Below are positions 1 through 64,000 of a stretch of 64,000 nt of DNA, one piece after another. The DNA is from a virus. How positions within the stretch are numbered: position 1 is the stretch's first letter; each line of letters opens with the position of its first letter. Position numbers and translations under genes: made by a program. The notes under the pieces are model-generated. The model made no database searches. It was not told the DNA's origin and saw only the letters and a program-made list of their open reading frames with translations. The stretch covers positions 32,001 to 96,000 of the IMG/VR virus record IMGVR_UViG_3300037516_001783; one strand, given 5' to 3'.

Positions 1-974
1 GTTGCGTCAGTATTTACAGCGATAGGAGTAGTACCATCAACAACAATTGGAAGAGGTGCTTTTGTATCAGTCGCAGATTCAGCCAATGTTCTTGGTTTCT
101 CTGGGTTCATGAATACATCCCACTCCAATTTGATTGGACCATATTGAGATTGGAAAGTTTGAACAGCTTGACCAACTTCACCAGCACGAACAGCATCAGA
201 GTTGATAGGAATGAATTTGTTACCGTAGAAACTAGCAACGAATTTCGAAAGAACTGCTGGAGGAGCAATTAAGTGAGTAGCAACACCGTAGTTTTCAACG
301 ATAGCTTCAGCACCCCTTTCAATGTAAACCTCAGTAAGTGGGGCACCTCTTAAGTCAACAACAACTTCTGAGTTGTAATATTGGTCTTTAGTTGAAAACA
401 AATCGTTTTGAGCATGCTGAGCATACAAACCGTTGAATTCAGTAGGGATGATTGCAGAGTTACCTCTTGTTAATGCTTTGTTTACTTTACGTAAAATCCA
501 AAGAGTACCGTTTTTCACTTCTCTTTCTACGATATTACCAACTGAAGCTTGAGTATTTACAAGACTCATTGGGTGAGTAACTGATTTAGTTACACCGTAG
601 AACTTAACTAATTGAGAACGTCTGATGTAAGTTGAGTCCTCATTTGATGGTAACTCACCTTCTAACAATGAACCTCCTCTGTCGTTACCATAAGAAGCTA
701 ATTGGTTAAACTCCTCAACTGTATTGTAAGCAGTTTTCTTTGGTATCATTTTCCAAAGTTTGATGTTACTTTCAGAGAAAGTAATAACTTTTAAAGTTTT
801 GTCTAAAGACTCAACTTTCAAAGCAGCACCACCTGCAGTTGTAGAGTTAGCAGTATCACGACCTGTGATAGCCTGAGCATCCAAAGCTTTGTTCAAGTTT
901 TGTAACTCTTCCATTGAAGCTCCATTTCCTGAAAAAACTTCGTTTGGCAAATAATCGTTTATGTTAATATTCAT
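1..974 (-). CDS. Major capsid protein, Twort/A511-like (3' end runs off window)
   Basis: Not in ORF track. Manual translation from ATG 974: MNININDYLPNEVFSGNGASMEELQNLNKALDAQAITG...GGAALKVESLDKTLKVITF...AYNTVEEFNQLASYG...YIRRSQLVKFYG...PTEFNGL...VVDLRG; typical Herelleviridae-type capsid motifs, directly after the protease. Confidence 0.92.
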   Translation of the reverse strand, partial: MNININDYLPNEVFSGNGASMEELQNLNKALDAQAITGRDTANSTTAGGAALKVESLDKTLKVITFSESNIKLWKMIPKKTAYNTVEEFNQLASYGNDRGGSLLEGELPSNEDSTYIRRSQLVKFYGVTKSVTHPMSLVNTQASVGNIVEREVKNGTLWILRKVNKALTRGNSAIIPTEFNGLYAQHAQNDLFSTKDQYYNSEVVVDLRGAPLTEVYIERGAEAIVENYGVATHLIAPPAVLSKFVASFYGNKFIPINSDAVRAGEVGQAVQTFQSQYGPIKLEWDVFMNPEKPRTLAESATDTKAPLPIVVDGTTPIAVNTDA

Positions 975-990
975 CTTCTGGTTTATTCAA

Positions 991-2604
991 TTATTGTAAA
1001 GTTATTCCTTTTTCCATTCTCAATCTTTGTAACACAGATTGACTAATTTTACCTCCAGTCTCAAAAGAAGTTAAAGCTTCAGAGAACTCTAAATCAACTT
1101 CACCTTTGTGGAAAGTAGCTTTGTCTAAGATATCCAAAACAAGCCTTCTATTTGTTAAACTAATAACATTAGAATCGCCACCCTTTTGAATGTCATTGTT
1201 AGGAACTTGACCACCGAAGTTTCTTTCTCTAACAGTTGATTGAGGGATAGACTTTCTTGTTATTGGTTGACTGTCAAATGATTTTGATAAATCACTGATA
1301 GTATCTCTTAAACCATTAAATGAAAGTTCAGTAGAATCTAAAGATTTCTTTAATTCACTATCTGCAGATTGAATTGCATCAATTTTTTCAGACAATGAAG
1401 ATAAATCTTTGTACATATTTTTCAGTATGACACCGATATGATGATTCTTCTCAGTAACTAAGGTAGAAATGTCAGAAATTGCTTTTAACAAAGGGTCTTC
1501 TTTTGTTTCAACTTCTTCCTTAACAATTAAACCTTTTTCTATTAATTCTTTCTCTAATTCAGCAAGTCTTAACTTTTCAGAATTAAAAGATTTAACAATA
1601 GAATCGTCATTACTTTCAATAACATCAGAATCTAAAGCCTTATCTAAAAGGTCGATAGCTTCTGAAATTGTTTTTTTAGTAATATTTTCACCTTTTTGCA
1701 TTGCACACTTTTCGATAAAGTTATAAAGCTTCTCAGCTTCTAACAGAGTTATAGCTGTTTTTTTAGTGAATATTTCTTCGTAACAACTTGCTTTTGACAT
1801 TTTATCTTCATCAAGCAAATCTAAATCGATTTCTTCATCTTCACCTTCCTCCTCTTCATTTTCTTCCTCCTCTTCTTCAACTTCACCTTTGTCTAAAATA
1901 ACTTCCTTACCATTAGCAGTTTGAAAGTCATTTTTCATTTTAGGTTTTTTCTTAGAAGGTTTTTTGAAGCTTTCAAGTTTCAGAGCATCACCTTGTCCTG
2001 GAATAGCAACATCTGTAGTTTCAGTCCCTGTTGTAACACCAGCAGAAAGGTCTTTCATTAACAGTTCAGTTTCATCGTCATATTCGTCTGAATAATCATC
2101 ATCACAACCACCCTTAATTAAATCCATATAAGTCTTAGGATTCTTAGGCATAAATGTGATAGCACATCCTGTAATCATCGCTTTTTTGATAATCTTAGGA
2201 TTAACTAAATCTCTGTCAATAGCTTTTCCCTCTATTGAAAAACCAAGATTTCTTGTAGACGAATTTTTCTTTAATGAAGTTGCTGTATTGTAAACTGCTT
2301 GAGCGATAGGATTGTCTGGATATAAGAATCCTTCAATGTACAACCCTTCTTTTGTAATCCTAGCTACTGTTGGTTCACCAATGATAGCATTTGGGTCATT
2401 TTTAGCTTGATGGTGGTAGTTTAAGAAACCACTCTTAAGGAAATATGAAACGTCGAAACCATTTGGGTCTAAAAATTCTCCATCTGCATCTTCAGCATTT
2501 GTAGAAGCTATACCACCAACTTTCATTACTTCATTACCTTTGTCATCCTTACCTTTGACAATGTCATCAAGTGGAACCCAAAACTTAAAATTCTTTTCTG
2601 GCAT
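991..2604 (-). CDS. Prohead protease fused to acidic/coiled-coil scaffold-like region
   Basis: N-terminal VGGIAST..EDADGE..F..GFLNYHH..IGEP..GLYIEG..LGFSIEG..ITGCAIT..PKNPKT; acidic linker, helical C-terminal half; adjacent to capsid gene. Confidence 0.88.
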   Translation of the reverse strand: MPEKNFKFWVPLDDIVKGKDDKGNEVMKVGGIASTNAEDADGEFLDPNGFDVSYFLKSGFLNYHHQAKNDPNAIIGEPTVARITKEGLYIEGFLYPDNPIAQAVYNTATSLKKNSSTRNLGFSIEGKAIDRDLVNPKIIKKAMITGCAITFMPKNPKTYMDLIKGGCDDDYSDEYDDETELLMKDLSAGVTTGTETTDVAIPGQGDALKLESFKKPSKKKPKMKNDFQTANGKEVILDKGEVEEEEEENEEEEGEDEEIDLDLLDEDKMSKASCYEEIFTKKTAITLLEAEKLYNFIEKCAMQKGENITKKTISEAIDLLDKALDSDVIESNDDSIVKSFNSEKLRLAELEKELIEKGLIVKEEVETKEDPLLKAISDISTLVTEKNHHIGVILKNMYKDLSSLSEKIDAIQSADSELKKSLDSTELSFNGLRDTISDLSKSFDSQPITRKSIPQSTVRERNFGGQVPNNDIQKGGDSNVISLTNRRLVLDILDKATFHKGEVDLEFSEALTSFETGGKISQSVLQRLRMEKGITLQ

Positions 2605-2670
2605 AATTTGTATGTTTAACTTGTATCATCATGTTATTGTAATAACAGTTTATGTCTTTGAAAATAAAAG

Positions 2671-2679
2671 ATAACTGTT
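2671..2679 (-). promoter_or_regulatory. AACAGTTAT motif upstream of protease (putative late promoter element)
   Basis: Same 9-mer at 11197-11205 and 16685-16693, each upstream of a virion-associated gene. Confidence 0.5.
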
Positions 2680-2702
2680 TGAACTGTTTCTTATATAAAA
2701 CA

Positions 2703-2738
2703 AAAATCCCCTTAGTATATTTCACCTAAGGGGATTTT
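2703..2738 (-). terminator. Intrinsic terminator
   Basis: 13-bp perfect inverted repeat aaaatccccttag/ctaaggggatttt with T-rich tail on minus strand. Confidence 0.8.
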
Positions 2739-2847
2739 AAATTTATTATGTTTTTATATTTTATCTATTCGCAACACGATTATGTAAATCATGTATTTCT
2801 TTCAACTTTTCATCAGAAGGTTCTTGATTTGTTTGGTGTATGACCAA

Positions 2848-3702
2848 TTACTTTATCATCTTTTCATTAGTTTCATATTCTTCAGACTTTTCATCTTTTT
2901 TAGGTTTCATAACCTTACCATCCTCATCTTTGATTTTAAAATCACTAAATCCTCCAAGTTCATCTGCGATTGCTTTAGCACTTCTTGACTCTCCTTTTTT
3001 ATTTACCCAATGACCTTCACCCTTACATGTGTAAGAATAACCACCACCTGAAACAACACTTCCTCTACCAGCTTCCAACAATTGGTCTTTTATTTTTTCA
3101 TAATGACCTTTCACTTGCACCTCACCTTTAGATTGTTCTTTTACACCTTCTGGTTTATGAAAATCTACTTTTAAAGGAGATTTATCGTGTCTCTTACCAT
3201 TCTTATCTTTTAACTGTAGATAACCATCATGTTTGATGTTATGAATGGTATGTTCTTCACCTTTGTAGTTTATTTTATCTCCAGGAATTACTTCTCTTAA
3301 ATGTTCTTTTTCATCTTGGTGAGGAGTTCCAGGTTTTTTCCAAACAACTTGGTGATTACCTTTCTTATTGATTATATGGGTCAACACCAACCCATTTCCA
3401 CCGTGGAAAGCTTTTTCAATAAAAGAGTGTAAAGCCTTTTCTATCTCAGACTTTTCTTCTTCCTCTTCGTCAAGTTCTTCACCCTCTTCACTTTCCTCTT
3501 CCTCAGATTCAACTTGTTTTTTACCACCTTTCAAAAGTTCGATAGTCTTCAAAGATTTTTGTAAATCCTCTTCTGTTATCAAACCTTTGTCAAAATTACT
3601 CTTTAAAGTAATTTCCATTTCCTCAAATGAAGGTTGTTTTTTAGAAAAACTTTTTTCTAAAACAGTCCCTTTATAATTATCCTCAGTTACAAAATTATAC
3701 AT
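2848..3702 (-). CDS. Putative internal head protein, chimera of modules from 5575-6546 and 4272-5501
   Basis: First 60 aa 44/60 identical to 5575-6546; 99-aa IEKALHSFIEKAFHGG...SPLKV module shared with 4272-5501. Confidence 0.7.
   Translation of the reverse strand: MYNFVTEDNYKGTVLEKSFSKKQPSFEEMEITLKSNFDKGLITEEDLQKSLKTIELLKGGKKQVESEEEESEEGEELDEEEEEKSEIEKALHSFIEKAFHGGNGLVLTHIINKKGNHQVVWKKPGTPHQDEKEHLREVIPGDKINYKGEEHTIHNIKHDGYLQLKDKNGKRHDKSPLKVDFHKPEGVKEQSKGEVQVKGHYEKIKDQLLEAGRGSVVSGGGYSYTCKGEGHWVNKKGESRSAKAIADELGGFSDFKIKDEDGKVMKPKKDEKSEEYETNEKMIK
3148..3444. repeat. 297-bp coding repeat, copy 1 (copy 2 at 5133-5429)
   Basis: Near-identical 99-aa module in two genes; diverged third copy near 14770-15030. 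Confidence 0.9.
3523..3702. repeat. 180-bp coding repeat, copy 1 (copy 2 at 6367-6546)
   Basis: Shared 60-aa N-terminal leader M.NFVTE...LEKSF.KKQP...LLKGG. Confidence 0.9.
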
Positions 3703-3723
3703 ATAGCAGTCTTTATTTTCTTA

Positions 3724-3903
3724 TTAGTTGTTTTTCTTCTTACCTTTGTAAGATTCATAGATTGAATTAAAAACATAAGCACCAACCCAATAAATAAAAG
3801 CTACAATAAATAGCCAAGGTTGTTTTTCTGTTGTTAAACCTGTGATATACAAGATTGTAGCCAATGCAAAAATTGCCACAGTAATGATTGAATGTTTAAG
3901 CAT
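3724..3903 (-). CDS. 59-aa two-TM protein with basic C-terminal tail (holin-like topology)
   Basis: Manual ORF MLKHSIITVAIFALATILYITGLTTEKQPWLFIVAFIYWVGAYVFNSIYESYKGKKKNN; below ORF-track cutoff. Confidence 0.55.
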   Translation of the reverse strand: MLKHSIITVAIFALATILYITGLTTEKQPWLFIVAFIYWVGAYVFNSIYESYKGKKKNN

Positions 3904-4271
3904 ATAAGTATAATTAATAGTGAAATTCTTACTTGAAATTGATAAGGAATCATACTCCAGAATGTATCTATTGGTCCACTTCCTAAATGTTCTTTTGGTT
4001 TACCTCTTAAGTAATTTAGTAATGTATCAAATAGAAAACCGTATGACAATAATAATGATATGAATAACAAAAGATTGTAAGGTTTTACACTATTTGTTAC
4101 AACAATACAAATAGAAACAGTCAACCATGAAGTTGCTACTTTGTACTTTCCCTTTAAATCTATTTCATGTTCTTCTATAAGTAGGTAGTCACAAAATGCT
4201 CTACCTACTATAAAAAGAATGAAGCAACCTAAATTTAGGAATAAGTGTAATATGATATGAAGTGTTTGCAT
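3834..4271 (-). CDS. Multi-pass membrane protein
   Basis: About four hydrophobic segments; FDTLLNYLRGK..LG.G..D motif. Confidence 0.65.
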   Translation of the reverse strand: MQTLHIILHLFLNLGCFILFIVGRAFCDYLLIEEHEIDLKGKYKVATSWLTVSICIVVTNSVKPYNLLLFISLLLSYGFLFDTLLNYLRGKPKEHLGSGPIDTFWSMIPYQFQVRISLLIILICLNIQSLLWQFLHWLQSCISQV

Positions 4272-5501
4272 TTACTCTTTAGTTGGTAATTTGAAAATCA
4301 TTTCAAGGTCAGTAGTTCTACCTTTCCCACCCTTATCATCTTGCCATTCATAAACTTCACCTCTACCTTTAGAATCCAAGGTAGCACCAAACATTTCTTT
4401 CATAACATTCTCTATTTTAGAGAGGTCATTACCTTTAGGTCTACTCCAAGAATCAGATTGGTCTGATATTCTTAATTTTATATTATCACCTTCAACTGAA
4501 ACTCTACCCCAAGGGTCACCATTAGATTCATATTTATGTTGAGACAATCCAGCACGAATTATTCTTTCTGCTGCCCTATCACCACCTAATTGAATAGCTT
4601 CATCCAAAGCTTCTTTTGTTACAGGTTCACCATGGTCAACTCTGTGTTTATCAAATAATTTTTCTAACTTCTGTTTCTTTTCAATTTCAGGGTCAGGTTT
4701 TTCTAATTTTTTAGATTGTTGTTTTTGGTAATCTTCTATAGAAAGGAATGAGCCAAAATATGCATCACTATCCATTTTTCTGTATTCATTTACAGAACCA
4801 TCATTGTTGTAAACTCTTACAACTTTAAGGTCACCAAGACCACCACTTTGTGTTTTTACAGAAACAAGTTGTCCCTTTTTTAATTGAATAACACCTGTCT
4901 CACCTTTACCTCCATTTAGTGGTGCTGTACTCCATTTGAAATCAACATCTTTAGTTAATATTCTTGGGCTGTAATCATATTTGTTGAAAGCAACATCTCT
5001 CATTGCTCTGTCAATAGCAACTTGGTTAGGTTCAACAGATTCTACTTTAGGAGTTACACTTTCTACAGATTCTTTTCCATCTTCATCATGACCAACTAAC
5101 TCATCTTCTTCAACTTCCTTACCTTTAACATCCTCAGGTTTTTGGAACTCAACTTTTAAAGGTGATTTATCATGACGTTTTCCGTTTTTATCTTTTAACT
5201 GAAGGTAACCGTCGTGTTTTACAGCATGAACTGTATGTTCTTCACCCTTATAATTGATTTTGTCTCCTGGAAGCACTTCTCTCAAGTGTTCCTTTTCGTC
5301 ATGATGTACACCACCAACTTTTTTCCAAACAACTTGATGTTTGTTATTTTTGTTAATAATGTGCGTAAGGACTAATCCGTCCCCACCATGAAAAGCTTTT
5401 TCTATAAATGAGTGTAAAGCTTTTTCAATATTTTTATCTGAATTGATAATATTATCACCAATAGGTGAATTATCGTAGTGTTCTGGTGTGATGATTTCCA
5501 T
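4272..5501 (-). CDS. Putative internal head protein (IEKA sites, SH3/KOW-like module, unique C-terminus)
   Basis: Start moved to ATG 5501 (MEIITP) because the track start lies in a terminator; shared module with 2848-3702. Confidence 0.7.
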   Translation of the reverse strand: MEIITPEHYDNSPIGDNIINSDKNIEKALHSFIEKAFHGGDGLVLTHIINKNNKHQVVWKKVGGVHHDEKEHLREVLPGDKINYKGEEHTVHAVKHDGYLQLKDKNGKRHDKSPLKVEFQKPEDVKGKEVEEDELVGHDEDGKESVESVTPKVESVEPNQVAIDRAMRDVAFNKYDYSPRILTKDVDFKWSTAPLNGGKGETGVIQLKKGQLVSVKTQSGGLGDLKVVRVYNNDGSVNEYRKMDSDAYFGSFLSIEDYQKQQSKKLEKPDPEIEKKQKLEKLFDKHRVDHGEPVTKEALDEAIQLGGDRAAERIIRAGLSQHKYESNGDPWGRVSVEGDNIKLRISDQSDSWSRPKGNDLSKIENVMKEMFGATLDSKGRGEVYEWQDDKGGKGRTTDLEMIFKLPTKE

Positions 5502-5527
5502 GGTGAATTTTGGTGATTTAAAATAAA

Positions 5528-5567
5528 AAACAACAACTAACAATTCAAACTATGTTAGTTGTTGTTT
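5528..5567 (-). terminator. Intrinsic terminator
   Basis: 15-bp inverted repeat aaacaacaactaaca/tgttagttgttgttt with T tail. Confidence 0.75.
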
Positions 5568-5574
5568 AATTTTA

Positions 5575-6546
5575 TTAAGCAAATTTTTTGAAATCTAAAC
5601 CGTGGTGTTTTGCTAATTTCTTAGCTTTATCCCAATGAAATTTTGATTTAGCTTTTGAATCATGGTCAGTTTCACCGTAATTCTCTTTATGTGCTTCAGC
5701 ATTATCAGCATGGTTATATGAATGGTTGACATGGGATTCAATTAATTCAGAAGCCTTTTCTTTAGACAAAGATTTTTCCTCATCAGATGGTTCTGTTTTA
5801 GAATCCATTTCTTTCTTCTTATTTGAAGCAGTTTCTTTTGTTTTAGAAATTTGTTCTGGTGTTTGAGACTGACTCTTTTTCTCCTTATTTTTGATAGTCA
5901 TTGCTTTTCTCCAATGGTTATCAGCAGCATCATATAATTTTTGATATTCTGGTGAGTGGCGAGAATGTTCTCCAAATTTAGATTCCATTTCCTTCATTTT
6001 ATCTTCATTCACTTTCTGAGCATCAAGATGGTCTTGTGATGAAAAGTCACTATGGTTTTTTGAAGAAACAGAGTCATAAACATCCTTACCACTTGCTGTT
6101 TTACCTAATTTATTAGTACCAACTTTTCCACCTTCATGGCTTGCTTTAATTTTTTCAAGAGTTTCTTGTCTATCTTTTTTACCTATTTCGTAATGTTTTT
6201 CAAGATGTTTTGAAGCTTCTTCATTTGAATGGTTTCTTCCGTGTGCACCGAAAGCATCATCATGGTCTTTTGAAGTAAAATTAGCATGACTTGGGTGATT
6301 AAACTTATCATAAATTGGTTTACCACTTTTTGTGTGACCAATTACTTTACCACCTCTTGAACCTTCACCACCTTTTAACAAATCAATTGTTTCTAAGGCT
6401 TTGTTGAATTCCTCTTCAGTGATTAATCCTTTTTCAAAATTACTTTTAACAGTAATTTCCATTTCTTGAAAAGTTGGTTGTTTTTTTACAAAACTTTTTT
6501 CCAACACACTACCTCTATAATCTGCTTCTGTTACAAAATTATCCAT
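5575..6546 (-). CDS. Putative internal head protein, His-rich repeats
   Basis: LEKS/FNKA/LLKG sites then two G.T.SGK..Y......H..F...DH.DA repeats. Confidence 0.7.
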   Translation of the reverse strand: MDNFVTEADYRGSVLEKSFVKKQPTFQEMEITVKSNFEKGLITEEEFNKALETIDLLKGGEGSRGGKVIGHTKSGKPIYDKFNHPSHANFTSKDHDDAFGAHGRNHSNEEASKHLEKHYEIGKKDRQETLEKIKASHEGGKVGTNKLGKTASGKDVYDSVSSKNHSDFSSQDHLDAQKVNEDKMKEMESKFGEHSRHSPEYQKLYDAADNHWRKAMTIKNKEKKSQSQTPEQISKTKETASNKKKEMDSKTEPSDEEKSLSKEKASELIESHVNHSYNHADNAEAHKENYGETDHDSKAKSKFHWDKAKKLAKHHGLDFKKFA

Positions 6547-6551
6547 TGTTA

Positions 6552-6989
6552 TTAATTTATATTTGAAAACTGCTTAGACATTATTGAACCATCCCTTATG
6601 ATTTGCTGTAATAAAGTACTTTCTCTAGGAGTTGTCGGTACTTTCCCATTAGAATTAGCTTTATCTATCAAATTAGTGATAAAATTCTTTGATTCTACCT
6701 GATAAACTCGTCCTCTTAAACCTTTTAAGTATTCTAATGAATATTCTTTACCAACACCATTAAATACTTTCCCCTCACTCTTTTTACAGTTCACACAAGA
6801 TTTATTACATTTGAAGTTTGCTATTAACTTTTCAATCTCACGATTTTCGTTAATACAATCTCTAATTAAATCTAATATGTTATGGTCTTTTGAGGACTTA
6901 TTTTCTTGAATATAATTGTTGTTAAATAACAACCTATCTTGAAGTTCTTTTTTAGACAAACTTTCAAGTGTAAAAAGAGAAACTTGCAT
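6552..6989 (-). CDS. Hypothetical protein in head cluster
   Basis: Contiguous minus-strand ORF; no motif recognised. Confidence 0.6.
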   Translation of the reverse strand: MQVSLFTLESLSKKELQDRLLFNNNYIQENKSSKDHNILDLIRDCINENREIEKLIANFKCNKSCVNCKKSEGKVFNGVGKEYSLEYLKGLRGRVYQVESKNFITNLIDKANSNGKVPTTPRESTLLQQIIRDGSIMSKQFSNIN

Positions 6990-8323
6990 TACTTGATTTC
7001 GTTAAATTTTATGTTGCCAATATGAGCATCATAATACTGTTTTTGAAGATTTTTGTTGTCTTCAATTTCACTTTTTAATTTATCTATTGTTTGTAAATAA
7101 TTTGTTGGTTTTTTTCTCTCTAAAATGTCAATAATATCTAACTTTTCCTTAGTAGAAACCTTAACAGATTTTAAAGCTTTATTCAACAAAATGATTTCAC
7201 TTTCTGATAAATTATGTTGTTTTTCTTTAGTCCTTAAAACATTATCTGGAGTTCTTTCAAGTAATTCTCCAGAAGGAGTCATAACTATAAAGCCGACATT
7301 TGTTTTTCTTATCAATACACCTTTTGACGGAACACCTTTAACAACACCATTTTCATCTTTTTTTCTTATGGTTAAATCAACATGGTCACCTACAGATAAT
7401 ACACCTCCAAGCTTTTTAGAAATTGTTTCTTCAACAGGTTTTTGCTTTTCAAAATCCTTTTTAATTTCTTCAATTTCTTTGTCTCTTTTACCATATCCAG
7501 GAAGTTCCTGTTTATTTATGGTTGTCCAATCACACTTGGTGTCTGTATAGAAATCACCGTTGTCTTGTAAATCTCCAAGTGTTTTGTATTCTCCAGAAGC
7601 GTCATAAAATTTACCATTCACACCCACAGCAACATGAACATCAGGTTCTCCTTCTGAACCGAACGAATGGTAGGTAGGTTTTAAACCTTTCTCTTCAAGT
7701 AGTTTTCCAAAAGCTTCAGCAAATTCATAACAACCACCACTCATGTACCAACCATCTTCCTTACCTTCTTTAAAGGTTTCTACTAAACTATAAGGGTCTA
7801 CACTGATATTAACACTGTTCTTATGTTTTATTTCGTTAAGGTCTCTGAGTACATTTTTAGGTTTTAATTCACCTGTTTTTCTGTCTCTAATTTGAGTTCT
7901 GATATTAGCTTTTACCTTACCATTACTTTCGTCTAATTTACTGAAAGTTCCTTCAACTTCAGTTCCGTCTTGTAATTTTAATAAAACAATATCACCCTTT
8001 TTGTATTTAGAACTAAGTAGTTTGTCTGGATTTATATGTTCTTTTGAATTAACATCTTCAAATGAACCTTTCCTATATTTCTGTTGGAATTTACTTACAT
8101 CAGTCTTATTAGGATTTATCCAATAGGTTTCCATAACAACCTTACCACCTCTAACAATAGGAGTTACAACCTTCTGTAAATGTGCTAAATTTCTCTCAGC
8201 CTTTTCAAGTTCTGAGATTTTACCATATTTGGAACAAACAATTAATGTTTCATAATCTTCATTAGAAATTACTAAATTGTCTAACGAAAGTTGTTTGAAT
8301 TCAGAAGGTTGTAAGAAAATCAT
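6989..8323 (-). CDS. Putative head protein with two KOW/SH3-like domains flanking a transglutaminase/papain-like domain
   Basis: ELEKA site; YKKGDIV and LSVGDHV beta domains; GGCYEFA...HVAV...FYDASG Cys-His-Asp pattern. Confidence 0.65.
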   Translation of the reverse strand: MIFLQPSEFKQLSLDNLVISNEDYETLIVCSKYGKISELEKAERNLAHLQKVVTPIVRGGKVVMETYWINPNKTDVSKFQQKYRKGSFEDVNSKEHINPDKLLSSKYKKGDIVLLKLQDGTEVEGTFSKLDESNGKVKANIRTQIRDRKTGELKPKNVLRDLNEIKHKNSVNISVDPYSLVETFKEGKEDGWYMSGGCYEFAEAFGKLLEEKGLKPTYHSFGSEGEPDVHVAVGVNGKFYDASGEYKTLGDLQDNGDFYTDTKCDWTTINKQELPGYGKRDKEIEEIKKDFEKQKPVEETISKKLGGVLSVGDHVDLTIRKKDENGVVKGVPSKGVLIRKTNVGFIVMTPSGELLERTPDNVLRTKEKQHNLSESEIILLNKALKSVKVSTKEKLDIIDILERKKPTNYLQTIDKLKSEIEDNKNLQKQYYDAHIGNIKFNEIK

Positions 8324-8324
8324 T

Positions 8325-8579
8325 TTAAGAGAATATTGATTGTAAAGCAGTAACCATTAAGAACTTATCATTAGCAGTTGGAGTTGTTATATCCGAAACT
8401 TTAAATTTTAAAGAATCAGATTGTCCAGAAATTGCTGCTATTGGTGAACAACATCTTGTAACTAAGATACAATCTTCGTTTGGATGCGGTAAAACATTTA
8501 CAGTTCCAGATACACCATAAATGACACCATTATCATTTATTGTTACTCTATTCGATGCTTTTGTGAATGTAATTGGCAT
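8325..8579 (-). CDS. Small beta-rich hypothetical (possibly structural)
   Basis: ORF track; Thr/Ser/Val-rich. Confidence 0.55.
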   Translation of the reverse strand: MPITFTKASNRVTINDNGVIYGVSGTVNVLPHPNEDCILVTRCCSPIAAISGQSDSLKFKVSDITTPTANDKFLMVTALQSIFS

Positions 8580-8582
8580 AAA

Positions 8583-9110
8583 TTAATTCTCTAAAGTTTG
8601 TACCTGTCTCATTGATAAAATGTACTCTTTATTTTGGTCTAAGTTTTTCAACAAAGTATCAACAATTTTCAATTCACCTTTACAGTTTATCATTCTGTAA
8701 ACAGCTTGATTGTGTGATTTGTAATTGTTTGCCTCAACTTGACCACTGATTGGAGATTTATTTTCACCGAACTGTGGAGCGTTAATTTCATTCCAATAAG
8801 TATATTCATCACCATATACCAATAAACCTTCCAACTCATCACAATCACAGTCTTCGTAATAAGGTTTGATAGAAGGTTGACGTTCTAAAACTCCAGAAAG
8901 TGCTGAAACAACTTGATTACAAGCTGAATATTCACCTTCAAGTTTCATTTTCTTAGCTTCCAAAAGAGAAATAATTTCACTACCCATTTTAGGGAATTTT
9001 AAACTATCGTCATAGATAAAACTTGACATACCTTTTTCAAGTTCATCTTTGTTTGAAAAGCTGTTATAGATATTTCTTCTAGTTTGCTCTATTTTTTGTA
9101 TCGCGTCCAT
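8583..9110 (-). CDS. Putative head protein
   Basis: DELEKG site after short leader; lies in head cluster. Confidence 0.55.
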   Translation of the reverse strand: MDAIQKIEQTRRNIYNSFSNKDELEKGMSSFIYDDSLKFPKMGSEIISLLEAKKMKLEGEYSACNQVVSALSGVLERQPSIKPYYEDCDCDELEGLLVYGDEYTYWNEINAPQFGENKSPISGQVEANNYKSHNQAVYRMINCKGELKIVDTLLKNLDQNKEYILSMRQVQTLEN

Positions 9111-9116
9111 TACTAC

Positions 9117-11171
9117 TTATTTAAAATTTATATCGTCTTCAATTACACCACCTAATAAATAATCAAATGCCTTTTTGATATTCACTTTCTTTAAACTCTC
9201 AGCATAATAATCTTTCCAATCTTCATATTGGTCTTGAGTTTCTTTTGGTAAATTTCCGAAAGTCATTTTTGCTTCTTTTATGTTACCTAAAGTTCTAACT
9301 TGTAAATCAGATTCTGGTAAGTTCTTTTGGTTCTTAACTAAAACGTCATACAACTCTTTGTTTTGTTCAAAGTTGTCATATCCGTCTCTTAATTTACCAT
9401 CCAACATTGTAGACATAGCATACAGCATTTGTTTTTTATCCAAATCTATATGTATAGGTTTACTTCTACCTTTAAGAGCAGCAGAGTCTTGGCTATCATC
9501 CAAACCTTTATTTGTAATGAAGTTTAACTTACCATGGAAATCAAATTCGTCTGGAATATCTTTAACATTTTCACCTGTTAAATCGGCTATCTTCTTTTTG
9601 AAAGTTGGTGTTATTGTTATCTTTGGAGTTTTACCTTCAAAGTTCTTAAGTAAGTTAATTGTTTTAGGATTAAACAACATACTATCACTGTCATCGAATG
9701 AAAGTAATGTTTTAGAACCCTCTTGTCCTCTATATTTATACAGATATGCAAGGAAATCACCGTAATTGAATCCCGTACCTTTCAATTCAACATAAGAACC
9801 GTTTGGATGCTCTTCTGGGTCGTAAGGTTGGTCTTTATTTATTTTGTCATAACCAAGTTCTCCCAATGCAGCTTTTTCTACATTGTATGATTTACCAACT
9901 CCTGCTTTACCACTAATTATTGTCATTAATTTAGGACTTTCGTCACTCATTAATGTTTTAATACTACCGATAATAGAATGAGCTGTTGAAGTGATTTCTC
10001 TTTTTTGATTATCGTCTAATCCTATACTTTGGTCACCGTTCCAACCAGCACCTGTTTTTGGATTATACTCACCATCCTTTAACTTTTGGATACCAAGTTT
10101 CTTTTTCTCGTCTTCAGAAAGTTTGGAAACGTCTACTTTTTCAGGTTTCTTAGTTTCTTCTTTAACCTTATCACTTTTCGGTTTTTCAGTTTTATCTTCA
10201 GAACCTTCTTTTGGATTTTCAGGTTTACTATCACCTTCTCCTTCAGCACGTTTATCATCAGGTTTAGAATCTTCTGTTTTATTATCAGCTTTTTTGTCAC
10301 CTTCCTTATTTTTATAAGGGTTTCGGTCATCTTCAGAATTTATGTATTCCTCACCTCTTTTAGCTAACTCTTTTTTTGCTGAATCAACTAAAATTCTTGC
10401 CTTTGGATTGTCATGTTCTTTGTCTAAAAAATTCTTTAAATCTTCAGTAGATGACTTTTTAGCATGAGATTCAACTTTTTTGTTATCCTGATAGATAGAA
10501 TGATAATCGTAATCAGAACTCTTGCCCTTTGGATTTTCAACCTTCTTATTAGACGGTTCGTTTGCATTATTATCTTCTTGTTTTGTGGTTTTAACTTCTG
10601 ATTGATTATCGTCATTTTTGACCCACTTTTTCATGTGTCTACCTAGCTTATCAACGATATCTTTGATATGTAGCTTACTCATGTTTAAACCCTTATTAAA
10701 CTCATCTGAATATGGGTTTGGTTGGGTTAAACTTGTAATGCTTTTTTCTAAATCTCTTTGATTAACAAAATCAAAATAATGGCTTAAAATTTCACCTTGA
10801 TTATCTAAGAAGTCAAATTCAGTTAAATCGTCATCACAAATAAGTTCATATTTATCATGTTCAAAATTTAGTATAGCAGATTCAACATCATACTCACCTT
10901 CATTTCTAACTAAAAAGTAATTAACTTCAAAATCTTCTTCACCGTTGTTTTCAATTGTTTTAAACAACAAAGAAATATCATTAGACTTTACATCTATTGA
11001 TATTTCTTCTTTTAATTCTCTTATTGCAGTTTCTATAGGCTCTTCACCGTCTTCAACTAAACCTCCTGGAAGGTTCCAACATAAATCTCCATAAGTTGCT
11101 GTAAAACTCCTTCTTAAAATAAGTACATTGGAATCCCAATCTGGTAAAATGGCTACAGAATATACGTTCAT
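9117..11171 (-). CDS. Nudix hydrolase - charged linker - AAA+ ATPase fusion
   Basis: Nudix box GGLVEDGEEPIETAIRELKEEISI; Walker A GKAGVGKS, Walker B LLSFDDSD, FHGKLNFITN, ALKGRS; start set at ATG 11171. Confidence 0.8.
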   Translation of the reverse strand: MNVYSVAILPDWDSNVLILRRSFTATYGDLCWNLPGGLVEDGEEPIETAIRELKEEISIDVKSNDISLLFKTIENNGEEDFEVNYFLVRNEGEYDVESAILNFEHDKYELICDDDLTEFDFLDNQGEILSHYFDFVNQRDLEKSITSLTQPNPYSDEFNKGLNMSKLHIKDIVDKLGRHMKKWVKNDDNQSEVKTTKQEDNNANEPSNKKVENPKGKSSDYDYHSIYQDNKKVESHAKKSSTEDLKNFLDKEHDNPKARILVDSAKKELAKRGEEYINSEDDRNPYKNKEGDKKADNKTEDSKPDDKRAEGEGDSKPENPKEGSEDKTEKPKSDKVKEETKKPEKVDVSKLSEDEKKKLGIQKLKDGEYNPKTGAGWNGDQSIGLDDNQKREITSTAHSIIGSIKTLMSDESPKLMTIISGKAGVGKSYNVEKAALGELGYDKINKDQPYDPEEHPNGSYVELKGTGFNYGDFLAYLYKYRGQEGSKTLLSFDDSDSMLFNPKTINLLKNFEGKTPKITITPTFKKKIADLTGENVKDIPDEFDFHGKLNFITNKGLDDSQDSAALKGRSKPIHIDLDKKQMLYAMSTMLDGKLRDGYDNFEQNKELYDVLVKNQKNLPESDLQVRTLGNIKEAKMTFGNLPKETQDQYEDWKDYYAESLKKVNIKKAFDYLLGGVIEDDINFK

Positions 11172-11203
11172 TGTTTTATAAAATAACAATAAAAATATAA
11201 CTG

Positions 11204-11422
11204 TTAAGGGTTAATTGGCTTATAACAAGTCTCTGGATTATCGTCAAATTTTCTTATAATATCTACAAAATCAGAGTATTTCATACCATGAACTTTGGAA
11301 AAATCTTCAGCATCCAAATCTTTAGATTTGATGTCAACAAGAAACTTCCAATTCAAATACAAGTCGTACTGATAATCTAAATCAGCCAATAAACCTGTTG
11401 AGTTCTCAAATCCACCTTCCAT
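11204..11422 (-). CDS. Small acidic protein downstream of GNAT gene
   Basis: 72 aa, Asp-rich, 7 nt after the stop of 11430-12833. Confidence 0.6.
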   Translation of the reverse strand: MEGGFENSTGLLADLDYQYDLYLNWKFLVDIKSKDLDAEDFSKVHGMKYSDFVDIIRKFDDNPETCYKPINP

Positions 11423-11429
11423 ATCGTAA

Positions 11430-12833
11430 TTAATCTAAATTAAGTTTTTCTTTTGATAACAATTTTTCAAAAGTTTTTCTTTGAATATCATTTGTTAAGT
11501 CTAACTCACCGTCCCAACTTGAACCTGAATTTTTAAAGAAAACATTTTGTTCATGTTTGTTTAATTTTTTAGCTAAAGATTTCAACATGTACCTGTCTCC
11601 AACTTTGTCTAATTCAATTGTACTAACACTGTTATTTATTTTGTCAAGTTGATGTTCAGTTGGGTGGAAATATATTTCATATTTGAATTTTATTTTATCA
11701 CCAACTTGTTTACTATCACCTATCCTTGTTACTTTATAATTAAAACTATCCTCTTCAGAAGGTACATAAGTATCTGAATCTTGATAGTCAAGTTCGTCTT
11801 GGAAAGTATCACCACTCAAATCAGCAGTTTTAACAACCCCATCTTTTGAAATGTACTTAATTTCAGGTTTTTCACCTACCTTATGTTCACAGAAACCTCT
11901 GGCAATTAAAGTTGGTTTTATAGAACCTGAATCATTACTTTTAACAACATATCTGATGAAATTTTCTCTCATCCTTTTAACGTCACTTTCTGAAGCTGAG
12001 AAACCCCAATTCCCCCAAACAGACACACCTGTAAGCACTTCACTTTGTGTTTGTGAATTTGCTTGTACTGAAATTTTCTTAACTCCTAACTCCTTGTATT
12101 TGTCATAAAAGTTAGACATTAACTTTCTAGCAAAGTCAGTATTTCTAAGTGTTTCAGAACAACCAAAACTTGAGTGGTAAACAGAACCATCTGGTCTAAT
12201 TACTCTTGAAATCTGAAAATGTTTTGGTTGGCTAAAACCAAACTCATCAGTTGAAGCAGAATCCTCAGACATGTGAACTCTTATTGTTCCGTCAGAATCA
12301 CAAAAGAACCTTTTGTCAGAAACATTTCTTCCATTAGTGTTAGGAATGTAACTATCTATCAATTCATTACAACCTTTATAAAGGTCTGCTATATCATGAC
12401 CTTCCCAATGTTTGTTAAAATTGTTAATAGAAGTTTGGTCTGATTCAACCCTTACATTTTTTAACTTCTCTAATGTAAGTTCTGGTTTTTTAACACCGTA
12501 AGCTTCATCTGTAATTCTATCAACTTGCTTTAACACTTCTTCCTTTTTAAATTGGAAGCTGTTACCTTTCTCAACCTGTTTTAATGAATGTGATATTACA
12601 GATTGCTGGTGAAAATATTCAGCTTTTTTCAATAACTTTTTAGCCAATTCTTTTTCAGTTGAAGATAACATTTTATCTTCATTTACAGCATTAATATCTC
12701 TAATTTTTACATAAATTATGTGAGAATTTTTATCAAGTTTTTGTTGATATTCAGGATTCCCCTTCTTATGTATATTTTGTAATCCACCTTTGACAATTAC
12801 ACTGTCAAAGGCTTTTTTCAATTCATCTTGCAT
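11430..12833 (-). CDS. Putative head protein with GNAT-like acetyltransferase domain
   Basis: VYHSSF...LRNTDFARKLM...YKELGVKKISVQAN...GVSVWGNWGF matches the GNAT pattern of phage polyvalent/MuF-fused proteins; N-terminal ELKKAF and IVKGG sites. Confidence 0.6.
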   Translation of the reverse strand: MQDELKKAFDSVIVKGGLQNIHKKGNPEYQQKLDKNSHIIYVKIRDINAVNEDKMLSSTEKELAKKLLKKAEYFHQQSVISHSLKQVEKGNSFQFKKEEVLKQVDRITDEAYGVKKPELTLEKLKNVRVESDQTSINNFNKHWEGHDIADLYKGCNELIDSYIPNTNGRNVSDKRFFCDSDGTIRVHMSEDSASTDEFGFSQPKHFQISRVIRPDGSVYHSSFGCSETLRNTDFARKLMSNFYDKYKELGVKKISVQANSQTQSEVLTGVSVWGNWGFSASESDVKRMRENFIRYVVKSNDSGSIKPTLIARGFCEHKVGEKPEIKYISKDGVVKTADLSGDTFQDELDYQDSDTYVPSEEDSFNYKVTRIGDSKQVGDKIKFKYEIYFHPTEHQLDKINNSVSTIELDKVGDRYMLKSLAKKLNKHEQNVFFKNSGSSWDGELDLTNDIQRKTFEKLLSKEKLNLD

Positions 12834-12834
12834 A

Positions 12835-15057
12835 TTATAATATTAATGAGTTAAATGCTTTTTCTATATCAACGTCTACAATGAATAAACTTCCCGAATC
12901 CAATGATTTCATTAATTTTTTAACAACATTTTCTTCGTTACCATTTTCACTCCTAAAGAAGTGCATACATTTAATAACACCTTCTTCGTTCTTGTAAGAA
13001 TTCTTAATTTTGTCTATGTTTTTAGCCATAAAATTAAGAGCATCTTTGTATTCACTGTAAGTGTAGTTCTGTCCTTTTAGGTTTGTAAATCCAATACCTA
13101 ATTGTTCTCTTTTATTTATAAGATATTTAGAACGCTCTATAAAGGTATCAGGAGTTTCCTTTATATTTGCTAACATACTTCTTGATTGAATTGGCTGTGG
13201 AGCATTATCTAATGAAGAAGTGATAAAAACACACTTACCTTTGAATTGGAATTTTTCTGGTAAGTCGTTTGGGTGAGTTATGCTTTTTGGGTCAACCTTT
13301 CCAGACTCTTCGTCAGTTTCATATTTCCAACCACCTTGTCTAAGAGCGTCACCATAAGCACCGTTATCTTCAAAGTCAGAAGGTTTAAAATCAGGTTTAT
13401 AACGACCTGTATTAACACTTGTCAACCAAGCAACTTCACCATCACCAGATGTATCTAATGCTCCTTTTAACAAACCTTGACCAAGATTGCTTTCTAAAAC
13501 CTTATCAGCAGAGTTGTCAAAAACAATTGTCTTAAAGTTATGTTTAAACAAAGTTTCGTATAATGATTTCTCTGTTAAACCACCTCCTGCTGAGGAAATA
13601 ACAACATATTGATTACTTACAGGTTCCTCACCATCTTCAGGTTCGTATTCTAAGTTTTGTTGTTTCTGTAATGTACAAACTTCATGAGAATTTTGCATAC
13701 CTTTTTGTTTTAAGTAGGTAGTAACATTATTCGCATTTGTATCAGCAACAACAGCACATTTAACTTGGTTTCCTGTTACCATATCTAAAGAGTTGTAAAA
13801 CGAATCAAAGTTTTCAACTATAGACATTTCAGGCTTATCTTTCAATAAAATCTTATCAGCTTCAACCTCCCATTTCATCCCCTTTTTAGAGAAGAAATCT
13901 CTGATAGCATTACACTTTGTTAAAGTTCTACCACTTAACTCCTCTAAATTTCTCCAATTTTTAGCAAAGTAATTAGCAATACTTTCTTTCTCCTCATCTG
14001 TAACTTCTACTTTATTACCTAATGCGTCTTGGAATTTTAGAGAACTGTTAATCTTACCATAATTAGGATTCTCGATTCCGTTAATCATTTTCCTACCATC
14101 ATGTAAGATTTTATCATTTAACAGGTCCCAAGTTTCCTTTTTAGTTAATCGTAAGTTTAAGTTATCAGAATTTGTTAAAATCCTTTGGAAATTTTCAGCT
14201 TTTGGTCCATGTTTTTCAGCTTGTTTATCTAAATTCACATTAGATATTAACATAACACTACCATCGAAGTCAAATCTTGGAGGAACACCATCAGAAGTTT
14301 TCTCATGTACATTACCACTTTTAGGGTTTGTAAGAGTTACACTTCCTGTGTTAGAAGATATTGAGGTTAAAATATTCAACATGGCTGGGTCATCAAAAAC
14401 CATATCAAAATCATCCAAAATAATCTTCTTATCTTTATTGTTATAAAGCATTTCAAAGAAACCTCCGGGAGTTGTACCACCTGTGAACTTTACAACATCA
14501 CCATTTTCAAGACCTTCTTTGATTTTTGTATTTTGTAATACAGTAAAAGTTTTACCAACACCACCTGAACCTGAAGCAATAGAAAGTCTAAGAGATTTAT
14601 CATCAGCAAAATTTGATACCATTTTCTCCCACTCAATCATCCTTTCAGCTGGAGAGCCATAAATATCATAATCTAAACCACCTTCATCTTCATCAGAAAC
14701 AACTTTTTTCTCACTTGGTTTAACTTCACCTTCTGGTGTAATTGGTGCACTACCTTCACCGTCATGAGGGAATACTAATTTGTTAGGTGATTTGTCATGA
14801 CGTCTTCCTGTTTGGTCTTTCAACTTAACATATCCGTCATCTTTAACACCAACAATTGTATGTTCTTCACCGTTGTATAAAGCAACATCACCTTCTTTAA
14901 CATGTAAATGTTCGTCAGTAACTTCATCCTTTTTTACCCAAGTTAATCTCTTGTGGATTCCATGAGCACCATGAACAAGTATAAATTTTGGAACCAACTT
15001 ACCACCGTGTGATAAGTCTGCAGCCTTCTCTATGTCTGTTTCTAAATTATTTAACAT
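12835..15057 (-). CDS. SH3/KOW module plus tandem AAA+ ATPase domains
   Basis: DIEKA at both termini; GSGGVGKT, IILDDFD, FDGSVMLISN; second domain IVFDNSAD, FKGKCVFITS, PIQSRS. Confidence 0.75.
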   Translation of the reverse strand: MLNNLETDIEKAADLSHGGKLVPKFILVHGAHGIHKRLTWVKKDEVTDEHLHVKEGDVALYNGEEHTIVGVKDDGYVKLKDQTGRRHDKSPNKLVFPHDGEGSAPITPEGEVKPSEKKVVSDEDEGGLDYDIYGSPAERMIEWEKMVSNFADDKSLRLSIASGSGGVGKTFTVLQNTKIKEGLENGDVVKFTGGTTPGGFFEMLYNNKDKKIILDDFDMVFDDPAMLNILTSISSNTGSVTLTNPKSGNVHEKTSDGVPPRFDFDGSVMLISNVNLDKQAEKHGPKAENFQRILTNSDNLNLRLTKKETWDLLNDKILHDGRKMINGIENPNYGKINSSLKFQDALGNKVEVTDEEKESIANYFAKNWRNLEELSGRTLTKCNAIRDFFSKKGMKWEVEADKILLKDKPEMSIVENFDSFYNSLDMVTGNQVKCAVVADTNANNVTTYLKQKGMQNSHEVCTLQKQQNLEYEPEDGEEPVSNQYVVISSAGGGLTEKSLYETLFKHNFKTIVFDNSADKVLESNLGQGLLKGALDTSGDGEVAWLTSVNTGRYKPDFKPSDFEDNGAYGDALRQGGWKYETDEESGKVDPKSITHPNDLPEKFQFKGKCVFITSSLDNAPQPIQSRSMLANIKETPDTFIERSKYLINKREQLGIGFTNLKGQNYTYSEYKDALNFMAKNIDKIKNSYKNEEGVIKCMHFFRSENGNEENVVKKLMKSLDSGSLFIVDVDIEKAFNSLIL

Positions 15058-15071
15058 TACCTTATATTTTA

Positions 15072-16634
15072 TTATTCAAACGGATTCTCACTATCATCTG
15101 TTGGCATATCAGAATAATCTTCTTCACCATCTTCAGGTTGTACTTCACCACCTTCTTGTTCACCACCCATACCCATTTGTTGTGCAGCCATTTTGAATTG
15201 TGAGTAAGTACTTGACATAACATTATCTGCAGCTGGGTCTTTAATTTTTGGATAACCAAGTTCTTCTCTAACTTCATTTAAAGTTGCAAAGTTGGTTACT
15301 TTCTTAACTGCCATATCCAATTCCTCTGACTGACTTAATGCATCTATTCCAACGAACGATAAATAATAATCCTTATCTAATTGGTTTACCACATATTTAT
15401 TTAGTCTGGAAGCTATGAATTTTAAAAGTGGGTATAAACCTTTGTCCTTACTATGTTTTAATTTACCTTCATTATTACTTTCAAATAATGCTCTGTTTTC
15501 AGCTCCACCACTTTGTGAGAAACCTATTTCTTCTGGAGATATACAGTAAATTGCACAAGCTGTTTTGATAAGGTAATCTTGCCAAGCCTTAAACTCCATG
15601 TCTTTATTGGCAGTTTGAAGGTTGATGAATTCCATCTTTCCAGCTTCCATAACAGGAGTCTTCCAAGCATTATGAACTCCAGAAACCATTGCTTGCCACT
15701 GTTGTTTAAATTCTTGGATTTTTGCTGGTGAAACTGAACCGTCTACACGAATAATACCTTTAGGTGCTGAACCTTGTGAGAAGAATCTTCTGTTATACTC
15801 ATCTGACCATAACATAGAAGTTATTGTTGTTACAAGTTCTTCAAGTTCTGAAACTCCGTAACCAAAATTATGAATATCACTTTCTGGATTTCTAACACCA
15901 AAACATAATTCCCAAGGATAAAAATCTGCTACAACCTGACCATTGTCTACTTGACAAAATGACGGATAATAACCTTTGATTTTTTCTTTGTTTTGGTTTT
16001 GATAACTATCATCATCAACACTATCAGATATCCTAAAAGTAGATGCGTCTGTGGCAATGAATTCTATTGGTAAACCTTTTCTGTTGTAAATAACCTCAAA
16101 AGTCAATTGGTCAAAAACTAATGAATCTCTTGTTACTTTTCTTATGAAACTGTCAAAATCATCTGCTTCCCAAGAGTTGTTTGTACCACAATTCAAAATA
16201 AATTGCGTTATTTCATCAACCCTAGCTTGTTCTGCTTTTGTTAATTTTGAGTTTTCCTTACCTCTTTTTAAAATCTTAAATCCTGTACTGAATTTATCCT
16301 TCTGAGGTTCAGCAAATGCGGCAACTTGATTTACCCTTGTCTTAATAATAGCACTAATAACAGGAACTCTTGCCATACGTTTTAAATTGTCGTATGACAT
16401 CCCCATAGCTTTATCCTTGTAACCTAAAGAAGTTGCAAAATCTAATGGGTCAATTAATATAGATTTTCTATCAGAAAGTTCTCTGTTCTCTATGTATTTA
16501 CTTGCGATTGCTTGTGCTTTTACTAACTCATTTGGGTCTGTAGAAGATAGTGCACTGCCAACCAAAGACATTTTCTTAGCTAATATCTTTTCCTCTAAAG
16601 TATTTAAGATGTTTATTTTTTCTATTCTACCCAT
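15072..16634 (-). CDS. Portal protein
   Basis: AIIKTRVNQV, FIRKVTRDSLVFDQLTFE, RNPESD..FGYGVSELE, YNRRFFSQGSAPKG, KDMEF, ISPEEIGF, SKDKGLYPLL, TLNEVR: Twort-like portal motifs. Confidence 0.93.
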   Translation of the reverse strand: MGRIEKINILNTLEEKILAKKMSLVGSALSSTDPNELVKAQAIASKYIENRELSDRKSILIDPLDFATSLGYKDKAMGMSYDNLKRMARVPVISAIIKTRVNQVAAFAEPQKDKFSTGFKILKRGKENSKLTKAEQARVDEITQFILNCGTNNSWEADDFDSFIRKVTRDSLVFDQLTFEVIYNRKGLPIEFIATDASTFRISDSVDDDSYQNQNKEKIKGYYPSFCQVDNGQVVADFYPWELCFGVRNPESDIHNFGYGVSELEELVTTITSMLWSDEYNRRFFSQGSAPKGIIRVDGSVSPAKIQEFKQQWQAMVSGVHNAWKTPVMEAGKMEFINLQTANKDMEFKAWQDYLIKTACAIYCISPEEIGFSQSGGAENRALFESNNEGKLKHSKDKGLYPLLKFIASRLNKYVVNQLDKDYYLSFVGIDALSQSEELDMAVKKVTNFATLNEVREELGYPKIKDPAADNVMSSTYSQFKMAAQQMGMGGEQEGGEVQPEDGEEDYSDMPTDDSENPFE

Positions 16635-16708
16635 CACAGTTAATTAAAAACAAAACACAGTAAAATTCACCTGTTTTAAAAAATATAACTGTTTGTATGG
16701 AAACAATT

Positions 16709-16740
16709 ATTAAGGGATGTTAATAACAACACCCCTTAAT
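16709..16740 (-). terminator. Probable terminator before portal
   Basis: attaagggatgtt/aacaccccttaat imperfect inverted repeat. Confidence 0.55.
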
Positions 16741-16754
16741 TTAAAATAATTTGA

Positions 16755-17246
16755 CTATTGGATTGTAACTTTTAACATTTCAATAATGTCTTCCATCTCC
16801 TTAATTTTAAGATTGACAGTATTTACTCTACATTCGTCGTCAGCAACTAATTGGTATTTTTTCACACCACCTTTTAACCTATCCTCAACACTTTTAGCTT
16901 CACCTGTGATGATGTAACCGTATTGGTCTAAAAATGCAATTTTTGTTAATAAATCCTCTTTTGATTCTGAACACTTTTTCAGTAAATCTTTTACTTCAAA
17001 CCATTCATTACCAACAATATTGTGTAAGTTGTAAAATAAAGCAAAAGCTTTCGATTTATTATCTCTAAGGTATTCCATGTGTGAATACTTAGCTACAGAA
17101 TCTTCAACAACTTCTAAAACATCAGCAAAATTTCTAATAACTTCTACAGGTGATAAACCTGTAGACTTTAATTCAGGAAGTTCTGGAGAGGTCATTAAAA
17201 ACTCACCTGATTCTTGCTTTTCAATACTTAAATTAATTTTGTTCAT
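16755..17246 (-). CDS. HicB-like N-terminal domain fused to winged-helix-like domain
   Basis: LSIEKQESGEFLMTSPELPELKSTGLSPVEVIRNFADVL fits the HicB partial RNase-H fold pattern; C-terminal helix-helix-wing pattern. Confidence 0.55.
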   Translation of the reverse strand: MNKINLSIEKQESGEFLMTSPELPELKSTGLSPVEVIRNFADVLEVVEDSVAKYSHMEYLRDNKSKAFALFYNLHNIVGNEWFEVKDLLKKCSESKEDLLTKIAFLDQYGYIITGEAKSVEDRLKGGVKKYQLVADDECRVNTVNLKIKEMEDIIEMLKVTIQ

Positions 17247-18195
17247 CTTTTAATATATTAGACAATGTGAATTCACCTTTGTAAGTGAATGTATTTAATT
17301 TTGACTTAAATTCCTCCTGTAATTGTAATTGATGTTGTTCTGATAACCAACAAGTTTTCAATTGCATTAATTTAGCATTCCTATAAACTTTTTCAGCAAG
17401 AGCAACTTCATCTTTCTTAAATTTGAAGTGTGCATTTATCAATAAAGCAATGAACTCAATATATCCACTATCCCAGAATTCACAACCCAATAGTGAATTT
17501 TCATTCGCTTTTTGTACAATTCCTTCTGCCGTTTTATCACCCATTCCTGTACAGATATTCGGGACATTATCACCACCATCACCAACTAATATTTTCTTTA
17601 ATGTGAACTCGTTGTTATTAACTTCTATGTATTTAACCTTATCTGAATTTTTAAGTTGTACCATCTTACCTTTAGCATGATACAATTTCAAATTAGAGCT
17701 GTTATTACAATAAACAAAATTGTTACCTGTAACAGACTGAACCATATCAGCGTCTCCAGTAACAATTATTTGTGAATCACTTTTACTGTTCTTAGCGAGT
17801 TGTTCAACCCAATAAACTAACAGGTCATCACCTTCTAAACCTTCTATGCTTGAAATGATAAATCCTCTGGTTGACATAAACCTTTTGAATTTATCCATTA
17901 TAGCATAAAAGTTCTTCCAACCTTCTTCATCTGAAGGGTCTTTTATTTTATTTTTGTATTCTGGGTAGTACTCTTTTCTCCAAGATTTACCTAAGTCAAA
18001 AACAATTACAATCCTACCTATTTCTGTAAAATTATTGATTGCGTAACAACAATCAGTGATACATTTTCTGAAGAAAATACCTTGTTGTTCTTTTGTTTGA
18101 AGTGCATCTGTTAAGGTAGCATCTTGTCCCCAACCCTTTAATACACTAACACTTTTATGGAATAAATAATTCCCATCAATAATTATATTGTTCAT
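17233..18195 (-). CDS. 5'-3' exonuclease / T4 RNase H-like flap nuclease
   Basis: IIIDGNYL, SWRKEYYPEYK, GLEGDD, TGDADMVQ, KILVGDGGDNVP. Confidence 0.9.
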   Translation of the reverse strand: MNNIIIDGNYLFHKSVSVLKGWGQDATLTDALQTKEQQGIFFRKCITDCCYAINNFTEIGRIVIVFDLGKSWRKEYYPEYKNKIKDPSDEEGWKNFYAIMDKFKRFMSTRGFIISSIEGLEGDDLLVYWVEQLAKNSKSDSQIIVTGDADMVQSVTGNNFVYCNNSSNLKLYHAKGKMVQLKNSDKVKYIEVNNNEFTLKKILVGDGGDNVPNICTGMGDKTAEGIVQKANENSLLGCEFWDSGYIEFIALLINAHFKFKKDEVALAEKVYRNAKLMQLKTCWLSEQHQLQLQEEFKSKLNTFTYKGEFTLSNILKDEQN

Positions 18196-18207
18196 TAAAT
18201 GATTAAA

Positions 18208-19245
18208 TTAATAAAGTAAGAATGAGTTGTCTCTTTCACCAACATTTATTTTTGACCTTTGTTTACCAACACCAACTTTCATTTTCCAATACTTTTGGTA
18301 TTCACATAACATCATTTCTATATTGTGTAATGTAAGTTCACCTGTTTCAGAAACTTCATATACCTTTTTAACCTTGTTCCAAGTTGTATATTTAAAATCT
18401 TCAACTTGTTCGTTAAACATGTCTCTTAGTAAACCTATGCCACCAATTATTTCCTTTTCTTGTAAGCTTGGAAAAATTAATCTCAACCCAACTTTACATC
18501 CTGGACCGACATTGGTGAAATCATTTTGGTCAAATTTGAACTTGAAATTCTTACAGTAAATTGTTATGTAAGTTAAGTCTTGATATAATTCATGACTAAC
18601 AAAATGTGAAACAGAAGATATCGTTTCAAAACATTTTATCAATGGTTTTACATCATTTCCTTTAGCAAGAGTTTCTATTTTACTTAACAACGAAATCATC
18701 TTTGGGATAACCTTATTACAGAAATGCCAATCTCTTGTATGACCTATAGAACCTACGCTGTTTGTACAGTATGCATTTGTAAAAGGATTCCCACCAGACA
18801 TCCTAAATTCCTTCAAAAGTTCTTCAAAAACAATTGGGTCATATTCTTCTGGTGTTGGGATACCTCTGTATGGAGAGTTCTTAATTAACCAAGAAAACAA
18901 CAAATTGTTGTTAAAGAATTTAAAGAAGAACATGTAATAATACAACAACTTTATATCATCATTTGCATACGTAATTGCAGAACCTTTTAAATTTTTAGTA
19001 TCAAAAGGTATCATTATTTTACTAATCAAGAATTGACTTTCCCTGTCTAATTCCCTGTAAACATTTGTGAATTTGTTGTTTAATAGAATTTGGTCTTTAG
19101 TCCAAGGTTTTGGTTCTTTTAAAAACCTTTTGAACCAAATATCTTGCCTCTCTTTAACTACGTAGAAAAATTCTTCTAAATTCTCTTGACAGACATCTAA
19201 ATCTTCTGAAGGCAAGAACTTCTCAAATGTATGAGGTTTTTTCAT
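18208..19245 (-). CDS. aGPT-Pplase1 family (amino acid:DNA transferase; thymidine hypermodification)
   Basis: ERQDIWFKR...KPWTKDQIL..KFTNVYRELDRES, FTNAY, DLTY, NVGPGCKVGL, IEMMLCEYQKY. Confidence 0.85.
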   Translation of the reverse strand: MKKPHTFEKFLPSEDLDVCQENLEEFFYVVKERQDIWFKRFLKEPKPWTKDQILLNNKFTNVYRELDRESQFLISKIMIPFDTKNLKGSAITYANDDIKLLYYYMFFFKFFNNNLLFSWLIKNSPYRGIPTPEEYDPIVFEELLKEFRMSGGNPFTNAYCTNSVGSIGHTRDWHFCNKVIPKMISLLSKIETLAKGNDVKPLIKCFETISSVSHFVSHELYQDLTYITIYCKNFKFKFDQNDFTNVGPGCKVGLRLIFPSLQEKEIIGGIGLLRDMFNEQVEDFKYTTWNKVKKVYEVSETGELTLHNIEMMLCEYQKYWKMKVGVGKQRSKINVGERDNSFLLY

Positions 19246-19583
19246 TATTTCAAAATAAATTTAATCCTTTTATCAGAAGATTTCATTTTATCTTCTACAA
19301 ATTTTTGAACTGCTAAAACAGATTCATAACTAAGGAATGTGTTTGTATTCACACCAGAATAAGTTTCTGGTAATTCACTATCGTCTACATAAAGTTTCTT
19401 ATGTGACAATGAACAAACAACAGGTTGTTTTAATTTGTTTACTTTACTAACAACTTGTATTGGATAGTAAGAATGAACTAAATGTAAAACGAATTTAAGC
19501 GATTTACTATCTTCGTATTTCTTATGTAATTCTGAAACTAATCTTTCAACCTCTTCAACTTTATCAACTTCTTCTTGAAACAT
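19245..19583 (-). CDS. Hypothetical protein
   Basis: Overlaps next start by 1 nt; no motif recognised. Confidence 0.6.
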   Translation of the reverse strand: MFQEEVDKVEEVERLVSELHKKYEDSKSLKFVLHLVHSYYPIQVVSKVNKLKQPVVCSLSHKKLYVDDSELPETYSGVNTNTFLSYESVLAVQKFVEDKMKSSDKRIKFILK

Positions 19584-19734
19584 ATCATTGTTTTTTCACA
19601 AAAATACCTGTTATTTAAAGTAAATCAACTCACAAACAGTAACACCTTTGATGTGCATTACCTTCAGAACTGCGTTACTTAATCTATGGACGTTGTTATT
19701 TTCTACCTTAACAACGTCCTTCTTTTTTACTATT

Positions 19735-19992
19735 TTAGACATCTTTACAATTTTCTCTGAAGACTCTACCTTCAAGTTCACAAACTTTAAATTTATAAGC
19801 TTGTTTGTTTCCTACAATCACCTTACCACTTTCCAAAATATGTGATTCTTGTTTTTTATGTAAGATAATGGTATCATTCAAGCTTAGACTTTTAAAATTC
19901 ACAGTAAGATTTAGTGATTTATAAAACGTCAACCAATTAACATATTCTTTAGGACATTCAATTGGTAAATCAACATAAACAACTTTACTCAC
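19735..19992 (-). CDS. Hypothetical protein
   Basis: ORF track, packed operon. Confidence 0.55.
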   Translation of the reverse strand: MSKVVYVDLPIECPKEYVNWLTFYKSLNLTVNFKSLSLNDTIILHKKQESHILESGKVIVGNKQAYKFKVCELEGRVFRENCKDV

Positions 19993-20410
19993 TTTTTTCC
20001 TTTTTAACTCTTTTGGTTTTGTTTACTTCTTTGTCTAAAATCTTCATTTGATTTTCATCAACGAACCTTACATTACCATTTTGGATTTCATCTAAACATA
20101 ATTGAAACATGTCTTTTATGTTAAAAAGTTCCTCCTCCATATCCTTGATTTTGATGAACCTATTAAGTTTATTCCTCATCATCAAGTATTTCCTATTGAG
20201 TTCAATGAAGTCCTTTTTTATGTCTTTCAATTCCTTTGATTTGAAATCCTGTTGTAAGGCAACTGCTAAATGTTCTAAACCGTATTCAACACAAACAGCA
20301 GAATTAATGAAGTTCATTCTATTCTTAGAAATAGACTCATTAATTTCTTCTAAATTAGAATTCTTGTTTTCTAAAATAGTTTTTATTTTTGAACCTAAAT
20401 TACTACTCAT
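19985..20410 (-). CDS. Hypothetical helical protein
   Basis: ORF track, overlaps ligase stop. Confidence 0.6.
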   Translation of the reverse strand: MSSNLGSKIKTILENKNSNLEEINESISKNRMNFINSAVCVEYGLEHLAVALQQDFKSKELKDIKKDFIELNRKYLMMRNKLNRFIKIKDMEEELFNIKDMFQLCLDEIQNGNVRFVDENQMKILDKEVNKTKRVKKEKSE

Positions 20411-21524
20411 ATTCCTCTCTGTTTATATTGATGATTACAGGGAATCTTGGAATTCCATCAGGAGTTAAGTTCTGATATTTACAAGTAGCAGATTTACCAA
20501 TGAAATCTTTTTTCTTTAACAACAACATTTTGTAATATTCTCTATCACCTTTAATGTTGGAGTTGAAAACCTTTCCAGTCACCCTATCCTTTAAAACGAT
20601 ACCTCCAGCCATTCCTGCTCTTTCACCGTTACCTTCTTCTACATCAACAATTTCGAACTCCTCAGTAATCATTTCCTTTCTTTTTAACAAAGACTTACTT
20701 CTGTTATTTTCGTAGGCTGATAATGACGCTCTAACCATTTGACCTTCATAACCTTCTTCCAAGAATTTACCGTAAAGTTCATCAAGATGTTCGTCTGATT
20801 CAACTTCAATGGTTTCAACCAACTTTAAATATTTGAAATCGTGTTTTTCAAATATCATTTCTAACAGCTGGAATCTTTCAACAAAAGAAACGTGTTTATG
20901 TTCTGGTAATTGTATGTCGTAGATGTGGTATTCTAAAAATTCTTCTGAGATTTGTAAGTCAGATTCAGAAGGTTTTGTTTTCTTAGCGTAAGAAATGATT
21001 TTGTTAAAATCTTCTTTTAAAATGTGGTTGTAAATTTCACCGTCGATAACACAAGGTAAATTAATTTCCTCCTCCAGGATAGCAAGTTCTTTATCAAAAT
21101 GAGGAACAGAAATTACAGGTTTACCACCTCTACTGAATTTACCGTTTTCATTTTTCACCATCCTCATACCATCCAATTTAGGCTGGCAGTGTCTTCTTTT
21201 ACCTATTAGAGAACCTTTCATTTTCTCATATTCGAAGGCTAACATAGGAGCAACCATTTCTAATTTAGCAACGTCAATTAAGCTTAAACTGTGGGTGTAA
21301 CCATTGTCTAACTTCTTAACTTGTTTTGCTCTTGCTTCCAATTGGGCTTGTTCTTCTGGTGAAGTTTCATTGCTTCTACCGATATTTTTACCTTTACAAA
21401 CTGTCCAAGCAGAAGTGGTTCTAACACCTTCAATCTGACCTTCTACAGTTCTGTATTTATTACCTTCTACGATAATTTCCCAAACTTGGATGGCTCCAGT
21501 TTTAGTTCTTTTATATAACTCCAT
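20403..21524 (-). CDS. lig: ATP-dependent DNA ligase
   Basis: APMLA, QPKLDGMR (motif I), IDGEIY, YHIYD, GYEGQMVR, LLKRK, GIPRFP. Confidence 0.93.
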   Translation of the reverse strand: MELYKRTKTGAIQVWEIIVEGNKYRTVEGQIEGVRTTSAWTVCKGKNIGRSNETSPEEQAQLEARAKQVKKLDNGYTHSLSLIDVAKLEMVAPMLAFEYEKMKGSLIGKRRHCQPKLDGMRMVKNENGKFSRGGKPVISVPHFDKELAILEEEINLPCVIDGEIYNHILKEDFNKIISYAKKTKPSESDLQISEEFLEYHIYDIQLPEHKHVSFVERFQLLEMIFEKHDFKYLKLVETIEVESDEHLDELYGKFLEEGYEGQMVRASLSAYENNRSKSLLKRKEMITEEFEIVDVEEGNGERAGMAGGIVLKDRVTGKVFNSNIKGDREYYKMLLLKKKDFIGKSATCKYQNLTPDGIPRFPVIININREEYE

Positions 21525-21563
21525 GATTAAATAATTGATTAATTGAATTTTTTAAAACGCTGT

Positions 21564-21656
21564 TTAATACAGTAAAATGTCTAACAGATTAATGAAATTA
21601 AATGCAAGACAAACAACGCTTACGAAGAGAGTACCTATTACAAATATAATGTTCAT
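21564..21656 (-). CDS. 30-aa single-TM peptide
   Basis: Manual ORF MNIIFVIGTLFVSVVCLAFNFINLLDILLY directly behind a promoter cassette. Confidence 0.5.
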   Translation of the reverse strand: MNIIFVIGTLFVSVVCLAFNFINLLDILLY

Positions 21657-21671
21657 AATTTTCTAACTGAT

Positions 21672-21739
21672 TTAACACTACAAAAATAGTGGTTTTAAAA
21701 TCAATTAGAAAATTATGTTTAATTAGAAAAGACCGTTTT
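21672..21739 (-). promoter_or_regulatory. Host-type promoter with degenerate operator
   Basis: TATTTTTG (TAnnTTTG) at 21681-21688; distal box AAAACGGTCTTTTC at the same distance as in the four intact cassettes. Confidence 0.65.
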
Positions 21740-22907
21740 ATAGGTTTTTCAATGCATTTATCAACCTTAAAGCTACTTTTGTTGTATCCATTTTTCTGGC
21801 GAATTTCTGACCATTGTCTTGAATCTGTTTCAATTCTAAACTGTCTTTTTCACCTTTGAACCAATTTATGTATTCTGCTACATTTTCTAACTCAAACTGA
21901 ACACAACAATCTTCTGGGATAACATTATCAGGGTCTTCAAAGACATTTCTTTCTATCATAGAAATTGTCCTGTAACATAATGGTTCAAAGTGAGTATAAT
22001 TAGTATATCCACGAGTACTTAAATCTATACTGAATAAACTCTTAGCATAATACTTTTGAAGCAGTTCGAACGGCACATGACCGTACATATTATGAATAGC
22101 ATTAGGATTATGAACAATGATTTCACTTTTGTCAAAATTAGGGTCATCTTGAAAGTTAATCTTACTCATACGCCAATCTTCTTTTATGTTATTAAGAAAC
22201 TCATCTGTTTTCTTAATGTAATGGTATTCAATACCAACACCAAACATATTGATAGGAACTTCTACTTTGTCAATTTGTTTGAATAACTTATCATGATTTT
22301 TCCAACCAATCCATTGAGTTGCTAACATACCAATTTCTTGTTTTCTGTTAAGCTTCAATTTATCAATAGGTTCAAAATCTATAGGAAAGTAATCCCAATA
22401 CTTAACACAATCTGCTGGGAATCTTTCTACTGAATGACTGAATTTCTTTTGAGAAGAAACACAAATGTCAATGTAATCAGCTACATCTGCTGCCCAAGGA
22501 TTTGTCTTTTCCCAATTTGCGTCATGATAGATAACAACTTTAGGAGGAGTTGGTTCTGTGTATAACAATTTCCAGTTTTCAATGTCTGCTCTACCAAGAT
22601 TATCTTTAGTAGGGTGAGGAGAATTCTTACAGAAAATTATAGCGTCAAATTTATTAAGAGTTTCAATAGAATCTGCTATGTTTTGCATTGTATAACTCAG
22701 GTGATGTCCAGCTAACTGATAATCATCTAATTTCTTCACATCATTTTCACTATCACAAGTGAATCTGTTGGTTGGAGTTGCATAAAAGAATGTAGGTTCT
22801 ACACCGTTTCTTCTTAAACCCTTTTGAATTTCTTTATTCCACGTAACAATACCTCCTGCATTGTTTATAGGAAAGAAAATCATTGCTACTTTTTCTATTT
22901 TCCTCAT
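21738..22907 (-). CDS. GT-B fold glycosyltransferase (possible DNA modification)
   Basis: NNAGGIVTW acceptor-loop motif, YHD, WIGWKN, IDLS..GYTNYTHFE.L C-terminal Rossmann motif. Confidence 0.7.
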   Translation of the reverse strand: MRKIEKVAMIFFPINNAGGIVTWNKEIQKGLRRNGVEPTFFYATPTNRFTCDSENDVKKLDDYQLAGHHLSYTMQNIADSIETLNKFDAIIFCKNSPHPTKDNLGRADIENWKLLYTEPTPPKVVIYHDANWEKTNPWAADVADYIDICVSSQKKFSHSVERFPADCVKYWDYFPIDFEPIDKLKLNRKQEIGMLATQWIGWKNHDKLFKQIDKVEVPINMFGVGIEYHYIKKTDEFLNNIKEDWRMSKINFQDDPNFDKSEIIVHNPNAIHNMYGHVPFELLQKYYAKSLFSIDLSTRGYTNYTHFEPLCYRTISMIERNVFEDPDNVIPEDCCVQFELENVAEYINWFKGEKDSLELKQIQDNGQKFARKMDTTKVALRLINALKNL

Positions 22908-22908
22908 C

Positions 22909-23340
22909 TTAATTAAAGAATTGTTTTACTTCTCTCACTTTTCTATTTAACATTGCTATCTCTAACAATTTAATTGACTTTGTTAAGTCCATTTTACCTT
23001 CAGTATCTGTTACCAGAACTAATTCTTCAGAAGTGTAGTTAGAAAGGAAATCTATTGATTCTACCCAAGACTTAAGAATATCAATTTCTATTGTTCTGTA
23101 ACCTGATAACAAATCTTTATCTGAAGTTGTAAGCTTTATAAAGTGTTTTAACCTTACATCTGCGTAGAACTTCGTTATGATGTCAGTAGCTTTAATTGCA
23201 ACCTCTTTTTCACAACCTTTATCACATTCAGGACATAATTTATCGTACTGTAAACTTAGTTCCTTGAAGTGCGAATCAACAGTTTCTGATATCACCTTGA
23301 TATCAAATAAGAACTTGTAATATAACATTGAAAATGCCAT
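22909..23340 (-). CDS. Hypothetical protein
   Basis: ORF track. Confidence 0.55.
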   Translation of the reverse strand: MAFSMLYYKFLFDIKVISETVDSHFKELSLQYDKLCPECDKGCEKEVAIKATDIITKFYADVRLKHFIKLTTSDKDLLSGYRTIEIDILKSWVESIDFLSNYTSEELVLVTDTEGKMDLTKSIKLLEIAMLNRKVREVKQFFN

Positions 23341-23364
23341 GATTTTTATTTTTTTATGGTTAAA

Positions 23365-23409
23365 AAGTGTGGATTAACTTCAAAAAACTCTGTTAGTTAA
23401 TCCACACTT
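23365..23409 (-). terminator. Intrinsic terminator
   Basis: 15-bp perfect inverted repeat aagtgtggattaact/agttaatccacactt followed by T run. Confidence 0.8.
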
Positions 23410-23412
23410 AAA

Positions 23413-24975
23413 TTATTTACTCAATCTACCAAGAGCAGTTCGTTTTACTCCGTTGAACTCTTTATGTTCTTTAATTTCAAAAGTAGCTTTTATAACACTA
23501 CCAACTTTCACTTCTTCAGAATCACTGAATTTAGGATTAACAGTACCGAATTTTGTGAAATTATTACCTTCTTCATCAACAAATGAAAATAGAGTCCAAG
23601 TACCGAATTGTCCATTCCCAGTTTTGATATCTGTGACAGTTAAGGTTAATTTTTCTTTCTGACCAACAGTACCTACAAATTTTGTTTCTGGTGTAGATTT
23701 GAACTTCAAGAACGAAGCATATCCAGCAGATAAAACAGATAAATCTTTGTTCATTATCATTTTCTGGTTAGCAACTTTTTGAAGTTTATAATTGAAATCT
23801 TCAACGGTTCCAGAAACTTGAATTTCTTTAGTTTTGAAAGTACAAGTTACAGCACCACCAGCAAACTGTTTATCAAATTTACAACATTCAGTTATAGTGA
23901 TAGAATTATGACCAACGTAAAAACCAGAAACTGTTAGTGTACGAATACTCCCTCCGTAATTTCTTTGAATATCTTGTAATGAAGAATCAAAACCATTATG
24001 ATATTCAACTTTTTCAAAAACACCGTCTTGAATGTATTGCTTAATTTCTGCTAACCAATTATCTTGACTTAATTCAACCCTTTCAGTTACAGTTTCTGTA
24101 TAAGAATACGTATTCAACTTCAGGTTGTTAACATACTCAATGAATTCAGAAAAATCAACTTGTTTATAATCTTCAGAAACTTTCTTCAAAGATTGGTACA
24201 ACTTGTTAATTGTAGCAGTTTCTTTATTAAGTTGCATGCTTAAATCATTCTCATATTGAATATCACCATTATGGTCATAAACATAAGCACCTCTGTAATT
24301 TGTAACAGGTTTTTGAGCGAACTTTTGTTTTTCATAACCAAATTCAGAAACTTCTGGTATAAGAACAGACATCACCTTTTCCATTTCAATGCCACTGTAT
24401 TTGTTCAACCAAGACCTATCTCTACCTGACCTTCTACTATAATCATCCCAATCCTCACCATCACCGTTGAAGTTAAAAACAAGGACTTCTGTGAACATTA
24501 CTTGTAAGTTGGTGATATTAGTCTCTGACATTCCTAAAAATTCCTTAGAGCATGTAGAACCAACCTGTTTGAATGTAGTACCGTTTTTAACAATAAATGA
24601 TTTCCTACGAGCATTATGATTTCCTCCACAGTGGTCACATTTATTGTAATCTAAACCTAACTCTACAGGAGGAACTGTATTCACATCTATAGGTAAAACT
24701 ATTTGGTCTTGAAATAAAACAACTGAAACTAAATCCCAACCATTCAATTTATAAGAACTGTCAATGTCTAAAATAACATCAACAACTTCTAACATTACAA
24801 TTCTGGTATATTTCTCACCCTCACAATCCTCGTAAATAGTTTTTTCTCTGTTGTATGTATCACCATATTTAAAAGTAGGCTTCTCCAAACCCATTTTACC
24901 AACTTTCTTAGCAAAAAGATTGAATTTAGTTTCGAAGTTATGTTTAGAACAAGTTTCTATTTGAATAGTTCTCAT
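23413..24975 (-). CDS. Zn-ribbon plus C-terminal OB-fold early protein
   Basis: CDHCG...RRK...QVGSTC..EFLG; C-terminal FVGTVGQK...GQFG..F.DEEGN..ATF.IKEH.EFNGV.RT.L.R. Confidence 0.7.
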   Translation of the reverse strand: MRTIQIETCSKHNFETKFNLFAKKVGKMGLEKPTFKYGDTYNREKTIYEDCEGEKYTRIVMLEVVDVILDIDSSYKLNGWDLVSVVLFQDQIVLPIDVNTVPPVELGLDYNKCDHCGGNHNARRKSFIVKNGTTFKQVGSTCSKEFLGMSETNITNLQVMFTEVLVFNFNGDGEDWDDYSRRSGRDRSWLNKYSGIEMEKVMSVLIPEVSEFGYEKQKFAQKPVTNYRGAYVYDHNGDIQYENDLSMQLNKETATINKLYQSLKKVSEDYKQVDFSEFIEYVNNLKLNTYSYTETVTERVELSQDNWLAEIKQYIQDGVFEKVEYHNGFDSSLQDIQRNYGGSIRTLTVSGFYVGHNSITITECCKFDKQFAGGAVTCTFKTKEIQVSGTVEDFNYKLQKVANQKMIMNKDLSVLSAGYASFLKFKSTPETKFVGTVGQKEKLTLTVTDIKTGNGQFGTWTLFSFVDEEGNNFTKFGTVNPKFSDSEEVKVGSVIKATFEIKEHKEFNGVKRTALGRLSK

Positions 24976-25007
24976 GATTAAATAATTAAATGTTCAAGCT
25001 TCATTGC

Positions 25008-25075
25008 TTAACATTACAAAGGTAGTAATAAAAAAATTAAAAAGAAAACAGTCTTTAAAAGGAAAAGACTGTTTT
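25008..25075 (-). promoter_or_regulatory. Promoter TACCTTTG plus 31-bp inverted repeat
   Basis: -7 element 25017-25024; AAAACAG-N17-CTGTTTT at 25045-25075. Confidence 0.8.
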
Positions 25076-25085
25076 GATTAAAATG

Positions 25086-25292
25086 TTATGCAGAACCATA
25101 ACGAAAACTTATCCAACATTCACTACCAGAGTTCCAGTGAAAACCAAGTTCATTTAATTTAACTTTGTCTTCTTCTGAAACCTCTTCTTCTGTAATACCC
25201 ATAATCATAAGTTCATCATGTTCACAATGAGTTGGGTAATCTTCATTTTTGTACTTTAAGAAGATTTGTAAAGCTTCGATTAATTTTTCCAT
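25086..25292 (-). CDS. Small acidic hypothetical protein
   Basis: PTHCEHDEL..V.EED..KL.ELGF.W pattern. Confidence 0.65.
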   Translation of the reverse strand: MEKLIEALQIFLKYKNEDYPTHCEHDELMIMGITEEEVSEEDKVKLNELGFHWNSGSECWISFRYGSA

Positions 25293-25295
25293 AAC

Positions 25296-25601
25296 TTAAT
25301 TTTCAAAAGATTCTGGTTTGATTATCACAATGTATTTTGGATTTAAACATGCTAACTCTTTATGATAAACAACAATTTCATCCTTAAAATGATTCGGATT
25401 TACTATGATACCATGTATATGGGTTATGTTTGAAATTACTGTTGTTGTGATATTATTTACACTATTTAAATATTGACGAACTTCATCTTCAATGAATTCT
25501 TTTAAACGTGGAGAATAACAAATCATTAAATCTTTGTCTGCACAACCCTTGCTATTCAACATTAAAATAGCTTCTTTTATTTTGTCATTTACTTTCATCA
25601 A
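25296..25601 (-). CDS. Hypothetical protein
   Basis: ORF track. Confidence 0.55.
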   Translation of the reverse strand: MMKVNDKIKEAILMLNSKGCADKDLMICYSPRLKEFIEDEVRQYLNSVNNITTTVISNITHIHGIIVNPNHFKDEIVVYHKELACLNPKYIVIIKPESFEN

Positions 25602-25869
25602 CTTTTTTCTTTAAAGTGTTATTTGGTGGGACTTTCCCATCCTTAATGAATCTCAAGTCAACTGCTTTTGCCGCTTCTTTTTCACCTTCATTACCTACAA
25701 CTGATTCTGGGAATAACCTTACAAATTGATAATTTGGGATTCTAGCTTTCCAAATTATCTCACCTGTTCTTATATCTTGGTATTTGTAGACATATTTGTA
25801 CTTTTTAGACTTCGCTATTTTCTCAAGTTGAGTTTTTATCGTACCTATGTTATGAGTTGGTCTAATCAT
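25585..25869 (-). CDS. Stand-alone AP2-like DNA-binding protein
   Basis: SKKYKYVY...WKARI...F...EKEAAKAVD...G..P.N. Confidence 0.55.
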   Translation of the reverse strand: MIRPTHNIGTIKTQLEKIAKSKKYKYVYKYQDIRTGEIIWKARIPNYQFVRLFPESVVGNEGEKEAAKAVDLRFIKDGKVPPNNTLKKKVDESK

Positions 25870-26324
25870 CTCTTCTTTTTCTTCAATTCTCTTTGCATTT
25901 TCCTTCTAACTGCTCTACCAGAAAGGTAATGCTGAGAACCATCTGGTTTGGTAACTATATGGTCTTCATAAGATAATAAAGGTCTGTCGTAAAATGATTT
26001 GTTAAAAATATCTGGAACAGGTTCAATCTTAAACTTACTCAATACAGGCTCTTGTAACTCAGAAATTTTTGGGTCGTAAGGTATTAATTCAAAATCCTTT
26101 TCAAGTGCTGTGTGGATTTGTGCCATACCTGAACCTGCAATACCACAACCTACAATGTAAAGTGCTTTTTTCTTGGGTCCTTCAAACAACTTAACATCTT
26201 TAGCAGTAATTTCTTTTTCAACATTATCTGTAGTGTCTAAAACTTTGATAACAGATTCTCCATTTTCAATCTCATCTCTCAACTTTTGAAAGTGATTTTC
26301 CCATTTATCCTCTTGGTGTGGCAT
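25866..26324 (-). CDS. Hypothetical protein, basic C-terminus
   Basis: ORF track. Confidence 0.6.
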   Translation of the reverse strand: MPHQEDKWENHFQKLRDEIENGESVIKVLDTTDNVEKEITAKDVKLFEGPKKKALYIVGCGIAGSGMAQIHTALEKDFELIPYDPKISELQEPVLSKFKIEPVPDIFNKSFYDRPLLSYEDHIVTKPDGSQHYLSGRAVRRKMQRELKKKKR

Positions 26325-26670
26325 TTTGAATTATGTTGTGAAGTTCTAATTTTAGATTGGCAATTTTCACATCTGCTTCCAGTAACTTACCTTCCAATTC
26401 AGATAATTGTCTCCTCAAAGATATTTCTTCATCTGTTGGTTTTACTGTCTCTTCATTTGTATTTATCAAACCTTCCTCTTTAATAAAATCATTGTAGTCC
26501 TTTAAAATTGATACATTTGACCGATGGTCATATTCACCATTTTTTGTAAATGTGATAAAACATTTAGGTTCCTCACATACTGACAGAGTAAGAGGATAAT
26601 CAGTGCCATGATTTTTGTTGTTTTCTAGAACTCCTACAATTACTACTTTTTGACCTAATTTGAATTCCAT
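26305..26670 (-). CDS. Hypothetical (beta N-terminus, coiled-coil C-terminus)
   Basis: ORF track. Confidence 0.6.
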   Translation of the reverse strand: MEFKLGQKVVIVGVLENNKNHGTDYPLTLSVCEEPKCFITFTKNGEYDHRSNVSILKDYNDFIKEEGLINTNEETVKPTDEEISLRRQLSELEGKLLEADVKIANLKLELHNIIQNATPRG

Positions 26671-26690
26671 GATTTCTCTAATTTATTTTG

Positions 26691-26933
26691 TTAAATTGTT
26701 AAATTGTTAATTAATAGTTTTAATTCATCAATTGACGAAATTAAATGTCCCCAAGGATGAGTATCAGCATGCCATTTTTTACTTGACAATCCCATAAAAG
26801 TATCAGGAATTGGATAGAAATATTGAGGGATAACTGATTTTATGATTTTATAAATTTGTTGTTGATTTTCTTCAGTAACATTTATACACCAATCAGTTGT
26901 TAATTGTCCATCTCTAATGACTTCTTTTTCCAC
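26691..26933 (-). CDS. Hypothetical protein
   Basis: ORF track; WCINVTEEN motif similar to WCIWVTEN in 38439-39386. Confidence 0.5.
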   Translation of the reverse strand: MEKEVIRDGQLTTDWCINVTEENQQQIYKIIKSVIPQYFYPIPDTFMGLSSKKWHADTHPWGHLISSIDELKLLINNLTI

Positions 26934-27244
26934 GATTCCTCTAATTTATTTTGTCCATTCCAGCTTACTAATTTTTCATCCTCTGTGAGGTCAACCATTT
27001 CAAAATAACCTAACTCTTGAACGAGGATTAACTTTTCATTTAAATCCTTAAAAGCTTCAAAAAATTTACTACAACAAATATCCTCACCTTGAATTGAAGC
27101 TTTATGGCATGTGAAGTGTGTAGGATATGAATTGTCTTTTGGGTTGTTACAATTTTCAATAATCTCTTTTGCTCTTTCTACAGATACAATTCTGTCTTTG
27201 GTTAGTAAGCAATTTTTACAAGGTTTATTGTAGACTTTTAACAT
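26900..27244 (-). CDS. Cys-rich putative metal-binding protein
   Basis: PCKNC...FTCHK...ICC pattern. Confidence 0.65.
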   Translation of the reverse strand: MLKVYNKPCKNCLLTKDRIVSVERAKEIIENCNNPKDNSYPTHFTCHKASIQGEDICCSKFFEAFKDLNEKLILVQELGYFEMVDLTEDEKLVSWNGQNKLEESWKKKSLEMDN

Positions 27245-27392
27245 GATTGATTAAAATTGTTAAGCAACAACATCAACGCTGTTTTGTTTTATAGATTGAA
27301 GTGCTTCTAAAATGTTTTTAACAACAATTTCTTTCTGAGATAACCAATCTTCGAGTTGTTTTATAGTAGGAACAGCAACTAAAGAAGTTAAT

Positions 27393-27689
27393 CTACCACC
27401 TTGCTCTATATAAACCAACACTCACTTCAATATGTTCAGCAGTTCTCTCTTCTTTGATTTTGAACTTCTCAAGTTCCTCCATAGCCTTTTCAATAAAAGA
27501 AACCTTATCTTCAACAGTTCCGTCAATATTTAACAGAATATCATGAACTAAATTCAAACTCCTTAATGAATGTGCTTTAGCTAAATCTAAATCTTCTTTG
27601 TTTCTGAATACTCCAAAACCATGTTCTTGTAACAAGAAATTTGCTAAAGTTATAGGGGCTAAATCTTTGATGTTTTTGTTATCACTCAT
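27393..27689 (-). CDS. Hypothetical protein
   Basis: ORF track. Confidence 0.55.
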   Translation of the reverse strand: MSDNKNIKDLAPITLANFLLQEHGFGVFRNKEDLDLAKAHSLRSLNLVHDILLNIDGTVEDKVSFIEKAMEELEKFKIKEERTAEHIEVSVGLYRARW

Positions 27690-27761
27690 TAGAATTTTGT
27701 TTTAGTGAAGTAATTTAACAATTTAGAAAACCATGTTTGCTTGGGTCTATGCACTAATGGT

Positions 27762-27962
27762 TTACTCTTCATCTGCGTTTTCTAAGTATGCACAACTTTG
27801 TGATTCTTGTGCTCTTATTTTGAAAAGAACATTACCTTCTTTGTCAACCACAATACAGTAATTACAATCAGCTTTGTTTATGAACAACCTTAAACCTCTA
27901 ACTTCTTTAACAAGTTCAAAGGACATATCTTTGTACCTTATTTCTGTTGAAATCTTATCCAT
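27762..27962 (-). CDS. Hypothetical protein
   Basis: ORF track, start moved to ATG. Confidence 0.5.
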   Translation of the reverse strand: MDKISTEIRYKDMSFELVKEVRGLRLFINKADCNYCIVVDKEGNVLFKIRAQESQSCAYLENADEE

Positions 27963-28141
27963 TTTATTTAACAACTAAAATTAACATTTCATTTATATTA
28001 GTATCAAGCAAACACTTTTCAACTTTATATTCAAAACCGTAATGTAATACAACATCACCTTTAGACATTGTTATAGGGAAATCATATTCTGCTAAAATCT
28101 CCCAACCTTTCATTAAAATTACTTTTGTTTTCATAAAGTAT

Positions 28142-28594
28142 TTACATTTTATGACCTGATTTCATTAACAATACAGTAAAAGTTTTAACATTGTTTTGAT
28201 TTGACATACTTCTAAAAACCCTTTCTATGTTGTATTCTGTAATGAATTTGTAAAACCTTTCTTGTACTTTTATAACTTTAGAAGATAAAACATGAGGAAC
28301 ATTTTCCATGAGTGCTTTTAAGTAGTAAAAATCATCCTCATCTAAAACTAATACTGTGTAACAAGGCTTTATTGCTTTACGTAAATGTGACAAATCAAGT
28401 GGGACATCCATAATCACTTTGTTTTTAGAAGTTAAATCCAAATCAACAGTTGGTGTTGAAGGGTTTTCTCCTGTAATTAATTTGCCATGTGGGTCTCTAC
28501 CATGAATCCTTTTGTCAACATAACCAGAATTCATATTCATTTGGCTTTTTACAGTAATTTCTTCCTTATATTCCCAAGGTCTTTTATTTTCCAT
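28142..28594 (-). CDS. Hypothetical protein
   Basis: ORF track. Confidence 0.55.
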   Translation of the reverse strand: MENKRPWEYKEEITVKSQMNMNSGYVDKRIHGRDPHGKLITGENPSTPTVDLDLTSKNKVIMDVPLDLSHLRKAIKPCYTVLVLDEDDFYYLKALMENVPHVLSSKVIKVQERFYKFITEYNIERVFRSMSNQNNVKTFTVLLMKSGHKM

Positions 28595-28605
28595 ATCGTT
28601 AAAAA

Positions 28606-29178
28606 TTAATCGTCCGAACCTCCACTATCACTTGAACCTCCACCGTCATAACTTGAACCAGAATCGCTGGGAGAGTAATCATTATCAGAACTTGAATCGT
28701 TATTCCATATAGAAAAAGGACTCATTGGGTTTAACGGATTGCATGGGTCAAGTATATCATCACCACTTTGATTACCATTGGTTGCAGGACGAGAATAAGT
28801 TCTTGATTCTTGTTCCCACTTTTTAAGGTTTCTAACACGAGTTGATTCTTCCCTTTGTTTTTGCCATGCCTGACCTTCTTTTGTTCTTAGGAATTGTTCG
28901 TGTTCCCTATCCTTCTCAATTCTTTGTTTTACTTCAAAGTGTCTTCTGATTTTATCACTCCTCAAATCCTGTTTCTCTTTTGTAGTTGGTATTCTTCCAT
29001 ACCACCCTACAAACTTATCCTTAGCACTGAAACCTTTTTCACCTGTTATTGTTTCTACATTAAAGTCAGCTGATTTCTCATCTTCATTTGTTTCAGGTCT
29101 GTTTCTGTGATAATCTTTGAACTTGAGAAACAAGCAACCACAGATTATTGTTACGATAATTATTAACAGGATTTCCAT
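28606..29178 (-). CDS. Membrane-anchored protein with Ser/Asp/Gly-rich tail
   Basis: N-terminal TM helix; C-terminal SSSDNDYSPSDSGSSYDGGGSSDSGGSDD. Confidence 0.65.
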   Translation of the reverse strand: MEILLIIIVTIICGCLFLKFKDYHRNRPETNEDEKSADFNVETITGEKGFSAKDKFVGWYGRIPTTKEKQDLRSDKIRRHFEVKQRIEKDREHEQFLRTKEGQAWQKQREESTRVRNLKKWEQESRTYSRPATNGNQSGDDILDPCNPLNPMSPFSIWNNDSSSDNDYSPSDSGSSYDGGGSSDSGGSDD

Positions 29179-29179
29179 A

Positions 29180-29464
29180 TTAACTTAAAATTTGGAATTT
29201 ATCTTTAATTATATCTTCCAAATCAACTTCTTTAGGTATGTTTTGAAAGTTCTTTTTAACATCTTCAGAAATTACTTTTATAACTTCATCTTCTGCTTCG
29301 TTGTTGTTATGGTCTTTATACCAATCGTACTCATTTTCATAATCTTCATCATCTTCCTCCCAATCAGACCACTCTAAAATTTCTTCATCTAACATTCCTG
29401 TTACACGCTCTTCAGGATAATTCTTTTCAATGAATTCAGCAATTGATTTTACAATACTTTCCAT
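29180..29464 (-). CDS. Very acidic small protein
   Basis: EEILEWSDWEEDDEDYENEYDWY core. Confidence 0.65.
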   Translation of the reverse strand: MESIVKSIAEFIEKNYPEERVTGMLDEEILEWSDWEEDDEDYENEYDWYKDHNNNEAEDEVIKVISEDVKKNFQNIPKEVDLEDIIKDKFQILS

Positions 29465-29724
29465 TACACTTCTTTTAAATTATTTAACAAGAATTTGTAG
29501 AACTTCTTTTCAGCGTTAATTTTTAACCTTGTATAACAAGAATAAGTTTTGATATTTCCATTTCCATCCTTGTAATTGAAGTGAAATTCTTCAGCACCTT
29601 TAGGACATTTCTTGAAGTTTCCTGGAGTGTTAACTTCATGTTCTCCTCTACTTTCTGAAGTTGAAGACATTGCTGTTATCATACCAAACATAGCAGATAA
29701 CATTCCTATTTTCTTTAAAGACAT
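29464..29724 (-). CDS. Hypothetical protein with hydrophobic N-terminus
   Basis: ORF track. Confidence 0.55.
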   Translation of the reverse strand: MSLKKIGMLSAMFGMITAMSSTSESRGEHEVNTPGNFKKCPKGAEEFHFNYKDGNGNIKTYSCYTRLKINAEKKFYKFLLNNLKEV

Positions 29725-30365
29725 AATAATTCAGATTTTTCTATTTCTCTATAATGATGTTCTTTAAAACCGTTTTCATTAAAACCACCATAGGTCAATC
29801 TTAAATCGTTGTCAATAAAAAATGCTGTAGCTTCTGTATTCTTAACACACAATTCTTTTGGGCTGTTACCTACTTGCCAATAACAACCTAAATCTATTAA
29901 CAACCTTTGAATTTTTACATTATCTTCAATATTGTCACCAACCCATATTTTACATCTATGTAAAAGTATTGGATTCTGGTCTAAATACCTTTTGATAGCT
30001 TTTTCTATAAAAACCCTCTCCATGAAGTTACTTGTACGGTGAAGGTGCATTTCACCCATATCTCTTAATTTAACAAGCCTTATATAAGTTTCTCTTGGGA
30101 TAATCTTAAATTTATCTGTAAAGTACCATCCCCAAATAACTTTGATTTGTGTTTTTACTTTAAACCAATACCAAAATCCGACAATACCTACATACAGAAT
30201 TATTGAACCGAATAATATGGCACCAAACAATGATAAACCTATGAATATAGAAGCTTGTAACAACAAATTTTTCCTTCTTAAAGATTTGTCATCAAAGACA
30301 TACATTACTGACATACCGTTCAAAACAAAGTATGTACATAACAACACTAATAAAATAATTTCCAT
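29715..30365 (-). CDS. Membrane protein with soluble C-terminal domain
   Basis: Two N-terminal hydrophobic segments; KIQRLLIDLGCYW. Confidence 0.6.
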   Translation of the reverse strand: MEIILLVLLCTYFVLNGMSVMYVFDDKSLRRKNLLLQASIFIGLSLFGAILFGSIILYVGIVGFWYWFKVKTQIKVIWGWYFTDKFKIIPRETYIRLVKLRDMGEMHLHRTSNFMERVFIEKAIKRYLDQNPILLHRCKIWVGDNIEDNVKIQRLLIDLGCYWQVGNSPKELCVKNTEATAFFIDNDLRLTYGGFNENGFKEHHYREIEKSELLCL

Positions 30366-30374
30366 TTTTGTTTT

Positions 30375-30725
30375 TTATTTATACCAATCAATATTTAACC
30401 AACCTCCTTCTGTACCGTCAGAATTCCACTGTATAAAGTAAGATTTCATTTTAGGTAACTTTCTGTTTTCATTGTAATAAGAAACAATGAATTCATAATC
30501 ATTTTCTAAGATTTTAACCTTCCTGTAGTTCAACTCTAATTGTGAAACCAAAGGTCTGTAAGAATCTTCACCAATTTCTTCGTAGATTACAAAGTAAACG
30601 TCATTTCCTCTTGGGATATCACCTTCATTCCTTAAAAACAAATCTTTGGTATCTTCATACCTACCAAGTTTTGTAGGTGGTTTTGCTACACAATCTTGTA
30701 ATGTTAAAATATAAACCTTATCCAT
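30375..30725 (-). CDS. Hypothetical protein
   Basis: ORF track, start moved to ATG. Confidence 0.55.
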   Translation of the reverse strand: MDKVYILTLQDCVAKPPTKLGRYEDTKDLFLRNEGDIPRGNDVYFVIYEEIGEDSYRPLVSQLELNYRKVKILENDYEFIVSYYNENRKLPKMKSYFIQWNSDGTEGGWLNIDWYK

Positions 30726-31269
30726 TTTTAACACCTTTTGATTTGTCTAAAACTTGATTCATTTTCCTTAATGACTGTAGATAACCAGCATAATTCCCCC
30801 AATGAAAACTTCCTGCACTTGCTCTTTCAAATTTCTTAAGGTTTGCTAATTTCACTAAATCAATAGCGTCTTTCATAGCCTTGTTATAAGAAGTAAAAGT
30901 CCCAGACATTTCACAATCACCTGTGAATTCTGACCAACCTAAACTTGTTCCAGAACTAACTTTCATTATTTGCCAAAGGAATCCGGAAGCATTTGTATAA
31001 ACAGAAACAAGGACGTCATATTCCCTCATGATTTTATGATGTTCTTCTGTCAAACGAATTAACTCTTCTACATCATCTTTTAACTTAACAATGTAACTAC
31101 TGCTACCACTTGCTATGTACAAACCGTTTGTTATTGACAAACAATTAACTTGAAATACACTGTCTAAGTGAAAATCGTTGTTTTTAATTTCTTCTGAAAC
31201 TGGAATCAAGCTTAATCCGTCTCCAGTTATTTTAGAAATGAATTCTAAATCCTTACCTTTCCTTACCAT
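30718..31269 (-). CDS. Hypothetical protein
   Basis: ORF track. Confidence 0.6.
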   Translation of the reverse strand: MVRKGKDLEFISKITGDGLSLIPVSEEIKNNDFHLDSVFQVNCLSITNGLYIASGSSSYIVKLKDDVEELIRLTEEHHKIMREYDVLVSVYTNASGFLWQIMKVSSGTSLGWSEFTGDCEMSGTFTSYNKAMKDAIDLVKLANLKKFERASAGSFHWGNYAGYLQSLRKMNQVLDKSKGVKNG

Positions 31270-31640
31270 TTCTTTCTGAATTTTCTAAGCTTTACTTGCA
31301 TTTCTAATAACTCACCTCTTATCTGGTGAGCATCTTCTACATAAACGTCTGAACATTGCATTTTAGCAAGTTCCTCACCGATACATTTAACAAATCTATC
31401 AATCTCTTCCTCTATCTTTATAGAAGACATTGTAGTTGAAACTACCATTTTGATTTTTAGTAATTGAGGTGTAACTCCAGGACTTGAGAAAATAACAATA
31501 TCAGATTGGTTTAATAATCCAAAAGCTTCACTTTTAAGGTCTTTACATTTTACGTTGTGTAAATCGAAACCTTTTTCTTTGTGGTTACAATCGTTGATGT
31601 CTAAAATTAAGACTTTAGGATTGTCTATTTGATTTGCCAT
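31263..31640 (-). CDS. Hypothetical protein
   Basis: Start moved to ATG 31640 because the track start lies inside the tRNA-like gene. Confidence 0.55.
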   Translation of the reverse strand: MANQIDNPKVLILDINDCNHKEKGFDLHNVKCKDLKSEAFGLLNQSDIVIFSSPGVTPQLLKIKMVVSTTMSSIKIEEEIDRFVKCIGEELAKMQCSDVYVEDAHQIRGELLEMQVKLRKFRKKW

Positions 31641-31655
31641 ATAATAATTAAATTT

Positions 31656-31726
31656 TGCCACCCCAATAGGTCTCGAACCTACATCTCTCTGCTCAGAGTA
31701 TTCTCACCGAATTAAACTACAGGGTG
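31656..31726 (-). tRNA. tRNA-like RNA T1, anticodon loop deleted
   Basis: CACCCTG/TGGGGTG acceptor, D-loop GG, CTCTG-AG-CAGAG anticodon arm (2-nt loop), GTAGG-TTCGAGA-CCTAT T-arm, ends GCA. Confidence 0.8.
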
Positions 31727-31729
31727 GTC

Positions 31730-31874
31730 AATTAAAAGTTTAACAGTTTCCTCGGTTTAGACGTCGTTCCCCTCCCACTGTATTTGTTCTACTTGTGACT
31801 TTCCCAACCCTTAGGGAATTCACTTTCTTTCAGTTAATTACTCTGAAGATTTCAAATCAAATTAACTTTTAATT
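31730..31874 (-). ncRNA. Putative structured ncRNA immediately 5' of T1
   Basis: 11-bp closing stem aattaaaagtt/aacttttaatt enclosing three hairpins; no ORF. Confidence 0.55.
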
Positions 31875-32041
31875 TCTTCGATTGTATAAGTACAACCTTT
31901 TTCGTCACAATCAGAAATTACTTTAAATTTCCTCCCTCTTGATTCAATAACTTCTTGACCTTTAATAACAGCAAGACTTGTGAATTCAAATATTTCTGAT
32001 ATCGTTAAATCAGATTTTGTTTTAATGTTCAAATTAATCAT
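31862..32041 (-). CDS. 59-aa hypothetical protein
   Basis: Manual ORF MINLNIKTKSDLTISEIFEF...YTIEEIKS behind AACAGCGTT motif. Confidence 0.5.
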   Translation of the reverse strand: MINLNIKTKSDLTISEIFEFTSLAVIKGQEVIESRGRKFKVISDCDEKGCTYTIEEIKS

Positions 32042-32060
32042 CTTGAACTATTAAACGCTG

Positions 32061-32264
32061 TTATTTGTTAGATTTTACTGTAGTGGTTTCACCTACCTTG
32101 GCAGATTCATATTCATGCTGAGTAACTTCTAAGTCAACAACTTTCCCTCCAACCTTCATTGCTAAATGAGGTTTACCTTTAACCTTGTATTTACCTGTTA
32201 CAACTCCTGTTTGTAACTTCATTGAACATGAAACAAGTAAAGCTAATAATATGAATTTGTACAT
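32061..32264 (-). CDS. Small putative lipoprotein
   Basis: MYKFILLALLVSC lipobox-like signal; OB-like beta domain. Confidence 0.6.
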   Translation of the reverse strand: MYKFILLALLVSCSMKLQTGVVTGKYKVKGKPHLAMKVGGKVVDLEVTQHEYESAKVGETTTVKSNK

Positions 32265-32266
32265 GA

Positions 32267-32755
32267 TTATACTTTTATTTTAGTAAAACGACTTGACATA
32301 ACTTCCCAAGTATCTTCTCCATCTGTAACCCTGAAGAACATTCCTTTTGGTGATATCTCCGTTATTTTTACCTTATGTCTGTTATCAAGAATAACAAATT
32401 CGCCAACTTTAAATAAAGGTTCTGTAAATAAAGTGCAATACTTATGTACAGCTTTGAAAACAACTTTAATCAACGGTTCACCTTCAGAAGCTATTTCTAT
32501 AGTATCAAACTCACCAACTGTTAATGAGTGAATTCTACATGAATCAGCAAATATTGTAACCCAATCTCTCTTATTTATTTTCTCAACTACAGGCATCAAA
32601 TCATTCCACTCATTGTAATATGGTAATGGCTCGTAATCTTTTGCTTTTGGACAATTGTAGAAATAAAATTTCTTACCTGTAGAAGCTGCAACACCTTCCT
32701 TTGGCTCCAAACCCATGTATCTTGCTATACATAAAATCTCTTCTGTGTATTCCAT
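32267..32755 (-). CDS. Hypothetical two-domain protein
   Basis: YNEWNDLMPVVEKI motif plus C-terminal FKVGE KOW-like domain; start moved to ATG 32755. Confidence 0.6.
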   Translation of the reverse strand: MEYTEEILCIARYMGLEPKEGVAASTGKKFYFYNCPKAKDYEPLPYYNEWNDLMPVVEKINKRDWVTIFADSCRIHSLTVGEFDTIEIASEGEPLIKVVFKAVHKYCTLFTEPLFKVGEFVILDNRHKVKITEISPKGMFFRVTDGEDTWEVMSSRFTKIKV

Positions 32756-32756
32756 G

Positions 32757-33014
32757 TTACCTATTGTCAAGATTCTTAAGTTGTTTAAGATATTCAGAAA
32801 GAGATTGTTCAGCTTCATTTTTAGAAGATGATATTATTGTACAAATAAATATACCTTTGTAAAAGAAAGTATATTTACTCAAAAAATTATCTATCTTCTC
32901 CACTTCAATTGTAATCTGTTTTGTTGAACACCATTTGATTACAGTCAAAACACACAATGAAATTGAAACTAACAGAATGCTAATTTGAATTGGTTCTGGA
33001 ATTGTACACCACAT
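32757..33014 (-). CDS. Membrane-anchored hypothetical protein
   Basis: N-terminal TM. Confidence 0.5.
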   Translation of the reverse strand: MWCTIPEPIQISILLVSISLCVLTVIKWCSTKQITIEVEKIDNFLSKYTFFYKGIFICTIISSSKNEAEQSLSEYLKQLKNLDNR

Positions 33015-33015
33015 A

Positions 33016-33306
33016 TTACTTATTGTTTAAAGATATAAACCTTTCAATGTCTTGTCTGTATTCTTCGTCAGAAACTAAAACAGAAGTATCTTTGACAGGA
33101 AACCTCTTAGTTCTTTTATCAGACCAGCATGAATGTTTTGTATGAAGAGAATCAAGCTTAAATTGAATCTTAGCTTTTTCTAAACTTATAGCAGTAGAAT
33201 CCTTAATCTTCTCTATTTGTTTGTCTCTTAAGGCTTTTTCATAACCTTGATTGTAGCAGAAAACAATAAGTAAAGTTGAAAATGATAAAATAATTAAATA
33301 CTTCAT
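33016..33306 (-). CDS. Membrane-anchored hypothetical protein
   Basis: N-terminal TM/signal. Confidence 0.55.
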   Translation of the reverse strand: MKYLIILSFSTLLIVFCYNQGYEKALRDKQIEKIKDSTAISLEKAKIQFKLDSLHTKHSCWSDKRTKRFPVKDTSVLVSDEEYRQDIERFISLNNK

Positions 33307-33308
33307 TG

Positions 33309-33659
33309 TTATGAAACAGATTTTGGTTTATGTTTTTCAACTAATTCGTCAACTTCTACTCCTAACTGCCCAAGTTCCATGATTTCAGAAGTTTCAACAC
33401 CTTCTACAGTTGTTACTTTCTTCATCTTCAATGTTTCATCAGATTTTTTAGGGAATACTAACTTGTAAATACAGTTTTCCTCAATGGCTTTTATCATCAC
33501 CTTGCAATAGGTAACCATTTCTCTTTTGTTCCACTGATTTGGAAAAAGGTCTATTGATTTATTCCAGGAATTTGAAGTATTTCCTGTTCTTAATACTTCA
33601 TCTAATCTCCTTGTCCAAGTTTGTAATGGAGTTTCTTCTTCGATAACAAATTTCTTCAT
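33309..33659 (-). CDS. Hypothetical protein
   Basis: ORF track; AACAGCGTT motif upstream. Confidence 0.6.
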   Translation of the reverse strand: MKKFVIEEETPLQTWTRRLDEVLRTGNTSNSWNKSIDLFPNQWNKREMVTYCKVMIKAIEENCIYKLVFPKKSDETLKMKKVTTVEGVETSEIMELGQLGVEVDELVEKHKPKSVS

Positions 33660-33675
33660 AGTTTTTAAAACGCTG

Positions 33676-33939
33676 TTATTTACACAGCTTCAATGTGGTA
33701 AATTTTAAATGTTCTTCCAAAATATCTTCAATACTATTCACATTAAAGACTCTTGATTTTAGTGTACAAACATCTACAGCAAAACATTTAGAAACATAAC
33801 AATGGTCTTTAAGAATATCATAACAAATCCTTACTCCATCTTTTATCATGTGAACCTCATTTTGAGATGTAAAGGTTTCTGTAAATCCTGTGCTGTTGTT
33901 AAGCACTATCTTACGGAACTTATCTTCTCTACTATCCAT
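33676..33939 (-). CDS. Hypothetical protein
   Basis: ORF track. Confidence 0.55.
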   Translation of the reverse strand: MDSREDKFRKIVLNNSTGFTETFTSQNEVHMIKDGVRICYDILKDHCYVSKCFAVDVCTLKSRVFNVNSIEDILEEHLKFTTLKLCK

Positions 33940-33941
33940 AA

Positions 33942-34355
33942 TTATGCTCTGTAATTACTTAACAATCTAACATACCAAGGCAATCCTTTTGCCACTCTTT
34001 TTCTTATAGCATCGAATTCCTTTTCTAAATCATAAATTGACATATTTGTAACATCAAATGAATCAAAAATGTAGTGCTGGAATTGGTAAGTACACTGTCC
34101 TAAAGTATTATCTGTTATCTCACCTCCAGAATCTATATTGTAGAAATGAATACAAGGTGAATCATTGTACATGTAAAATCCGGCAACTATTTTCTTCTGA
34201 CCTTTCTTCTTAGCGTCATTGAAAGCATTGATATGGCAGACATAATTGTACCTACATTTTCCTGCTATTGGGTAGATTTGTTTCAACTGAGATTTTATAT
34301 TCTCACAGATGATTTCCTTAGCTTTGTTATTTAAAATACTAAACATATTTCTCAA
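33942..34355 (-). CDS. Hypothetical, possible transglutaminase-like fold
   Basis: CHINA...IHFYN...DNTLG Cys-His-Asp spacing. Confidence 0.5.
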   Translation of the reverse strand: MRNMFSILNNKAKEIICENIKSQLKQIYPIAGKCRYNYVCHINAFNDAKKKGQKKIVAGFYMYNDSPCIHFYNIDSGGEITDNTLGQCTYQFQHYIFDSFDVTNMSIYDLEKEFDAIRKRVAKGLPWYVRLLSNYRA

Positions 34356-34692
34356 TTAATGAATTTTGAACTTCTAAAACTTGTTCGTAAGTAAGTCTTT
34401 TTAACAACTCTGTTATGCTGTCAATAACTTTAGGTTTCAAATTCATTTTCTCATAATCCCACCTTGAATTATACAAAACATAATCTGTAGAATAGTTTGT
34501 TACTTGTGTCAAATCTTCTACATGAAACTTCTCTTTAAACCAAGGTCTTTCCTCAACCTTAAGAGTAAAATATTTCCTACCTACCTTGTCAACTACAGCT
34601 TCAAAACCACCATCTTTGTTATGTCTAGCTAAATTTCCTGTTAATTTGACATAGAACTTTTGTCCCTCATGTATGTTACTTTGAAAAACCAT
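34339..34692 (-). CDS. Beta-barrel (SH3-like) hypothetical protein
   Basis: VDKVGRKYFTL motif. Confidence 0.6.
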   Translation of the reverse strand: MVFQSNIHEGQKFYVKLTGNLARHNKDGGFEAVVDKVGRKYFTLKVEERPWFKEKFHVEDLTQVTNYSTDYVLYNSRWDYEKMNLKPKVIDSITELLKRLTYEQVLEVQNSLIEKYV

Positions 34693-34693
34693 C

Positions 34694-35065
34694 CTAATTG
34701 ATTTTAATGATTATCACATTTGGTGAAGTTGTTCCCCACTTCTTACAAATCTCAGCTTGTTCTGTAAAGAACCTGTTCAAACGGTCGTCGAATCCAAGAC
34801 TCGTATTATCATCATTACTTTTAATGATTTTAACCAACGGTGAGATATTTTCTACAATTGGTCGTACATATACACCATTATTGAAAATTAAACCTCCAAT
34901 GACCTCAATTTTATCAGTTTTCTTTACAACTAAAGGTCTTATGTAATGTCCACCATCAAAATGACGATGATAAGAAAGGAACTGTTCACCCTTGTCGTCT
35001 TTTGCAATTGACATACCGTGGGCTCCACCATTTTCTAACTGAATGTACTGAAATTTATTTTCCAT
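34694..35065 (-). CDS. Hypothetical protein
   Basis: ORF track, start moved to ATG. Confidence 0.55.
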   Translation of the reverse strand: MENKFQYIQLENGGAHGMSIAKDDKGEQFLSYHRHFDGGHYIRPLVVKKTDKIEVIGGLIFNNGVYVRPIVENISPLVKIIKSNDDNTSLGFDDRLNRFFTEQAEICKKWGTTSPNVIIIKIN

Positions 35066-35708
35066 CTCTAATGTGACCAAGTTCAAATCCTAAATAAAAC
35101 CTTGCATTGTCAAGTTCTGAAAGGCAGTTCGAACAATGAATAAATAGATTAAAAGTTTCTCTATCACCTTGTGTAGAATGTTTTTGATTTATCTCGTCAA
35201 TAACATCGTCACATTCTTTTCTGGTCTTACCAACCTCTTCTCTCAACCAATCAATTTTCGCAATGTAAGGTATTGTCTCAGCATAACGATGTGATGATAG
35301 AGTTGCTTTATCACTTGCTGGTTCGATATCTGCAACTGTTTCTCTTTTACCGTCATTCTGGTATGGGGTTGCTTCACCTAACAAACCTAAGATTTTTCCC
35401 AATCTTGCTTTTGCTAATCTTAAGGAATTTGAACACAGTTGAAGTTCAGAAGTGTTTTGTATAAAACCAACTTCAGTGTCAAGAGGGATAAACAATTCAC
35501 CATTTGAATTCCTAAACATTTCCTCCATCTCAGAAATTGTTGGTGGTAAATCCTTTCCCACTTCTGTATTTAACCATTCTGAAACACCTTTTTCGTGTAA
35601 TTCATTAATTGTTATCTTACCAGAAGGTTTTGGTTGTTGCCATAACTCATCTACCAATTGGTTCAAGGTATCAATTTTCAACCTTAACTCTATTATCTTA
35701 GTTTCCAT
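35055..35708 (-). CDS. Helical hypothetical protein
   Basis: LAKARLGKILGLLGEATPY...ARFYLGFELG. Confidence 0.6.
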   Translation of the reverse strand: METKIIELRLKIDTLNQLVDELWQQPKPSGKITINELHEKGVSEWLNTEVGKDLPPTISEMEEMFRNSNGELFIPLDTEVGFIQNTSELQLCSNSLRLAKARLGKILGLLGEATPYQNDGKRETVADIEPASDKATLSSHRYAETIPYIAKIDWLREEVGKTRKECDDVIDEINQKHSTQGDRETFNLFIHCSNCLSELDNARFYLGFELGHIRDGK

Positions 35709-35895
35709 TGTTATTATTTTTATAATTTTGAATTTGATATTTACGAGCCATAATCCTGTTCTGAATATTATGTATATCTCTTGATGTCTCTAAATTGTCT
35801 GAACTGTGAATAATATCAAGTTTTAAAATTTCACCCCATAATTCAGAAGTTAATTTTAAAACCTTTTCAACTTGTTCATCTTCATTAACTCCCAT
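35698..35895 (-). CDS. Small helical hypothetical protein
   Basis: H.SD..E...IH.IQN.IMAR pattern. Confidence 0.55.
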   Translation of the reverse strand: MGVNEDEQVEKVLKLTSELWGEILKLDIIHSSDNLETSRDIHNIQNRIMARKYQIQNYKNNNNGN

Positions 35896-35911
35896 AAACA
35901 ATCTAACTCTG

Positions 35912-37894
35912 TTACTGTTTTATAATTCTGTAGTGGGATTTTGGGTCTGGGTTCACCTCATGTTTGATGACATTCTTTTCCTCGTCTACCAACAAATAAT
36001 TACCTTTATTGATTTTCTTAGCACACCAACCACAGTAGCTAAAAGTCAGGTAAATCCCATTTGAATAATCCTTACTCATTGGGTCTGTTATGTTGTACAA
36101 AGGGTTTGTATCTTGTAAAAGTGTATTCCCTTTGTAAGGAATTAAACCGTAGTAATGGTAATTCTGGTAACCGTATGGAAGGTCATCTCTTTCACAATCT
36201 AAAATGTAACAAAGGTCGGACCATTTCTTTATGTGAAAGTAAGTGTAAAAGTGCGAACTTTGTGTTTTATTACAACATTGACAAGTTAATGAATGTTCAT
36301 CATAAAAACTTCTTTTCCTTTGCCTTTCTCTTTTCAAATTTGGAGCGTCTATAGGAATTGTCGAATAAATCCCTTCTTTTCTACCTTTGACATTGTACTT
36401 CAACTTGTCGAATCTTGTTTGACATCCTCTACTTCCGAACTGTTCTATTTCAAAATTGTTCTTAACATAAATTTCATCAAAATTAAAAACAAGTTCTTTA
36501 ACCCTTTCGAATTTCTGACTTAACATGTCACTCAAGATTTCTCTATCCCTGTCTCTGTTATAGTTCTTCTGTATATGTTCTCTTACTGAATCAGCCTTTT
36601 TATTTAACAAATACCAACGTGTAAGTTTCTCAATCCTATCTACAGTCCCTACCCAGTTCTCGTCGTAATAACGGTCATTTTTAACAACGTCTTTATTGAC
36701 AACTGTAAGTTCAGAAGATTTAACTCCTTTCAAGGCTGTACCTATCAGGTCTTGGTAAAATTCATCTACACCTTTGTAATTAACAAAGTCATCAGATTTA
36801 ACCTCACCATTATCTTGTTGCCCTATTAAGAATTTAGGATTGTCAATGAAACCTTTCAAACTTATTGTTTGTCCATAATCACCTTTGTATTCGTCTATGT
36901 TATCTAACAAGAATTTAGCATAGTGATAGAAGTAAAAAGGATATGAAGGATGTACATTTTGCCAATCCTCAAAGTAATATTCAGCACTGTACTTTGAATT
37001 CCTTAGGCTACCTTGTTTTCTGTGTTCTGTTACATCATCAAGTAAAAACCAAGGAAGTTCCAAACCACCTTCTCTGTCGAATGGGATTTCTTTGTCTGTA
37101 TATCGGTATTTCTTTTCATTGTACCTCCCAGCAATCACTCCCTTTCCATATGGGTTGTTAAAATCTCCTCCTATTTGTTGAACCCAGACATTACCTTTAT
37201 AGGAAATCAGTAACATGAACTGTGAGAAGTCTAACTCAACTCTATCAATTCTTAAGAATAATGAAACAACTAATTTGTCGTGTGTTTTGAATGAAAAGTT
37301 TTTCTGGAAATCAAACCATTCGTTTACATCGTCAGACATAATTATCTTAGGATACAAATACAGAGGTTTGTTAAATAACCTTTCTGTTATGACTTCACCT
37401 TCTAATAGCTTGTGAGTTGTTTTAAGATTTATAACATTCCCAACAGCCTGTTTTGCTTCTATTATGTTTCTTGGTGATAGGTAGTTTGCTTTTAACTTGT
37501 CCTCACTTATGTATTTAAACTCAATAAAAGTGTCCAAGTACATTTGATACTCAGAATTCAACCAAAGTTTATAAGTAAATTTTGTTTCTCTGATTAATGA
37601 GAGAATTACGAAGGTCTGTTGAAGGTTTTCATCTGATTCAAATACATCATCCCTCAAATCTAAGAGCCTTGTGTAGTCTCTTATTCTTCGGTATAAATAA
37701 GAGTTGAGAATTTCTAATGCAAAACCGTGGTAATTCAAATTCATGAACAACTTACAATTAAAAAGTGCACTTTCTATTCCTGAAAGGTCTACTCTTCTGG
37801 AAGTCCATTTAGTATCTAAAAATTTAGATTCATCTATTGAAAAGAACTTCATGTACCTGTCATAAAGTTGTTCAGTTGTTTCTTTGAAGTTCAC
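35912..37894 (-). CDS. Large hypothetical protein with C-terminal Cys cluster
   Basis: 660-aa ORF, GTG start; CQCC and CGWC motifs. Confidence 0.7.
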   Translation of the reverse strand: MNFKETTEQLYDRYMKFFSIDESKFLDTKWTSRRVDLSGIESALFNCKLFMNLNYHGFALEILNSYLYRRIRDYTRLLDLRDDVFESDENLQQTFVILSLIRETKFTYKLWLNSEYQMYLDTFIEFKYISEDKLKANYLSPRNIIEAKQAVGNVINLKTTHKLLEGEVITERLFNKPLYLYPKIIMSDDVNEWFDFQKNFSFKTHDKLVVSLFLRIDRVELDFSQFMLLISYKGNVWVQQIGGDFNNPYGKGVIAGRYNEKKYRYTDKEIPFDREGGLELPWFLLDDVTEHRKQGSLRNSKYSAEYYFEDWQNVHPSYPFYFYHYAKFLLDNIDEYKGDYGQTISLKGFIDNPKFLIGQQDNGEVKSDDFVNYKGVDEFYQDLIGTALKGVKSSELTVVNKDVVKNDRYYDENWVGTVDRIEKLTRWYLLNKKADSVREHIQKNYNRDRDREILSDMLSQKFERVKELVFNFDEIYVKNNFEIEQFGSRGCQTRFDKLKYNVKGRKEGIYSTIPIDAPNLKRERQRKRSFYDEHSLTCQCCNKTQSSHFYTYFHIKKWSDLCYILDCERDDLPYGYQNYHYYGLIPYKGNTLLQDTNPLYNITDPMSKDYSNGIYLTFSYCGWCAKKINKGNYLLVDEEKNVIKHEVNPDPKSHYRIIKQ

Positions 37895-38108
37895 AGTTTT
37901 AACTTTTTACAATGATTTACAATCTTTAAGTAATATTCACAATCAACTTTGTTGTTTGTTGGTTCTGCTGAACTGTATGAACCATGACCTTCATAACCAG
38001 CACTATCCCCAGCCAAATCTTGACCACACAAAGCAACGTCAGCCGATGATACACCTGTAAAATGTACTACCTTAAAACCATCTTCAAATGTTTGAACTTG
38101 CTTTTCAT
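37891..38108 (-). pseudogene. Frameshifted small Zn-finger-like gene
   Basis: ATGAAAAG is one nt short of the long frame KQVQTFEDGFKVVHF...LCGQ...VDCEYY; its TGA overlaps the next GTG. Confidence 0.55.
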
Positions 38109-38113
38109 GTTAC

Positions 38114-38464
38114 CTATTTTTGTATAGAGTTTCCTGTTTTAACTAAAGCTTGGTAAAACTTAACATTAGTCTTTGTAGAAACTTTCTGTATGCCATTTAC
38201 ATTAGTTTCTGATTCAACAACATTCTCAACTACAGTAGCAACTCCACCTTGTAGTTTCCAATTAAAAAACTTCCTTAGAAAATAATCAACATCATCAACA
38301 GGAAGAACAACATAAACCTTATGTTCATCAATAGAATTCATTTCTTCTTCCCTTAATTTAATCTGTTTTTCGATGTACCTGTTGTAATCTTCTTCACTAA
38401 GATTCTCAAGACTTTCTCTGTAGTTCATAACCTGATTATTATAGATATTCGTTGTATTCTTCAA
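38114..38464 (-). CDS. DUF1737-like domain protein
   Basis: WKLQGGV...FYQALVK. Confidence 0.55.
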   Translation of the reverse strand: MKNTTNIYNNQVMNYRESLENLSEEDYNRYIEKQIKLREEEMNSIDEHKVYVVLPVDDVDYFLRKFFNWKLQGGVATVVENVVESETNVNGIQKVSTKTNVKFYQALVKTGNSIQK

Positions 38465-39386
38465 TCCACTCTTGCTTCAGAGGTAAGTTTGCTTCAACAT
38501 ACCTGATGATTGTGTTTCTCACATCTGTATGTCGCTTTTCATTGTGAATTTTCAAAGGAATTAAACCTAATGGTGGTCTGTTTGCACCAATTTGTTTGGT
38601 ATCTTCCTTCACAGGTTGAACAATGAAAGGTAACTCTAACAATGAAATAGTTTTAGCAGTGAAAGCAGTCTCTTTCATTGTCCATTCACCATTCAACTTA
38701 CCAATAAAGTGTTGACTCTTGATATCTGGGAAGTTTGTAGGTAAGTGTTGTGATACATGGCTAAATACATCAAAAATCTGATTTTCAGTAACCCAAATAC
38801 ACCAATTATTTCTATCATAAATTTCACCTTTTTGTGTATTTATGTTACACTTGTTTTCATCTTCAATTTTAAATTGTTCTGCTAAAGTGTTATACTGAAT
38901 ATCCTGTTCATAGGAAGTTGTAGAAATAATATCATCTGGTGAAAGGACTAACTGCAAGTTCATGAATTTCTTACGACGTAGGTCTAAAACACCATAAAAG
39001 TTGAATTTTATAATGTAATCAGAACCACACTCTTTTCTTTTGACAAAGTAAAGTGTTCCGTCTTTTAATTCTGAATGTTGTAAACCAAATAACTGTACTG
39101 TTCTACTAGTCTTCTCACTATGCTCTATTTGTGACATTTGGTTATAGTATTGCTCAATTAAAGCAAAAGCTTCCTTTGCTACTTTTTCACTACAACCGTC
39201 TCCGCAATATGGGACTAAACTTTGATACTTTACAGCCAATCTATACCTACTTGATTCTTTGTAATCTGCAGATAATCTTGATTCTGTATTGTTGTGAGTA
39301 TCCATTATCTGACGAATCTCCTCTCTAAATTGGAAATAGATTTTCCCAAAGTTTTTGAACAATATTTCTACTTTGTTGTTAGTCAT
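38439..39386 (-). CDS. Multi-module hypothetical protein
   Basis: C-terminal PPLGLIP...R...IIRY...EWIEEYNE. Confidence 0.6.
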   Translation of the reverse strand: MTNNKVEILFKNFGKIYFQFREEIRQIMDTHNNTESRLSADYKESSRYRLAVKYQSLVPYCGDGCSEKVAKEAFALIEQYYNQMSQIEHSEKTSRTVQLFGLQHSELKDGTLYFVKRKECGSDYIIKFNFYGVLDLRRKKFMNLQLVLSPDDIISTTSYEQDIQYNTLAEQFKIEDENKCNINTQKGEIYDRNNWCIWVTENQIFDVFSHVSQHLPTNFPDIKSQHFIGKLNGEWTMKETAFTAKTISLLELPFIVQPVKEDTKQIGANRPPLGLIPLKIHNEKRHTDVRNTIIRYVEANLPLKQEWIEEYNEYL

Positions 39387-39415
39387 GGTGAAATTTATAT
39401 TTTATAATTCTAATG

Positions 39416-39631
39416 TTACTCATCTTTACATAAATCAGGGAATCTCCTTTGAAATTCATCGTAGGCTTCCACTACAGTTTTGTTATTATAGAAAGCACCA
39501 ATCCTAATCATTCCTGTGAAATTTCTATGTTTCCTAACATCATGGATATTAAGGATTCTTTTGAATTGGCTTTTAGGAGAAACATTAAGTTCCTCAAAAT
39601 GCACTTGGTTGTGACAAAATACAGCAATCAT
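39416..39631 (-). CDS. Hypothetical protein
   Basis: ORF track. Confidence 0.5.
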   Translation of the reverse strand: MIAVFCHNQVHFEELNVSPKSQFKRILNIHDVRKHRNFTGMIRIGAFYNNKTVVEAYDEFQRRFPDLCKDE

Positions 39632-39933
39632 ACCTTTCTCTCTTCGTATTTTTGTTCTTCAAGTTTCACAGGTTCAAAACCGTAATCAGTACGAATAAGA
39701 TTAATCCTCTCATTGATTAATTTGTCTATCACCTGTAGATTTTGTATTTGACTTGCTGAATAAGTTCTATGTGTAGATAGAAGATTACCAGAAGCGTCCA
39801 TTACAGCACTAACAGCTCCTTGCTCTATTATCCTAACTTTCTTGTTAAAAAGGAGTCTGTGAAGTTTGTCTTCTATGATAGTCCTTTGACAAAGTTCAGC
39901 AAGATTGTTATTTTCTTGGATATTACTTTCCAT
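39628..39933 (-). CDS. Hypothetical protein
   Basis: ORF track. Confidence 0.55.
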   Translation of the reverse strand: MESNIQENNNLAELCQRTIIEDKLHRLLFNKKVRIIEQGAVSAVMDASGNLLSTHRTYSASQIQNLQVIDKLINERINLIRTDYGFEPVKLEEQKYEERKV

Positions 39934-40181
39934 TACACTGACAATTTGAAATACAGGTTTTCTATGAAGCTGTATTGGTTAAACTTTAACAGTAATCTTA
40001 AATACCAAGGTTGTTTACTCATTATACTTTTGATAGCATTCACCCTAATATACTCTGCTTTTGAAATAAACACTGCTGGCTTGGATTTATCTTTAAATAC
40101 TTCCATGTACAGACCGTGTTTTGATTTGAAGAATGCAGAATTGTCTTTTCCTTCTAAGTTGATTTTATTCGGTAATTTCAT
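39933..40181 (-). CDS. Hypothetical protein
   Basis: ORF track. Confidence 0.5.
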   Translation of the reverse strand: MKLPNKINLEGKDNSAFFKSKHGLYMEVFKDKSKPAVFISKAEYIRVNAIKSIMSKQPWYLRLLLKFNQYSFIENLYFKLSV

Positions 40182-40345
40182 TGCTATAAATTTTATCTAA
40201 GAACCTGTTTGACTTTGCTTTGAGTTTTCTCTTAACTCTTTTTCTAACTGAAGTGTTAGAACTTCCTTTTTTGAACATATAATCACTATCCCATTTGAAC
40301 TTCATGATTCTGTGGTAGATGTTACTTTTCATGATTAACAAATTT

Positions 40346-40413
40346 TTAACATTACAAAGGTAGTACTTTTAATTTTACAAAGAAAACAGTCTTAAGTTAG
40401 AAAAGGCTGTTTT
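40346..40413 (-). promoter_or_regulatory. Promoter TACCTTTG plus 31-bp inverted repeat
   Basis: -7 element 40355-40362; AAAACAG-N17-CTGTTTT at 40383-40413. Confidence 0.8.
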
Positions 40414-40654
40414 AATTGTAATTGATTTCAAAATCCTTATCGTAATAAGTTGTTTTCACTGTTGAAAACTCAAACTTAACTGTTAAAGTTTTTGGTGTTT
40501 TCTTGATTACAGTCCCCTTACCTTTATCTGGACAATTTACTTCTTGACCTTTACTTATTTCTGACAGTTTCATTTTTATAAGTTGTTTAAGTTTCTCGTA
40601 GAATTGTGAAGTGAAATCATTTTCAAACATAATCTCACTTGTTTTAGGATGCAT
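40412..40654 (-). CDS. Small SH3-like hypothetical protein
   Basis: KGQEV..PDKGKGTV...LTVKF; true start may be the internal MKLSEI. Confidence 0.5.
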   Translation of the reverse strand: MHPKTSEIMFENDFTSQFYEKLKQLIKMKLSEISKGQEVNCPDKGKGTVIKKTPKTLTVKFEFSTVKTTYYDKDFEINYN

Positions 40655-40829
40655 TTTGTAAAATCCTTTCTGTTCCGTAAAAATCTTTCTTTAACATTAT
40701 TGTCACAGTTCTATCTGGTTCTGTAGAAGCTAAATCAACTCCCATAACAATATTGTCAAAGAAGTGAGGTTCAAATAACCTTCCTCCCACTATCCTCGGT
40801 TCTTCACATATAGCAATGAACTTTGAATT

Positions 40830-41375
40830 CTACTCCTTTTGAAACTTCTGGAGGTTTATTAACCTCTCTACACCTTTTCCTACTTTAGGAAATTGGTAGT
40901 CAACATACGGCAGTAAACTCATCTTAAATATTGAATTTTCAATTTGCTCTTTCTTATCTTCTACAGATTCCTGTTCTGAAGTTTTCTTACTTGAAGATTC
41001 TACAGATTTTCCACTCAACCTTTCCTCAATCCTTTCTCTGATAATCATACGGTCTCTTTCTGTTGGTATGTAATCATTAGCGAATTCTGGAAAGCTTTTA
41101 ATTGCTTCTAAATAAGTTCCGGAGTAATCAGTAGCATTAATTCCTCTGTTAAGACATTCCTTATACAGTTCGTCATTTCTATTCTTCAAGTAAAGAAGTT
41201 TGTCATAGAAAAACTTCACATGACCTGTACCTAAAGTAAATTCTTTTGGTTGGTTATCCAGATTAAACCTACCTTTCAAAATACAATTGGGAATTCTTTT
41301 CATTTCCCTTAGTTCAGCAAATAAATGTTTGCTATTTAATTCCTGAGGAGGAATACCACAATTAATCCTTGTCAT
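40830..41375 (-). CDS. denV: Pyrimidine dimer DNA glycosylase (T4 endonuclease V family)
   Basis: MTRIN...HLFAELREMKRI...FTLGTGHVKFFYDKL.YL..R...L..EC..RG; about 60-aa C-terminal extension. Confidence 0.92.
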   Translation of the reverse strand: MTRINCGIPPQELNSKHLFAELREMKRIPNCILKGRFNLDNQPKEFTLGTGHVKFFYDKLLYLKNRNDELYKECLNRGINATDYSGTYLEAIKSFPEFANDYIPTERDRMIIRERIEERLSGKSVESSSKKTSEQESVEDKKEQIENSIFKMSLLPYVDYQFPKVGKGVERLINLQKFQKE

Positions 41376-41886
41376 ACCAAGTTGGGAAAGTTAATTCTGT
41401 GTTTTTATTTCTTGCTACCCAACTAACAACCCTGTCGGTTAAATCAATATAAGTTTGTAGTTCACCACCTGTGAAAGTACAAGCAGAATCTTGACAAATA
41501 ACATCTGCTACATTCTGAGTAAGTTCTTCTGTTTCTGGTATTACTTCGTTGATTAAACGTAAAAAGCTTTCGTAAAACTTGTTTAAGCTGATATCAACAC
41601 ACTCCTCTTCTCCTTCTTCCTCACCTTGTACTTCCTCTTCTAATTCTTCATCCCAATAGGTTTCATATGTTCCTGTACCTACCCACTCCCACTTTTCATC
41701 CTTAGCATTACAATTACCATTGTTACAGTAATCGTAGTACAACCTTCCAACTGCCCTAATTAATTCACCTTGAACTGTAACTGGTGAACCTGAACTTGGA
41801 ACCAATTCTTTGTTCAGCTTGTTATAAATATTTTGATACCTACCTTTGTTATTCCAGTAGCATCTTTGAATGGCAGAATTTCCCAT
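41362..41886 (-). CDS. Hypothetical protein with acidic insert
   Basis: YWNNKGRYQ...LVPSSG..T.QGELIRA..RLYYD..NNG.CN. Confidence 0.65.
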   Translation of the reverse strand: MGNSAIQRCYWNNKGRYQNIYNKLNKELVPSSGSPVTVQGELIRAVGRLYYDYCNNGNCNAKDEKWEWVGTGTYETYWDEELEEEVQGEEEGEEECVDISLNKFYESFLRLINEVIPETEELTQNVADVICQDSACTFTGGELQTYIDLTDRVVSWVARNKNTELTFPTWYDKD

Positions 41887-41890
41887 GAGA

Positions 41891-42115
41891 TTAAAGTGTT
41901 AATTTTATTACACCAAATTTAATTAAAGTGAGTATCTCTTCTAATGAGATATAGATTTTTGTATTAGAGATAGCTTCTCCAGTTGCATATCCATCTTTTA
42001 CTCCGAAAAAAGCTTTCTTCCAAAACGGACCTGTACAAACAAGTACGCTGAAGAGTAAATAATTATTCACTTTGATTTGAGATGTTATGTAGTTTATCTC
42101 TTCTTGGGTTGCCAT
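41891..42115 (-). CDS. Hypothetical early protein
   Basis: First ORF behind promoter cassette at 42150-42217. Confidence 0.55.
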   Translation of the reverse strand: MATQEEINYITSQIKVNNYLLFSVLVCTGPFWKKAFFGVKDGYATGEAISNTKIYISLEEILTLIKFGVIKLTL

Positions 42116-42149
42116 AAGATTAAATGATTAAATGTTTAAGCTTTGTTAC

Positions 42150-42217
42150 TTAACATTACAAAGGTAACTCTTTTCTTTTAAACAACAAAACAGCCTTTTA
42201 TAGGAAAAGGCTGTTTT
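42150..42217 (-). promoter_or_regulatory. Promoter TACCTTTG plus 31-bp inverted repeat
   Basis: -7 element 42159-42166; AAAACAG-N17-CTGTTTT at 42187-42217. Confidence 0.8.
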
Positions 42218-42716
42218 TTATTATTTTATTTCCTTTCAGTGTTAATCAAGGATACACCAATCTTCATTAGAAATCGTTTTCTATAACCTTCTTAATTTCA
42301 TTAGGGTCGTGTTTCACCCAGATTCCTTTTACAGCATTGTACTTTAACAGTTCGCCATTCTCGAACTTAACTGTTCCATCTTTAATTTTCTCTTTAGACA
42401 TTTTATTTGTTGTTATTAAGGGTTGCTAATATTTCAAGTTGTTTTACTCTGGTATGTGACCTGTCTATGTGAACATCTAAAAGTTTCAACCTTGCGTCTG
42501 AAAATTTATCCATCTTCTGAAGACATTCCATAATCACAATTTGATTCTTCATGATTATAGTTAAATCTAATTCTATTGACATACTAAAATTCTAAACCAA
42601 GTAATTGTACAACTGTTATGACTGCTAGAAATGACAAATATGCCAAAATAAATGTGATTCCTAATTTCTCCAATATTGAGGAATCCTTTTCCTTATTGTA
42701 ATCTTTGAAGTTCATG

Positions 42717-42977
42717 TTATGAATTGTTATTGTTACCTTTAACAACGCTGTTTTCTAATTTTAATTTTTCTTTTATCAGTTCATCAAGTTCTGATTGAGT
42801 TCCTATTCTAAAATGAAAACCCAATTCTCTCTTTAAACGAATTTTTAAATCTAACAACTTTATTTTATCAGCTTTTGATTTTCGTTTCTTATTCTCAAGA
42901 GTTATAATTTTCTCTTTAGCTTTTTCATAAGAATTAACAACATCAATATGTGTACCTTTTGGTAATGAAAATTCCAT
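42717..42977 (-). CDS. Basic hypothetical protein
   Basis: ORF track. Confidence 0.5.
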   Translation of the reverse strand: MEFSLPKGTHIDVVNSYEKAKEKIITLENKKRKSKADKIKLLDLKIRLKRELGFHFRIGTQSELDELIKEKLKLENSVVKGNNNNS

Positions 42978-42981
42978 ATTT

Positions 42982-43344
42982 CTATTGTAGATTATGAATC
43001 CACTTTTCTACCTTAACAACTCCATCTTGAAGACTGTCATAAACTAACTCCTCTTCCAGAATCCCTTTCTCCTTTAACAGTTCAAGAAGTTCTTCCTGTG
43101 ATTTCTCACCTACTTCAAACATCTCAAAGAATTTCTCTATTTCTTCTACAGGAATAGCAAATCTGTTTACCCTGTAACCTCCATATGGAGCGTCAGGTTT
43201 TACTTCTTCTAATTGGTAGTATTGTACACCTGTCAACTTATTCTTCATAAGTTTAGCAACAGTATATTCAACACCTTTCTTAATCCAATTTGTTGACCTC
43301 ACTTCTTCTGGCTTGTGAGTATCGTCTATACAAACAACTTTCAT
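42982..43344 (-). CDS. SH3-like hypothetical protein
   Basis: MKVVCIDD..KP...WIKKGVEYTV...Y.L.E...RF. Confidence 0.6.
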   Translation of the reverse strand: MKVVCIDDTHKPEEVRSTNWIKKGVEYTVAKLMKNKLTGVQYYQLEEVKPDAPYGGYRVNRFAIPVEEIEKFFEMFEVGEKSQEELLELLKEKGILEEELVYDSLQDGVVKVEKWIHNLQ

Positions 43345-43346
43345 AC

Positions 43347-43679
43347 TTAGAAATTTTGTAATGAAACTGACTTCAATATTTCTTCAAACATTGCTTTTGC
43401 AATAATATGTTCAACTTCCTTAGAGAACAACATTTCTGAATGTGAAACTGAAAATCGAACTTGTTTTGTTTTACCATTAATTTTGAACTGCAACATATAC
43501 CTTTCTTCTGGATTTATGCCTGCTAACTTGTACATAACAACATCTTGTAACATGTTGTTAGTAACACCTACAGATTCATTTCTTAATTTCTCAACTGCAG
43601 TTTCGATTAAAATTTGCTCCTGAGTTTCTTCAAGCTGTTTTTGTAATTCTACAGCTTTTACTTTCAGTTCACTAACCAT
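43347..43679 (-). CDS. Hypothetical protein
   Basis: ORF track. Confidence 0.55.
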   Translation of the reverse strand: MVSELKVKAVELQKQLEETQEQILIETAVEKLRNESVGVTNNMLQDVVMYKLAGINPEERYMLQFKINGKTKQVRFSVSHSEMLFSKEVEHIIAKAMFEEILKSVSLQNF

Positions 43680-43998
43680 TAGATTGTTCTTTTTCTGAGA
43701 AATACAATTCTACATCATCCCACTCGAAACCCATTTCATCATTGAAATAATCTTCCCAACCATATGGTTGTTTTGTTTCTTCGTCAATTTCTTCATTATA
43801 CATTTCAACCAAGATTATGTTTGAGTAATCTGGTATGAACTTGTTTTCGTATAGAAACAGGTGTTGATTTGCTAAAGTGTTAAGAACCAAGTAAGCTTCT
43901 CTCTCACTTTTCACTTCTACAGCGAAATTCTTACTTACTCCAACCTGAGGAAAGTGTACAACTCTCAGTTTGTTCTTTATTTGTTTGAAATCTTCCAT
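43672..43998 (-). CDS. P22 gp17-like exclusion-escape protein
   Basis: KLRVVHFPQV...F.VEV.S..EA......LA...LF.YEN...PDYSN...E.....W.DY matches my recollection of the P22 gp17 family. Confidence 0.7.
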   Translation of the reverse strand: MEDFKQIKNKLRVVHFPQVGVSKNFAVEVKSEREAYLVLNTLANQHLFLYENKFIPDYSNIILVEMYNEEIDEETKQPYGWEDYFNDEMGFEWDDVELYFSEKEQSNG

Positions 43999-44001
43999 TT
44001 G

Positions 44002-44196
44002 TTATTCTTTAGGAGGTGCTAGTCTGAAATAATTTGATTGTAAGGTTGTTTCGTAATATGAGAATCTGTAAGGCAAACTAGAATCCATAAACCAACTTTT
44101 CATTATCGGTTTATCTGTTTCAAATCGTTTTTGTTGTTGTTTAGATTCCTTACTACGTGTGAAAACTCTAACTCTTATTCTGGGATTCTCATCCAT
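44002..44196 (-). CDS. Hypothetical protein
   Basis: ORF track. Confidence 0.45.
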   Translation of the reverse strand: MDENPRIRVRVFTRSKESKQQQKRFETDKPIMKSWFMDSSLPYRFSYYETTLQSNYFRLAPPKE

Positions 44197-44387
44197 CTTC
44201 TTACAGTTGAATATTGTTGTGAATCACTTCTAAAGAACCATCTTCTTGGTAAATGTCTTCCGTTTGTTATATCCCTATCTGAGAATCTTGAAACTTTGAA
44301 ACTCCCATGGCTTGTTTCTATTAAAACATATTCCCCAGCTTCTGGTAATTGACAATCAGGTTCTATTGTTATCCAAGGACTTTTCAT
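44175..44387 (-). CDS. DUF551-like protein
   Basis: WI.......LPE.GEYVL...V.RWM.IPE. Confidence 0.65.
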   Translation of the reverse strand: MKSPWITIEPDCQLPEAGEYVLIETSHGSFKVSRFSDRDITNGRHLPRRWFFRSDSQQYSTVRRWMRIPE

Positions 44388-44401
44388 ATTGTTATTTTGA
44401 C

Positions 44402-44448
44402 GATTTATAAATTTTCTCGATGGATTTCACCATCAGAGGACTTTTTAC
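44402..44448. repeat. Intergenic direct repeat copy 1 (copy 2 at 44649-44694)
   Basis: gattta[tc]aaattttctcgatg-N12/13-gaggactttttac. Confidence 0.85.
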
Positions 44449-44648
44449 TTTATTTCTGACAGAATTGAATTTATAACTTCATCAATTTGTTTACCCATAC
44501 CTAAATTCTCTTTAAGCATAGGGATAAACATCATTTTGTAAACCTCATCTGTTATTATAGACTCTGTTGTTACATATTCATACCCAAATTCCTTCAAGTT
44601 TCTAACACCAGCATTTAAAAGATGTTGCTTTATATCTTCGTTTGTCAT
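44445..44648 (-). CDS. Hypothetical protein flanked by direct repeats
   Basis: AGVRNLKEFGY..VT...I.TDEVY. Confidence 0.65.
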   Translation of the reverse strand: MTNEDIKQHLLNAGVRNLKEFGYEYVTTESIITDEVYKMMFIPMLKENLGMGKQIDEVINSILSEIK

Positions 44649-44690
44649 GATTTACAAATTTTCTCGATGTATCTGCCGTGGGAGGACTTT

Positions 44691-44888
44691 TTACATCATG
44701 TTATCCTCAAAATATATCCCTTCATCAACAACTTCTATGCCTAAGATTTCAGAAATAGATTGAAAAGCTTCTGCTTTCTTGTTATTCTGTTCCATACTGT
44801 AAACATAATCCCTAGTAACGTGTAACGGCATATCACTGTCAACTTCTAAAGTTATTATGACGTCAATCTTTTTTCTTTTACCACCCAT
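44691..44888 (-). CDS. Hypothetical protein
   Basis: ORF track. Confidence 0.5.
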   Translation of the reverse strand: MGGKRKKIDVIITLEVDSDMPLHVTRDYVYSMEQNNKKAEAFQSISEILGIEVVDEGIYFEDNMM

Positions 44889-44922
44889 GACTATATGAAT
44901 AATCTATTGTTTTCACTTATTT

Positions 44923-45000
44923 TATCGTACTCCACAAGCTTCTATATTAAATTTCATACACTTATATGAATTGGAACTTTTGAAGCTTTAAATGACGATA
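44923..45000 (-). ncRNA. Long interrupted hairpin immediately 3' of T2
   Basis: Nested tatcgt/acgata, aagcttc/gaagctt, ttcata/tatgaa helices. Confidence 0.5.
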
Positions 45001-45002
45001 TT

Positions 45003-45076
45003 TGCCCTGAACCCAAGAATCGAACTTGGACACCTCGAACAATAGGACGAGTACTCTACCATTAAGATAATTCAGG
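45003..45076 (-). tRNA. tRNA-like RNA T2, aberrant 8-10 nt anticodon loop
   Basis: CCTGAAT/GTTCAGG acceptor, AATGGTA D-loop, CTCG-TCCTATTGTT-CGAG arm, CCAAG-TTCGATT-CTTGG T-arm, ends GCA. Confidence 0.8.
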
Positions 45077-45085
45077 GTTTGTTTG

Positions 45086-45460
45086 TTAGGTATTTCTCTC
45101 TTTATACCTTTGTAATTCTATTTCTTTAACCTTGTTCTGGTAATATCCTATAACAAGTTCCTTTACTTCCTTCAGACATTTCAAATCCATAGCGTAAAGG
45201 TAAGGTGTGATTTGGTCTACTTCCTTACTCCTTTCCTGTATGCTCTCATAGAACTTGAAGTCTGCGTTTTTGGTTATGCTGGTAAGAAACCTATCCAAAT
45301 GCTTTGTGGCTAAATTGAAATCCTTCTTCACATTATTCCTTAGAGAACTATGCTCCTCGAAATCCTTCATAGAACAATACAGGTTATTGGTATGAGTTAC
45401 CACCTGTAAGAAATGGAATTGCTTTTCACTTTCACTTCTCTCCTTTACTTCACTACTCAT
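45086..45460 (-). CDS. Hypothetical helical protein
   Basis: ORF track. Confidence 0.55.
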   Translation of the reverse strand: MSSEVKERSESEKQFHFLQVVTHTNNLYCSMKDFEEHSSLRNNVKKDFNLATKHLDRFLTSITKNADFKFYESIQERSKEVDQITPYLYAMDLKCLKEVKELVIGYYQNKVKEIELQRYKERNT

Positions 45461-47048
45461 TTTCTATTGAATCCTTTATGTACTTTGGTAATTTGTTCCT
45501 ATGGATAAGGTTGCTGAAATTGCTGTCTAATATGTGAGTTACACTCCAGTCGTCTTTACTTCTTGTACTTCTACCACATAGCTGTATAACATCACAAAGT
45601 GTCTTCCAACCATACCACGTCTCATTTGATTCCATTCTCCTTTTGATTTGCTCATCAGCCATACTAGGATATGGTATCTTCATTAACACCTGAAATCTTG
45701 CTAAATCTCCCTTTAAATCTACACCGTTGACCATTGAGGGTGATACTAGCACTGTTTTCTTTTCAGACTCTATATGATTGTTTAACGCTGTTTCCCTATC
45801 TGTGGAGTCGTGGAAGATAAATTTGTCTTTTAAATCTTCTATTTGTAACAGGTCTCTCTTAAGCCAATTAGAAACCTTATAGTTCCCTGTATGGATTATA
45901 CCTTTATAGTCTATGTTCTCCCTTACTATCCTTATGGTTTTCTTTAGTAGCTTGTGATAGTTTTCTTCTATACCTTCGAAGTTCATTTTCCCTATTGGCG
46001 AATACACTATCTTCCTTTTTTCTGCTTCGAATGGTGATTCTAAACTTAGGAAGCTGGATGTTGTTAGGTCTATGTTCATAATTTTACAGAACATTACTCT
46101 ATCTAAAATAGTACCTGAAAGTAGAACTATGTGGTCGTATTTTTCCCATAGTTGTGGTAGATAATTGGTTCCCCAGATGACTTTTGCCTTAATTAAAACA
46201 GTTCCGTCCGTTGTTATCTCCTTATTTAGTATCCAATTGTTACTCCAGTTTTCATTATCATCCAGGAATCTGTTTATTTTTAACTGTAGAAATGAGATGT
46301 TTTTTATTTTCTTTAGTAGGGTTTGTTTTTTATTCTTACCTACACAGATTTCTAGTTGTTGGTTTAATTTGCTGTTTTGTTGTCTTATTAATTCGTTTAC
46401 TTCTTGTTCTATAAAGAGTGCGAATTGTTTTATTGTTGTTATTGTTTTTAATCTGTTTTCTGTTTCTTTTGTTACTTCCAAACCTAATGAAGCCAAGTAA
46501 TTTGTTGAAATGAAACATTCTACATAGTGTGAGTATGTTTCTTCGAATAAATGTGCTTCATCTATAAACAGTATCTTTGCATTTCTTTCATCTATGAATG
46601 CTGGGTTGTTACAATATAAACTTAGGAAAAGGTTGAAGTTCAATACTCCTACCGATGATTCCATGTATTCCTTCTTTGCTATCTTATATGGGCATGAGTA
46701 ACATTGCACTTCTTCACCTGAAGCAATTAATTCTTGACCAACTGAACAGTTTTCTACTTCATGGTCTGTACATATGTAGTTTTCCTTACCTTTTAAGCTT
46801 CTTAGATAACTGAAATCTGATATGTATTGGTCTTGTAATATCTTGGTGTTTGTTAATATGTCGAATTTTGCACTTGGATTTAACTCCTGTACGTGTCTCG
46901 CCATCATTTGTATAGCATAAGATTTACCTACTCCTGTTGGCATTTCTGCTACTAAAAATTTCTTGTTTAGTTCTATTAACTTTATAAACTTACTTACAAC
47001 CAATATTTGTTCTGCCCTCGGCTCCCAATTCAAAGTGATGTCTTCCAT
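45453..47048 (-). CDS. DinG/XPD-family SF2 helicase
   Basis: PTGVGKS, LQDQY, KGKENYIC plus further Cys (Fe-S), IDEAH, LSGT, GVDLKGD, KIPYP, Q.CGRSTRSKDDW. Confidence 0.9.
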   Translation of the reverse strand: MEDITLNWEPRAEQILVVSKFIKLIELNKKFLVAEMPTGVGKSYAIQMMARHVQELNPSAKFDILTNTKILQDQYISDFSYLRSLKGKENYICTDHEVENCSVGQELIASGEEVQCYSCPYKIAKKEYMESSVGVLNFNLFLSLYCNNPAFIDERNAKILFIDEAHLFEETYSHYVECFISTNYLASLGLEVTKETENRLKTITTIKQFALFIEQEVNELIRQQNSKLNQQLEICVGKNKKQTLLKKIKNISFLQLKINRFLDDNENWSNNWILNKEITTDGTVLIKAKVIWGTNYLPQLWEKYDHIVLLSGTILDRVMFCKIMNIDLTTSSFLSLESPFEAEKRKIVYSPIGKMNFEGIEENYHKLLKKTIRIVRENIDYKGIIHTGNYKVSNWLKRDLLQIEDLKDKFIFHDSTDRETALNNHIESEKKTVLVSPSMVNGVDLKGDLARFQVLMKIPYPSMADEQIKRRMESNETWYGWKTLCDVIQLCGRSTRSKDDWSVTHILDSNFSNLIHRNKLPKYIKDSIENE

Positions 47049-47104
47049 GATAAATTATAACTTTGTTTTGCAATTTATTCCTAATTTATCAAGTTCTTCT
47101 GTTG

Positions 47105-47641
47105 TTATAGAATTTCTAAATTTAACCTTCCTATCCCTTCCAGAAGCATTTCTAACATCTTCTTTGTATCTTTTAGAGTCTTTAAAACACCTCTTTCATA
47201 ATCTGAAAGAAAGTCTCCTTCCGCAATTCCTTTTAACCTTGAATCTATTCTGTTAAAAGCTTCCTGTAATCCTGTTACTTCCTCTGCAGTATCTTGTTGT
47301 TTTCCTGCTAAGTAAAGATTATTCCCACCTAAATGATAATAACAATCCAGAAGTGAATCTTGTGCTTTTTGTTTTACCCAATCTATTTTCAGATGATGTA
47401 CAAACAACTTTTCTGGTAAGATATCCCAAGTTTTATTGTCATCGTAAACTTGTTTTGCGAAACGTCCCATTCCATCCCAAGACCTTGTTTGCTCATGTGA
47501 CTTTAATTCATCAGCACTTCTTACAAGTAAATGTAAATCTACACCTATGTAGTGAGCAACTTGAAACATTTCAGATATCTCTTGGTGTATTTGAATACAA
47601 TTACTTCTCATTGTATCGAAATCAATTTTTGGTAGTCCCAT
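47105..47641 (-). CDS. Hypothetical protein
   Basis: ORF track. Confidence 0.6.
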   Translation of the reverse strand: MGLPKIDFDTMRSNCIQIHQEISEMFQVAHYIGVDLHLLVRSADELKSHEQTRSWDGMGRFAKQVYDDNKTWDILPEKLFVHHLKIDWVKQKAQDSLLDCYYHLGGNNLYLAGKQQDTAEEVTGLQEAFNRIDSRLKGIAEGDFLSDYERGVLKTLKDTKKMLEMLLEGIGRLNLEIL

Positions 47642-47643
47642 TG

Positions 47644-47895
47644 TTACTTAAGATTATGTTTCTTTGACAAACGAGCGATTAATTTTTGTTTTGCTAATTT
47701 TTCAAGCTTTTTAGACCTCATGACTCTTGCAAAACTGTTAATGTAATTTTCAAAAAAATATTGGTCTTTGTCTACGTGGTAAGCGTGGAAAAATGGTATT
47801 GAACGAACATTGTCTTTGTAAATAATACAAAAATAACCTTTCTCAAAGAAGTATTTACACTTACTTCTTATTTCCCTTAACAGCTGAACTTTCAT
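47644..47895 (-). CDS. Basic hypothetical protein
   Basis: Start moved to ATG 47895 after conserved TTTAATCATG leader. Confidence 0.55.
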   Translation of the reverse strand: MKVQLLREIRSKCKYFFEKGYFCIIYKDNVRSIPFFHAYHVDKDQYFFENYINSFARVMRSKKLEKLAKQKLIARLSKKHNLK

Positions 47896-47942
47896 GATTA
47901 AATTGATTAAATTTTTCAAAGTAATCAACGCTGTTATGTAAT

Positions 47943-48230
47943 TTACTTTGTTTTCTTTAACAACTCTAATTCCTCTATTCTAAGTTTTCTCTTTGGTGAG
48001 ATTTTTGCTACAACAACACGGATACCAAACTCATCGTTCAATTTTTCCTTTAATTCATTGTACTTCTGAACATTTTTAACAATCTCTTCGTGATATGCTA
48101 AATTCATGTTTTTCAAAACCCTCATTTCTTCAATTATTGGTCTTGTTACTTTACCATGAGGATATAACCTTTTGTCTGTTAAATCGAATAAATTTACATA
48201 AAAACCTTCTTCACACTTCCCTTGCTTCAT
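47943..48230 (-). CDS. Hypothetical protein
   Basis: ORF track. Confidence 0.55.
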   Translation of the reverse strand: MKQGKCEEGFYVNLFDLTDKRLYPHGKVTRPIIEEMRVLKNMNLAYHEEIVKNVQKYNELKEKLNDEFGIRVVVAKISPKRKLRIEELELLKKTK

Positions 48231-48247
48231 AAAATAATTAAATTTAA

Positions 48248-48390
48248 GTGATTCTGGTAGGAATCGAACCTACAACATTCCCTACTTGCTTACATGTTAC
48301 ATTTAACTACCTAGGATGTTGTTATTTGTGAACAAGAAACCATCAAGAATCCAATTTCGACGTTTAGAACCATTAAACGTCTACAGAACC
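48248..48390 (-). ncRNA. tRNA-like RNA T3 with about 85-nt insert replacing anticodon/variable arms
   Basis: GGTTCTG/CAGAATC acceptor, 8-bp D-like stem GACGTTTA/TAAACGTC with GG in loop, GTAGG-TTCGATT-CCTAC T-arm. Confidence 0.75.
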
Positions 48391-48395
48391 ATATT

Positions 48396-48594
48396 AAAAA
48401 TAAACAAACTCCCTTACCTATCAATAATTACTATCAAGGTTCTGTACTCACATCTTCATCGTTACTCTTCTAAAGTTTACGACTTATAGCTTTTCTTTGA
48501 GGATACCTTTCCGTAATTTGTCGACTTGGACGGTACACTTACAATCAGGACATTAAGTGTAGGCAAATAACTCCTACATTGTTTGTTTATTTTT
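48396..48594 (-). ncRNA. Putative structured ncRNA between T4 and T3
   Basis: 14-bp perfect closing stem aaaaataaacaaac/gtttgtttattttt; internal hairpins. Confidence 0.6.
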
Positions 48595-48665
48595 GCTCTG
48601 GTGAGAGGATTCGAACCTCTGTCTCCCACTGAAAGGACGGCACTCGCCAACTATGCTACACCAGA
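48594..48665 (-). tRNA. tRNA-like RNA T4, shortened and mispaired anticodon arm
   Basis: Perfect TCTGGTG/CACCAGA acceptor, GCAT/GTGC D-stem, CGTCCTTTCAGTGGGAGAC centre, AGAGG-TTCGAAT-CCTCT T-arm, ends GCA. Confidence 0.8.
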
Positions 48666-48674
48666 ACCTTAACA

Positions 48675-48775
48675 ACTTATGTAAATTGCTAAGTACAGTT
48701 CCAAGTCAGCTTCACTTGAATTTCAGACTACTGTACACCTGTATCTTTAAATAAACCACTTTTTACATAAAAGTT
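48675..48775 (-). ncRNA. Putative structured ncRNA 5' of T4
   Basis: aacttatgtaaa/tttacataaaagtt closing stem; inner gtacagt/actgtac helix. Confidence 0.45.
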
Positions 48776-48836
48776 TCAACTACATGTTTTGTTTATTTCA
48801 AGAACCTTAGACTTGTTTTCACATAGGTCTAAGATT

Positions 48837-49016
48837 TTAGTTGTTAATCAGTTCAGACCATCTTTGTATAGTTACTAAGAACATTTCCACAAAGTCACAT
48901 CAATCCCTGATAGGCTTAGATTCTTCCTAATTTACCTGACACAGACATTTCTCTGCATTTTCGTCACTTGATTGTTATAGAACAGACAAGAACAAATAAA
49001 TTAGGTTAACAACTAA
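48837..49016 (-). ncRNA. Putative structured ncRNA
   Basis: 13-bp closing stem ttagttgttaatc/ggttaacaactaa with one imperfect pair; no ORF. Confidence 0.55.
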
Positions 49017-49070
49017 TTTTATTTCCTGTAACTCCAAGTTTGTTAATATTTACTTACTTCAAGTAGGAAT

Positions 49071-49167
49071 TGTAGCTTTCAAGAGATTCGAACTCCCATC
49101 CTTTACAGTTTTCGATTCCTGTATCCTCATTACGAAATGAGTGCTTTATCCATTAAGCTAGAAAGCT
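49071..49167 (-). tRNA. tRNA-like RNA T5, 6-nt anticodon loop and long variable arm
   Basis: Perfect AGCTTTC/GAAAGCT acceptor, GCTT/AAGC D-stem, CTCAT-TTCGTA-ATGAG, TACAG/CTGTA extra arm, GGGAG-TTCGAAT-CTCTT, ends ACA. Confidence 0.8.
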
Positions 49168-49170
49168 GTT

Positions 49171-49259
49171 ATAATTAGACATAACTCTTCTTTGGTTGAG
49201 TTCTTACCATTCTGGGTGGTGCTTACGAAGGTATTACACCCTTTCTCCTCTCTAATTAT
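49171..49259 (-). ncRNA. Putative three-way-junction ncRNA 5' of T5
   Basis: ataattaga/tctaattat closing stem; aactc/gagtt and gggtg/caccc hairpins. Confidence 0.55.
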
Positions 49260-49273
49260 TTTAATTTTCATAA

Positions 49274-49428
49274 ATCAAAACAACCCTACTAACGGAGTCA
49301 AACCATTAACTAAAACATGAAATATTGAAAATTGCGACTTACAATATTTCATTAGTTTGTTAGTGATGTGACTTTCAAACTAATCTTTATGTTAAAGTTT
49401 CTTACACAAGAAGTACGGTTGTTTTGAT
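49274..49428 (-). ncRNA. Putative structured ncRNA
   Basis: 12-bp closing stem atcaaaacaacc/ggttgttttgat; 11-bp inner hairpin atgaaatattg/caatatttcat. Confidence 0.6.
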
Positions 49429-49561
49429 ATTATTTTGCAACTTATTTTATCTTTCGAAATACGTAGTTACCAAACGCCATGCCCCTACATGGTTTATATT
49501 TCCGATTGAAATATAGGTTGAACCTCAAACTTAGTTTCCTAGAGGTTTGAGATTTAGTGTC

Positions 49562-50392
49562 TTATTTTTTGATATTTATCATATCGTAGAAACCTGATTG
49601 AGTTACATACTGAGGCATAGGGCATCCAGCTTTCGTCCAACCTTCTATAGCTTTTTCTTTTATAGCTATTTCTCTTTCTTGAAGTAATAACGCTGTTACA
49701 CCTAATGACCTTGCTCTACTTGCTTCAGAGTTTAAATTAGCAAGTTCAATTTCTTTCTTGGTGTTAGCTAACTTTTTATCTAATATCGCACTTTCACCTT
49801 CAACCTTGTTTCTTTCAGCAATTTTAGCTTTCATTTCTGGTGTGAACGACAGTTGTGAAGAGTATGTTAGTAATTCGAACCCAGCCTTGTCAAATATCTT
49901 TCTAAGAGAATCTGTACACATTTTCTCATATTTCAACTTACCACCGTTGTTCATTAATTGTTCATCCGATAATGAGTTAGAAATCTCTCTGGAAATATCT
50001 TTGATTCTTGGGTCTAATATTTGGTCTTCAATCATATCGAGGTCTATATTATCTCCTAAATGTTTATAATTGAAAACAATATTTATACCTTGACCAACCT
50101 TCGCTCTATAAGTATAGATAGGACTAACAAAGAAATCGGTATTATCTGTAGAACTTATTGTTAATTTATCACCATAATCACCTTTTTGTTCATAAAGTGG
50201 AACTTGAAATAATTCACTTCCAGCAGTCCAAGTGGCAACTTTTCCTGTTACTCTATGGAAATCAGATTTACCATCCTTACCATAATTTTCCATCATTACA
50301 CCTTCGTGGTTAGGTTTTACCCAATCATTACAAGAGGATAACAACATGATTGCTCCTAAGAGCATGACCAAATTAAATGCTACTTTTTTCAT
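49562..50392 (-). CDS. SPFH/band-7 family lipoprotein
   Basis: LLSSC lipobox; VKPNHEGV..ENYG...VPLYEQ; C-terminal coiled coil and IEGW. Confidence 0.8.
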   Translation of the reverse strand: MKKVAFNLVMLLGAIMLLSSCNDWVKPNHEGVMMENYGKDGKSDFHRVTGKVATWTAGSELFQVPLYEQKGDYGDKLTISSTDNTDFFVSPIYTYRAKVGQGINIVFNYKHLGDNIDLDMIEDQILDPRIKDISREISNSLSDEQLMNNGGKLKYEKMCTDSLRKIFDKAGFELLTYSSQLSFTPEMKAKIAERNKVEGESAILDKKLANTKKEIELANLNSEASRARSLGVTALLLQEREIAIKEKAIEGWTKAGCPMPQYVTQSGFYDMINIKK

Positions 50393-50549
50393 TTGATTTT
50401 GACTTTGTTTGTCGTTTAATATATAAGTAAACTCCTGCTATTGTAATGCCCACAGGAATTAAGGCATAATATAAATTATAATGATTAAAAGTTGTAACAA
50501 TAACTTGTAACATTATAAGTAATACGATTGTAAATATAACATCTTTCAT
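50373..50549 (-). CDS. 58-aa two-TM protein coupled to SPFH gene
   Basis: Manual ORF MKDVIFTIVLLIMLQVIVTTFNHYNLYYALIPVGITIAGVYLYIKRQ... Confidence 0.55.
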   Translation of the reverse strand: MKDVIFTIVLLIMLQVIVTTFNHYNLYYALIPVGITIAGVYLYIKRQTKSKSNEKSSI

Positions 50550-50566
50550 AATGAATATAACGCTGT

Positions 50567-52255
50567 TTAAATCATTTCAACTCCGAAACCAGAGTTCATT
50601 AAGTAAATTCCTTTAATTGCTTGATGCATAGACATTGCTGTATCGTCGTGCCCACTTGTTGCTGAAATACCTTTATTAGTATATGAAACAGAAGTAAGTT
50701 CGTTAAACAAGATATCTTTGATATTCCTACTGTATTCACTTCCGATAGGGACTTTTATTTTACCCTTTTCAAATAGTAAAGACATTCCTGGAATCCCAGT
50801 TTTCAAGTCATTTTTGCTTTTTGCACTTGTAGCTTCATGTACAATTGGTAACCCTTCACTATCTGCTGCCTGACAGAACATTGCTTGAAATCCGTTACTT
50901 TCTATAACAATTATGTCTGGTTTGAAGTCTACATTTAAACCTCTCAACTTTCCTAATTGTTCTAAATAACTTTTACCATGCATCCTGTATTGGTTAATTA
51001 ACCAAATATCACCTGAAGCGTCTAAACCTAAAACAGTATAAACAGTATAATCGGCTCCCACATTTGCAGAAATAGCTAAATCGACTCCTATAACAACTCT
51101 TTCAAAAGATATTGGGAAACTTTCTATGTTATGACACATTTCAAATTTATCCATACCAACCAACGATTTCTGTAAGATATTGTATGGGAATAAACTTGAA
51201 TCATTTGAAACAGGTCTAACTAAGTGTTCTCTTGAGAAAGTTACAGAACCTTGTGATTCCTTTTTATTATAAAGTGTGTCAAAATTATACCTATTCCTCC
51301 ATAATAATTTACCATCTGGAAAGATACTTGGGTATTCAGCATAATAGAAAATTTTGTCTTTCTTTAACTGACCATATAAATCTTCAGCATGAAAAGGAGT
51401 CCCAACAACTTTTACATCACCTTGTGGGACAATCATATTCATTATAACAGAATAGAAATAACTTGTGTATTTATTTCTTTGTTCTGCAGAATATAAATTT
51501 GATTCATGTAAAAAGTCATCTACTATTATAAAATGTGGATGGGCACCACGAGTAGATGCTCCGGCAGAAGAAGAAGTGATTGTTGAACCGTTCTTACATA
51601 CAATCCTTGTTTCTGCCCAATTCCCATCACTTCTTGTTTCTGGTAATAACTTCTCTCTTAACAATTCATTTTCTTGAATTGTTGTTTTTAAAGTTCTAAG
51701 TAATTTTGTTGACTGACCTTTGGCGAAACTGAATAGATAACCTTCCTTTCCTACAGTACTTAACTCTCTTCGTTTTGAATCTTTTGTGTACCTATACAAT
51801 TTCCATATAGGATATGCATTGGAGAAGAAGTGACTTTTACCATGGTCTCTGGCTGCCAGAATACACATATACTTAAAAGCTTGACAAGTTTCTGCCCATT
51901 CTATATGGTGCCAATTCATTTCAAATTCAGGCATAACTGAACTTATGAAATATGTCAAACTTTCAACTCTTAAAGTTTCTTCAAATGAATCTGTTAATTT
52001 ATCTAAATACAGATTTGTTATTGGGTTGTAACTTAATTCAGAATTTGAGTGTTTGAAATTACCATAAACTGTACTGTATGTTTCAGTAACCAAATCCTGT
52101 AATAACCTGTCTACATCACCTTCAGAACCACCTAATAATTGTGACAAACCTGAGTCGTCAAGATTTTCAATTATTTCCAAAGTAATTCTTAGACAGTCAT
52201 CTAACTTATCGAACGGTATGGCACCTTGAACTATATTCTTGTTAATTATATCCAT
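50567..52255 (-). CDS. terL: Terminase large subunit
   Basis: NWHH, AARDHGKS Walker A, RGAHP, IIVDD Walker B, VGTP, IGVDLA, HDDTAM nuclease motifs. Confidence 0.93.
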   Translation of the reverse strand: MDIINKNIVQGAIPFDKLDDCLRITLEIIENLDDSGLSQLLGGSEGDVDRLLQDLVTETYSTVYGNFKHSNSELSYNPITNLYLDKLTDSFEETLRVESLTYFISSVMPEFEMNWHHIEWAETCQAFKYMCILAARDHGKSHFFSNAYPIWKLYRYTKDSKRRELSTVGKEGYLFSFAKGQSTKLLRTLKTTIQENELLREKLLPETRSDGNWAETRIVCKNGSTITSSSAGASTRGAHPHFIIVDDFLHESNLYSAEQRNKYTSYFYSVIMNMIVPQGDVKVVGTPFHAEDLYGQLKKDKIFYYAEYPSIFPDGKLLWRNRYNFDTLYNKKESQGSVTFSREHLVRPVSNDSSLFPYNILQKSLVGMDKFEMCHNIESFPISFERVVIGVDLAISANVGADYTVYTVLGLDASGDIWLINQYRMHGKSYLEQLGKLRGLNVDFKPDIIVIESNGFQAMFCQAADSEGLPIVHEATSAKSKNDLKTGIPGMSLLFEKGKIKVPIGSEYSRNIKDILFNELTSVSYTNKGISATSGHDDTAMSMHQAIKGIYLMNSGFGVEMI

Positions 52256-52256
52256 T

Positions 52257-52901
52257 TTAGAATTTGAAAAAATTTGCCACTTTCTCAGTTTTAACTTTAG
52301 AATCCTCTTGTGATTTATTATTCAAACCTTTTCTCTGTGTTTTTACCATGTAACAAAATAAGTCATAGTTGGCTCTTACATCAGCTATTGCTCCATGAGC
52401 ACCAACTAATTTAACTCCTGCTCTTGAACAAGCGATTGTCAAATTATGTTTATCTTCTTCTGGCCAAATCTCTTCAGACCTCGGTAATGTATCTATGAAA
52501 GTTCCAGAAATGTAATCATAAATATCATACCCATTTAATAAAAAAATGTACTCTAGGAATTCCCTATCAAAACCAACTATATTATGCCCAAGGAGGACAG
52601 TATTCCCTCTTTTCTTACCTTTTTGTGAATTATTCCTTTTGAAAAAGGCAATCATTTCTTCAACAACTTTCCAATGTTCTTTACCATTAGCAACATCTTG
52701 AGGTGTTACTGTTGTTTTCTCAAAAACAATTGGGTCTATTGTCAAACCACCATAAACTTTGATAAAACTTGAATACTCTTCTATTACAGATAAATTATCC
52801 AAATAAAAACTCAACATGGCAACCTGTGTTATAGGATGTTCATCTTTGTCTAAACCTCCTGTTTCACAATCTACAACTGTTACTATTCTTCTATGAGCCA
52901 T
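52257..52901 (-). CDS. DEDDh 3'-5' exonuclease (DnaQ-like)
   Basis: VDCETGGL, GHNIVGFD, IDTL, AHGAIADV. Confidence 0.9.
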   Translation of the reverse strand: MAHRRIVTVVDCETGGLDKDEHPITQVAMLSFYLDNLSVIEEYSSFIKVYGGLTIDPIVFEKTTVTPQDVANGKEHWKVVEEMIAFFKRNNSQKGKKRGNTVLLGHNIVGFDREFLEYIFLLNGYDIYDYISGTFIDTLPRSEEIWPEEDKHNLTIACSRAGVKLVGAHGAIADVRANYDLFCYMVKTQRKGLNNKSQEDSKVKTEKVANFFKF

Positions 52902-52903
52902 AT

Positions 52904-53146
52904 CTACCTATTTAACCTCTTCACATTATTTTCATGTACATAATGTTTATTACAAGTATGTTTCCTTGCTTCTTCAGATTTCACATCTATAAACCCAAGA
53001 ATTGCTCTACAATGGTCACAATAAGCTGGAGAGTTCGATTGAACAAACCTGTTATGATTAAAATCTTTTGAAGCGTCAATAGGATATTTTACACCTGTCA
53101 TTGGGATAAATTCCCTTATGTAACCGTCTACACACCTAACTCTCAT
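52904..53146 (-). CDS. Small Cys/His Zn-binding protein
   Basis: CDHC...HTC. Confidence 0.55.
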   Translation of the reverse strand: MRVRCVDGYIREFIPMTGVKYPIDASKDFNHNRFVQSNSPAYCDHCRAILGFIDVKSEEARKHTCNKHYVHENNVKRLNR

Positions 53147-53156
53147 AAATGAAAAT

Positions 53157-53188
53157 AATGGTAGGAAATATCAAAACTTCCTACCATT
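53157..53188 (-). terminator. Intrinsic terminator
   Basis: 11-bp inverted repeat aatggtaggaa/ttcctaccatt followed by ATTTT. Confidence 0.75.
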
Positions 53189-53199
53189 TCTATTTTACG

Positions 53200-53385
53200 T
53201 TAAGCTTTTGTTTTCTCTTTTCGAGCTTCTAAAACTGCAACTCTAATTTCATTAGCAAGGTTTTTTACCTTTTGCATAGAGTTACGAACTCTTGTTCCAG
53301 CAGCAACATTTCCTTTGCTATTCGCTTCAACGTCTTTTTCAACTGCTTCGATTTCGTCTTTTAAACTTTTGAACAATTCTGACAT
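53200..53385 (-). CDS. Hc1/histone H1-like nucleoid protein
   Basis: KGNVAAGTRVR..MQ.VK.LA.EIR..V signature as in Bacteroidota histone H1-like proteins. Confidence 0.8.
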   Translation of the reverse strand: MSELFKSLKDEIEAVEKDVEANSKGNVAAGTRVRNSMQKVKNLANEIRVAVLEARKEKTKA

Positions 53386-53432
53386 AATAATTTAATTTAT
53401 GGTTAATTTAACTTTCAATTTACTAAACGCTG

Positions 53433-53699
53433 TTAAACGAATTCACAATTGTTTTCTACCATTTTAGATAGAAAATTTTCATGTTCAGCGTCTCTAACAC
53501 TTTCTTCTTCAAAAGAAGCAACAATTTGTTCACCATCTAAGTAATTCACAACTATCTGGTATAGAATTATGTCACACATAGTATCGTGTGTGTGTTGTTT
53601 CATTATACTCCTAATATTTTTAGGAGATATCTGGAAATCTACACCTCTTAAGTGAAAGAACTTTATGGATGGTTGTTGTTCACCGTCAAATGATTGCAT
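53433..53699 (-). CDS. Hypothetical protein
   Basis: ORF track. Confidence 0.55.
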   Translation of the reverse strand: MQSFDGEQQPSIKFFHLRGVDFQISPKNIRSIMKQHTHDTMCDIILYQIVVNYLDGEQIVASFEEESVRDAEHENFLSKMVENNCEFV

Positions 53700-53702
53700 A
53701 TC

Positions 53703-54887
53703 TTAAATTGTTGAATTTCTACTATCTGACAGAAGTTTTGATTGCATTTCAATCTTCTTCATCAAAATATTCCTAAGGTTATTTTTTACAGTATCAGATG
53801 AAACAGAATCTCCTTCTTGTTGATTTTCTAAAGCTTTTTGTTTCATCTTCTCTTTAAATTCTATTTTCTCTCTTCTTAAAGTTTCCTCTGTAGCTAAATT
53901 TGCAGATTTGATTTTTTCAAAATCATAAACTTGTAAGCTTGGTAAAATAACCTCTTCGTAATCTACTTCTTCACCACCAGAAACTAATCTGTTGTATTTA
54001 GAATAGTACGAAGAATTTAATTCTGAGATGATATTTAAAGGGTTTATTCCAGAACGAGCTGATAACCTACCGATGATAATTTCTTTCAGTGGAACTCCTT
54101 TCATCATCTCTTGACGTACATGTAGAGATACTTCAGTTTGAATTTGAATTCCTAAGTTACCATTGATTGTCAATTTATCACCCTCAACTTCTTTTCTTAT
54201 GGCATCTAAAGTCTGTATTAAAGCTTTATGGTCATCCCTATGGTTTGACTTTTCATACTTGCTTTTTAATTTAACATAAAGAGTTGTTAATTCCTCAACC
54301 CTTGAAGTCTTTGAGGTTAATCTTAAATGTGTGTAGTCACTTTTATACTTTTCCTGTAATTTCCTGATTTCATCTATGTTATCAGTGTAAAAAGTTGAAA
54401 CTAAATTCTCTGTTATATACTTAAATCCTAAATCTTTCAGTTTAATATAAACCTCTTTAACAGTATAAAGTTTAGAAAATAACTCTAAGATAATAGCTTT
54501 CTTTGCAATCATTATTGTAGAAGCAACCTTTTCATTTCTTTGTTGTGTTGTTTCTACTTCTACGTTGCTTTTTTTGTTCACACTCAACTTTAATTTACGA
54601 ACCCAAGAATTCCTTAAGACCATAAATTGTTTGTATTTAGCAAGCAGTAATTCACTTTCTTCATCATTAAGGTCAGAAGATTGTGACATCACAACAGAAA
54701 AAGGAGCGTCTAATTTATATTTAGTACCATCAACAGCAACATAATGGTCATTTTCTTTTGCAAGTTTGAGGTCATTAACATACTCTAAGAACATTCGTAC
54801 GTCAGTTATTTCAAACTCACAATCCTTAATTGCCTGTTTTTCTAAGTCTGTTAATTTATCGTTAGCAAGTAATTCATTATTATTCAT
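53703..54887 (-). CDS. Probable terminase small subunit
   Basis: HTH-like segment, L....RVEEL..LY, IRKEVEGDK; helical; just upstream of TerL (inference). Confidence 0.45.
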   Translation of the reverse strand: MNNNELLANDKLTDLEKQAIKDCEFEITDVRMFLEYVNDLKLAKENDHYVAVDGTKYKLDAPFSVVMSQSSDLNDEESELLLAKYKQFMVLRNSWVRKLKLSVNKKSNVEVETTQQRNEKVASTIMIAKKAIILELFSKLYTVKEVYIKLKDLGFKYITENLVSTFYTDNIDEIRKLQEKYKSDYTHLRLTSKTSRVEELTTLYVKLKSKYEKSNHRDDHKALIQTLDAIRKEVEGDKLTINGNLGIQIQTEVSLHVRQEMMKGVPLKEIIIGRLSARSGINPLNIISELNSSYYSKYNRLVSGGEEVDYEEVILPSLQVYDFEKIKSANLATEETLRREKIEFKEKMKQKALENQQEGDSVSSDTVKNNLRNILMKKIEMQSKLLSDSRNSTI

Positions 54888-54888
54888 A

Positions 54889-56334
54889 CTATTCTTTTGG
54901 TAAGGTTACAAAAACAAGTTCATCCATTGCTCTTGTATAACAAACATATTCTAAATTCTTTTCTTGTTGAATTTCCCAATCTGTAACAGCCTGTTTACTT
55001 GGCATAAGTTCTCTGTTAAGAACAAATACTCTTTTACTTTCAAACCCTTTCGACCTGTGGATTGTTGATAGTGTAACTCTGTTACTTTCTACCTTTTCAC
55101 TAAATAAATCCTCTATTATGTCTATAGTTTGTTTAACTGTTGTTGTGTAATTAAACAACACATTAACAATTATATCAATTTTTTCTGAAAGGTTTTTGTA
55201 AACATTTGTTCTGCTTGGGTCTGGTATGCCAAAGTTCCTTAATCTATTTTCCAATTTAACAAGAGAATATTCTAATTTTATTTTGGCAGCAGACTTCATT
55301 ATGGCTTTTGTTTCAACTAACATCTTCACCATTTCTTTCCCAAATTCATGTCCTTTTATAAAACTCTTTTTCCCATCTTCAAAAAGTAACATTGAAAGTT
55401 CGAACAAAGGTTTTGTATTTCTACAAAGAACAAGGTCTCCAGAAGTTAATTCACTAATACAACCATCCCTGATTATCCCTTCATCCAAATTAGAAAATGA
55501 TTCTATTTCAGATACCAGAGGTTTTACATAATCAACTATATTATTTTTACACCTATAACAAACTGAAAGTGGTAAGATTGTTGTATTAGGTAGATTTTTC
55601 AGGTTGTTGAAACTATTTACGTCTGCTCCTGCAAAGCCGTATATGGCTTGATTTACATCACCAACTGCTATATGTCTAGCACCGACCTTCTTTGTCTTAA
55701 GAAATAGAAGTTGTTGTAATTTAGATAAATCTTGACATTCATCTATGTAAACGTAATCAAATTTCTTAACTTTCAAATTGAACTTTACAGGTAAGTAAAT
55801 CATGTCTATAAAATCTACAGAACTAGCTCTTTCTGATAATTCAAGTATTTCTATAGCACATTTAATTTCCTCTTCTGTGTATAAAGTTCCATGCATGAAA
55901 CATGAATCAAATATCACCTCATGTTTATGTTCAAGAAAATTATTCCTAATGTAATCAACTAATTTAGCTATCTTGTAGATAAAACCGTTTTGAAGTTTCA
56001 CAGGAATATTGTATTTCTTTATATTTTCTCTTACAAGATTTGGAATCTTATTTTCATCTACTTTTCTCCTCCCTAAAGACATCAAAGCTTGGAACCCTAA
56101 CGAGTGTAAGGTTTTAACTTCAACACCTTCCATGACCTTAGTTTTTAAACTATCAACATTAGATTTATTAAAAGCTAAGAAAAGAACATCATTTCCTTCA
56201 GGTATGAATTTTAGACTTTCTATGATAGTGGTAGTTTTACCACTTCCAGCAACAGCCTGTACAAGCAAATCTCCTGTACCGTTTGCAATAAAATCAAATA
56301 TGTTTTTCTGATAAGAACTATACTCGTATTCCAT
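54889..56334 (-). CDS. UvrD-like SF1 helicase
   Basis: AVAGSGKTT, LAFNK, TLHSLG, IDECQDL, VGDVNQAIYGF, YRC, STIHRSKGFE, YVCYTRA. Confidence 0.93.
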   Translation of the reverse strand: MEYEYSSYQKNIFDFIANGTGDLLVQAVAGSGKTTTIIESLKFIPEGNDVLFLAFNKSNVDSLKTKVMEGVEVKTLHSLGFQALMSLGRRKVDENKIPNLVRENIKKYNIPVKLQNGFIYKIAKLVDYIRNNFLEHKHEVIFDSCFMHGTLYTEEEIKCAIEILELSERASSVDFIDMIYLPVKFNLKVKKFDYVYIDECQDLSKLQQLLFLKTKKVGARHIAVGDVNQAIYGFAGADVNSFNNLKNLPNTTILPLSVCYRCKNNIVDYVKPLVSEIESFSNLDEGIIRDGCISELTSGDLVLCRNTKPLFELSMLLFEDGKKSFIKGHEFGKEMVKMLVETKAIMKSAAKIKLEYSLVKLENRLRNFGIPDPSRTNVYKNLSEKIDIIVNVLFNYTTTVKQTIDIIEDLFSEKVESNRVTLSTIHRSKGFESKRVFVLNRELMPSKQAVTDWEIQQEKNLEYVCYTRAMDELVFVTLPKE

Positions 56335-56337
56335 ACT

Positions 56338-56733
56338 TTAGACTTCTAAAATATTAAACTCTTTTGAAGAAAATTTGTCAGTTTGATGTAAACTAACAAC
56401 ACAATCATGAACTTCTTCTTCTTTCAAACAAAACATAACTTTAACTTCTGTAATGTCTAAAGACAAATCTGAAACTTTTAAAACCTCTCTAAATCCGTTG
56501 TTCAAATTCTTTAAGATAACATACTCAATATCAAAACCTTCATTAATAAAAGTTTCTACTATTTCATAATGGTTGAATTGATAAGTATCTTGTTCGTATG
56601 GGATGAATTTTTTACCTTCTTCTTTTGAAATGATGAAAACCCCATTTCCAATTCTTCTTTCAGACCTAACAAAATTTAAAGGTGAAACTTTGATTACAGA
56701 TTGACCTTCTTTTAGGATTATTGAACTTTTCAT
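56338..56733 (-). CDS. Hypothetical early protein
   Basis: Start moved to ATG 56733; behind promoter cassette. Confidence 0.55.
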   Translation of the reverse strand: MKSSIILKEGQSVIKVSPLNFVRSERRIGNGVFIISKEEGKKFIPYEQDTYQFNHYEIVETFINEGFDIEYVILKNLNNGFREVLKVSDLSLDITEVKVMFCLKEEEVHDCVVSLHQTDKFSSKEFNILEV

Positions 56734-56766
56734 GATTAAATTGATTAAATGTTTAAGATTCATTTC

Positions 56767-56837
56767 TTAACAATACAAAGGTAGTTCTTTTATTTTAAAT
56801 AAGAAAACAGTATTTATCAAGAAAAGACTGTTTTCTT
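56767..56837 (-). promoter_or_regulatory. Promoter TACCTTTG plus 31-bp inverted repeat
   Basis: -7 element 56776-56783; AAAACAG-N17-CTGTTTT at 56804-56834. Confidence 0.8.
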
Positions 56838-56841
56838 AAAT

Positions 56842-57129
56842 TTACCTTAAATTCGATGTCAATTTATATTGTATTGCCTTGCTGTATTTGGCTGTAATTG
56901 GCAATGCATTTGAATTTAAAAATGAATTGAAATTGTTCAAAGTTGGTTCGTTTATCTGTAACCAAGTTGTAATTTCAAAACCTGTAACTACATTAACAAA
57001 CTGACTGCTAGTGTCATCGAATGAATTTACAATCCAATATTCAACTTCTGAATTTGGTAAAAATACTTCTAAAAATGAATAACCTATTTTAATTTCAGAA
57101 ACGACTTTTGAAATATATATCCTTTTCAT
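56842..57129 (-). CDS. Hypothetical protein
   Basis: ORF track, start moved to ATG. Confidence 0.5.
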   Translation of the reverse strand: MKRIYISKVVSEIKIGYSFLEVFLPNSEVEYWIVNSFDDTSSQFVNVVTGFEITTWLQINEPTLNNFNSFLNSNALPITAKYSKAIQYKLTSNLR

Positions 57130-57731
57130 ACACAACCTTTATTTATTTTATCCTTGATGTTTGACAACATATTATTATACTCAACTTTTGAAATATTATT
57201 GTTTAAACAGAAGTCTTTCATACTTATTTGTTCAACTCTGCTATTTATCAATAGAATTTCATTTTCTGAAAATGATAAATCTAATAATAAAGGATTGCTG
57301 GGTTGAAGTGTATGGACTTTATTACTTTTTCTGTTTAGTTCGGTAATACAAACATTTTCGTATCTACCATGGTAAGTTCTTTCTTGTATCCTGTATAATC
57401 CGGAACTCAAGGCTTTGTTATAATAAAAGTAAAATTTGCTATCTTTTAAAGAAATGTCAAATTTTTCAATACACTTGTTTAAAATCAAATAACACTCTGA
57501 AACTATATCATCTTTTTCATGTATAATCAAACTGTTATCAACACCCTTAATTAAATTAAAGAAGTTGTTAACATTCTTAATGATTATACCAGACATAGAT
57601 TTAAAAATGTATTCTCTGTGTTTATCAGAAACAGAACCTTTAACATTTTTCACAATCAAAATGCTATTCCTTATCTTTGTGTCGTTATAAGGTTCTTTAA
57701 ACTTAGATATTTGGTTGTATAGGTAATTCAT
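57126..57731 (-). CDS. Sigma-70-like phage sigma factor
   Basis: Region 2 pattern DDIVSECYLILNKCIEKFD....KF.FY; region 4 pattern FSENEILLI....SMKDFC...IS. Confidence 0.65.
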   Translation of the reverse strand: MNYLYNQISKFKEPYNDTKIRNSILIVKNVKGSVSDKHREYIFKSMSGIIIKNVNNFFNLIKGVDNSLIIHEKDDIVSECYLILNKCIEKFDISLKDSKFYFYYNKALSSGLYRIQERTYHGRYENVCITELNRKSNKVHTLQPSNPLLLDLSFSENEILLINSRVEQISMKDFCLNNNISKVEYNNMLSNIKDKINKGCV

Positions 57732-57732
57732 A

Positions 57733-58071
57733 TTATTGCTTTTCAACCATGGTTTTCATCTCACCAACAGCTTGTGATTGTAATGACATTTTACGTTCTT
57801 CGATGTTCTTTTTATAATCATCTTTTGAACGTTCTTTTAATATTTTCTTCTTTTGGTCAGTTGTCATTGAACCGAAAGATAAAAATTGTGGTAAACTGTC
57901 TGGGTCAGAATAATCTTTTTCTATAGGGACTAATTCTAAAGGAGAATTATCTTTTTTACTTAGAATTTGATTACCACTTCCGTCTTTATAGACTTTGGTT
58001 TTTATATTGAAAGAATACCTATTTGTTTCAAATTCAATCTCACCACTATTAACATTTCTGAATTGTGCCAT
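57733..58071 (-). CDS. Hypothetical protein
   Basis: ORF track. Confidence 0.6.
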   Translation of the reverse strand: MAQFRNVNSGEIEFETNRYSFNIKTKVYKDGSGNQILSKKDNSPLELVPIEKDYSDPDSLPQFLSFGSMTTDQKKKILKERSKDDYKKNIEERKMSLQSQAVGEMKTMVEKQ

Positions 58072-58131
58072 ACAATTTTAAAGCGTTTTATTTAAAATAC
58101 AAATTTCTAAATATTAAATTAAAATAGCAAA

Positions 58132-58587
58132 TTATTTCACCGTTCTTCTTCCGTATTCAGCTATCAACATAGCGTCAGAATTCCATAAGAATATTTTATG
58201 AGAAGGGAATAATTGTTGGCATTTTGCTTTTAAAATGTTCTTCCATTCTGTAGGTGAAGAACATCTGCTTTTTGTAGTTCCTATTTGGTAAATCTTTTGC
58301 CATTTCTGAGGTGTAACAGTTTCAAAAGGTATGTTGTTAGCTAAAAGTGCCATTTCTAAATGACCATAACCCTTACCAAAATTAAAACTTGCACTAGAAC
58401 CGTTTCCTGGAATACCACCTACCAACTCTAAATACGCAAAAACTTCAGTACCTTTGTATTTTAAAAAGAAGTCGTTGATATCTTTTGGTGTTTCCATCAT
58501 TTTTTCAATATCAACGAACATTTTTGTTTCAGAATTTAGAACACAAATACTTCCGTTCTTTCCTGGGTCTATACCTATAATCAACAT
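58132..58587 (-). CDS. RuvC-like Holliday junction resolvase
   Basis: IIGIDPGKNG, YLE.V, FNFG..YG, VTPQKWQK, DAMLIAEYG. Confidence 0.85.
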   Translation of the reverse strand: MLIIGIDPGKNGSICVLNSETKMFVDIEKMMETPKDINDFFLKYKGTEVFAYLELVGGIPGNGSSASFNFGKGYGHLEMALLANNIPFETVTPQKWQKIYQIGTTKSRCSSPTEWKNILKAKCQQLFPSHKIFLWNSDAMLIAEYGRRTVK

Positions 58588-60458
58588 ACTTTCGATACTT
58601 TATCTTTCATTTTCACAGTAACCCTGTTAAAATCATCAGAAGTATTTTCAACTTTACTGTGAGTTATGATTACAGTTGTAGCTTTAAACACTTTTAACAT
58701 ATCAAAAACAACTGATTGTCCAGAGGAATCAAGGTTATCAATACATTCATCTAAACAAAGTAAATCTAAACCTTTCCCATCTGATAAGCTGTTATTTATC
58801 AGTGTGTAGAAAGTTAGGATAGCACTTACATTTACACGTTCCTTTTGACCTCCGGAAAATTTGTCGAACTTACTACCTTCTGTTTCTCCAGAACGAATTA
58901 TCGTTGTTTCAATCTTTTCTCTAACATCACCATTTGCTAAAACTTTGTAACCATTAATAACAACCTTCAAATTAGAACCCATTAATTCCATGAAATTGTT
59001 ACAATAAGATTCAATTGTTTTTATAGATTTATTAGCTAAAAATGTCTGGAAACCTTTCTTACCTAAGTGGAAAATCCAGAAATTCTTGTCATCTAAAATT
59101 TCAAGTTTAGAGCTGTTTAAGTCTTCAAAATGAATTTTCTGTTCTTTAAAGACTTCTATCTTGGATTCATATTCTGGTATTTTGGAATCTAATTTTACTT
59201 CCTCTTCTAAAATAGATTTTATCTTATTTGAGTTCTTAACATTTCTCTCTTCATAAGACGATATTTCAGAATTATCATCTTCAATAGAAGATTCTACTGT
59301 TTTAATCTTTTTGTTTAAAATCTTTCTGGCAGAAAGCAATTCTTCTGAAACCTTAATTTCATTTTCAACAAGTTCATATTCATCAGATGTTGCTTTTTTA
59401 TTCAACTCGTCATCCTCTATTTTCTTGTTTATTTTTTCTATCTTTTCAGTAATCTCAAGTACAGACAATTCACTGTCTATAATGAAGTTGAACTTACAAG
59501 AAGGGCATTCAATTTTGTCACCTAATGAAGATTTCAAGGTTCTTAATTCACTTTTTTGTTTTGAAAGTACAGATGAAATCAAATTAACTTCGTTTTCAAT
59601 TTGTCCTCTAAGTTCTCTCAAATCATTTAAATCTTCATCATTTAAGTCTTCTCCACTTTTCAATTCAAGCTTTAATGCTTTCAATGATTGTTTTTTCAGT
59701 TCTATTGATTTCTTTAAAGCTACGATTGAAGCTTTATTTTCTTCAATTTTATCTTTAAAAGGTTTTATAAGAACTTGTTTGTCTACTTTTGGAGCATTTT
59801 TCTCCTCATCTATCAACCCTAAAAGAGTTTCTATATTAGTTTCAGCTTTTACGATATTAGCATTATTTGAAGCTATCTCTTTCTCTATTACAGATTTCTC
59901 ATCTTCTAAAGTTTTGATTACTGAATTAACAACTTTTGTGTCTATAAATCTTGAAATGATTTCTTTCTGTTTTGTATCAGAATTCTTAAAAAATGAAGAA
60001 TAGTTACCTTGATTTATTATGAAAAAATTAAGCAAATCTTCTTTTGAAATGCCAATTTTTTCTATAATAAATTTATTCGCTTCAGGTACTCCTGTAATCT
60101 CCTTAACATCTTGACCATTAATGTTGATAACTACTTCAGCAGAAGATTTTGTAATTCTTCTGGTAATGGTAAAATCTTCTTTTAAGAAATCATTTCTCAA
60201 CAATAAGGTAACTGTAGAAGATTTAAACCCATCTCTAATTAAATCAACTTTATTTACGTCCTTATATGACTCACCTGTAAGAGCATAAGTGATTGCCTCA
60301 ATGAAACTACTTTTACCAGAACCATTGCTGTCTGCACCACTATCTATATCGTCTAAATTTAGACCACTTATCACAGTAACCTTACCACTTTTAAAATCTA
60401 AAGTGGAATTTTCATGTGAAATAAAATCTTTTATTGTTAATGAAATTGGTCTATACAT
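58581..60458 (-). CDS. sbcC: SbcC/Rad50-like ATPase
   Basis: NGSGKSS, Q-loop, CPSC zinc hook in coiled coil, FSGGQ signature, LCLDE, ITH; start moved to ATG 60458. Confidence 0.92.
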   Translation of the reverse strand: MYRPISLTIKDFISHENSTLDFKSGKVTVISGLNLDDIDSGADSNGSGKSSFIEAITYALTGESYKDVNKVDLIRDGFKSSTVTLLLRNDFLKEDFTITRRITKSSAEVVININGQDVKEITGVPEANKFIIEKIGISKEDLLNFFIINQGNYSSFFKNSDTKQKEIISRFIDTKVVNSVIKTLEDEKSVIEKEIASNNANIVKAETNIETLLGLIDEEKNAPKVDKQVLIKPFKDKIEENKASIVALKKSIELKKQSLKALKLELKSGEDLNDEDLNDLRELRGQIENEVNLISSVLSKQKSELRTLKSSLGDKIECPSCKFNFIIDSELSVLEITEKIEKINKKIEDDELNKKATSDEYELVENEIKVSEELLSARKILNKKIKTVESSIEDDNSEISSYEERNVKNSNKIKSILEEEVKLDSKIPEYESKIEVFKEQKIHFEDLNSSKLEILDDKNFWIFHLGKKGFQTFLANKSIKTIESYCNNFMELMGSNLKVVINGYKVLANGDVREKIETTIIRSGETEGSKFDKFSGGQKERVNVSAILTFYTLINNSLSDGKGLDLLCLDECIDNLDSSGQSVVFDMLKVFKATTVIITHSKVENTSDDFNRVTVKMKDKVSKVC

Positions 60459-61113
60459 CTTCTTGTAATTTTTCTGGGTCAAATGAAATACCTGAATCTT
60501 TTAATCTCTCATACCAATCAACATTCTTTGTGAATTCAGGTGTTTGTTTTTCAAGTTTAGAAATTTCTTGAAAGAAATTCAAATGCATTTTACTTCCTTG
60601 TGGTTGTGAAATTTTGTTATTGTATTTAGCATCAACTTTTTTGTTGTAAGGGTTTATACAATAACCTTCTGTTGTTTGGAAGTAAACTTGACCAATTTTC
60701 ATGTTAGGGTAAATGACTATTGGTTTTACACAAGTAACCTCTAAAGTGAAATATCCAGAATAACCTACGTCACCAAATCCTGCTGTAATGTGTACAAACA
60801 AACCTAATCTTGCCAAACTACTTTTACCCTCTATGATAGGAACTAAATCAGATGAATCTATGAATTCATTTACACAAGCCAAATATAAATTGTTTGGGTA
60901 TAATGTCAAACCACTTTCTGGAATAAGAAGTTCTTCTGTTTCATTTTCAACCTTACAGTCAAGCTTGTCATTTTTGTAAACAAGTAGTTTGTTACTTAAA
61001 GAAACATCATAACTATTGCTACCAAGATTTGATTCGCTGAATGGTACAATTGAAAAACTATCCTCATGATTTAATAATCTTTCGAGTATTTTTGAATCTG
61101 CTAAAATCGACAT
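60451..61113 (-). CDS. dcd: dCTP deaminase
   Basis: MSILADSKI, NSYDVSL, EGKSSLARLGL.VH.TAGFGDVGY.G..TLE, YPNMKIGQ, KY. Confidence 0.92.
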   Translation of the reverse strand: MSILADSKILERLLNHEDSFSIVPFSESNLGSNSYDVSLSNKLLVYKNDKLDCKVENETEELLIPESGLTLYPNNLYLACVNEFIDSSDLVPIIEGKSSLARLGLFVHITAGFGDVGYSGYFTLEVTCVKPIVIYPNMKIGQVYFQTTEGYCINPYNKKVDAKYNNKISQPQGSKMHLNFFQEISKLEKQTPEFTKNVDWYERLKDSGISFDPEKLQEDV

Positions 61114-61117
61114 TGTT

Positions 61118-62155
61118 TTATAAATATTTGATTATCTTATTTAACTTTGTTTCTTTAATTTTATTCTCTTTACAGTATAATTTCAACTCAGACATTAAAG
61201 ATTCATTTGACAAATTAAGTGAGTGTTTAACTCCTTCCTCAATTTCTTCAAACATCTTAAGTGAAGATACTGTCTTCTTAGAAACTTTAAAACCTTTAGA
61301 CTCTAAAACTTTAGAATCAATTTTTATCAAATCTTCATCTGAACCTACAAATTCAATTTGAATGTTTGAATCTTCTAATTGTAAAGCTAATTCATTTGAA
61401 ATTTTTTCAACTTCATACCCTTCAAAGATGTCTAATCTCACCTTTTTGTAAGTTTTAAACTTAAATTTATAGTTCTCTACTGAAAGGTCTGAATATAAGA
61501 TTAGAGCTCCCTTTTTATCATCTTCTCCGAAGTTTCTTGGGTCTGTACTACCAATGTATGATATTTTCTTACTTACCTGTGTGGCGTTGTGGTAGTGACC
61601 AATTAAGACCTTATCAAATTGTTTAAAATCTGATTGTGTAATCTTATTTTCAACCTCAGAATTATTGTTGTTAAGTACACCATGAATCCCGATATGTGTT
61701 CCTAAAACATTGTGTAATTTAGGAGATAATATTTTAGAAGCTTTTAACAAATAATCCTTGTAAATATCTTCTGTAAAGAATGGGATTGATATCAACCTAA
61801 CACCATTTAAATCTACAAATGAATATGAATTTGTAACAATTAGATTTTCACTCCTATAAATATCTAAATAGCTATTTGTTGAAGATTGGTCAGTTTTATC
61901 GTGGTTTCCAGGAATCACATGCATTGTGATACCATTATCCTCTAATAAAGTAATTATCCTCTGGAACGATAATAAAGTTGATAATTTTTGAGAAATTCTG
62001 GAGTTGAAGATATCTCCTAAATGGAAAAACTCTTCAACTCCTTTTTCTTTACATAAATCAACTGTTTGTTTGAAAATATTATAAACATTTTCACTATTCA
62101 ATTCATCAAGATGTGTATCTGTAATGAAAATACCTGCAATACTTTTACTCTTCAT
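61118..62155 (-). CDS. sbcD: SbcD/Mre11-like metallophosphoesterase nuclease
   Basis: TDTH, LGDIF, PGNHD, GTH, GHYH, YIGS, NFGE. Confidence 0.92.
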   Translation of the reverse strand: MKSKSIAGIFITDTHLDELNSENVYNIFKQTVDLCKEKGVEEFFHLGDIFNSRISQKLSTLLSFQRIITLLEDNGITMHVIPGNHDKTDQSSTNSYLDIYRSENLIVTNSYSFVDLNGVRLISIPFFTEDIYKDYLLKASKILSPKLHNVLGTHIGIHGVLNNNNSEVENKITQSDFKQFDKVLIGHYHNATQVSKKISYIGSTDPRNFGEDDKKGALILYSDLSVENYKFKFKTYKKVRLDIFEGYEVEKISNELALQLEDSNIQIEFVGSDEDLIKIDSKVLESKGFKVSKKTVSSLKMFEEIEEGVKHSLNLSNESLMSELKLYCKENKIKETKLNKIIKYL

Positions 62156-63251
62156 CGTCAACAGTTGATTTACTATCTTGGTCTAATCTGTTTCTTAAAA
62201 TTTCCTCATGATACTTTTTAGTAATCTTTCTTACTAAAACATTGTACATAGGATTACCTTCGTCAAAAATATCATAAAGTTGTCCTCTTGACAACCATTC
62301 TAATTTACCATCTAAAAATGAATATCCATTTTTACCCTTTCTTTGTAAAATGTTATGTTCAACGGCAAATTCTAATTCTTCCTGTGTTAAGATGAAACCA
62401 CTACCAAATGAAATTTCAACTTTCAATTTGTCAAGGTTTGAAGTGAAATCTGATTTAACAATTTCAATACAAGATTCTTGACCTCTTTTAATGTCTTTGT
62501 GTTTTACAAAATTGGTTCTTGAAATACTTAATCTCAAGTTTGGCATGAATTCAATACCTTTTCCACCGTAAGATTTAACACCAGCACCACCAAAACCATT
62601 TACAGAATCATAAACGTGGTTAATTGCTATAAAGAAAATATCTTTGTCAAATACTTCTCCTTGTAAATACCTTAAACCTCGTTTCAATGCTCTGGCTGCT
62701 GAACCCATTGCTGCTTTGAATTGGTCATCACCTTCATCATTGTCAGCAGATTCCTTCATTTTGTTAAGTTCTTGACCTGAAATTGAAGCACCAATAGAAT
62801 CCCAAACAAACATAAATTTAGGCTTTTCTTTTATACCTTCAGATTTAAAAGTATCCTCAGTTTGTTTTATAATTTGTTGAGTTTTAACAAACACATCCTC
62901 AATGGTTTTACATTGAGCAATGATAAGATTGTCAACGTCTATACCTATCTTTTTGGCATACGGTTTATTATCTCTTCTTTCTGTAGAAAGTATAACAGGA
63001 ACACCTATTTCTGGAAACATCCTTTGAAAGTTCCTAAGAAGTTGTAATGATAGTGTTGTTTTACCACCTCTAGACTCACCTCTTATTTCTATAATACCTA
63101 CAGGAATTCCTATTGTATTCAAGTGGGCATCTAATTTTGGTATCCCTGTAGATATCCAACAAGATTGGTCTTTAAATAAATCAACTTCACCAAGTGGTTT
63201 GATTTGTGCGTTTTTATCAAAACCTTTAAGAATTTTATTTATAATACTCAT
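62145..63251 (-). CDS. recA: RecA/UvsX-like recombinase
   Basis: ISTGIPKLD, GIPVG.IEI.GESRGGKTT, VWDSIGA, AINH, SYGGKG. Confidence 0.9.
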   Translation of the reverse strand: MSIINKILKGFDKNAQIKPLGEVDLFKDQSCWISTGIPKLDAHLNTIGIPVGIIEIRGESRGGKTTLSLQLLRNFQRMFPEIGVPVILSTERRDNKPYAKKIGIDVDNLIIAQCKTIEDVFVKTQQIIKQTEDTFKSEGIKEKPKFMFVWDSIGASISGQELNKMKESADNDEGDDQFKAAMGSAARALKRGLRYLQGEVFDKDIFFIAINHVYDSVNGFGGAGVKSYGGKGIEFMPNLRLSISRTNFVKHKDIKRGQESCIEIVKSDFTSNLDKLKVEISFGSGFILTQEELEFAVEHNILQRKGKNGYSFLDGKLEWLSRGQLYDIFDEGNPMYNVLVRKITKKYHEEILRNRLDQDSKSTVDDEE

Positions 63252-63270
63252 AACTTTAGAAATTAAAAGA

Positions 63271-63298
63271 AAAAAGATAGGTTTTACCCTATCTTTTT
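63271..63298 (-). terminator. Intrinsic terminator
   Basis: aaaaagatagg/cctatcttttt inverted repeat with T tail. Confidence 0.8.
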
Positions 63299-63321
63299 AT
63301 ATTATCAAATATTATTTTAAA

Positions 63322-64000
63322 TTAAGCTTTTTTGCTTTTAAGGAATTTGGCTCTAAGGTCAGCGATAGACATTTTTGGCTTAGATTCAGTTGGTTTTTCT
63401 TCTTCCTCTTCCTCCTCTTCTTCGTCTTTAACAACCTTTTTAGTAGATTTAGCAGGAGTTTTTACAGGCTTTTCTTCCTCTTCTTCCTCGTCATCTTCAA
63501 CCTCCACTTTAGGTATTTTCTTAGTAGTTTTAGCAACAGGCTTTGTTTCTTCTTCCTCTTCTTCATCCTCCTCTTCCTCTTCTACAACTTCAACTTTTGC
63601 AGGTTTTTTAACTACCTTTTTAACAGGTTTTTCTTCCTCTTCCTCCTCTTCTTCCTCTTCTTCAACTACTTTAGAAGGTTTTGTAGTTTTGGTAACAGGT
63701 TTTTCAACTTCTCTGATTTTATTTCTAATAATTTCATCAGAGTCAAGTTTCTTAACTAAAACATCTAAATCGTTATCTTCAATATACTCTTTCAACTCAT
63801 CTCTGTCTAATTTAGACAGGTGGTCTTTAATGGCTTTTTTAACAGGTTTTTCTTCTTCCTCATCCTCTTCTTCAACTGAAGGTTTAGAAGATTTTTTTGC
63901 TGGAAGTTTAGAGTACTGTGCTTTTACAGTTTTGACGATAGATAAGAACTCAGCTTCATCGAAAATTTCAAATTCATTTTCAATATCAAAGTTTCTTAAA
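63322..64000 (-). CDS. C-terminal part of a protein with alternating Glu and Lys blocks (possibly ssDNA-binding protein)
   Basis: Frame stays open to the window edge (LRNFDIENEF...); EEEE-KPV.K repeats; sits upstream of recA. Confidence 0.6.
   Translation of the reverse strand, partial: LRNFDIENEFEIFDEAEFLSIVKTVKAQYSKLPAKKSSKPSVEEEDEEEEKPVKKAIKDHLSKLDRDELKEYIEDNDLDVLVKKLDSDEIIRNKIREVEKPVTKTTKPSKVVEEEEEEEEEEEKPVKKVVKKPAKVEVVEEEEEDEEEEEETKPVAKTTKKIPKVEVEDDEEEEEEKPVKTPAKSTKKVVKDEEEEEEEEEKPTESKPKMSIADLRAKFLKSKKA

Follow-up and report, generated by a model that had tools for sequence, protein, structure and literature searches.

In a 64,000-nt stretch of an uncultured SPO1-like phage (hereafter the window), a 12.2-kb island of 13 ORFs on the minus strand separates the portal gene from the protease–scaffold gene. 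Lys sites of one type lie at the termini or linkers of eight of these ORFs (740, 467, 690, 175, 444, 323, 423 and 284 aa), as a sequence-only reading had listed them. We propose, at a probability of roughly 0.58, that most of the larger array proteins are prohead-internal proteins that are loaded with the scaffold, cut after Lys by the prohead protease, retained in the head and probably ejected. The proposal is based on the enrichment, placement and conservation of the motif; on a protease and a capsid protein homologous to those of phages whose capsid cut is known to be K↓S (↓, cut position); and on relatives in which an array module is fused inside the prohead protease.

Organization of the array

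The window probably represents the head module of an SPO1/Herelleviridae-like myophage with a Bacteroidota host. The genome has a high AT content, and the encoded proteins are rich in Lys. All Herelleviridae-type head proteins (portal, prohead protease and HK97-fold capsid protein) were found, the contiguity of portal, protease, scaffold and capsid being broken by the array, a fast-evolving island of ~12 kb inserted between the portal and protease–scaffold genes. Comparable arrays are present in L006 (portal 57% identical), the cultured Chryseobacterium phage MA9V-3 and the Bacteroides phage DAC19, and absent from Twort and P100. The features are:

3..974, minus strand: major capsid protein, N-terminal 324 aa, the remainder lying upstream of the window (PDB 9vel, SPO1 gp6.1, E 7e-75; phage 812 capsid, E 2e-19)
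991..2604, minus strand: prohead protease (residues 1-165) fused to scaffold (phrog_1028 head maturation protease, E 4e-47, residues 1-162)
2848..3702, minus strand: 284-aa ORF (73% identity to the N-terminus of the 323-aa ORF, 78% to the module of the 423-aa ORF; HMM E 3e-46)
3724..4271, minus strand: two overlapping membrane-type ORFs of 59 and 145 aa, with 0 sites (hydrophobic sequences)
4272..5543, minus strand: 423-aa ORF (BLAST and HMM matches for module B)
5575..6546, minus strand: 323-aa ORF (185 homologous clusters)
6552..6989, minus strand: 145-aa ORF without a terminal site (motif count)
6989..8323, minus strand: 444-aa ORF with site LEK41↓A and, after it, a hairpin-like stretch (8111-8182)
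8325-8579, minus strand: 84-aa ORF, site K7, not conserved in L015
8583-9110, minus strand: 175-aa ORF, site LEK26↓G
9117..11189, minus strand: 690-aa ORF (Pfam NUDIX, E 5e-12; phrog_1250)
11204..11422, minus strand: 72-aa ORF, no site (motif count)
11430..12833, minus strand: 467-aa ORF (sites conserved in L006)
12835..15057, minus strand: 740-aa ORF (phrog_1250, E 7e-35; T4 NrdC.10-type AAA family)
15072..16637, minus strand: portal, the upstream border of the array, with LVK40↓A kept in relatives (tblastn, 38-45% identity to Herelleviridae and MA9V-3 portals)

The 740-aa ORF begins with an 11-residue leader up to IEK11↓A. A beta domain, module B, comes next (14758-15024) and then two AAA-type domains; a further site is K717, and IEK733↓A precedes a 7-residue C-terminal tail (12838-12858). 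Tail and sites are conserved in L006, P0005 and P0017. The 690-aa ORF, with its likely start at the ATG at 11171, comprises the NUDIX domain, linker sites K149 and K166, a short W hairpin (10620-10685), an AAA-type domain and a C-terminal tail past IKK673↓A (9120-9170). This layout recurs in L006 (803 aa) and, in a shorter version, in MA9V-3. The 467-aa ORF has a 7-residue leader ending at LKK7↓A and then an 8-residue peptide up to IVK15↓G, with both sites kept in L006; its body is possibly GNAT-like, a lead given by a structural match (TM 0.43).

The 284- and 323-aa ORFs open with a common leader, module A (3523-3702 and 6367-6546, respectively). The former continues with an acidic linker and sites K89 and K97, and a short C-terminal part comes after its module B (3145-3411). 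In the latter, a Gly-rich/TKSGK-type unit follows module A twice, at about 6229-6387, immediately past LLK58↓GG, and again at about 6004-6174. The 423-aa ORF, whose true start is likely the ATG at 5501, has a leader, two sites (K41 and K49) ahead of module B (5130-5396) and, at the C-terminus, a folded domain of residues ~320-423 that resembles tail-terminator folds at Z 6.3-7.9, below the trusted level. The 444-aa ORF gave a weak YunG-like Pfam match under the cut-off. Terminal sites are absent from the 72-aa and 145-aa ORFs and from the two membrane-type ORFs, which are probably not cargo. The MA9V-3 array likewise includes membrane ORFs.

Array leaders range from 7 to ~96 residues, are dissimilar (module A is common to the 284- and 323-aa ORFs only) and have no single shared consensus. 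They lack a hydrophobic core, and a signal-peptide or secretion reading was rejected. We also dropped a MuF-like reading, made by eye, of a 311-aa ORF of MA9V-3: Pfam gave no Phage_Mu_F (PF04233) match in this ORF or in any array ORF, and a link to MuF comes solely from an Atlas neighbour cluster, 13% of whose members have it. A 149-aa hairpin ORF of MA9V-3 returned no homologues at E below 1e-3. Across all array ORFs, Pfam, PHROGs and NCBIfam matched only NUDIX and phrog_1250, and PDB sequence searches with the protease and the 740-aa ORF gave no match. Of the putative enzymes for ejection, NUDIX alone is a firm enzyme assignment; the AAA-type and GNAT-like assignments are leads only.

A probable lysine cut rule in the head proteins

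The predicted propeptide of the capsid protein spans residues 1-29 and would be removed at LNK29↓A (K codon 888-890). LNKAL is conserved between this protein and SPO1 gp6.1, and the site occupies the place in the capsid N-terminal arm that matches the Twort-type cut. In phage 812, where the cut is documented through deposited chain length only, the mature capsid chain (PDB 9row) has 439 residues against 463 aa in the precursor, 24 fewer. Its residue 10 is the P of PDTQ, and its start falls right after phi-x-K24 of the same-length Twort orthologue; the corresponding sites are K24↓S25 in both Twort and P100. Chain length and alignment agree on the Lys cleavage of Twort/A511-type capsid proteins that had been taken as established, and the phi-x-K rule is credible for the capsid protein of the window. 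No paper on Lys-specific prohead cleavage in Herelleviridae or on the structure of SPO1 gp6.1 came up in our literature searches.

The motif strings quoted in the sequence-only reading are all present on the minus strand where it had placed them, including LNK↓A at capsid K29 and LVK↓A at portal K40. Its count of more than ten sites in the protease–scaffold also holds, with 14 matches to the loose motif [ILF]xK[A/S/G] compared with 2.4 expected; K322, K338, K374, K420, K441 and K495 are strong sites. After LMK184, the protein carries a mimic of the capsid N-terminal arm (1945-2064), which aligns with a similar mimic in the related protein P0139 and resembles the tails of the Twort and P100 proteases. 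The phi-x-K motif studs the scaffolds of every relative examined (MA9V-3, Twort, P100, L015 and DAC19). The 532-aa protease–scaffold ORF of MA9V-3 has 18 sites, with ~4 expected over its three head-core ORFs together.

Enrichment and placement of the motif

The loose motif occurs 46 times in the head block (19.4 expected) and 62 times elsewhere in the window (47.2 expected). For the tighter form [ILF]xK[AS][FLI], the counts are 20 versus 2.2 expected in the head block and 9 versus 7.3 in the rest; tighter forms were chosen after the data were seen, and counts are inflated by paralogy among the 284-, 323- and 423-aa ORFs. Some counted sites, in conserved folds or in a SHOCT-like FxKGL motif, are probably not cut. 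All a.bc 4-mers were also scanned without bias; L.KA and I.KA ranked first and second by enrichment.

Placement differs between the two protein ends. A site within the first 50 residues is found in 7 of the 12 array ORFs compared with 18 of 135 other ORFs (Fisher p=8e-4), and in 9 of 61 when the other ORFs are restricted to Lys-rich ones. At C-termini, the loose motif is not enriched (2/12 in the array, 14/135 in others). Among relatives, N-terminal sites occur in 4/6 array ORFs versus 17/74 others in DAC19 (p=0.04) and in 4/13 versus 25/130 in MA9V-3 (p=0.30), whose array as a whole shows no enrichment. In L006, terminal and linker sites are retained at just 26-46% protein identity, while most internal matches are lost.

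A longer C-terminal form, K-A-F/L-[DNHQ]-x-phi-phi, was observed 7 times genome-wide against 0.56 expected, always at a terminus or between two sites. These K↓A-F-x-x-L-I tails, together with the 8-residue two-site peptides, might be capsid- or scaffold-binding anchors that are severed to free the cargo, in which case the beta domain would not be the targeting element. The tails are conserved at the C-termini of the L006, P0005 and P0017 orthologues, and the capsid-arm mimic directly after a Lys site of the protease suggests that peptides able to bind the capsid are in use beside cut sites in this lineage. However, a 7-residue tail may be merely the prime-side recognition element of the protease, and one neck-module ORF beyond the head block bears the same tail. 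We regard anchoring by these peptides as possible, if somewhat doubtful.

A putatively retained beta domain downstream of the predicted cut

The element described as a short W-containing module in five ORFs is, in three of them, the first hairpin of a ~90-residue all-beta domain, module B, made of a hairpin and a predicted SH3/Tudor-like barrel. The domain lies downstream of the predicted cut and would be retained, which replaces the idea of a removable common leader. Module B is common to the 284-, 423- and 740-aa ORFs (BLAST 44-78% identity; HMM E 1e-34 to 1e-46). Homology to module B was not supported for the W stretches of the 444- and 690-aa ORFs, hhalign giving E 0.21 for the former and a mere hint for the latter (E 0.005, probability 7%). 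The W itself is not invariant, being Y in L006.

An AF2 model of module B reached pLDDT around 90 or above over residues 41-125 with a 19-row alignment, which was required for a good model; from the single 423-aa sequence the module was poor. A structure search (VIA) returned generic small barrels only, all with Z below 8 (best Z 6.6; 53BP1 tandem Tudor, Z 6.3 over 86 residues), and Foldseek against PDB and BFVD gave nothing below E 1e-3. In all of the ~20 module-B homologues, [LIV]xK[AG] immediately precedes the module, and their C-termini are unrelated. A fourth module-B gene lies beyond the array, at the genome end, and the related contig JACCEC011115521.1 has module-B genes among replication genes. 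Scans of IMG/VR gave only one related contig, and the module was absent from 50,697 GenBank phage records. As a guess, module B could be a docking or DNA-contact domain.

Fusion of an array unit to prohead proteases

The repeat unit of the 323-aa ORF is fused inside the prohead protease in seven related protein clusters (7/120 homologues carry the protease domain). In one example, P0139, the protease domain is 44% identical to that of the window (E 9e-34), an insert matches the TKSGK-type unit (60% identity, E 3e-16), and a capsid-arm mimic follows. The fusion argues for a head-internal location of the unit. A literature search found no paper on it.

These observations would also suit a modular loading system of Bacteroidota SPO1-like phages unlike that of T4, which we offer only tentatively, as a rather unlikely reading. 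Small modules would be joined by Lys-specific sites, either inside the protease–scaffold or as separate genes, and the retained beta domain and terminal tails would dock large enzymes (AAA ATPases, NUDIX, GNAT-like) into the head and the next host. The tool-kit would comprise the SHOCT-like leader, the retained hairpin with its SH3/Tudor-like domain, the Gly-rich/TKSGK unit and the cleavable K↓AF..LI tails.

Alternatively, the array proteins could be cut after Lys and yet act as additional scaffold or core, in head size, DNA organization or protease delivery, ending as degraded or inert filler instead of injected effectors. The acidic low-complexity linkers and closely spaced sites of the 284- and 323-aa ORFs are scaffold-like, module A is similar to segments of the scaffold, relatives have the TKSGK-type unit and a DUF (PF20106) module within their protease–scaffold polypeptides, and many modules are small, non-enzymatic and repeated. 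Against this, NUDIX and AAA-type domains in 80-kDa proteins are improbable scaffolds, the strong variation in content among close relatives fits arms-race cargo better than a structural core, and Twort and P100 build heads without any such array. We consider a scaffold role unlikely. An ordinary accessory island without processing, in which EKA/EKS strings are Lys/Glu-rich helical linkers and similarities reflect shared ancestry of shuffled modules, would fit the base and Lys composition, the slight background excess over shuffled expectation (62 vs 47), the paralogous copies among the occurrences, the MA9V-3 counts and the module genes elsewhere in these genomes, but is improbable given the low N-terminal frequency in Lys-rich non-head ORFs, the motif at the validated capsid cut and at dozens of scaffold positions in five lineages, the survival of sites where flanks diverged, and protease fusions that it hardly explains.

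Proposed loading and maturation of the array proteins

We return to the proposal of Lys-cut, head-internal cargo, in which most of the larger array proteins are probably prohead-internal, as are the internal proteins of T4. They would enter the assembling prohead alongside the scaffold, and the prohead serine protease would cut after Lys in phi-x-K↓[A/S/G]. This cut would strip the N-terminal leaders, some of them derived from the shared SHOCT-like module A; cuts in linkers would separate modules, and the short hydrophobic C-terminal tails would be clipped. The trimmed bodies (AAA-type ATPase domains, NUDIX, a possible GNAT-like domain and small repeat modules) would remain with the DNA in the head and probably be released into the cell at infection, four proteins keeping the N-terminal beta-hairpin and SH3/Tudor-like domain. 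For the array proteins, we infer cleavage, packaging and ejection, as well as any role of the beta domain. Points that weigh against cargo are the unenriched MA9V-3 array, the module-B genes beyond the head module and the variety of leaders.

If confirmed, protease-coupled cargo loading would reach from T4-like and jumbo phages to an SPO1/Herelleviridae-type head that cuts after Lys, new portable loading modules would be defined, and a pool of unstudied injected proteins would open up in Bacteroidota phages, including gut Bacteroides phages. For this lineage, phi-x-K↓A/S near a terminus offers a practical rule for predicting cargo. The protease–module fusions of relatives illustrate a route by which cargo genes may split off from a protease–scaffold gene. 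Since Lys is also the cleavage site of trypsin, standard virion proteomics would miss these maturation events, a possible reason why they went unnoticed.

Comparison with known systems

Herelleviridae (Twort/812, A511/P100 and SPO1) have portal, protease and capsid proteins homologous to those of the window and scaffolds with many phi-x-K↓S sites; their capsid propeptide is removed after phi-x-K, as is predicted for the window. Their portal, protease, scaffold and capsid genes are adjacent, whereas in the window one ORF combines protease and scaffold and a 12-kb insertion is present. HK97-fold shells bind short terminal peptides in two further systems, the encapsulin cargo-loading peptides and the herpesvirus scaffold M-site, and in herpesviruses the maturation protease removes the peptide; the likeness to the K↓AF..LI tails is one of analogy only, no homology having been found.

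In P1, the N-terminus of the very large enzyme DarB targets it to the head, for which the first 30 residues suffice (PMC9024508). The array likewise has a very large protein with a putative N-terminal head-directing element, but there is no sequence relation, P1 loads stepwise through DarA and Hdf, and no shared protease motif is reported on P1 cargo. phiKZ and SPN3US eject many proteins of the head interior that their prohead protease has trimmed at a shared motif (PMC7411985, PMC10052503). The array resembles these in having many putative head-internal proteins with a common protease motif, here from sequence alone; phiKZ and SPN3US differ in being jumbo phages with unrelated proteins and a protease that cuts after Glu.

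The T4 internal proteins IPI-III and Alt bear a capsid targeting sequence (CTS) that the gp21 protease removes (PMC3012670; PMC9024508, citing Mullaney & Black 1996). As in T4, an N-terminal array leader ends, at the sequence level, in the prohead protease's own site, which also occurs in the capsid protein and scaffold, and the cargo bodies vary widely and evolve fast (PMC3012670; PMC9024508). The array would be cut after Lys (phi-x-K↓A/S) by a protease of a Herelleviridae-type family (phrog_1028), while T4 cuts after Glu (L/I-x-E). Unlike T4 with its CTS, the array has no single conserved leader; its cargo is much larger (up to 740 aa), with additional linker and C-terminal cuts predicted, a beta domain would be retained past the cut, and most genes are clustered between portal and protease. 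We view the Lys-cut array as a variant of the T4-type capsid-cargo idea.

A variable island in the head module

The IMG/VR record holding the window is 107,935 bp long (~31% G+C), with the window at bases 32001–96000 and all genes on the minus strand. On this strand, the gene order runs from the portal through thirteen array ORFs, named here by length, to the protease-scaffold and major capsid protein (MCP).

Genes of the head module
15072–16637, minus: portal, 38–45% identical to portals of Herelleviridae and Chryseobacterium phage MA9V-3
2848–15057, minus: array of thirteen ORFs
991–2604, minus: 537-aa protease-scaffold fusion (phrog_1028, E 4e-47)
From 974 to beyond the window start, minus: MCP, matching SPO1 gp6.1 (PDB 9vel, E 7e-75) and the phage 812 capsid protein

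Twort and P100 have their portal, protease, scaffold and capsid genes side by side, which argues that the 12-kb array is an insertion typical of the side branch to which this phage belongs. Arrays occupy the same position in the related sequence L006/G001 (portal identity 57% across the whole alignment and 56% in the top tblastn segment), in MA9V-3 and, in shorter form, in Bacteroides phage DAC19 (MCP 46% identical). Membrane-type ORFs lacking processing sites lie within the array (3724–4271), and MA9V-3 carries three such ORFs and a weak GH19-like ORF at this position (L001:14819–16480); part of the island may therefore represent a lysis cassette instead of cargo.

Lysine sites at the termini of array proteins

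The sequence-only reading described the array as virion cargo bearing K-[A/S/G] maturation sites and a common W-containing module, loaded into the head for ejection. All strings it quoted are present. We define a site as φ-x-K|[A/S/G], where φ is hydrophobic and the bar marks the proposed cut. Within the head block, the loose motif [ILF]xK[ASG] occurs 46 times against 19.4 expected from shuffling, compared with 62 against 47.2 in the rest of the window. Tighter forms were chosen post hoc, with the data already seen; [ILF]xK[AS][FLI] was found 20 times in the head block, where 2.2 were expected, and 9 times in the rest of the window (7.3 expected). For this reason, all a.bc 4-mers were also scanned without preselection, and of the 57 patterns tested, L.KA and I.KA were the two most enriched in the head block (odds 5–6, p ~5e-4 each).

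A site lies within the N-terminal 50 residues of 7/12 array ORFs, compared with 18 of the genome's 135 other ORFs (p = 8e-4). Lys-rich ORFs among the others have one in 9/61 cases, which meets the objection, raised by the sequence-only reading itself, that the motif might be equally frequent at termini of Lys-rich ORFs. The loose motif showed no enrichment at C-termini. The longer pattern K-[AS]-[FL]-[DNHQ]-x-φ-φ occurred seven times (0.56 expected), always terminal or bracketed by two sites. N-terminal sites were also more frequent in the DAC19 array (4/6 versus 17/74, p = 0.04). Those of the MA9V-3 array overall were unenriched (4/13 versus 25/130, p = 0.30), and the four ORFs that carry one are precisely its hairpin-bearing ORFs. 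Outside the window, a 141-aa neck/tail-module ORF (L005:7708–8133; genome 27708–28133) ends in a LEK|AF..LL tail like that of the 740-aa array protein.

Sites in array ORFs
740-aa: IEK11|A, LMK717|S and IEK733|A, the last followed by a 7-residue tail
467-aa: LKK7|A and IVK15|G
690-aa: two in the linker separating the NUDIX domain from the remainder; IKK673|A near the C-terminus
175-aa: LEK26|G
444-aa: LEK41|A
423- and 284-aa: a pair of IEK|A immediately upstream of common module B
284- and 323-aa: several inside a common 60-residue leader, module A

All these terminal and linker sites recur in the L006 orthologues (26–46% identity), some a few residues off, while most internal matches, including one in a Walker A loop, are absent from them. 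Part of module A weakly matches the Pfam SHOCT motif; its FxK-G-L strings may thus have a structural role instead of being cut sites. Neither of the two membrane ORFs has a terminal site, nor do the 72- and 145-aa ORFs, and the site of the 84-aa ORF is unconserved.

The lysine cut rule

The premise of cleavage after lysine in Twort/A511-type capsid proteins holds. The phage 812 capsid chain has 463 residues as precursor (5lii) and 439 as deposited mature chain (9row), in which residue 10 is the P of PDTQ. Mapped from the 9row chain, the mature N-terminus of the 463-aa Twort orthologue is S25, immediately after V-M-K24; the matching position reads A-L-K24|S in P100 and L-S-K23|S in another Staphylococcus myophage. 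Scaffolds of Twort, P100, MA9V-3, DAC19 and the related L015 carry 4 to 18 copies of φ-x-K|[S/A/G]. In the window, the MCP site LNK29|A lies upstream of the conserved N-arm, and SPO1 gp6.1 has the identical sequence. The rule extends to this phage by homology, from which we infer cutting of its own proteins.

The protease itself carries a mimic of the mature capsid N-arm directly after a lysine site in the window, L015, the homologue P0139, Twort and P100, likely as a docking device in the prohead.

Capsid N-arm mimic
1945–2064: protease-scaffold residues 181–220, directly after LMK|D

A β-domain downstream of the proposed cut

The W strings proved to form the opening hairpin of module B, a domain of ~90 residues. 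Its reported presence in five ORFs stands for the 284-, 423- and 740-aa ORFs (44–78% identity); the 690-aa hairpin is no more than suggestive (hhalign E 0.005), and for the 444-aa stretch a relationship is unsupported. The W itself is Y in L006. AlphaFold2 (19-row alignment) predicts a β-hairpin followed by an SH3/Tudor-like barrel, with pLDDT ~90 or above for residues 41–125 and a low-confidence helix for the two-site stretch upstream. Fold searches with module B returned nothing beyond generic small barrels (best Z 6.6).

When 1.84 billion representative proteins were searched with a profile, only 23 matched; in these, module B is always near the N-terminus and after [LIV]xK[AG], joined to unrelated C-terminal regions of 100–650 residues. 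Like the 690-aa ORF, the NUDIX proteins of L006 and MA9V-3 have a site and then a W/K hairpin. Because it lies downstream of the cut, module B would be retained on the mature protein, in contrast to the T4 leader. Several orthologues of the 740-aa protein share its C-terminal K|AF..L tail. In the cultured relative MA9V-3, the annotation lists a phage-encoded tmRNA and a ClpX-like gene (L013:22766–23124 and 26938–27777), which may bear on hydrophobic C-terminal tails.

Module B also occurs outside the array, as a fourth copy in this genome and in two genes amid replication-gene homologues on the related contig JACCEC011115521.1.

Fourth copy of module B
Genome 106.9–107.9 kb, outside the window: P0003 (403 aa), hairpin and SH3-like domain

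As the P0003 gene runs off the record end, the record is either incomplete there or circularly permuted. The 284-aa ORF has in its C-terminal part (2848–3133) a GGGYSYT..GHW..FSDFK-type stretch that is also present in the unrelated homologue P0015 and is a further small shuffled module.

A putative cargo unit inside the prohead protease

The 323-aa ORF belongs to a family of 185 clusters sharing a Gly-rich unit in which a TKSGK-type motif is followed by a DH-x-DA motif, with one to three copies per protein. By a simple pattern, φ-x-K|[G/A/S] lies ≤22 residues upstream of 113/163 units. Fusion partners include ferritin-like, NUDIX, PF20106 and other parts, and in 7 clusters among 120 listed the unit sits inside the prohead protease. 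One such protein, P0139, combines a protease domain 44% identical to that of the window (E 9e-34), a capsid-arm mimic after LNK|A, and a unit 60% identical to residues 54–106 of the 323-aa ORF (E 3e-16). Some relatives carry the unit within their protease-scaffold polypeptide, and here it is encoded on its own gene behind a putatively cleavable leader; it is therefore best explained as a head-internal component that the protease would release.

Possible functions and comparison with known systems

NUDIX, in the 690-aa ORF, is the sole firm function call (Pfam E 5e-12), the rest being leads; enzymes for ejection are thus plausible for some array ORFs and proven for none. The three phrog_1250 domains are members of the phage AAA-type family that includes T4 NrdC.10. 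In an Atlas structure search, the 467-aa ORF (11430–12833) fell near GNAT-like acetyltransferase clusters (TM 0.43, a lead only); 13% of the members of one such cluster carry a Phage_Mu_F domain. The C-terminal domain of the 423-aa ORF (4272–4580, residues ~320–423) resembles gpU-like tail terminators in many top rows, at Z 6.3–7.9 from a single-sequence model, below the trustworthy level.

Taken together, the sequence evidence moderately favours most site-bearing array proteins being head-internal and processed by the protease (probability roughly 0.6). That they are injected effectors is a less probable reading.

The array would follow the same logic as the T4 internal proteins with their capsid targeting sequence (PMC3012670; PMC9024508), P1 DarB, and the ejection proteins of phiKZ and SPN3US (PMC7411985, PMC10052503). 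It differs from these systems in its cut after lysine, the absence of a common leader, the β-domain retained downstream of the cut, its putatively cleavable C-terminal tails, the very large cargo, and its organization as a clustered, variable gene island within a Herelleviridae-type head module.

What the first reader, a model, noticed from the sequence alone, without database searches (positions are those of the whole stretch)
48240..49560. 1.3-kb array of stem-closed structured ncRNAs punctuated by tRNA-like elements
Seen: the only long ORF-free stretch in a densely coding window is tiled almost without gaps by units each closed by its own terminal helix: 48396-48594 (14 bp), 48675-48775, 48837-49016 (13 bp), 49171-49259 (9 bp), 49274-49428 (12 bp) and about 49438-49520. 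T3, T4 and T5 lie between them, in several cases within 0-10 nt of a helix end. An AACAGCGTT motif sits at 49689-49697, about 130 nt upstream. Inference: one precursor is cut by host RNase P/Z at the tRNA-like tags, as in mitochondrial tRNA punctuation, releasing several unrelated small RNAs. I recognise none of them as a known family.
Basis: partly seen in the sequence, partly recalled or inferred. Interest (0 to 1): 0.88.

Follow-up and report, generated by a model that had tools for sequence, protein, structure and literature searches.

The report
Stem-clamped RNAs between phage tRNA-likes
The only long gene-free stretch of this 108-kb lake phage is a real island of three tRNA-shaped elements separated by folded units, each shut by its own end helix; it resembles the unexplained small RNAs of phage T4's tRNA cluster, but the units have no relatives in any database searched and no known job.

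Summary
The observation largely holds. Window 48231-49561 is the longest ORF-free gap of a complete 107.9-kb lake phage whose genes all lie on the minus strand.

- **tRNA-shaped elements:** two pass the Rfam tRNA threshold (anticodon UCA; a 96-nt 'Tyr'). A third is a 143-nt cloverleaf with an ~85-nt insert.
- **Clamped units:** four of the six claimed units (U1, U3, U4, U5) are closed by perfect 9-14 bp helices. These survive a fold of the whole region (pair probability 0.66-0.98). Such helices are about 30 times commoner than in shuffles (P~0.0005). U2 and U6 are not supported on the gene strand.
- **Overall folding:** z = -6.0, against +0.6 to -4.3 for nine coding controls.
- **Known families:** nothing beyond tRNA matches Rfam.
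- **Relatives:** none of the units has one, so covariation is untestable for them. Three boundary elements do recur in other lake phages with compensatory changes. One is a clamp helix that encloses 13 nt here and ~165-175 nt elsewhere.

Best reading (0.45): a co-transcribed RNA island cut at the tRNA shapes by host RNase P/Z, like T4 RNAC/RNAD. Three tags bound only U1 on both sides. Unchecked notes from this scan report similar stem-clamped arrays in 50+ other phage genomes.

The parts
49521..49554 (-). H0: 10-bp hairpin just after the stop codon of the upstream lipoprotein-like gene; a paralogue of H
   Evidence: Pair probability 0.93. Member of a hairpin family with compensatory changes.
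49438..49520 (-). U6 as claimed. On the gene strand it is three small hairpins, not a stem-closed unit.
   Evidence: z = -0.9 on the minus strand. Closed only on the + strand.
49274..49428 (-). U5: 155-nt unit with a 12-bp perfect clamp (17 bp with one mismatch) around a long imperfect palindrome
   Evidence: z = -6.1. Clamp pair probability 0.98.
49171..49259 (-). U4: 89-nt unit with a 9-bp clamp and three internal hairpins. It ends 3 nt before T5. A 37-aa ORF (49158-49271) overlaps it.
   Evidence: z = -2.2. Clamp pair probability 0.66.
49072..49167 (-). T5: 96-nt class II tRNA-family element ('Tyr', GUA) with a long variable arm and an off-standard anticodon arm
   Evidence: Rfam 43.6 bits. 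ARAGORN draws a 7-nt loop with C at position 33 and an A.G mismatch. The minimum-energy fold gives a 4-nt loop on a 6-bp stem, and a perfect 5-bp stem in another register leaves a 6-nt loop.
49023..49069 (-). M1:M2 clamp hairpin. It encloses 13 nt here but about 165-175 nt of cargo in two other lake phages.
   Evidence: All 13 pairs hold in 3 of 3 sequences, with one compensatory pair and gene-strand G.U pairs. Pair probability 0.93.
48837..49016 (-). U3: 180-nt unit with an 11-bp clamp and two sub-domains. The 3' sub-domain plus H recurs at about 90% identity in another lake metagenome.
   Evidence: z = -2.0. Clamp pair probability 0.90. Run X5, record 22, covers 48801-48924.
48804..48835 (-). 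H: boundary hairpin, homologous to hairpin M3 of loci L001, L018 and L023
   Evidence: 98% of cells paired, 3 pairs changed on both sides, and 0 of 500 shuffles reach the covariation score.
48668..48803 (-). Spacer holding the claimed U2 (48675-48775). It has weak alternative hairpins and a repeated motif also found after H0 and after T4.
   Evidence: U2 clamp pair probability 0.00.
48595..48665 (-). T4: tRNA-family element with the opal-suppressor anticodon UCA
   Evidence: Rfam 42.7 bits. ARAGORN draws a 7-nt loop with U33 and a G.A mismatch in the stem.
48396..48594 (-). U1: 199-nt unit with a 14-bp perfect clamp. It is the only unit bounded by tRNA-like elements on both sides.
   Evidence: z = -1.4. 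Clamp pair probability 0.95.
48249..48391 (-). T3: 143-nt tRNA-shaped element with an insert of about 85 nt in place of the anticodon and variable arms. The start codon of the next gene follows 17-18 nt later.
   Evidence: Acceptor-stem pair probability 0.98. The leader is shared with T1.
49689..49697 (-). AACAGCGTT: a strand-specific, promoter-like motif inside the end of the upstream gene
   Evidence: Relatives encode the same amino acids with other codons and lack the motif.

Best explanation
This is a phage RNA island transcribed on the gene (minus) strand as part of a long precursor. Transcription comes either by read-through from the upstream genes or from a start linked to the AACAGCGTT motif 130 nt upstream. 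The three tRNA-shaped elements (T5, T4, T3) keep the acceptor stem and T arm, so host RNase P should cut at their 5' ends. Because no CCA is encoded, RNase Z should cut after their discriminator bases.

Those cuts would release three non-tRNA pieces:
- a 5' block of about 350-390 nt (U6, U5, U4);
- a middle block of about 400 nt (clamp hairpin, U3, H, spacer);
- the 200-nt U1.

They would also release the downstream mRNA with a fixed 17-18 nt leader. The perfect 9-14 bp end helices lock each domain into its own fold and would shield the released ends from exonucleases. The pieces could then persist as small stable RNAs of their own, like RNAC and RNAD of the T4 tRNA region.

Shown: the anatomy, the non-random clamps, the strand, and the tRNA-family membership of T4 and T5. 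Inferred: transcription, the cuts, the stability of the products, and any function in trans.
For: - ANATOMY: a fold of the whole region yields the same domains, with clamp pair probabilities of 0.66-0.98.
- CLAMPS NOT RANDOM: clamps of 11 bp or more number 3 against 0.105 in shuffles, P~0.0005. They are 10 times denser than in the rest of the genome.
- FOLDING: region z = -6.0, beyond all nine coding controls.
- tRNA MEMBERSHIP: T4 and T5 pass the Rfam tRNA threshold. T3 has a fully paired acceptor stem and a canonical T arm.
- STRAND: the minus-strand fold is more stable (-312.9 against -277.8 kcal/mol; z -6.0 against -4.8). The conserved boundary helices use G.U pairs that would be A.C on the other strand.
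- SELECTION ON HELICES AT THIS LOCUS: the hairpin family H0/H/M3 is 98% paired, has 3 pairs changed on both sides, and beats all 500 shuffles on covariation score. The M1:M2 clamp is 100% paired in three sequences with one compensatory pair, while its content varies from 13 to about 170 nt.
- RECURRENCE IN THE SAME PHAGE: T1 is preceded by a 145-nt unit with an 11-bp clamp. T2 is followed by an ~80-nt clamped unit with z = -3.5. T1 and T3 are each followed by the same leader and a start codon.
- NO TERMINATOR: no terminator-like site on the gene strand inside the region.
Against: - No unit (U1, U3, U4, U5) has a homologue in INPHARED phages, IMG/VR, JGI metagenomes or the loci fetched. Conservation and covariation of the units themselves are therefore untested.
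- The phages that share the neighbouring gene module either have coding sequence at this site or carry a different noncoding block. The island is evolutionarily fluid.
- Apart from U5, single-unit z-scores are modest (-1.4 to -2.2). Coding controls of this genome already average about z = -2.
- In another lake sample only the 3' half of U3 plus hairpin H recurs. U3 is therefore not inherited as one block.
- Three tags cannot by themselves separate all the units.
Confidence: 0.45

Rival explanations
1. The units act only in cis. The clamp helices are folding insulators and processing or stability aids, so that each tRNA-shaped element and the downstream mRNA leader fold and get cut correctly. 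The excised spacers are then degraded and do nothing in trans.
For: Clamps abut the tRNA ends within 0-5 nt. The M1:M2 clamp is conserved even when it encloses almost nothing. Unit contents are not conserved. T1 and T3 sit a fixed 17-18 nt before start codons with an identical leader. This suggests that the important product is the processed mRNA or the tRNA-like element.
Against: Insulation does not need 90-200 nt of internally structured cargo. U5 is far more stable than a spacer needs to be (z = -6.1).
Confidence: 0.22
2. The stretch is non-functional filler in a hyperplastic junction between gene modules. It would be a mosaic of recombined hairpin-bounded pieces or small palindromic (MITE-like) inserts around a few tRNA genes. 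The clamps would be by-products of how the pieces were inserted.
For: Only the lipoprotein-like gene and its 58-aa neighbour are shared with the other phages; the rest of those genomes differs. At the same site the relatives have 0 to about 0.5 kb of noncoding DNA, with blocks swapped and an ORF present or absent. Boundary motifs recur in different contexts, including directly after a stop codon. The U3 3' half travels without its 5' half.
Against: Unselected sequence would not keep four perfect long-range helices (P~0.0005). No second copy of any unit exists in the genome. The boundary helices show compensatory, strand-specific changes, which points to selection at the RNA level. No transposase or recombinase domain was found.
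Confidence: 0.2
3. The inverted repeats work at the DNA level, as invertible segments (invertons), a replication origin, or a packaging site.
For: The inverted repeats flank segments of 90-200 bp, the size range of invertons. The region lies near the terminase gene. U5 folds equally well on both strands.
Against: The phage has no serine or tyrosine recombinase domain. Contigs from four lake samples show no strand-changing joints. Cumulative GC skew is monotonic with no turn here. The region is not unusually AT-rich. It holds tRNA genes and gene-strand G.U pairs.
Confidence: 0.04
4. One or more units encode very small proteins, for example the 37-aa ORF 49158-49271 over U4.
For: This phage has many tiled ORFs of 44-74 aa in its other 'gaps'. 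The 37-aa ORF has an ATG start.
Against: That ORF runs 10 nt into T5. The other ORFs in the region are scattered over both strands and overlap tRNAs. There is no protein-level similarity to any fetched locus.
Confidence: 0.04
5. The units are diverged members of a known RNA class that the searches missed: a theta or HDV-like ribozyme after the suppressor tRNA, GOLLD or ROOL, a Y RNA, or a retron RNA.
For: U1 starts directly after a suppressor-type tRNA, which is the context of theta ribozymes (PMC10879173). GOLLD and ROOL lie near phage tRNA islands (PMC12286853). U5 has the outline of a retron RNA (end duplex plus a long hairpin).
Against: No Rfam match to any of these at E up to 10, using permissive filters on 2 kb. 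The 5' end of U1 is an A/U run whose only partner lies 185 nt away, not a compact nested double pseudoknot. The phage has no reverse transcriptase, TROVE/Ro60, DUF2828, CCA-adding enzyme or RNase III.
Confidence: 0.03

Closest known systems
RNAC and RNAD (species 1 and 2 RNAs) of the phage T4 tRNA region (PMC3014915; PMC9697503)
   Same: Small non-tRNA RNAs encoded among phage tRNA genes on the same strand. They are presumably cut from a common precursor. Their function is still unknown.
   Different: There is no sequence or Rfam relation. Here the tRNA-shaped neighbours have off-standard anticodon arms. The units are closed by long perfect end helices. Expression is not shown.
tRNA punctuation and 't-elements' of plant mitochondria: tRNA-like structures that mark mRNA 5' and 3' ends (PMC1920247). 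The animal mitochondrial punctuation model is cited from own knowledge.
   Same: tRNA-shaped elements, some unable to decode, sit directly between other transcripts. They would be cut by RNase P/Z and so define the neighbours' ends. T1 and T3 sit 17-18 nt before start codons.
   Different: The setting is a bacteriophage, not an organelle. Processing is inferred, not mapped. Only three tags serve six or more claimed units.
GOLLD and ROOL large ornate RNAs (PMC12286853)
   Same: Structured phage RNAs of unknown function, often near tRNA islands. GOLLD sometimes has a tRNA inside.
   Different: No Rfam match. Here there are several separate small domains rather than one conserved large fold, and no homologues.
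Theta (minimal HDV-like) ribozymes next to phage tRNAs (PMC10879173)
   Same: An element within 5 nt of the 3' end of a phage suppressor tRNA, proposed to free that 3' end.
   Different: U1 gives no HDV-family match and lacks a compact P1. Theta ribozymes are reported from gut phages, and those beside suppressor tRNAs are almost all with amber suppressors.
Promoter-stem-loop cassettes (PeSL) that mediate module shuffling in T4-type phages (own knowledge, Arbiol et al. 2010; not checked here)
   Same: Repeated boundary hairpins (H0, H, M3) and motifs flank swappable small modules in a hyperplastic region.
   Different: Here the modules are noncoding. The hairpins show RNA-level (G.U) constraints. 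No promoter has been identified.

Membership tests
tRNA (Rfam RF00005) | Covariance-model score at or above the gathering threshold of 29 bits | tested here: met
   T4 scores 42.7 bits and T5 43.6 bits. T3 scores only 18.5 bits over model positions 7-64, so T3 is tRNA-shaped but not a member.
tRNA (decoding-competent) | A 7-nt anticodon loop with U33 on a 5-bp stem | tested here: inconclusive
   T4 can be drawn with a 7-nt loop, U33 and anticodon UCA, but with a G.A mismatch; the minimum-energy fold gives a 6-nt loop. T5 has a 7-nt loop only with C33 and an A.G mismatch; the minimum-energy fold gives a 4-nt loop on a 6-bp stem, and a perfect 5-bp stem in another register leaves a 6-nt loop. 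T3 has an insert of about 85 nt instead.
RNase P / RNase Z substrates (tRNA-like processing signals) | A 7-bp acceptor stem stacked on a 5-bp T stem with a T loop; cleavage at the 5' end and after the discriminator base | not testable with these tools
   The structural part is present in T3, T4 and T5. Cleavage was not tested. No RNA holder was listed among the public runs.
Phage tRNA-cluster small stable RNAs (T4 RNAC/RNAD type) | Non-tRNA, non-coding segment between phage tRNA genes on the same strand | tested here: met
Phage tRNA-cluster small stable RNAs (T4 RNAC/RNAD type) | Accumulates as a discrete stable RNA during infection | not testable with these tools
   No RNA data exist for this phage.
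Theta / HDV-like ribozyme | Nested double-pseudoknot core that starts at the cleavage site within 5 nt of the tRNA 3' end | tested here: not met
   No HDV-family match at E up to 10. The first 14 nt of U1 are A/U-rich and pair only with the far 3' end of U1.
GOLLD / ROOL | Match to the Rfam covariance models | tested here: not met
Y RNA with Ro60 (including the scan's Ro60-like 'handle' RNAs) | A Ro60/TROVE or DUF2828-type protein gene in the phage and a shared stem 'handle' among the RNAs | tested here: not met
   No TROVE and no DUF2828. The units share no handle, and the handle motifs quoted in earlier notes are absent on the gene strand of the region.
Retron ncRNA | An adjacent reverse transcriptase | tested here: not met
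   No RVT_1 match in the genome.
Inverton | A site-specific recombinase, and both orientations present in reads | tested here: not met
   No resolvase or integrase domain. No strand-changing joints in contigs of four samples, though depth was low.

The most novel reading that the evidence does not exclude
This phage uses tRNA-shaped elements that can no longer decode as RNase P/Z punctuation marks, a phage counterpart of mitochondrial t-elements. They would cut a long transcript into stem-clamped small RNAs and into mRNAs with a fixed 17-18 nt leader. The clamp helices would be conserved frames whose cargo is swapped between phages: the same M1:M2 clamp holds 13 nt here and about 170 nt elsewhere. 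On this reading the island is a cassette system for producing new small RNAs.
Probability: 0.2. Interest if true: 0.75.

Novelty: new variant of a known kind. Interest (0 to 1): 0.45.

Why it matters
Phage tRNA islands are a recurring home of structured RNAs that nobody can yet explain, such as T4 RNAC/RNAD, GOLLD and ROOL. This locus is compact and easy to test. It has three tRNA shapes with off-standard anticodon arms, four clamped domains with sharply predicted ends, and a clamp that occurs with and without cargo in related DNA. If end mapping confirmed cuts at the tRNA shapes, it would show tRNA punctuation operating in a bacteriophage, on mRNA leaders as well as small RNAs. It would also explain why a phage keeps tRNA look-alikes that cannot decode. 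If the units prove unstable, the locus becomes an example of how hyperplastic phage junctions accumulate hairpin-bounded filler.

Tried and rejected
HOMOLOGUE SEARCHES
- blastn of the region against 50,697 phage records: no match.
- DNA search in the two IMG/VR records that share the neighbouring gene: only 17-26 nt motifs.
- IMG/VR scans with the 3' half of T5, with a 25-mer of U3 that is identical in the X5 relative, and with the M2 motif: nothing new.
- Hairpin-pattern scan: one real relative (L023) and two chance hits.
- Scan for a T arm plus the shared leader: only ordinary tRNA clusters.
- Metagenome scan with the neighbouring protein: four loci, none with the units.
- Terminase relatives are only 44-47% identical and have no tRNAs nearby.
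- The helicase gave no relatives.

SEQUENCING RUNS
- No RNA holder was listed.
- Contigs of three lake samples carry the identical sequence, so they offer no natural variants for covariation.

OTHER CHECKS
- Table 4 reading: no coding frame opens.
- tblastx for decayed genes: nothing.
- GC skew: no origin-like turn.
- Rfam at E up to 10: only chance-level microRNA and sRNA matches besides tRNA.
- No CCA-adding enzyme, reverse transcriptase, TROVE, RNase III, DUF2828, resolvase or integrase in the genome.
- Pfam and PHROGs on the flanking small proteins: no informative match.
- The 19-nt repeat after T4 and H is local, not a genome-wide motif.
- T4 genome review PMC150520: not held.
Full report
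CONTEXT. The window is bases 32001-96000 of a 107,935-base IMG/VR virus record rated complete. It occurs, with identical sequence, in lake-water metagenomes of several studies. All long ORFs lie on the minus strand. The finding sits between a lipoprotein-like gene (49562-50392), which follows the large terminase gene (50567-52255), and a run of small genes leading to a helicase. With ORFs of 80 aa or more as the measure, 48231-49561 is the longest uncovered stretch of the genome. The other 'gaps' are tiled with ORFs of 44-74 aa. This region holds only scattered ORFs of 57 aa or less on both strands. It stays closed under table 4 and shows no decayed coding similarity to any fetched locus.

WHAT IS THERE. 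Reading 5' to 3' on the minus strand, a fold of the whole 1,331 nt (pair span up to 260) splits into:
- H0, a hairpin (49554-49521);
- three small hairpins, which are the claimed U6;
- U5 (49428-49274);
- U4 (49259-49171);
- T5 (49167-49072);
- a 47-nt hairpin, here called M1:M2 (49069-49023);
- U3 (49016-48837);
- H, a hairpin (48835-48804);
- a loosely folded spacer (48803-48668, holding the claimed U2);
- T4 (48665-48595);
- U1 (48594-48396);
- T3 (48391-48249);
- then, 17-18 nt later, the start codon of the next gene.

In the ensemble, the closing helices have mean pair probabilities of 0.95 (U1), 0.90 (U3), 0.66 (U4), 0.98 (U5), 0.93 (M1:M2), 0.87 (H) and 0.93 (H0). U2 scores 0.00.

THE tRNA-SHAPED ELEMENTS. 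T4 and T5 exceed the Rfam tRNA threshold, at 42.7 and 43.6 bits against 29. T4 carries the opal-suppressor anticodon UCA. T5 is a 96-nt class II shape read as Tyr(GUA). Both have off-standard anticodon arms. T3 is tRNA-shaped, with a 7-8 bp acceptor stem, an 8-bp D stem and a canonical T arm, but an insert of about 85 nt replaces the anticodon and variable arms. None encodes CCA.

IS IT MORE THAN CHANCE?
- Perfect inverted repeats of 11 bp or more, spaced 50-230 nt, number 24 in the whole genome (0.22 per kb). Three lie in this region (2.25 per kb), including the longest in the genome at 14 bp.
- In 2,000 dinucleotide shuffles of the region the mean is 0.105, and P of three or more is about 0.0005. 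For arms of 9 bp or more, 8 are seen against 1.5 expected, P = 0.001.
- The whole region folds with z = -6.0 on the minus strand and -4.8 on the plus strand. Nine coding stretches of equal length from the same genome give z from +0.6 to -4.3, mean about -2. The region is the most structured stretch sampled, but the margin over native sequence is moderate.
- Taken singly, only U5 is outstanding (z = -6.1, equal on both strands). U1, U3 and U4 give -1.4, -2.0 and -2.2. U2 and U6 give -0.5 and -0.9.

Four of the six claimed units therefore stand and two do not.

KNOWN FAMILIES. Besides tRNA, Rfam 15 gives nothing at gathering thresholds. At E up to 10 it gives only chance-level matches. That excludes recognisable HDV-like or theta ribozymes, hammerhead, twister, GOLLD, ROOL, Y RNA and tmRNA. 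The theta-ribozyme context, an element within 5 nt of a phage suppressor tRNA (PMC10879173), prompted a closer look at U1. Its first 14 nt are an A/U run whose only partner is the far 3' end of U1, not a compact nested pseudoknot. The genome encodes no reverse transcriptase, TROVE/Ro60, DUF2828, CCA-adding enzyme, RNase III, resolvase or tyrosine recombinase. This removes the protein partners expected for retron, Y-RNA or inverton readings. Cumulative GC skew shows no turn here.

RELATIVES. No unit has a homologue anywhere I could search. Only the lipoprotein-like gene and its 58-aa neighbour are shared, at 71-83% amino-acid identity, with other lake phage contigs. The terminase, helicase and downstream genes are not shared. 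In three of those contigs coding sequence follows the shared gene directly.

In L001 and L018 a noncoding block follows that is itself mosaic: blocks are swapped and a 163-aa ORF is present or absent. Three short elements of that block recur in the window.
- M1 and M2 are adjacent in the window and form the 47-nt hairpin. In L018 and L001 they lie 173 and 163 nt apart and close a stem-clamped unit. All 13 pairs hold in all three sequences, with one compensatory pair (U-A against C-G) and G.U pairs that exist only on the gene strand. With two lineages this is consistent but not significant: 149 of 500 shuffles do as well.
- Hairpin H equals M3 of L001, L018 and L023, and H0 is a paralogue. Over the five sequences 98% of cells pair, three pairs change on both sides, no shuffle reaches the covariation score, and sliding the partner drops pairing to 14-44%. 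In L023 this hairpin sits directly after a stop codon, as H0 does here.
- A 259-nt contig from a further lake sample matches 48801-48924, which is H plus the 3' sub-domain of U3. It differs at 13 of 124 positions (about 90% identity) and has unlike flanks.

Helices at this locus are therefore under RNA-level selection on the gene strand. Clamps can outlive their cargo, and the modules are exchanged at sub-unit scale.

THE PATTERN BEYOND THE REGION. The two other tRNA-family elements of the window, T1 (31658-31726) and T2 (45005-45076), score 37.8 and 38.0 bits and also have off-standard anticodon arms. They show the same neighbourhood.
- T1 is preceded, 3 nt away, by a 145-nt unit with an 11-bp clamp.
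- T2 is followed by an ~80-nt clamped unit with z = -3.5.
- T1 and T3 share a T stem and are followed by the same leader, AAATTTAATTATT plus NT plus ATG. This leader occurs only at these two places in the window.

AACAGCGTT occurs 13 times in the genome, always on the gene strand and mostly 10-50 nt before a start codon. The copy at 49689-49697 lies in the end of the upstream gene. There, relatives encode the same V-T-A-L with other codons and lack the motif. It is a plausible promoter or regulatory site for the island, but this is untested.

HOW IT MOST LIKELY WORKS. The gene-strand orientation, the absence of a terminator-like site on that strand and the upstream motif make co-transcription likely. 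Bacterial RNase P and RNase Z recognise the acceptor stem and T arm (established knowledge), which T3, T4 and T5 keep. Cuts at their ends would give a 5' block (U6-U5-U4), a middle block (M1:M2-U3-H-spacer), U1, and the downstream mRNA with a short fixed leader. The clamps, starting 0-5 nt from those cuts, would keep each domain folded on its own and protect its ends. Three tags delimit only U1 on both sides. Further cuts, for example in the A/U-rich linkers, are needed to free the rest. The 9-14 bp clamps are short for RNase III (own knowledge).

I put 0.45 on processed, persisting small RNAs. I put 0.22 on a purely cis role (insulation and processing aids) and 0.20 on unselected mosaic filler. 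Small fractions go to DNA-level roles, missed known families and tiny proteins.

COMPARISON AND NOVELTY. The closest known case is the T4 tRNA region, whose RNAC and RNAD are transcribed among the tRNAs and remain without a function (PMC3014915, PMC9697503). tRNA-like 't-elements' that define mRNA ends in plant mitochondria (PMC1920247) are the closest analogue of the tags. GOLLD and ROOL share the tRNA-island habitat (PMC12286853) but not the sequence or architecture. Earlier unchecked notes of this scan describe similar stem-clamped arrays in more than 50 other phage genomes. A Ro60-linked 'handle' RNA family also appears in those notes. I tested for that family here and did not find it. This locus is therefore a new variant of a known kind. 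It is well delimited and non-random, but it is an orphan and its expression is untested.

Noticed in passing
window 21556-53434 (10 sites) and 3 more in the genome: AACAGCGTT occurs 13 times in the genome, always on the gene strand and mostly 10-50 nt upstream of start codons. It is absent from all fetched relatives. It is probably this phage's own promoter or regulatory motif.
   Followed up: partly
window 31638-31726 and 48228-48391: The anticodon-less tRNA shapes T1 and T3 share a T stem and an identical leader (AAATTTAATTATT, then NT, then ATG). This places each 17-18 nt before a start codon. Their acceptor stems differ completely, yet both are fully paired.
   Followed up: partly
window 44924-45000: An ~80-nt stem-closed unit (z = -3.5) starts about 4 nt after the tRNA-like T2.
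   Followed up: partly
window 31730-31874: A 145-nt purine-rich unit closed by an 11-bp perfect helix ends 3 nt before T1. Its 5' arm overlaps the last codons of a small ORF.
   Followed up: partly
window 48595-48665: T4 carries the opal-suppressor anticodon UCA. Yet 7 of 73 long minus-strand ORFs end in TGA, and no frame needs TGA read through. Why the phage keeps a suppressor-type tRNA is open.
   Followed up: partly
window 49562-50549; L001, L018, L019, L020, L002: The lipoprotein-like gene and its 58-aa neighbour form a module shared at 71-83% identity by otherwise unrelated lake phages. L001 has a 163-aa ORF at exactly the point where L018 has only its first 30 nt or so.
   Followed up: partly
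L023 8933-9085; L018 3852-3886: After the M3 hairpin these phages carry another unit of about 125 nt, closed by a short helix and followed by a T run. It may be a terminated small-RNA gene.
   Followed up: no
window 49476-49500, 48780-48798, 48574-48592: A motif (an A-rich run ending in CATGTAG or AATGTAG) follows H0, H and T4. In L001 the matching place after the hairpin is the start of a 33-aa zinc-ribbon-like ORF. The window copies may be remnants of that start site: an ATG followed at once by TAG.
   Followed up: partly
window 48669-48677, 48837-48847, 49006-49016: The 3' arm of the U3 clamp can pair with either of two direct-repeat copies, one at the 5' end of U3 and one just before T4. 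Only the U3 pairing is populated in the predicted ensemble.
   Followed up: partly
L029 2478-2823: An unrelated IMG/VR contig, fetched by a pattern scan, carries a tmRNA gene next to eight tRNA genes.
   Followed up: no

Follow-up and report, generated by a model that had tools for sequence, protein, structure and literature searches.

A phage gene that begins and ends as a tRNA gene does, and carries something else in its middle, raises the question of which RNA it encodes and whether that middle has a use. Such an element occupies positions 48249–48390 (minus strand) of the window, by which we mean the whole 64,000-nt stretch analysed here, bases 32001–96000 of a 107,935-bp IMG/VR virus record rated 100% complete. 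The window has 31% G+C and nearly all of its genes on the minus strand, and the standard genetic code fits it, coding being dense under table 11 and TGA closing 10 long frames. The element measures 142 nt from G1 to the discriminator A (RNA position p is window coordinate 48391−p on the minus strand) and forms the 3′ end of the region's only long ORF-free stretch (48231–49561, minus strand), which also holds two Rfam-scored tRNAs. The sequence bearing it was identical, with zero differences, in the four lake-water metagenome runs compared, one of which is the probable source; no RNA run was listed as carrying the locus.

A tRNA frame around an insert

Read on the minus strand, the two ends are those of a tRNA, as the initial annotation of this DNA had claimed. 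The acceptor 5′ strand GGUUCUG (48384–48390), preceded by U(−1) and followed by U8-A9 (48383–48382), makes 7/7 pairs with the 3′ strand CAGAAUC (48250–48256), one of them a G.U (G2.U71). The T arm GUAGG-UUCGAUU-CCUAC (48257–48273) is canonical with a 5-bp stem, and the discriminator A (48249) ends the gene with no encoded CCA. In the D position lies a hairpin of 8 bp with a 7-nt loop, GACGUUUA-AUGGUUC-UAAACGUC (48359–48381). An insert of about 85 nt (48274–48358) runs from this hairpin to the T arm and, again as annotated, takes the place of the anticodon and variable arms. Past the discriminator, an AU-rich trailer, CUUAAAUUUAA (48238–48248, on the minus strand like all these features), continues to the ATG at 48230.

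A regular-expression scan for frames of this type (U8, a 7-bp acceptor within 60–260 nt, and a T arm with a 5-bp stem and a canonical loop) returned three in the real window, two tRNAs and the element, against 0.01 expected per dinucleotide-shuffled window. The D-position hairpin is far stabler than its shuffles (z = −3.85); the insert on its own is not (z = +0.21). The frame of the element is real, and the window sequence by itself gives no sign that the insert folds.

A homologue in a distant phage

Evidence on the insert came from a homologue, L086:5160–5310, on a 195-kb phage contig with 27% G+C, which was found by a pattern of the 5′ ten bases, a gap of 95–125 nt and the T loop. The two copies are 78.4% identical over 125 nt (blastn, E 2e-21), and a covariance model built from L086 alone (R2) scores the window copy at 91 bits (E 5e-23). 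By blastn the element is the only sizeable nucleotide similarity between the L086 locus and the whole 108-kb genome. When the whole 195-kb contig was compared with the window phage, about ten proteins matched at 21–59% identity, the best stretch common to both being 59% over 102 residues once a 39-residue match of a plus-strand ORF is disregarded. TerL and a helicase gave no match between the two phages, and the remainder of the 1.3-kb RNA array in which the window copy lies is absent from the L086 phage. A paralogue search found no second frame of the element's kind in the 108-kb genome, and the element is single-copy in both phages.

Identity between the copies is a mosaic. The acceptor 5′ strand with U8-A9 is 100% identical, as are the two leader bases AU before the acceptor and the eleven bases of the trailer, and the T arm is 88% identical. 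Within the insert, positions 33–61 (48330–48358), which comprise the linker and the 5′ strand of a long arm described below, form the best-conserved block at 90% (26/29 identical), positions 66–87, an apical hairpin, stand at 86%, and positions 88–108, with indels, at 50%. The D-position hairpin is only 32% identical, and a hairpin is nonetheless present in both, that of L086 having z = −2.75 against shuffles. What had been annotated as an 8-bp D arm thus holds as an 8-bp hairpin in the window and fails as a conserved D arm, L086 having a different hairpin without a GG loop. Unrelated ORFs begin 18 nt (window) and 17 nt (L086) past the discriminator.

This pattern of identity is as expected for selection on an RNA. 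The pairing of the 5′ and 3′ ends, whose absence from homologues had been named beforehand as refuting the initial annotation, persists in L086. That such an RNA, insert included, is kept at 78% identity between phages otherwise sharing almost nothing argues that the insert does something. That identity could come partly from recent transfer and not from long selection.

The known family of the element has two members, the window copy and L086. An exact 24-mer spanning the T arm and acceptor had no match in IMG/VR, a D-loop to T-loop pattern gave two matches, both unrelated, and a pattern of the insert blocks returned L086 only in IMG/VR and, in GTDB genomes, 120 rows of which 0 were similar by BLAST. 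A pattern joining the insert end to the T arm drew just ordinary tRNAs of many identities. BLAST against 50,697 cultured-phage records gave nothing beyond T-arm matches, and when about 200 loci were scanned with a covariance model (R1), every match was a tRNA or an unrelated long frame. Of the searches by neighbouring genes, that with the lipoprotein gene led to two contigs (L002 and L003), which share just that gene, and that with TerL, in IMG/VR and JGI metagenomes, led to relatives at about 45% identity only, almost free of tRNAs. Close relatives of the window phage were not found in the collections searched.

Fold of the insert

An RNAalifold consensus of the two copies places a long irregular arm where the anticodon arm would be (48277–48350; positions 41–114). 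It comprises a basal helix AUUCUU/GGGAAU, a middle helix and an apical hairpin (48304–48325; positions 66–87) with a 7-nt, anticodon-like loop AUCCUAG. All pairs of the consensus are kept in both copies (36/36), 5 of them by double changes, where slid controls gave 0–1. We also ran a covariation test with less circularity, its covariance model consisting of the L086 sequence and its own minimum-energy fold. Aligned to this structure, 97.8% of cells are paired and 8 pairs are double-changed, of which the D-position hairpin has four, the arm three and the T stem one; no more than 1/500 shuffles reach these pairing values and slid controls gave 0–2, figures that amount to support and not proof, the alignment having been fitted to the tested structure with two sequences only. 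The L086 insert folds far better than its shuffles (z = −3.25), into a basal helix of 6–7 bp, an internal loop, then an 11-bp helix capped by the apical hairpin, an architecture that matches that of the window copy. The insert is thus conserved, at 86–90% in two blocks, and carries covarying pairs, as its annotation as a structured domain would have it.

Individual changes between the copies preserve pairing. The closing pair of the apical hairpin goes from C-G in the window to U-A in L086, with the loop changing from AUCCUAG to AUUCUAG; an A-U pair of the window T stem is U.G in L086; and in the acceptor stem G2.U71 becomes G-C and U3-A70 becomes U.G. In the middle helix, whichever of two registers is taken, the window has AC facing GU where L086 has GU facing AC. 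Those two registers exist in the window copy because of a 7-nt tandem duplication, AUGUAAC/AUGUAAG, in the 3′ strand of the arm (48289–48302), and the choice between them is ambiguous there, the thermodynamic optimum and the L086-like register being 4.7 kcal/mol apart in constrained folds.

The initial annotation had singled out a different helix, AACAUCCUA / UAGGGAAUGUU. It can form, with 9 bp and a 2-nt bulge, but it is not the best-supported pairing: its ensemble probability is 0.2–0.4, the hairpin it closes has z = −0.02 against shuffles, and 8/9 of its pairs are kept in L086 with zero double changes. It uses strands of the apical hairpin and of the basal helix, and so competes with the fold that L086 supports better. 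Covariation between the two sequences favours the long irregular arm in the anticodon-arm place more than this helix. Our best current model of the element, in order, is an acceptor stem, a variable hairpin, an irregular arm of roughly 75 nt, and the T arm after three unpaired bases. With two members only and several registers that fit, the fold given here for the arm is provisional.

The apical loop, of 7 nt with U second and A sixth, resembles the anticodon loop of an arginine tRNA with a YCU anticodon. In the modelled fold its distance from the core would be about 20 bp too great for decoding, and the likeness to arginine tRNA is only a lead.

Comparison with known tRNA-type RNAs

Of the parts of a canonical tRNA, the element has the 7-bp acceptor stem, the discriminator and the 5-bp T stem with a UUCRANY loop. 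A D arm of 3–4 bp with a G18–G19 loop is absent, the window having an 8-bp stem and L086 a hairpin with a CGC loop, and no tRNA-style anticodon arm (5 bp and a 7-nt loop with U33, one base past the D stem and separated from the T stem by 4–5 nt or a variable arm) was found, even after one excision. ARAGORN did not call the element, with or without its intron and tmRNA modes. In Rfam, searched at E up to 10, nothing appeared besides a partial match to the tRNA family RF00005 (model positions 7–64), which scored 18.5 bits against a curated cut-off of 29; a comparison with tRNA, tmRNA and bacterial Y RNA models, proposed when the element was first noted, thus gave only this sub-cut-off tRNA match. 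The wrong D and anticodon arms, the low Rfam score and the lack of an ARAGORN call rule out a canonical tRNA. Removing a segment does not change this: all single-deletion variants 68–98 nt long were run through ARAGORN and 0 were called, and no excision leaves an anticodon arm with at least 4/5 pairs adjoining the D and T arms. With no one-segment removal restoring the cloverleaf, a single-intron tRNA, of group I or Lak type, is rejected. A group I intron is also rejected, there being no Rfam intron match at E up to 10. An insert of 85 nt is too short for a group I catalytic core.

For tmRNA, the pair at 3–70 is U3-A70 in the window and U3.G70 in L086, so that G3-U70 is absent as had been claimed, and neither ARAGORN -m nor Rfam gives a call. 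A tmRNA-like tag frame within the insert was rejected too, the short AUG frames being unconserved (10 codons in the window, 5 in L086). Canonical tRNA, tmRNA and single-intron tRNA are therefore excluded because detectors, deletion tests, pair 3–70 and the unconserved AUG frames all fail them. Among further candidates, YrlA or another bacterial Y RNA was set aside because the ends of the element sit in the acceptor stem and Rfam shows no match; hammerhead or HDV-like ribozymes have no Rfam match, and a hammerhead core was not seen by eye; and the newly described tRNA mimics (skipping-rope and others) likewise have no Rfam match to the element. The original description is borne out in these points: the element is a tRNA frame round a foreign folded insert, and neither a tRNA nor a tmRNA nor a group I intron.

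Closer counterparts are annotated in cultured phages. The T5 record NC_005859 lists RNA1 (30501–30644) and RNA2 (32959–33083) as 'tRNA-like stable RNA with unknown functions'. Like the element, these RNAs of 144 and 125 nt are phage-encoded amid tRNA genes (the T5 pair having other stable RNAs nearby), have their 5′ end paired with a 3′ strand that comes after a canonical T arm (7/7 pairs in RNA2, 6/7 in RNA1), and carry a non-tRNA insert in between. RNA1 differs in keeping a leucine-type D arm where the element has a non-conserved hairpin, and the T5 RNAs are annotated as stable RNAs in infected cells whereas the element is known here from its sequence alone. In the T4 record NC_000866, rnaC (70908–71046, 'species 1 RNA') and rnaD (species 2 RNA) end the tRNA cluster. 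The last gene of that cluster, the 139-nt rnaC, resembles the element in having a canonical T arm by the 3′ end and an interior that is highly folded (z = −4.6 in rnaC), but its acceptor-like stem is imperfect, with 5/7 pairs and two U-U. No sequence homology links the element to the T4 and T5 RNAs, only matches of 7–13 nt in tRNA consensus motifs, and Rfam has no family for T4 species 1 or species 2 RNA or for T5 RNA1 or RNA2. The element has the features of a phage tRNA-like stable RNA: it lies beside tRNA genes, falls within 120–145 nt, and joins paired ends and a canonical T arm to a non-tRNA interior. Its design is not new in kind, T4 species 1 and T5 RNA1/RNA2 sharing the frame; what is new is the two-member family, which, unlike T5 RNA1 and a type seen in L003 (below), has no leucine-type D arm.

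Three other systems bear a partial likeness. The tRNA-like domain of tmRNA with helix H2 also joins an acceptor stem and T arm to a long irregular helix at the place of the anticodon stem, but the element is less than half the length of tmRNA and has neither G3-U70 nor a conserved tag frame. YrlA RNAs are reportedly in part phage-borne. In YrlA (Chen et al. 2014, PMC4201824), as in the element, a tRNA-like module is joined to a long helix, there a protein-binding platform, but in YrlA that helix holds the RNA ends while a loop closes the acceptor-like stem, so that the topology of the element is reversed. The tRNA genes of Lak megaphages said to contain 'enigmatic introns' (Devoto et al. 2019, PMC6784885) are, like the element, oversized tRNA-type genes of uncultured Bacteroidota phages with conserved extra sequence, but they are classifiable tRNAs after removal of one segment, which does not restore a cloverleaf in the element.

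Hosts and genome setting

Shine-Dalgarno motifs precede 7% of long ORFs in the window phage (G000) and 1% in the L086-bearing contig (G006), and leaders are A/U-rich in both. Because Shine-Dalgarno sites are nearly absent, Bacteroidota hosts are suggested, and both are probably phages of Bacteroidota, judging by these leaders.

The genes next to the element and the small proteins shared by the two phages have no informative Pfam or PHROG match, and no protein partner was found. Elsewhere in the window, a 108-aa protein (43672–43998, minus strand) has a Pfam match (E 3e-14) to GP17, the superinfection exclusion gene product 17. Adjoining the ORF-free stretch is a lipoprotein-like gene (phrog_200; 49562–50392, minus strand) whose protein is 75–83% identical to those of genes on the two contigs mentioned above, L002 and L003. 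The gene looks mobile, because these contigs have no other gene in common with the window phage among the eight neighbouring genes tested, TerL included.

Interpretation

We consider it probable, at roughly 0.6, that the element is a genuine, selected gene for a stable, non-decoding, tRNA-framed small RNA of the T4 species 1 and T5 RNA1–RNA2 kind, with the conserved arm as its working part. The main rival to this reading is a cis-acting processing signal, or t-element, in which the frame is kept just for cutting of a polycistronic transcript by RNase P and a 3′ nuclease, and the excised RNA has no role. The cuts would split the upstream RNA from the downstream mRNA and give the latter a short, unstructured leader. 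Unrelated ORFs 17–18 nt after the discriminator in both phages fit this, as do the identical AU-rich trailer, the absence of a terminator between element and downstream ORF, and a strong helix that ends 5–8 nt ahead of G1 in both phages. So do the leaders, A/U-rich in two phages where Shine-Dalgarno sites precede just 7% and 1% of ORFs, and the remaining tRNA-like genes of the window phage, which keep acceptor, D and T arms with odd anticodon arms. No sigma-70-type promoter for the downstream ORF was found inside the element on the minus strand. The 17–18-nt spacing is weak evidence, however, since short intergenic spacers are the rule in these genomes, and processing has no need of the insert, which yet holds the best-conserved blocks (90% and 86%) and compensated pairs. 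We regard a cis-acting signal without a product of its own as unlikely; the cis-acting and stable-RNA readings are in any case compatible, not exclusive.

The same blocks and pairs weigh against the view that the element is under no selection for RNA function, being a tRNA gene in decay or a relic of recent transfer. Such a relic would fit the thermodynamically unremarkable window insert, the two copies known in all with no homologue among 50,697 cultured-phage records, and a sequence identical across four lake-water runs, with no population variation. Neutral decay would not, though, yield blocks of 100, 90 and 86% identity next to blocks of 32 and 50%, nor 8 compensated pairs with almost none broken, nor a D-position hairpin that is kept though its sequence was replaced, and we consider a relic very unlikely. 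Very unlikely too, in our view, is a working or intron-bearing tRNA-Arg in which the apical hairpin, its loop reading A-U-CCU-A-G in the window and A-U-UCU-A-G in L086, would serve as anticodon arm, with its flanks removed or tolerated. The 7-nt loop with U second and A sixth, the YCU in both copies, the covarying closing pair (C-G to U-A) and the precedent of the Lak tRNAs with 'enigmatic introns' (PMC6784885) are what speak for it. Against it, 36 and 32 nt of extra sequence flank the apical hairpin and pair with each other, which puts the loop some 20 bp too far out; no single excision gives a cloverleaf and a group I core is absent; and the D-position hairpin of L086 has no GG loop. The inferred hosts, moreover, are bacteria, which are not known to have a tRNA splicing endonuclease.

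If the element does encode a stable RNA, it would be cotranscribed with the upstream RNA array. An acceptor–T minihelix with U(−1)/G1 is a substrate of RNase P, which would cut at U(−1)/G1; a CCA-less 3′ end with an AU-rich trailer is open to cleavage of the RNase Z or RNase E type and to CCA addition, and a 3′ endonuclease or trimming activity would cut at or after A73 within the trailer, CCA possibly being added after cleavage. Ends of the tRNA type shield an RNA from exonucleases, and the tRNA-like ends would here confer stability. The conserved arm would be the working part and would bind a partner from the host or the phage, acting as a guide or else as a decoy or sponge, while the same cuts would release the upstream RNA module and leave the downstream mRNA a leader of 17–18 nt. 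The scaffold role first proposed for the frame, that of stabilising and displaying a functional domain, is likewise inferred.

A trans-acting role for the element is a guess. In one form of it, which we put forward as distinctly speculative and rather improbable, the RNA would be an effector that acts in trans and is exchanged among unrelated Bacteroidota phages. Its tRNA-like ends would give entry to host tRNA maturation and protection, and its arm, which presents a conserved strand and the anticodon-like A-U-YCU-A-G loop, would be a decoy or sponge for some tRNA-directed host factor, such as an anticodon nuclease or a different defence enzyme aimed at tRNA. T4 species 1 and T5 RNA1/RNA2 have been known for decades and are still without a function or an Rfam entry; were the decoy reading true, the RNA would be a counter-defence weapon and the first function for the T4 species 1 and T5 RNA1 class. 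An arm acting as a decoy for a tRNA-directed host enzyme would also place the class among the tRNA-centred moves, ever more of which are known, that phages and bacteria make against each other (PMC10264068 gives an example).

Neighbouring RNAs and other long frames

Upstream of the element, the 1.3-kb ORF-free stretch (48231–49561, minus strand) is tiled by modules, each closed by its own terminal helix. A perfect 14-bp helix closes the module at 48396–48594, and the module at 49274–49428 is very strongly folded (z = −6.4), the others having z = −0.8 to −2.5. None of the modules was matched in Rfam and none is present in the L086 phage. About 50 nt upstream of the element, UACAGAACC (48438–48446, minus strand) is complementary at all 9 nt to the acceptor 5′ strand with U8-A9, by which an alternative hairpin is possible. 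It was rejected as a conserved feature, being absent upstream of the L086 copy, and is probably a matter of chance or specific to the lineage.

All four Rfam-scored tRNAs of the window phage have odd anticodon arms, and each is followed by N73-CAA; ARAGORN calls only 2/4 of them. All lie on the minus strand. The one at 49073–49167 has a 5-bp anticodon stem, a 6-nt loop UUCGUA and a 25-nt variable arm, and that at 48596–48665 has a UCA anticodon on a mismatched stem, though the phage stops at TGA. At 45005–45076 an 8-nt loop is closed by U-U, and at 31658–31726 a 4-bp stem bears a 6-nt loop, with a variable region of 2 nt. These four may not be ordinary decoders either.

Similar frames occur in other phages. 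On L003, a 126-kb phage contig, a 119-nt frame (7927–8045) has a leucine-type D arm, GUGG-AAUUGGUAGA-CAC, and an insert of roughly 70 nt, and an 81-nt odd tRNA (8680–8760) scores 30.7 bits in Rfam and is missed by ARAGORN. Among about 200 phage loci, fetched for other reasons, we counted 22 more distinct tRNA frames of 100–180 nt that ARAGORN does not call (for example L080:6579–6717), and because of these the class is judged common in uncultured phages and missed by tRNA finders. Several of the 22 share insert motifs, either GGTTATC with ACGGACAGCAAT or CCCTTGT...ACTGA...GGTTATCG, which suggests further families.
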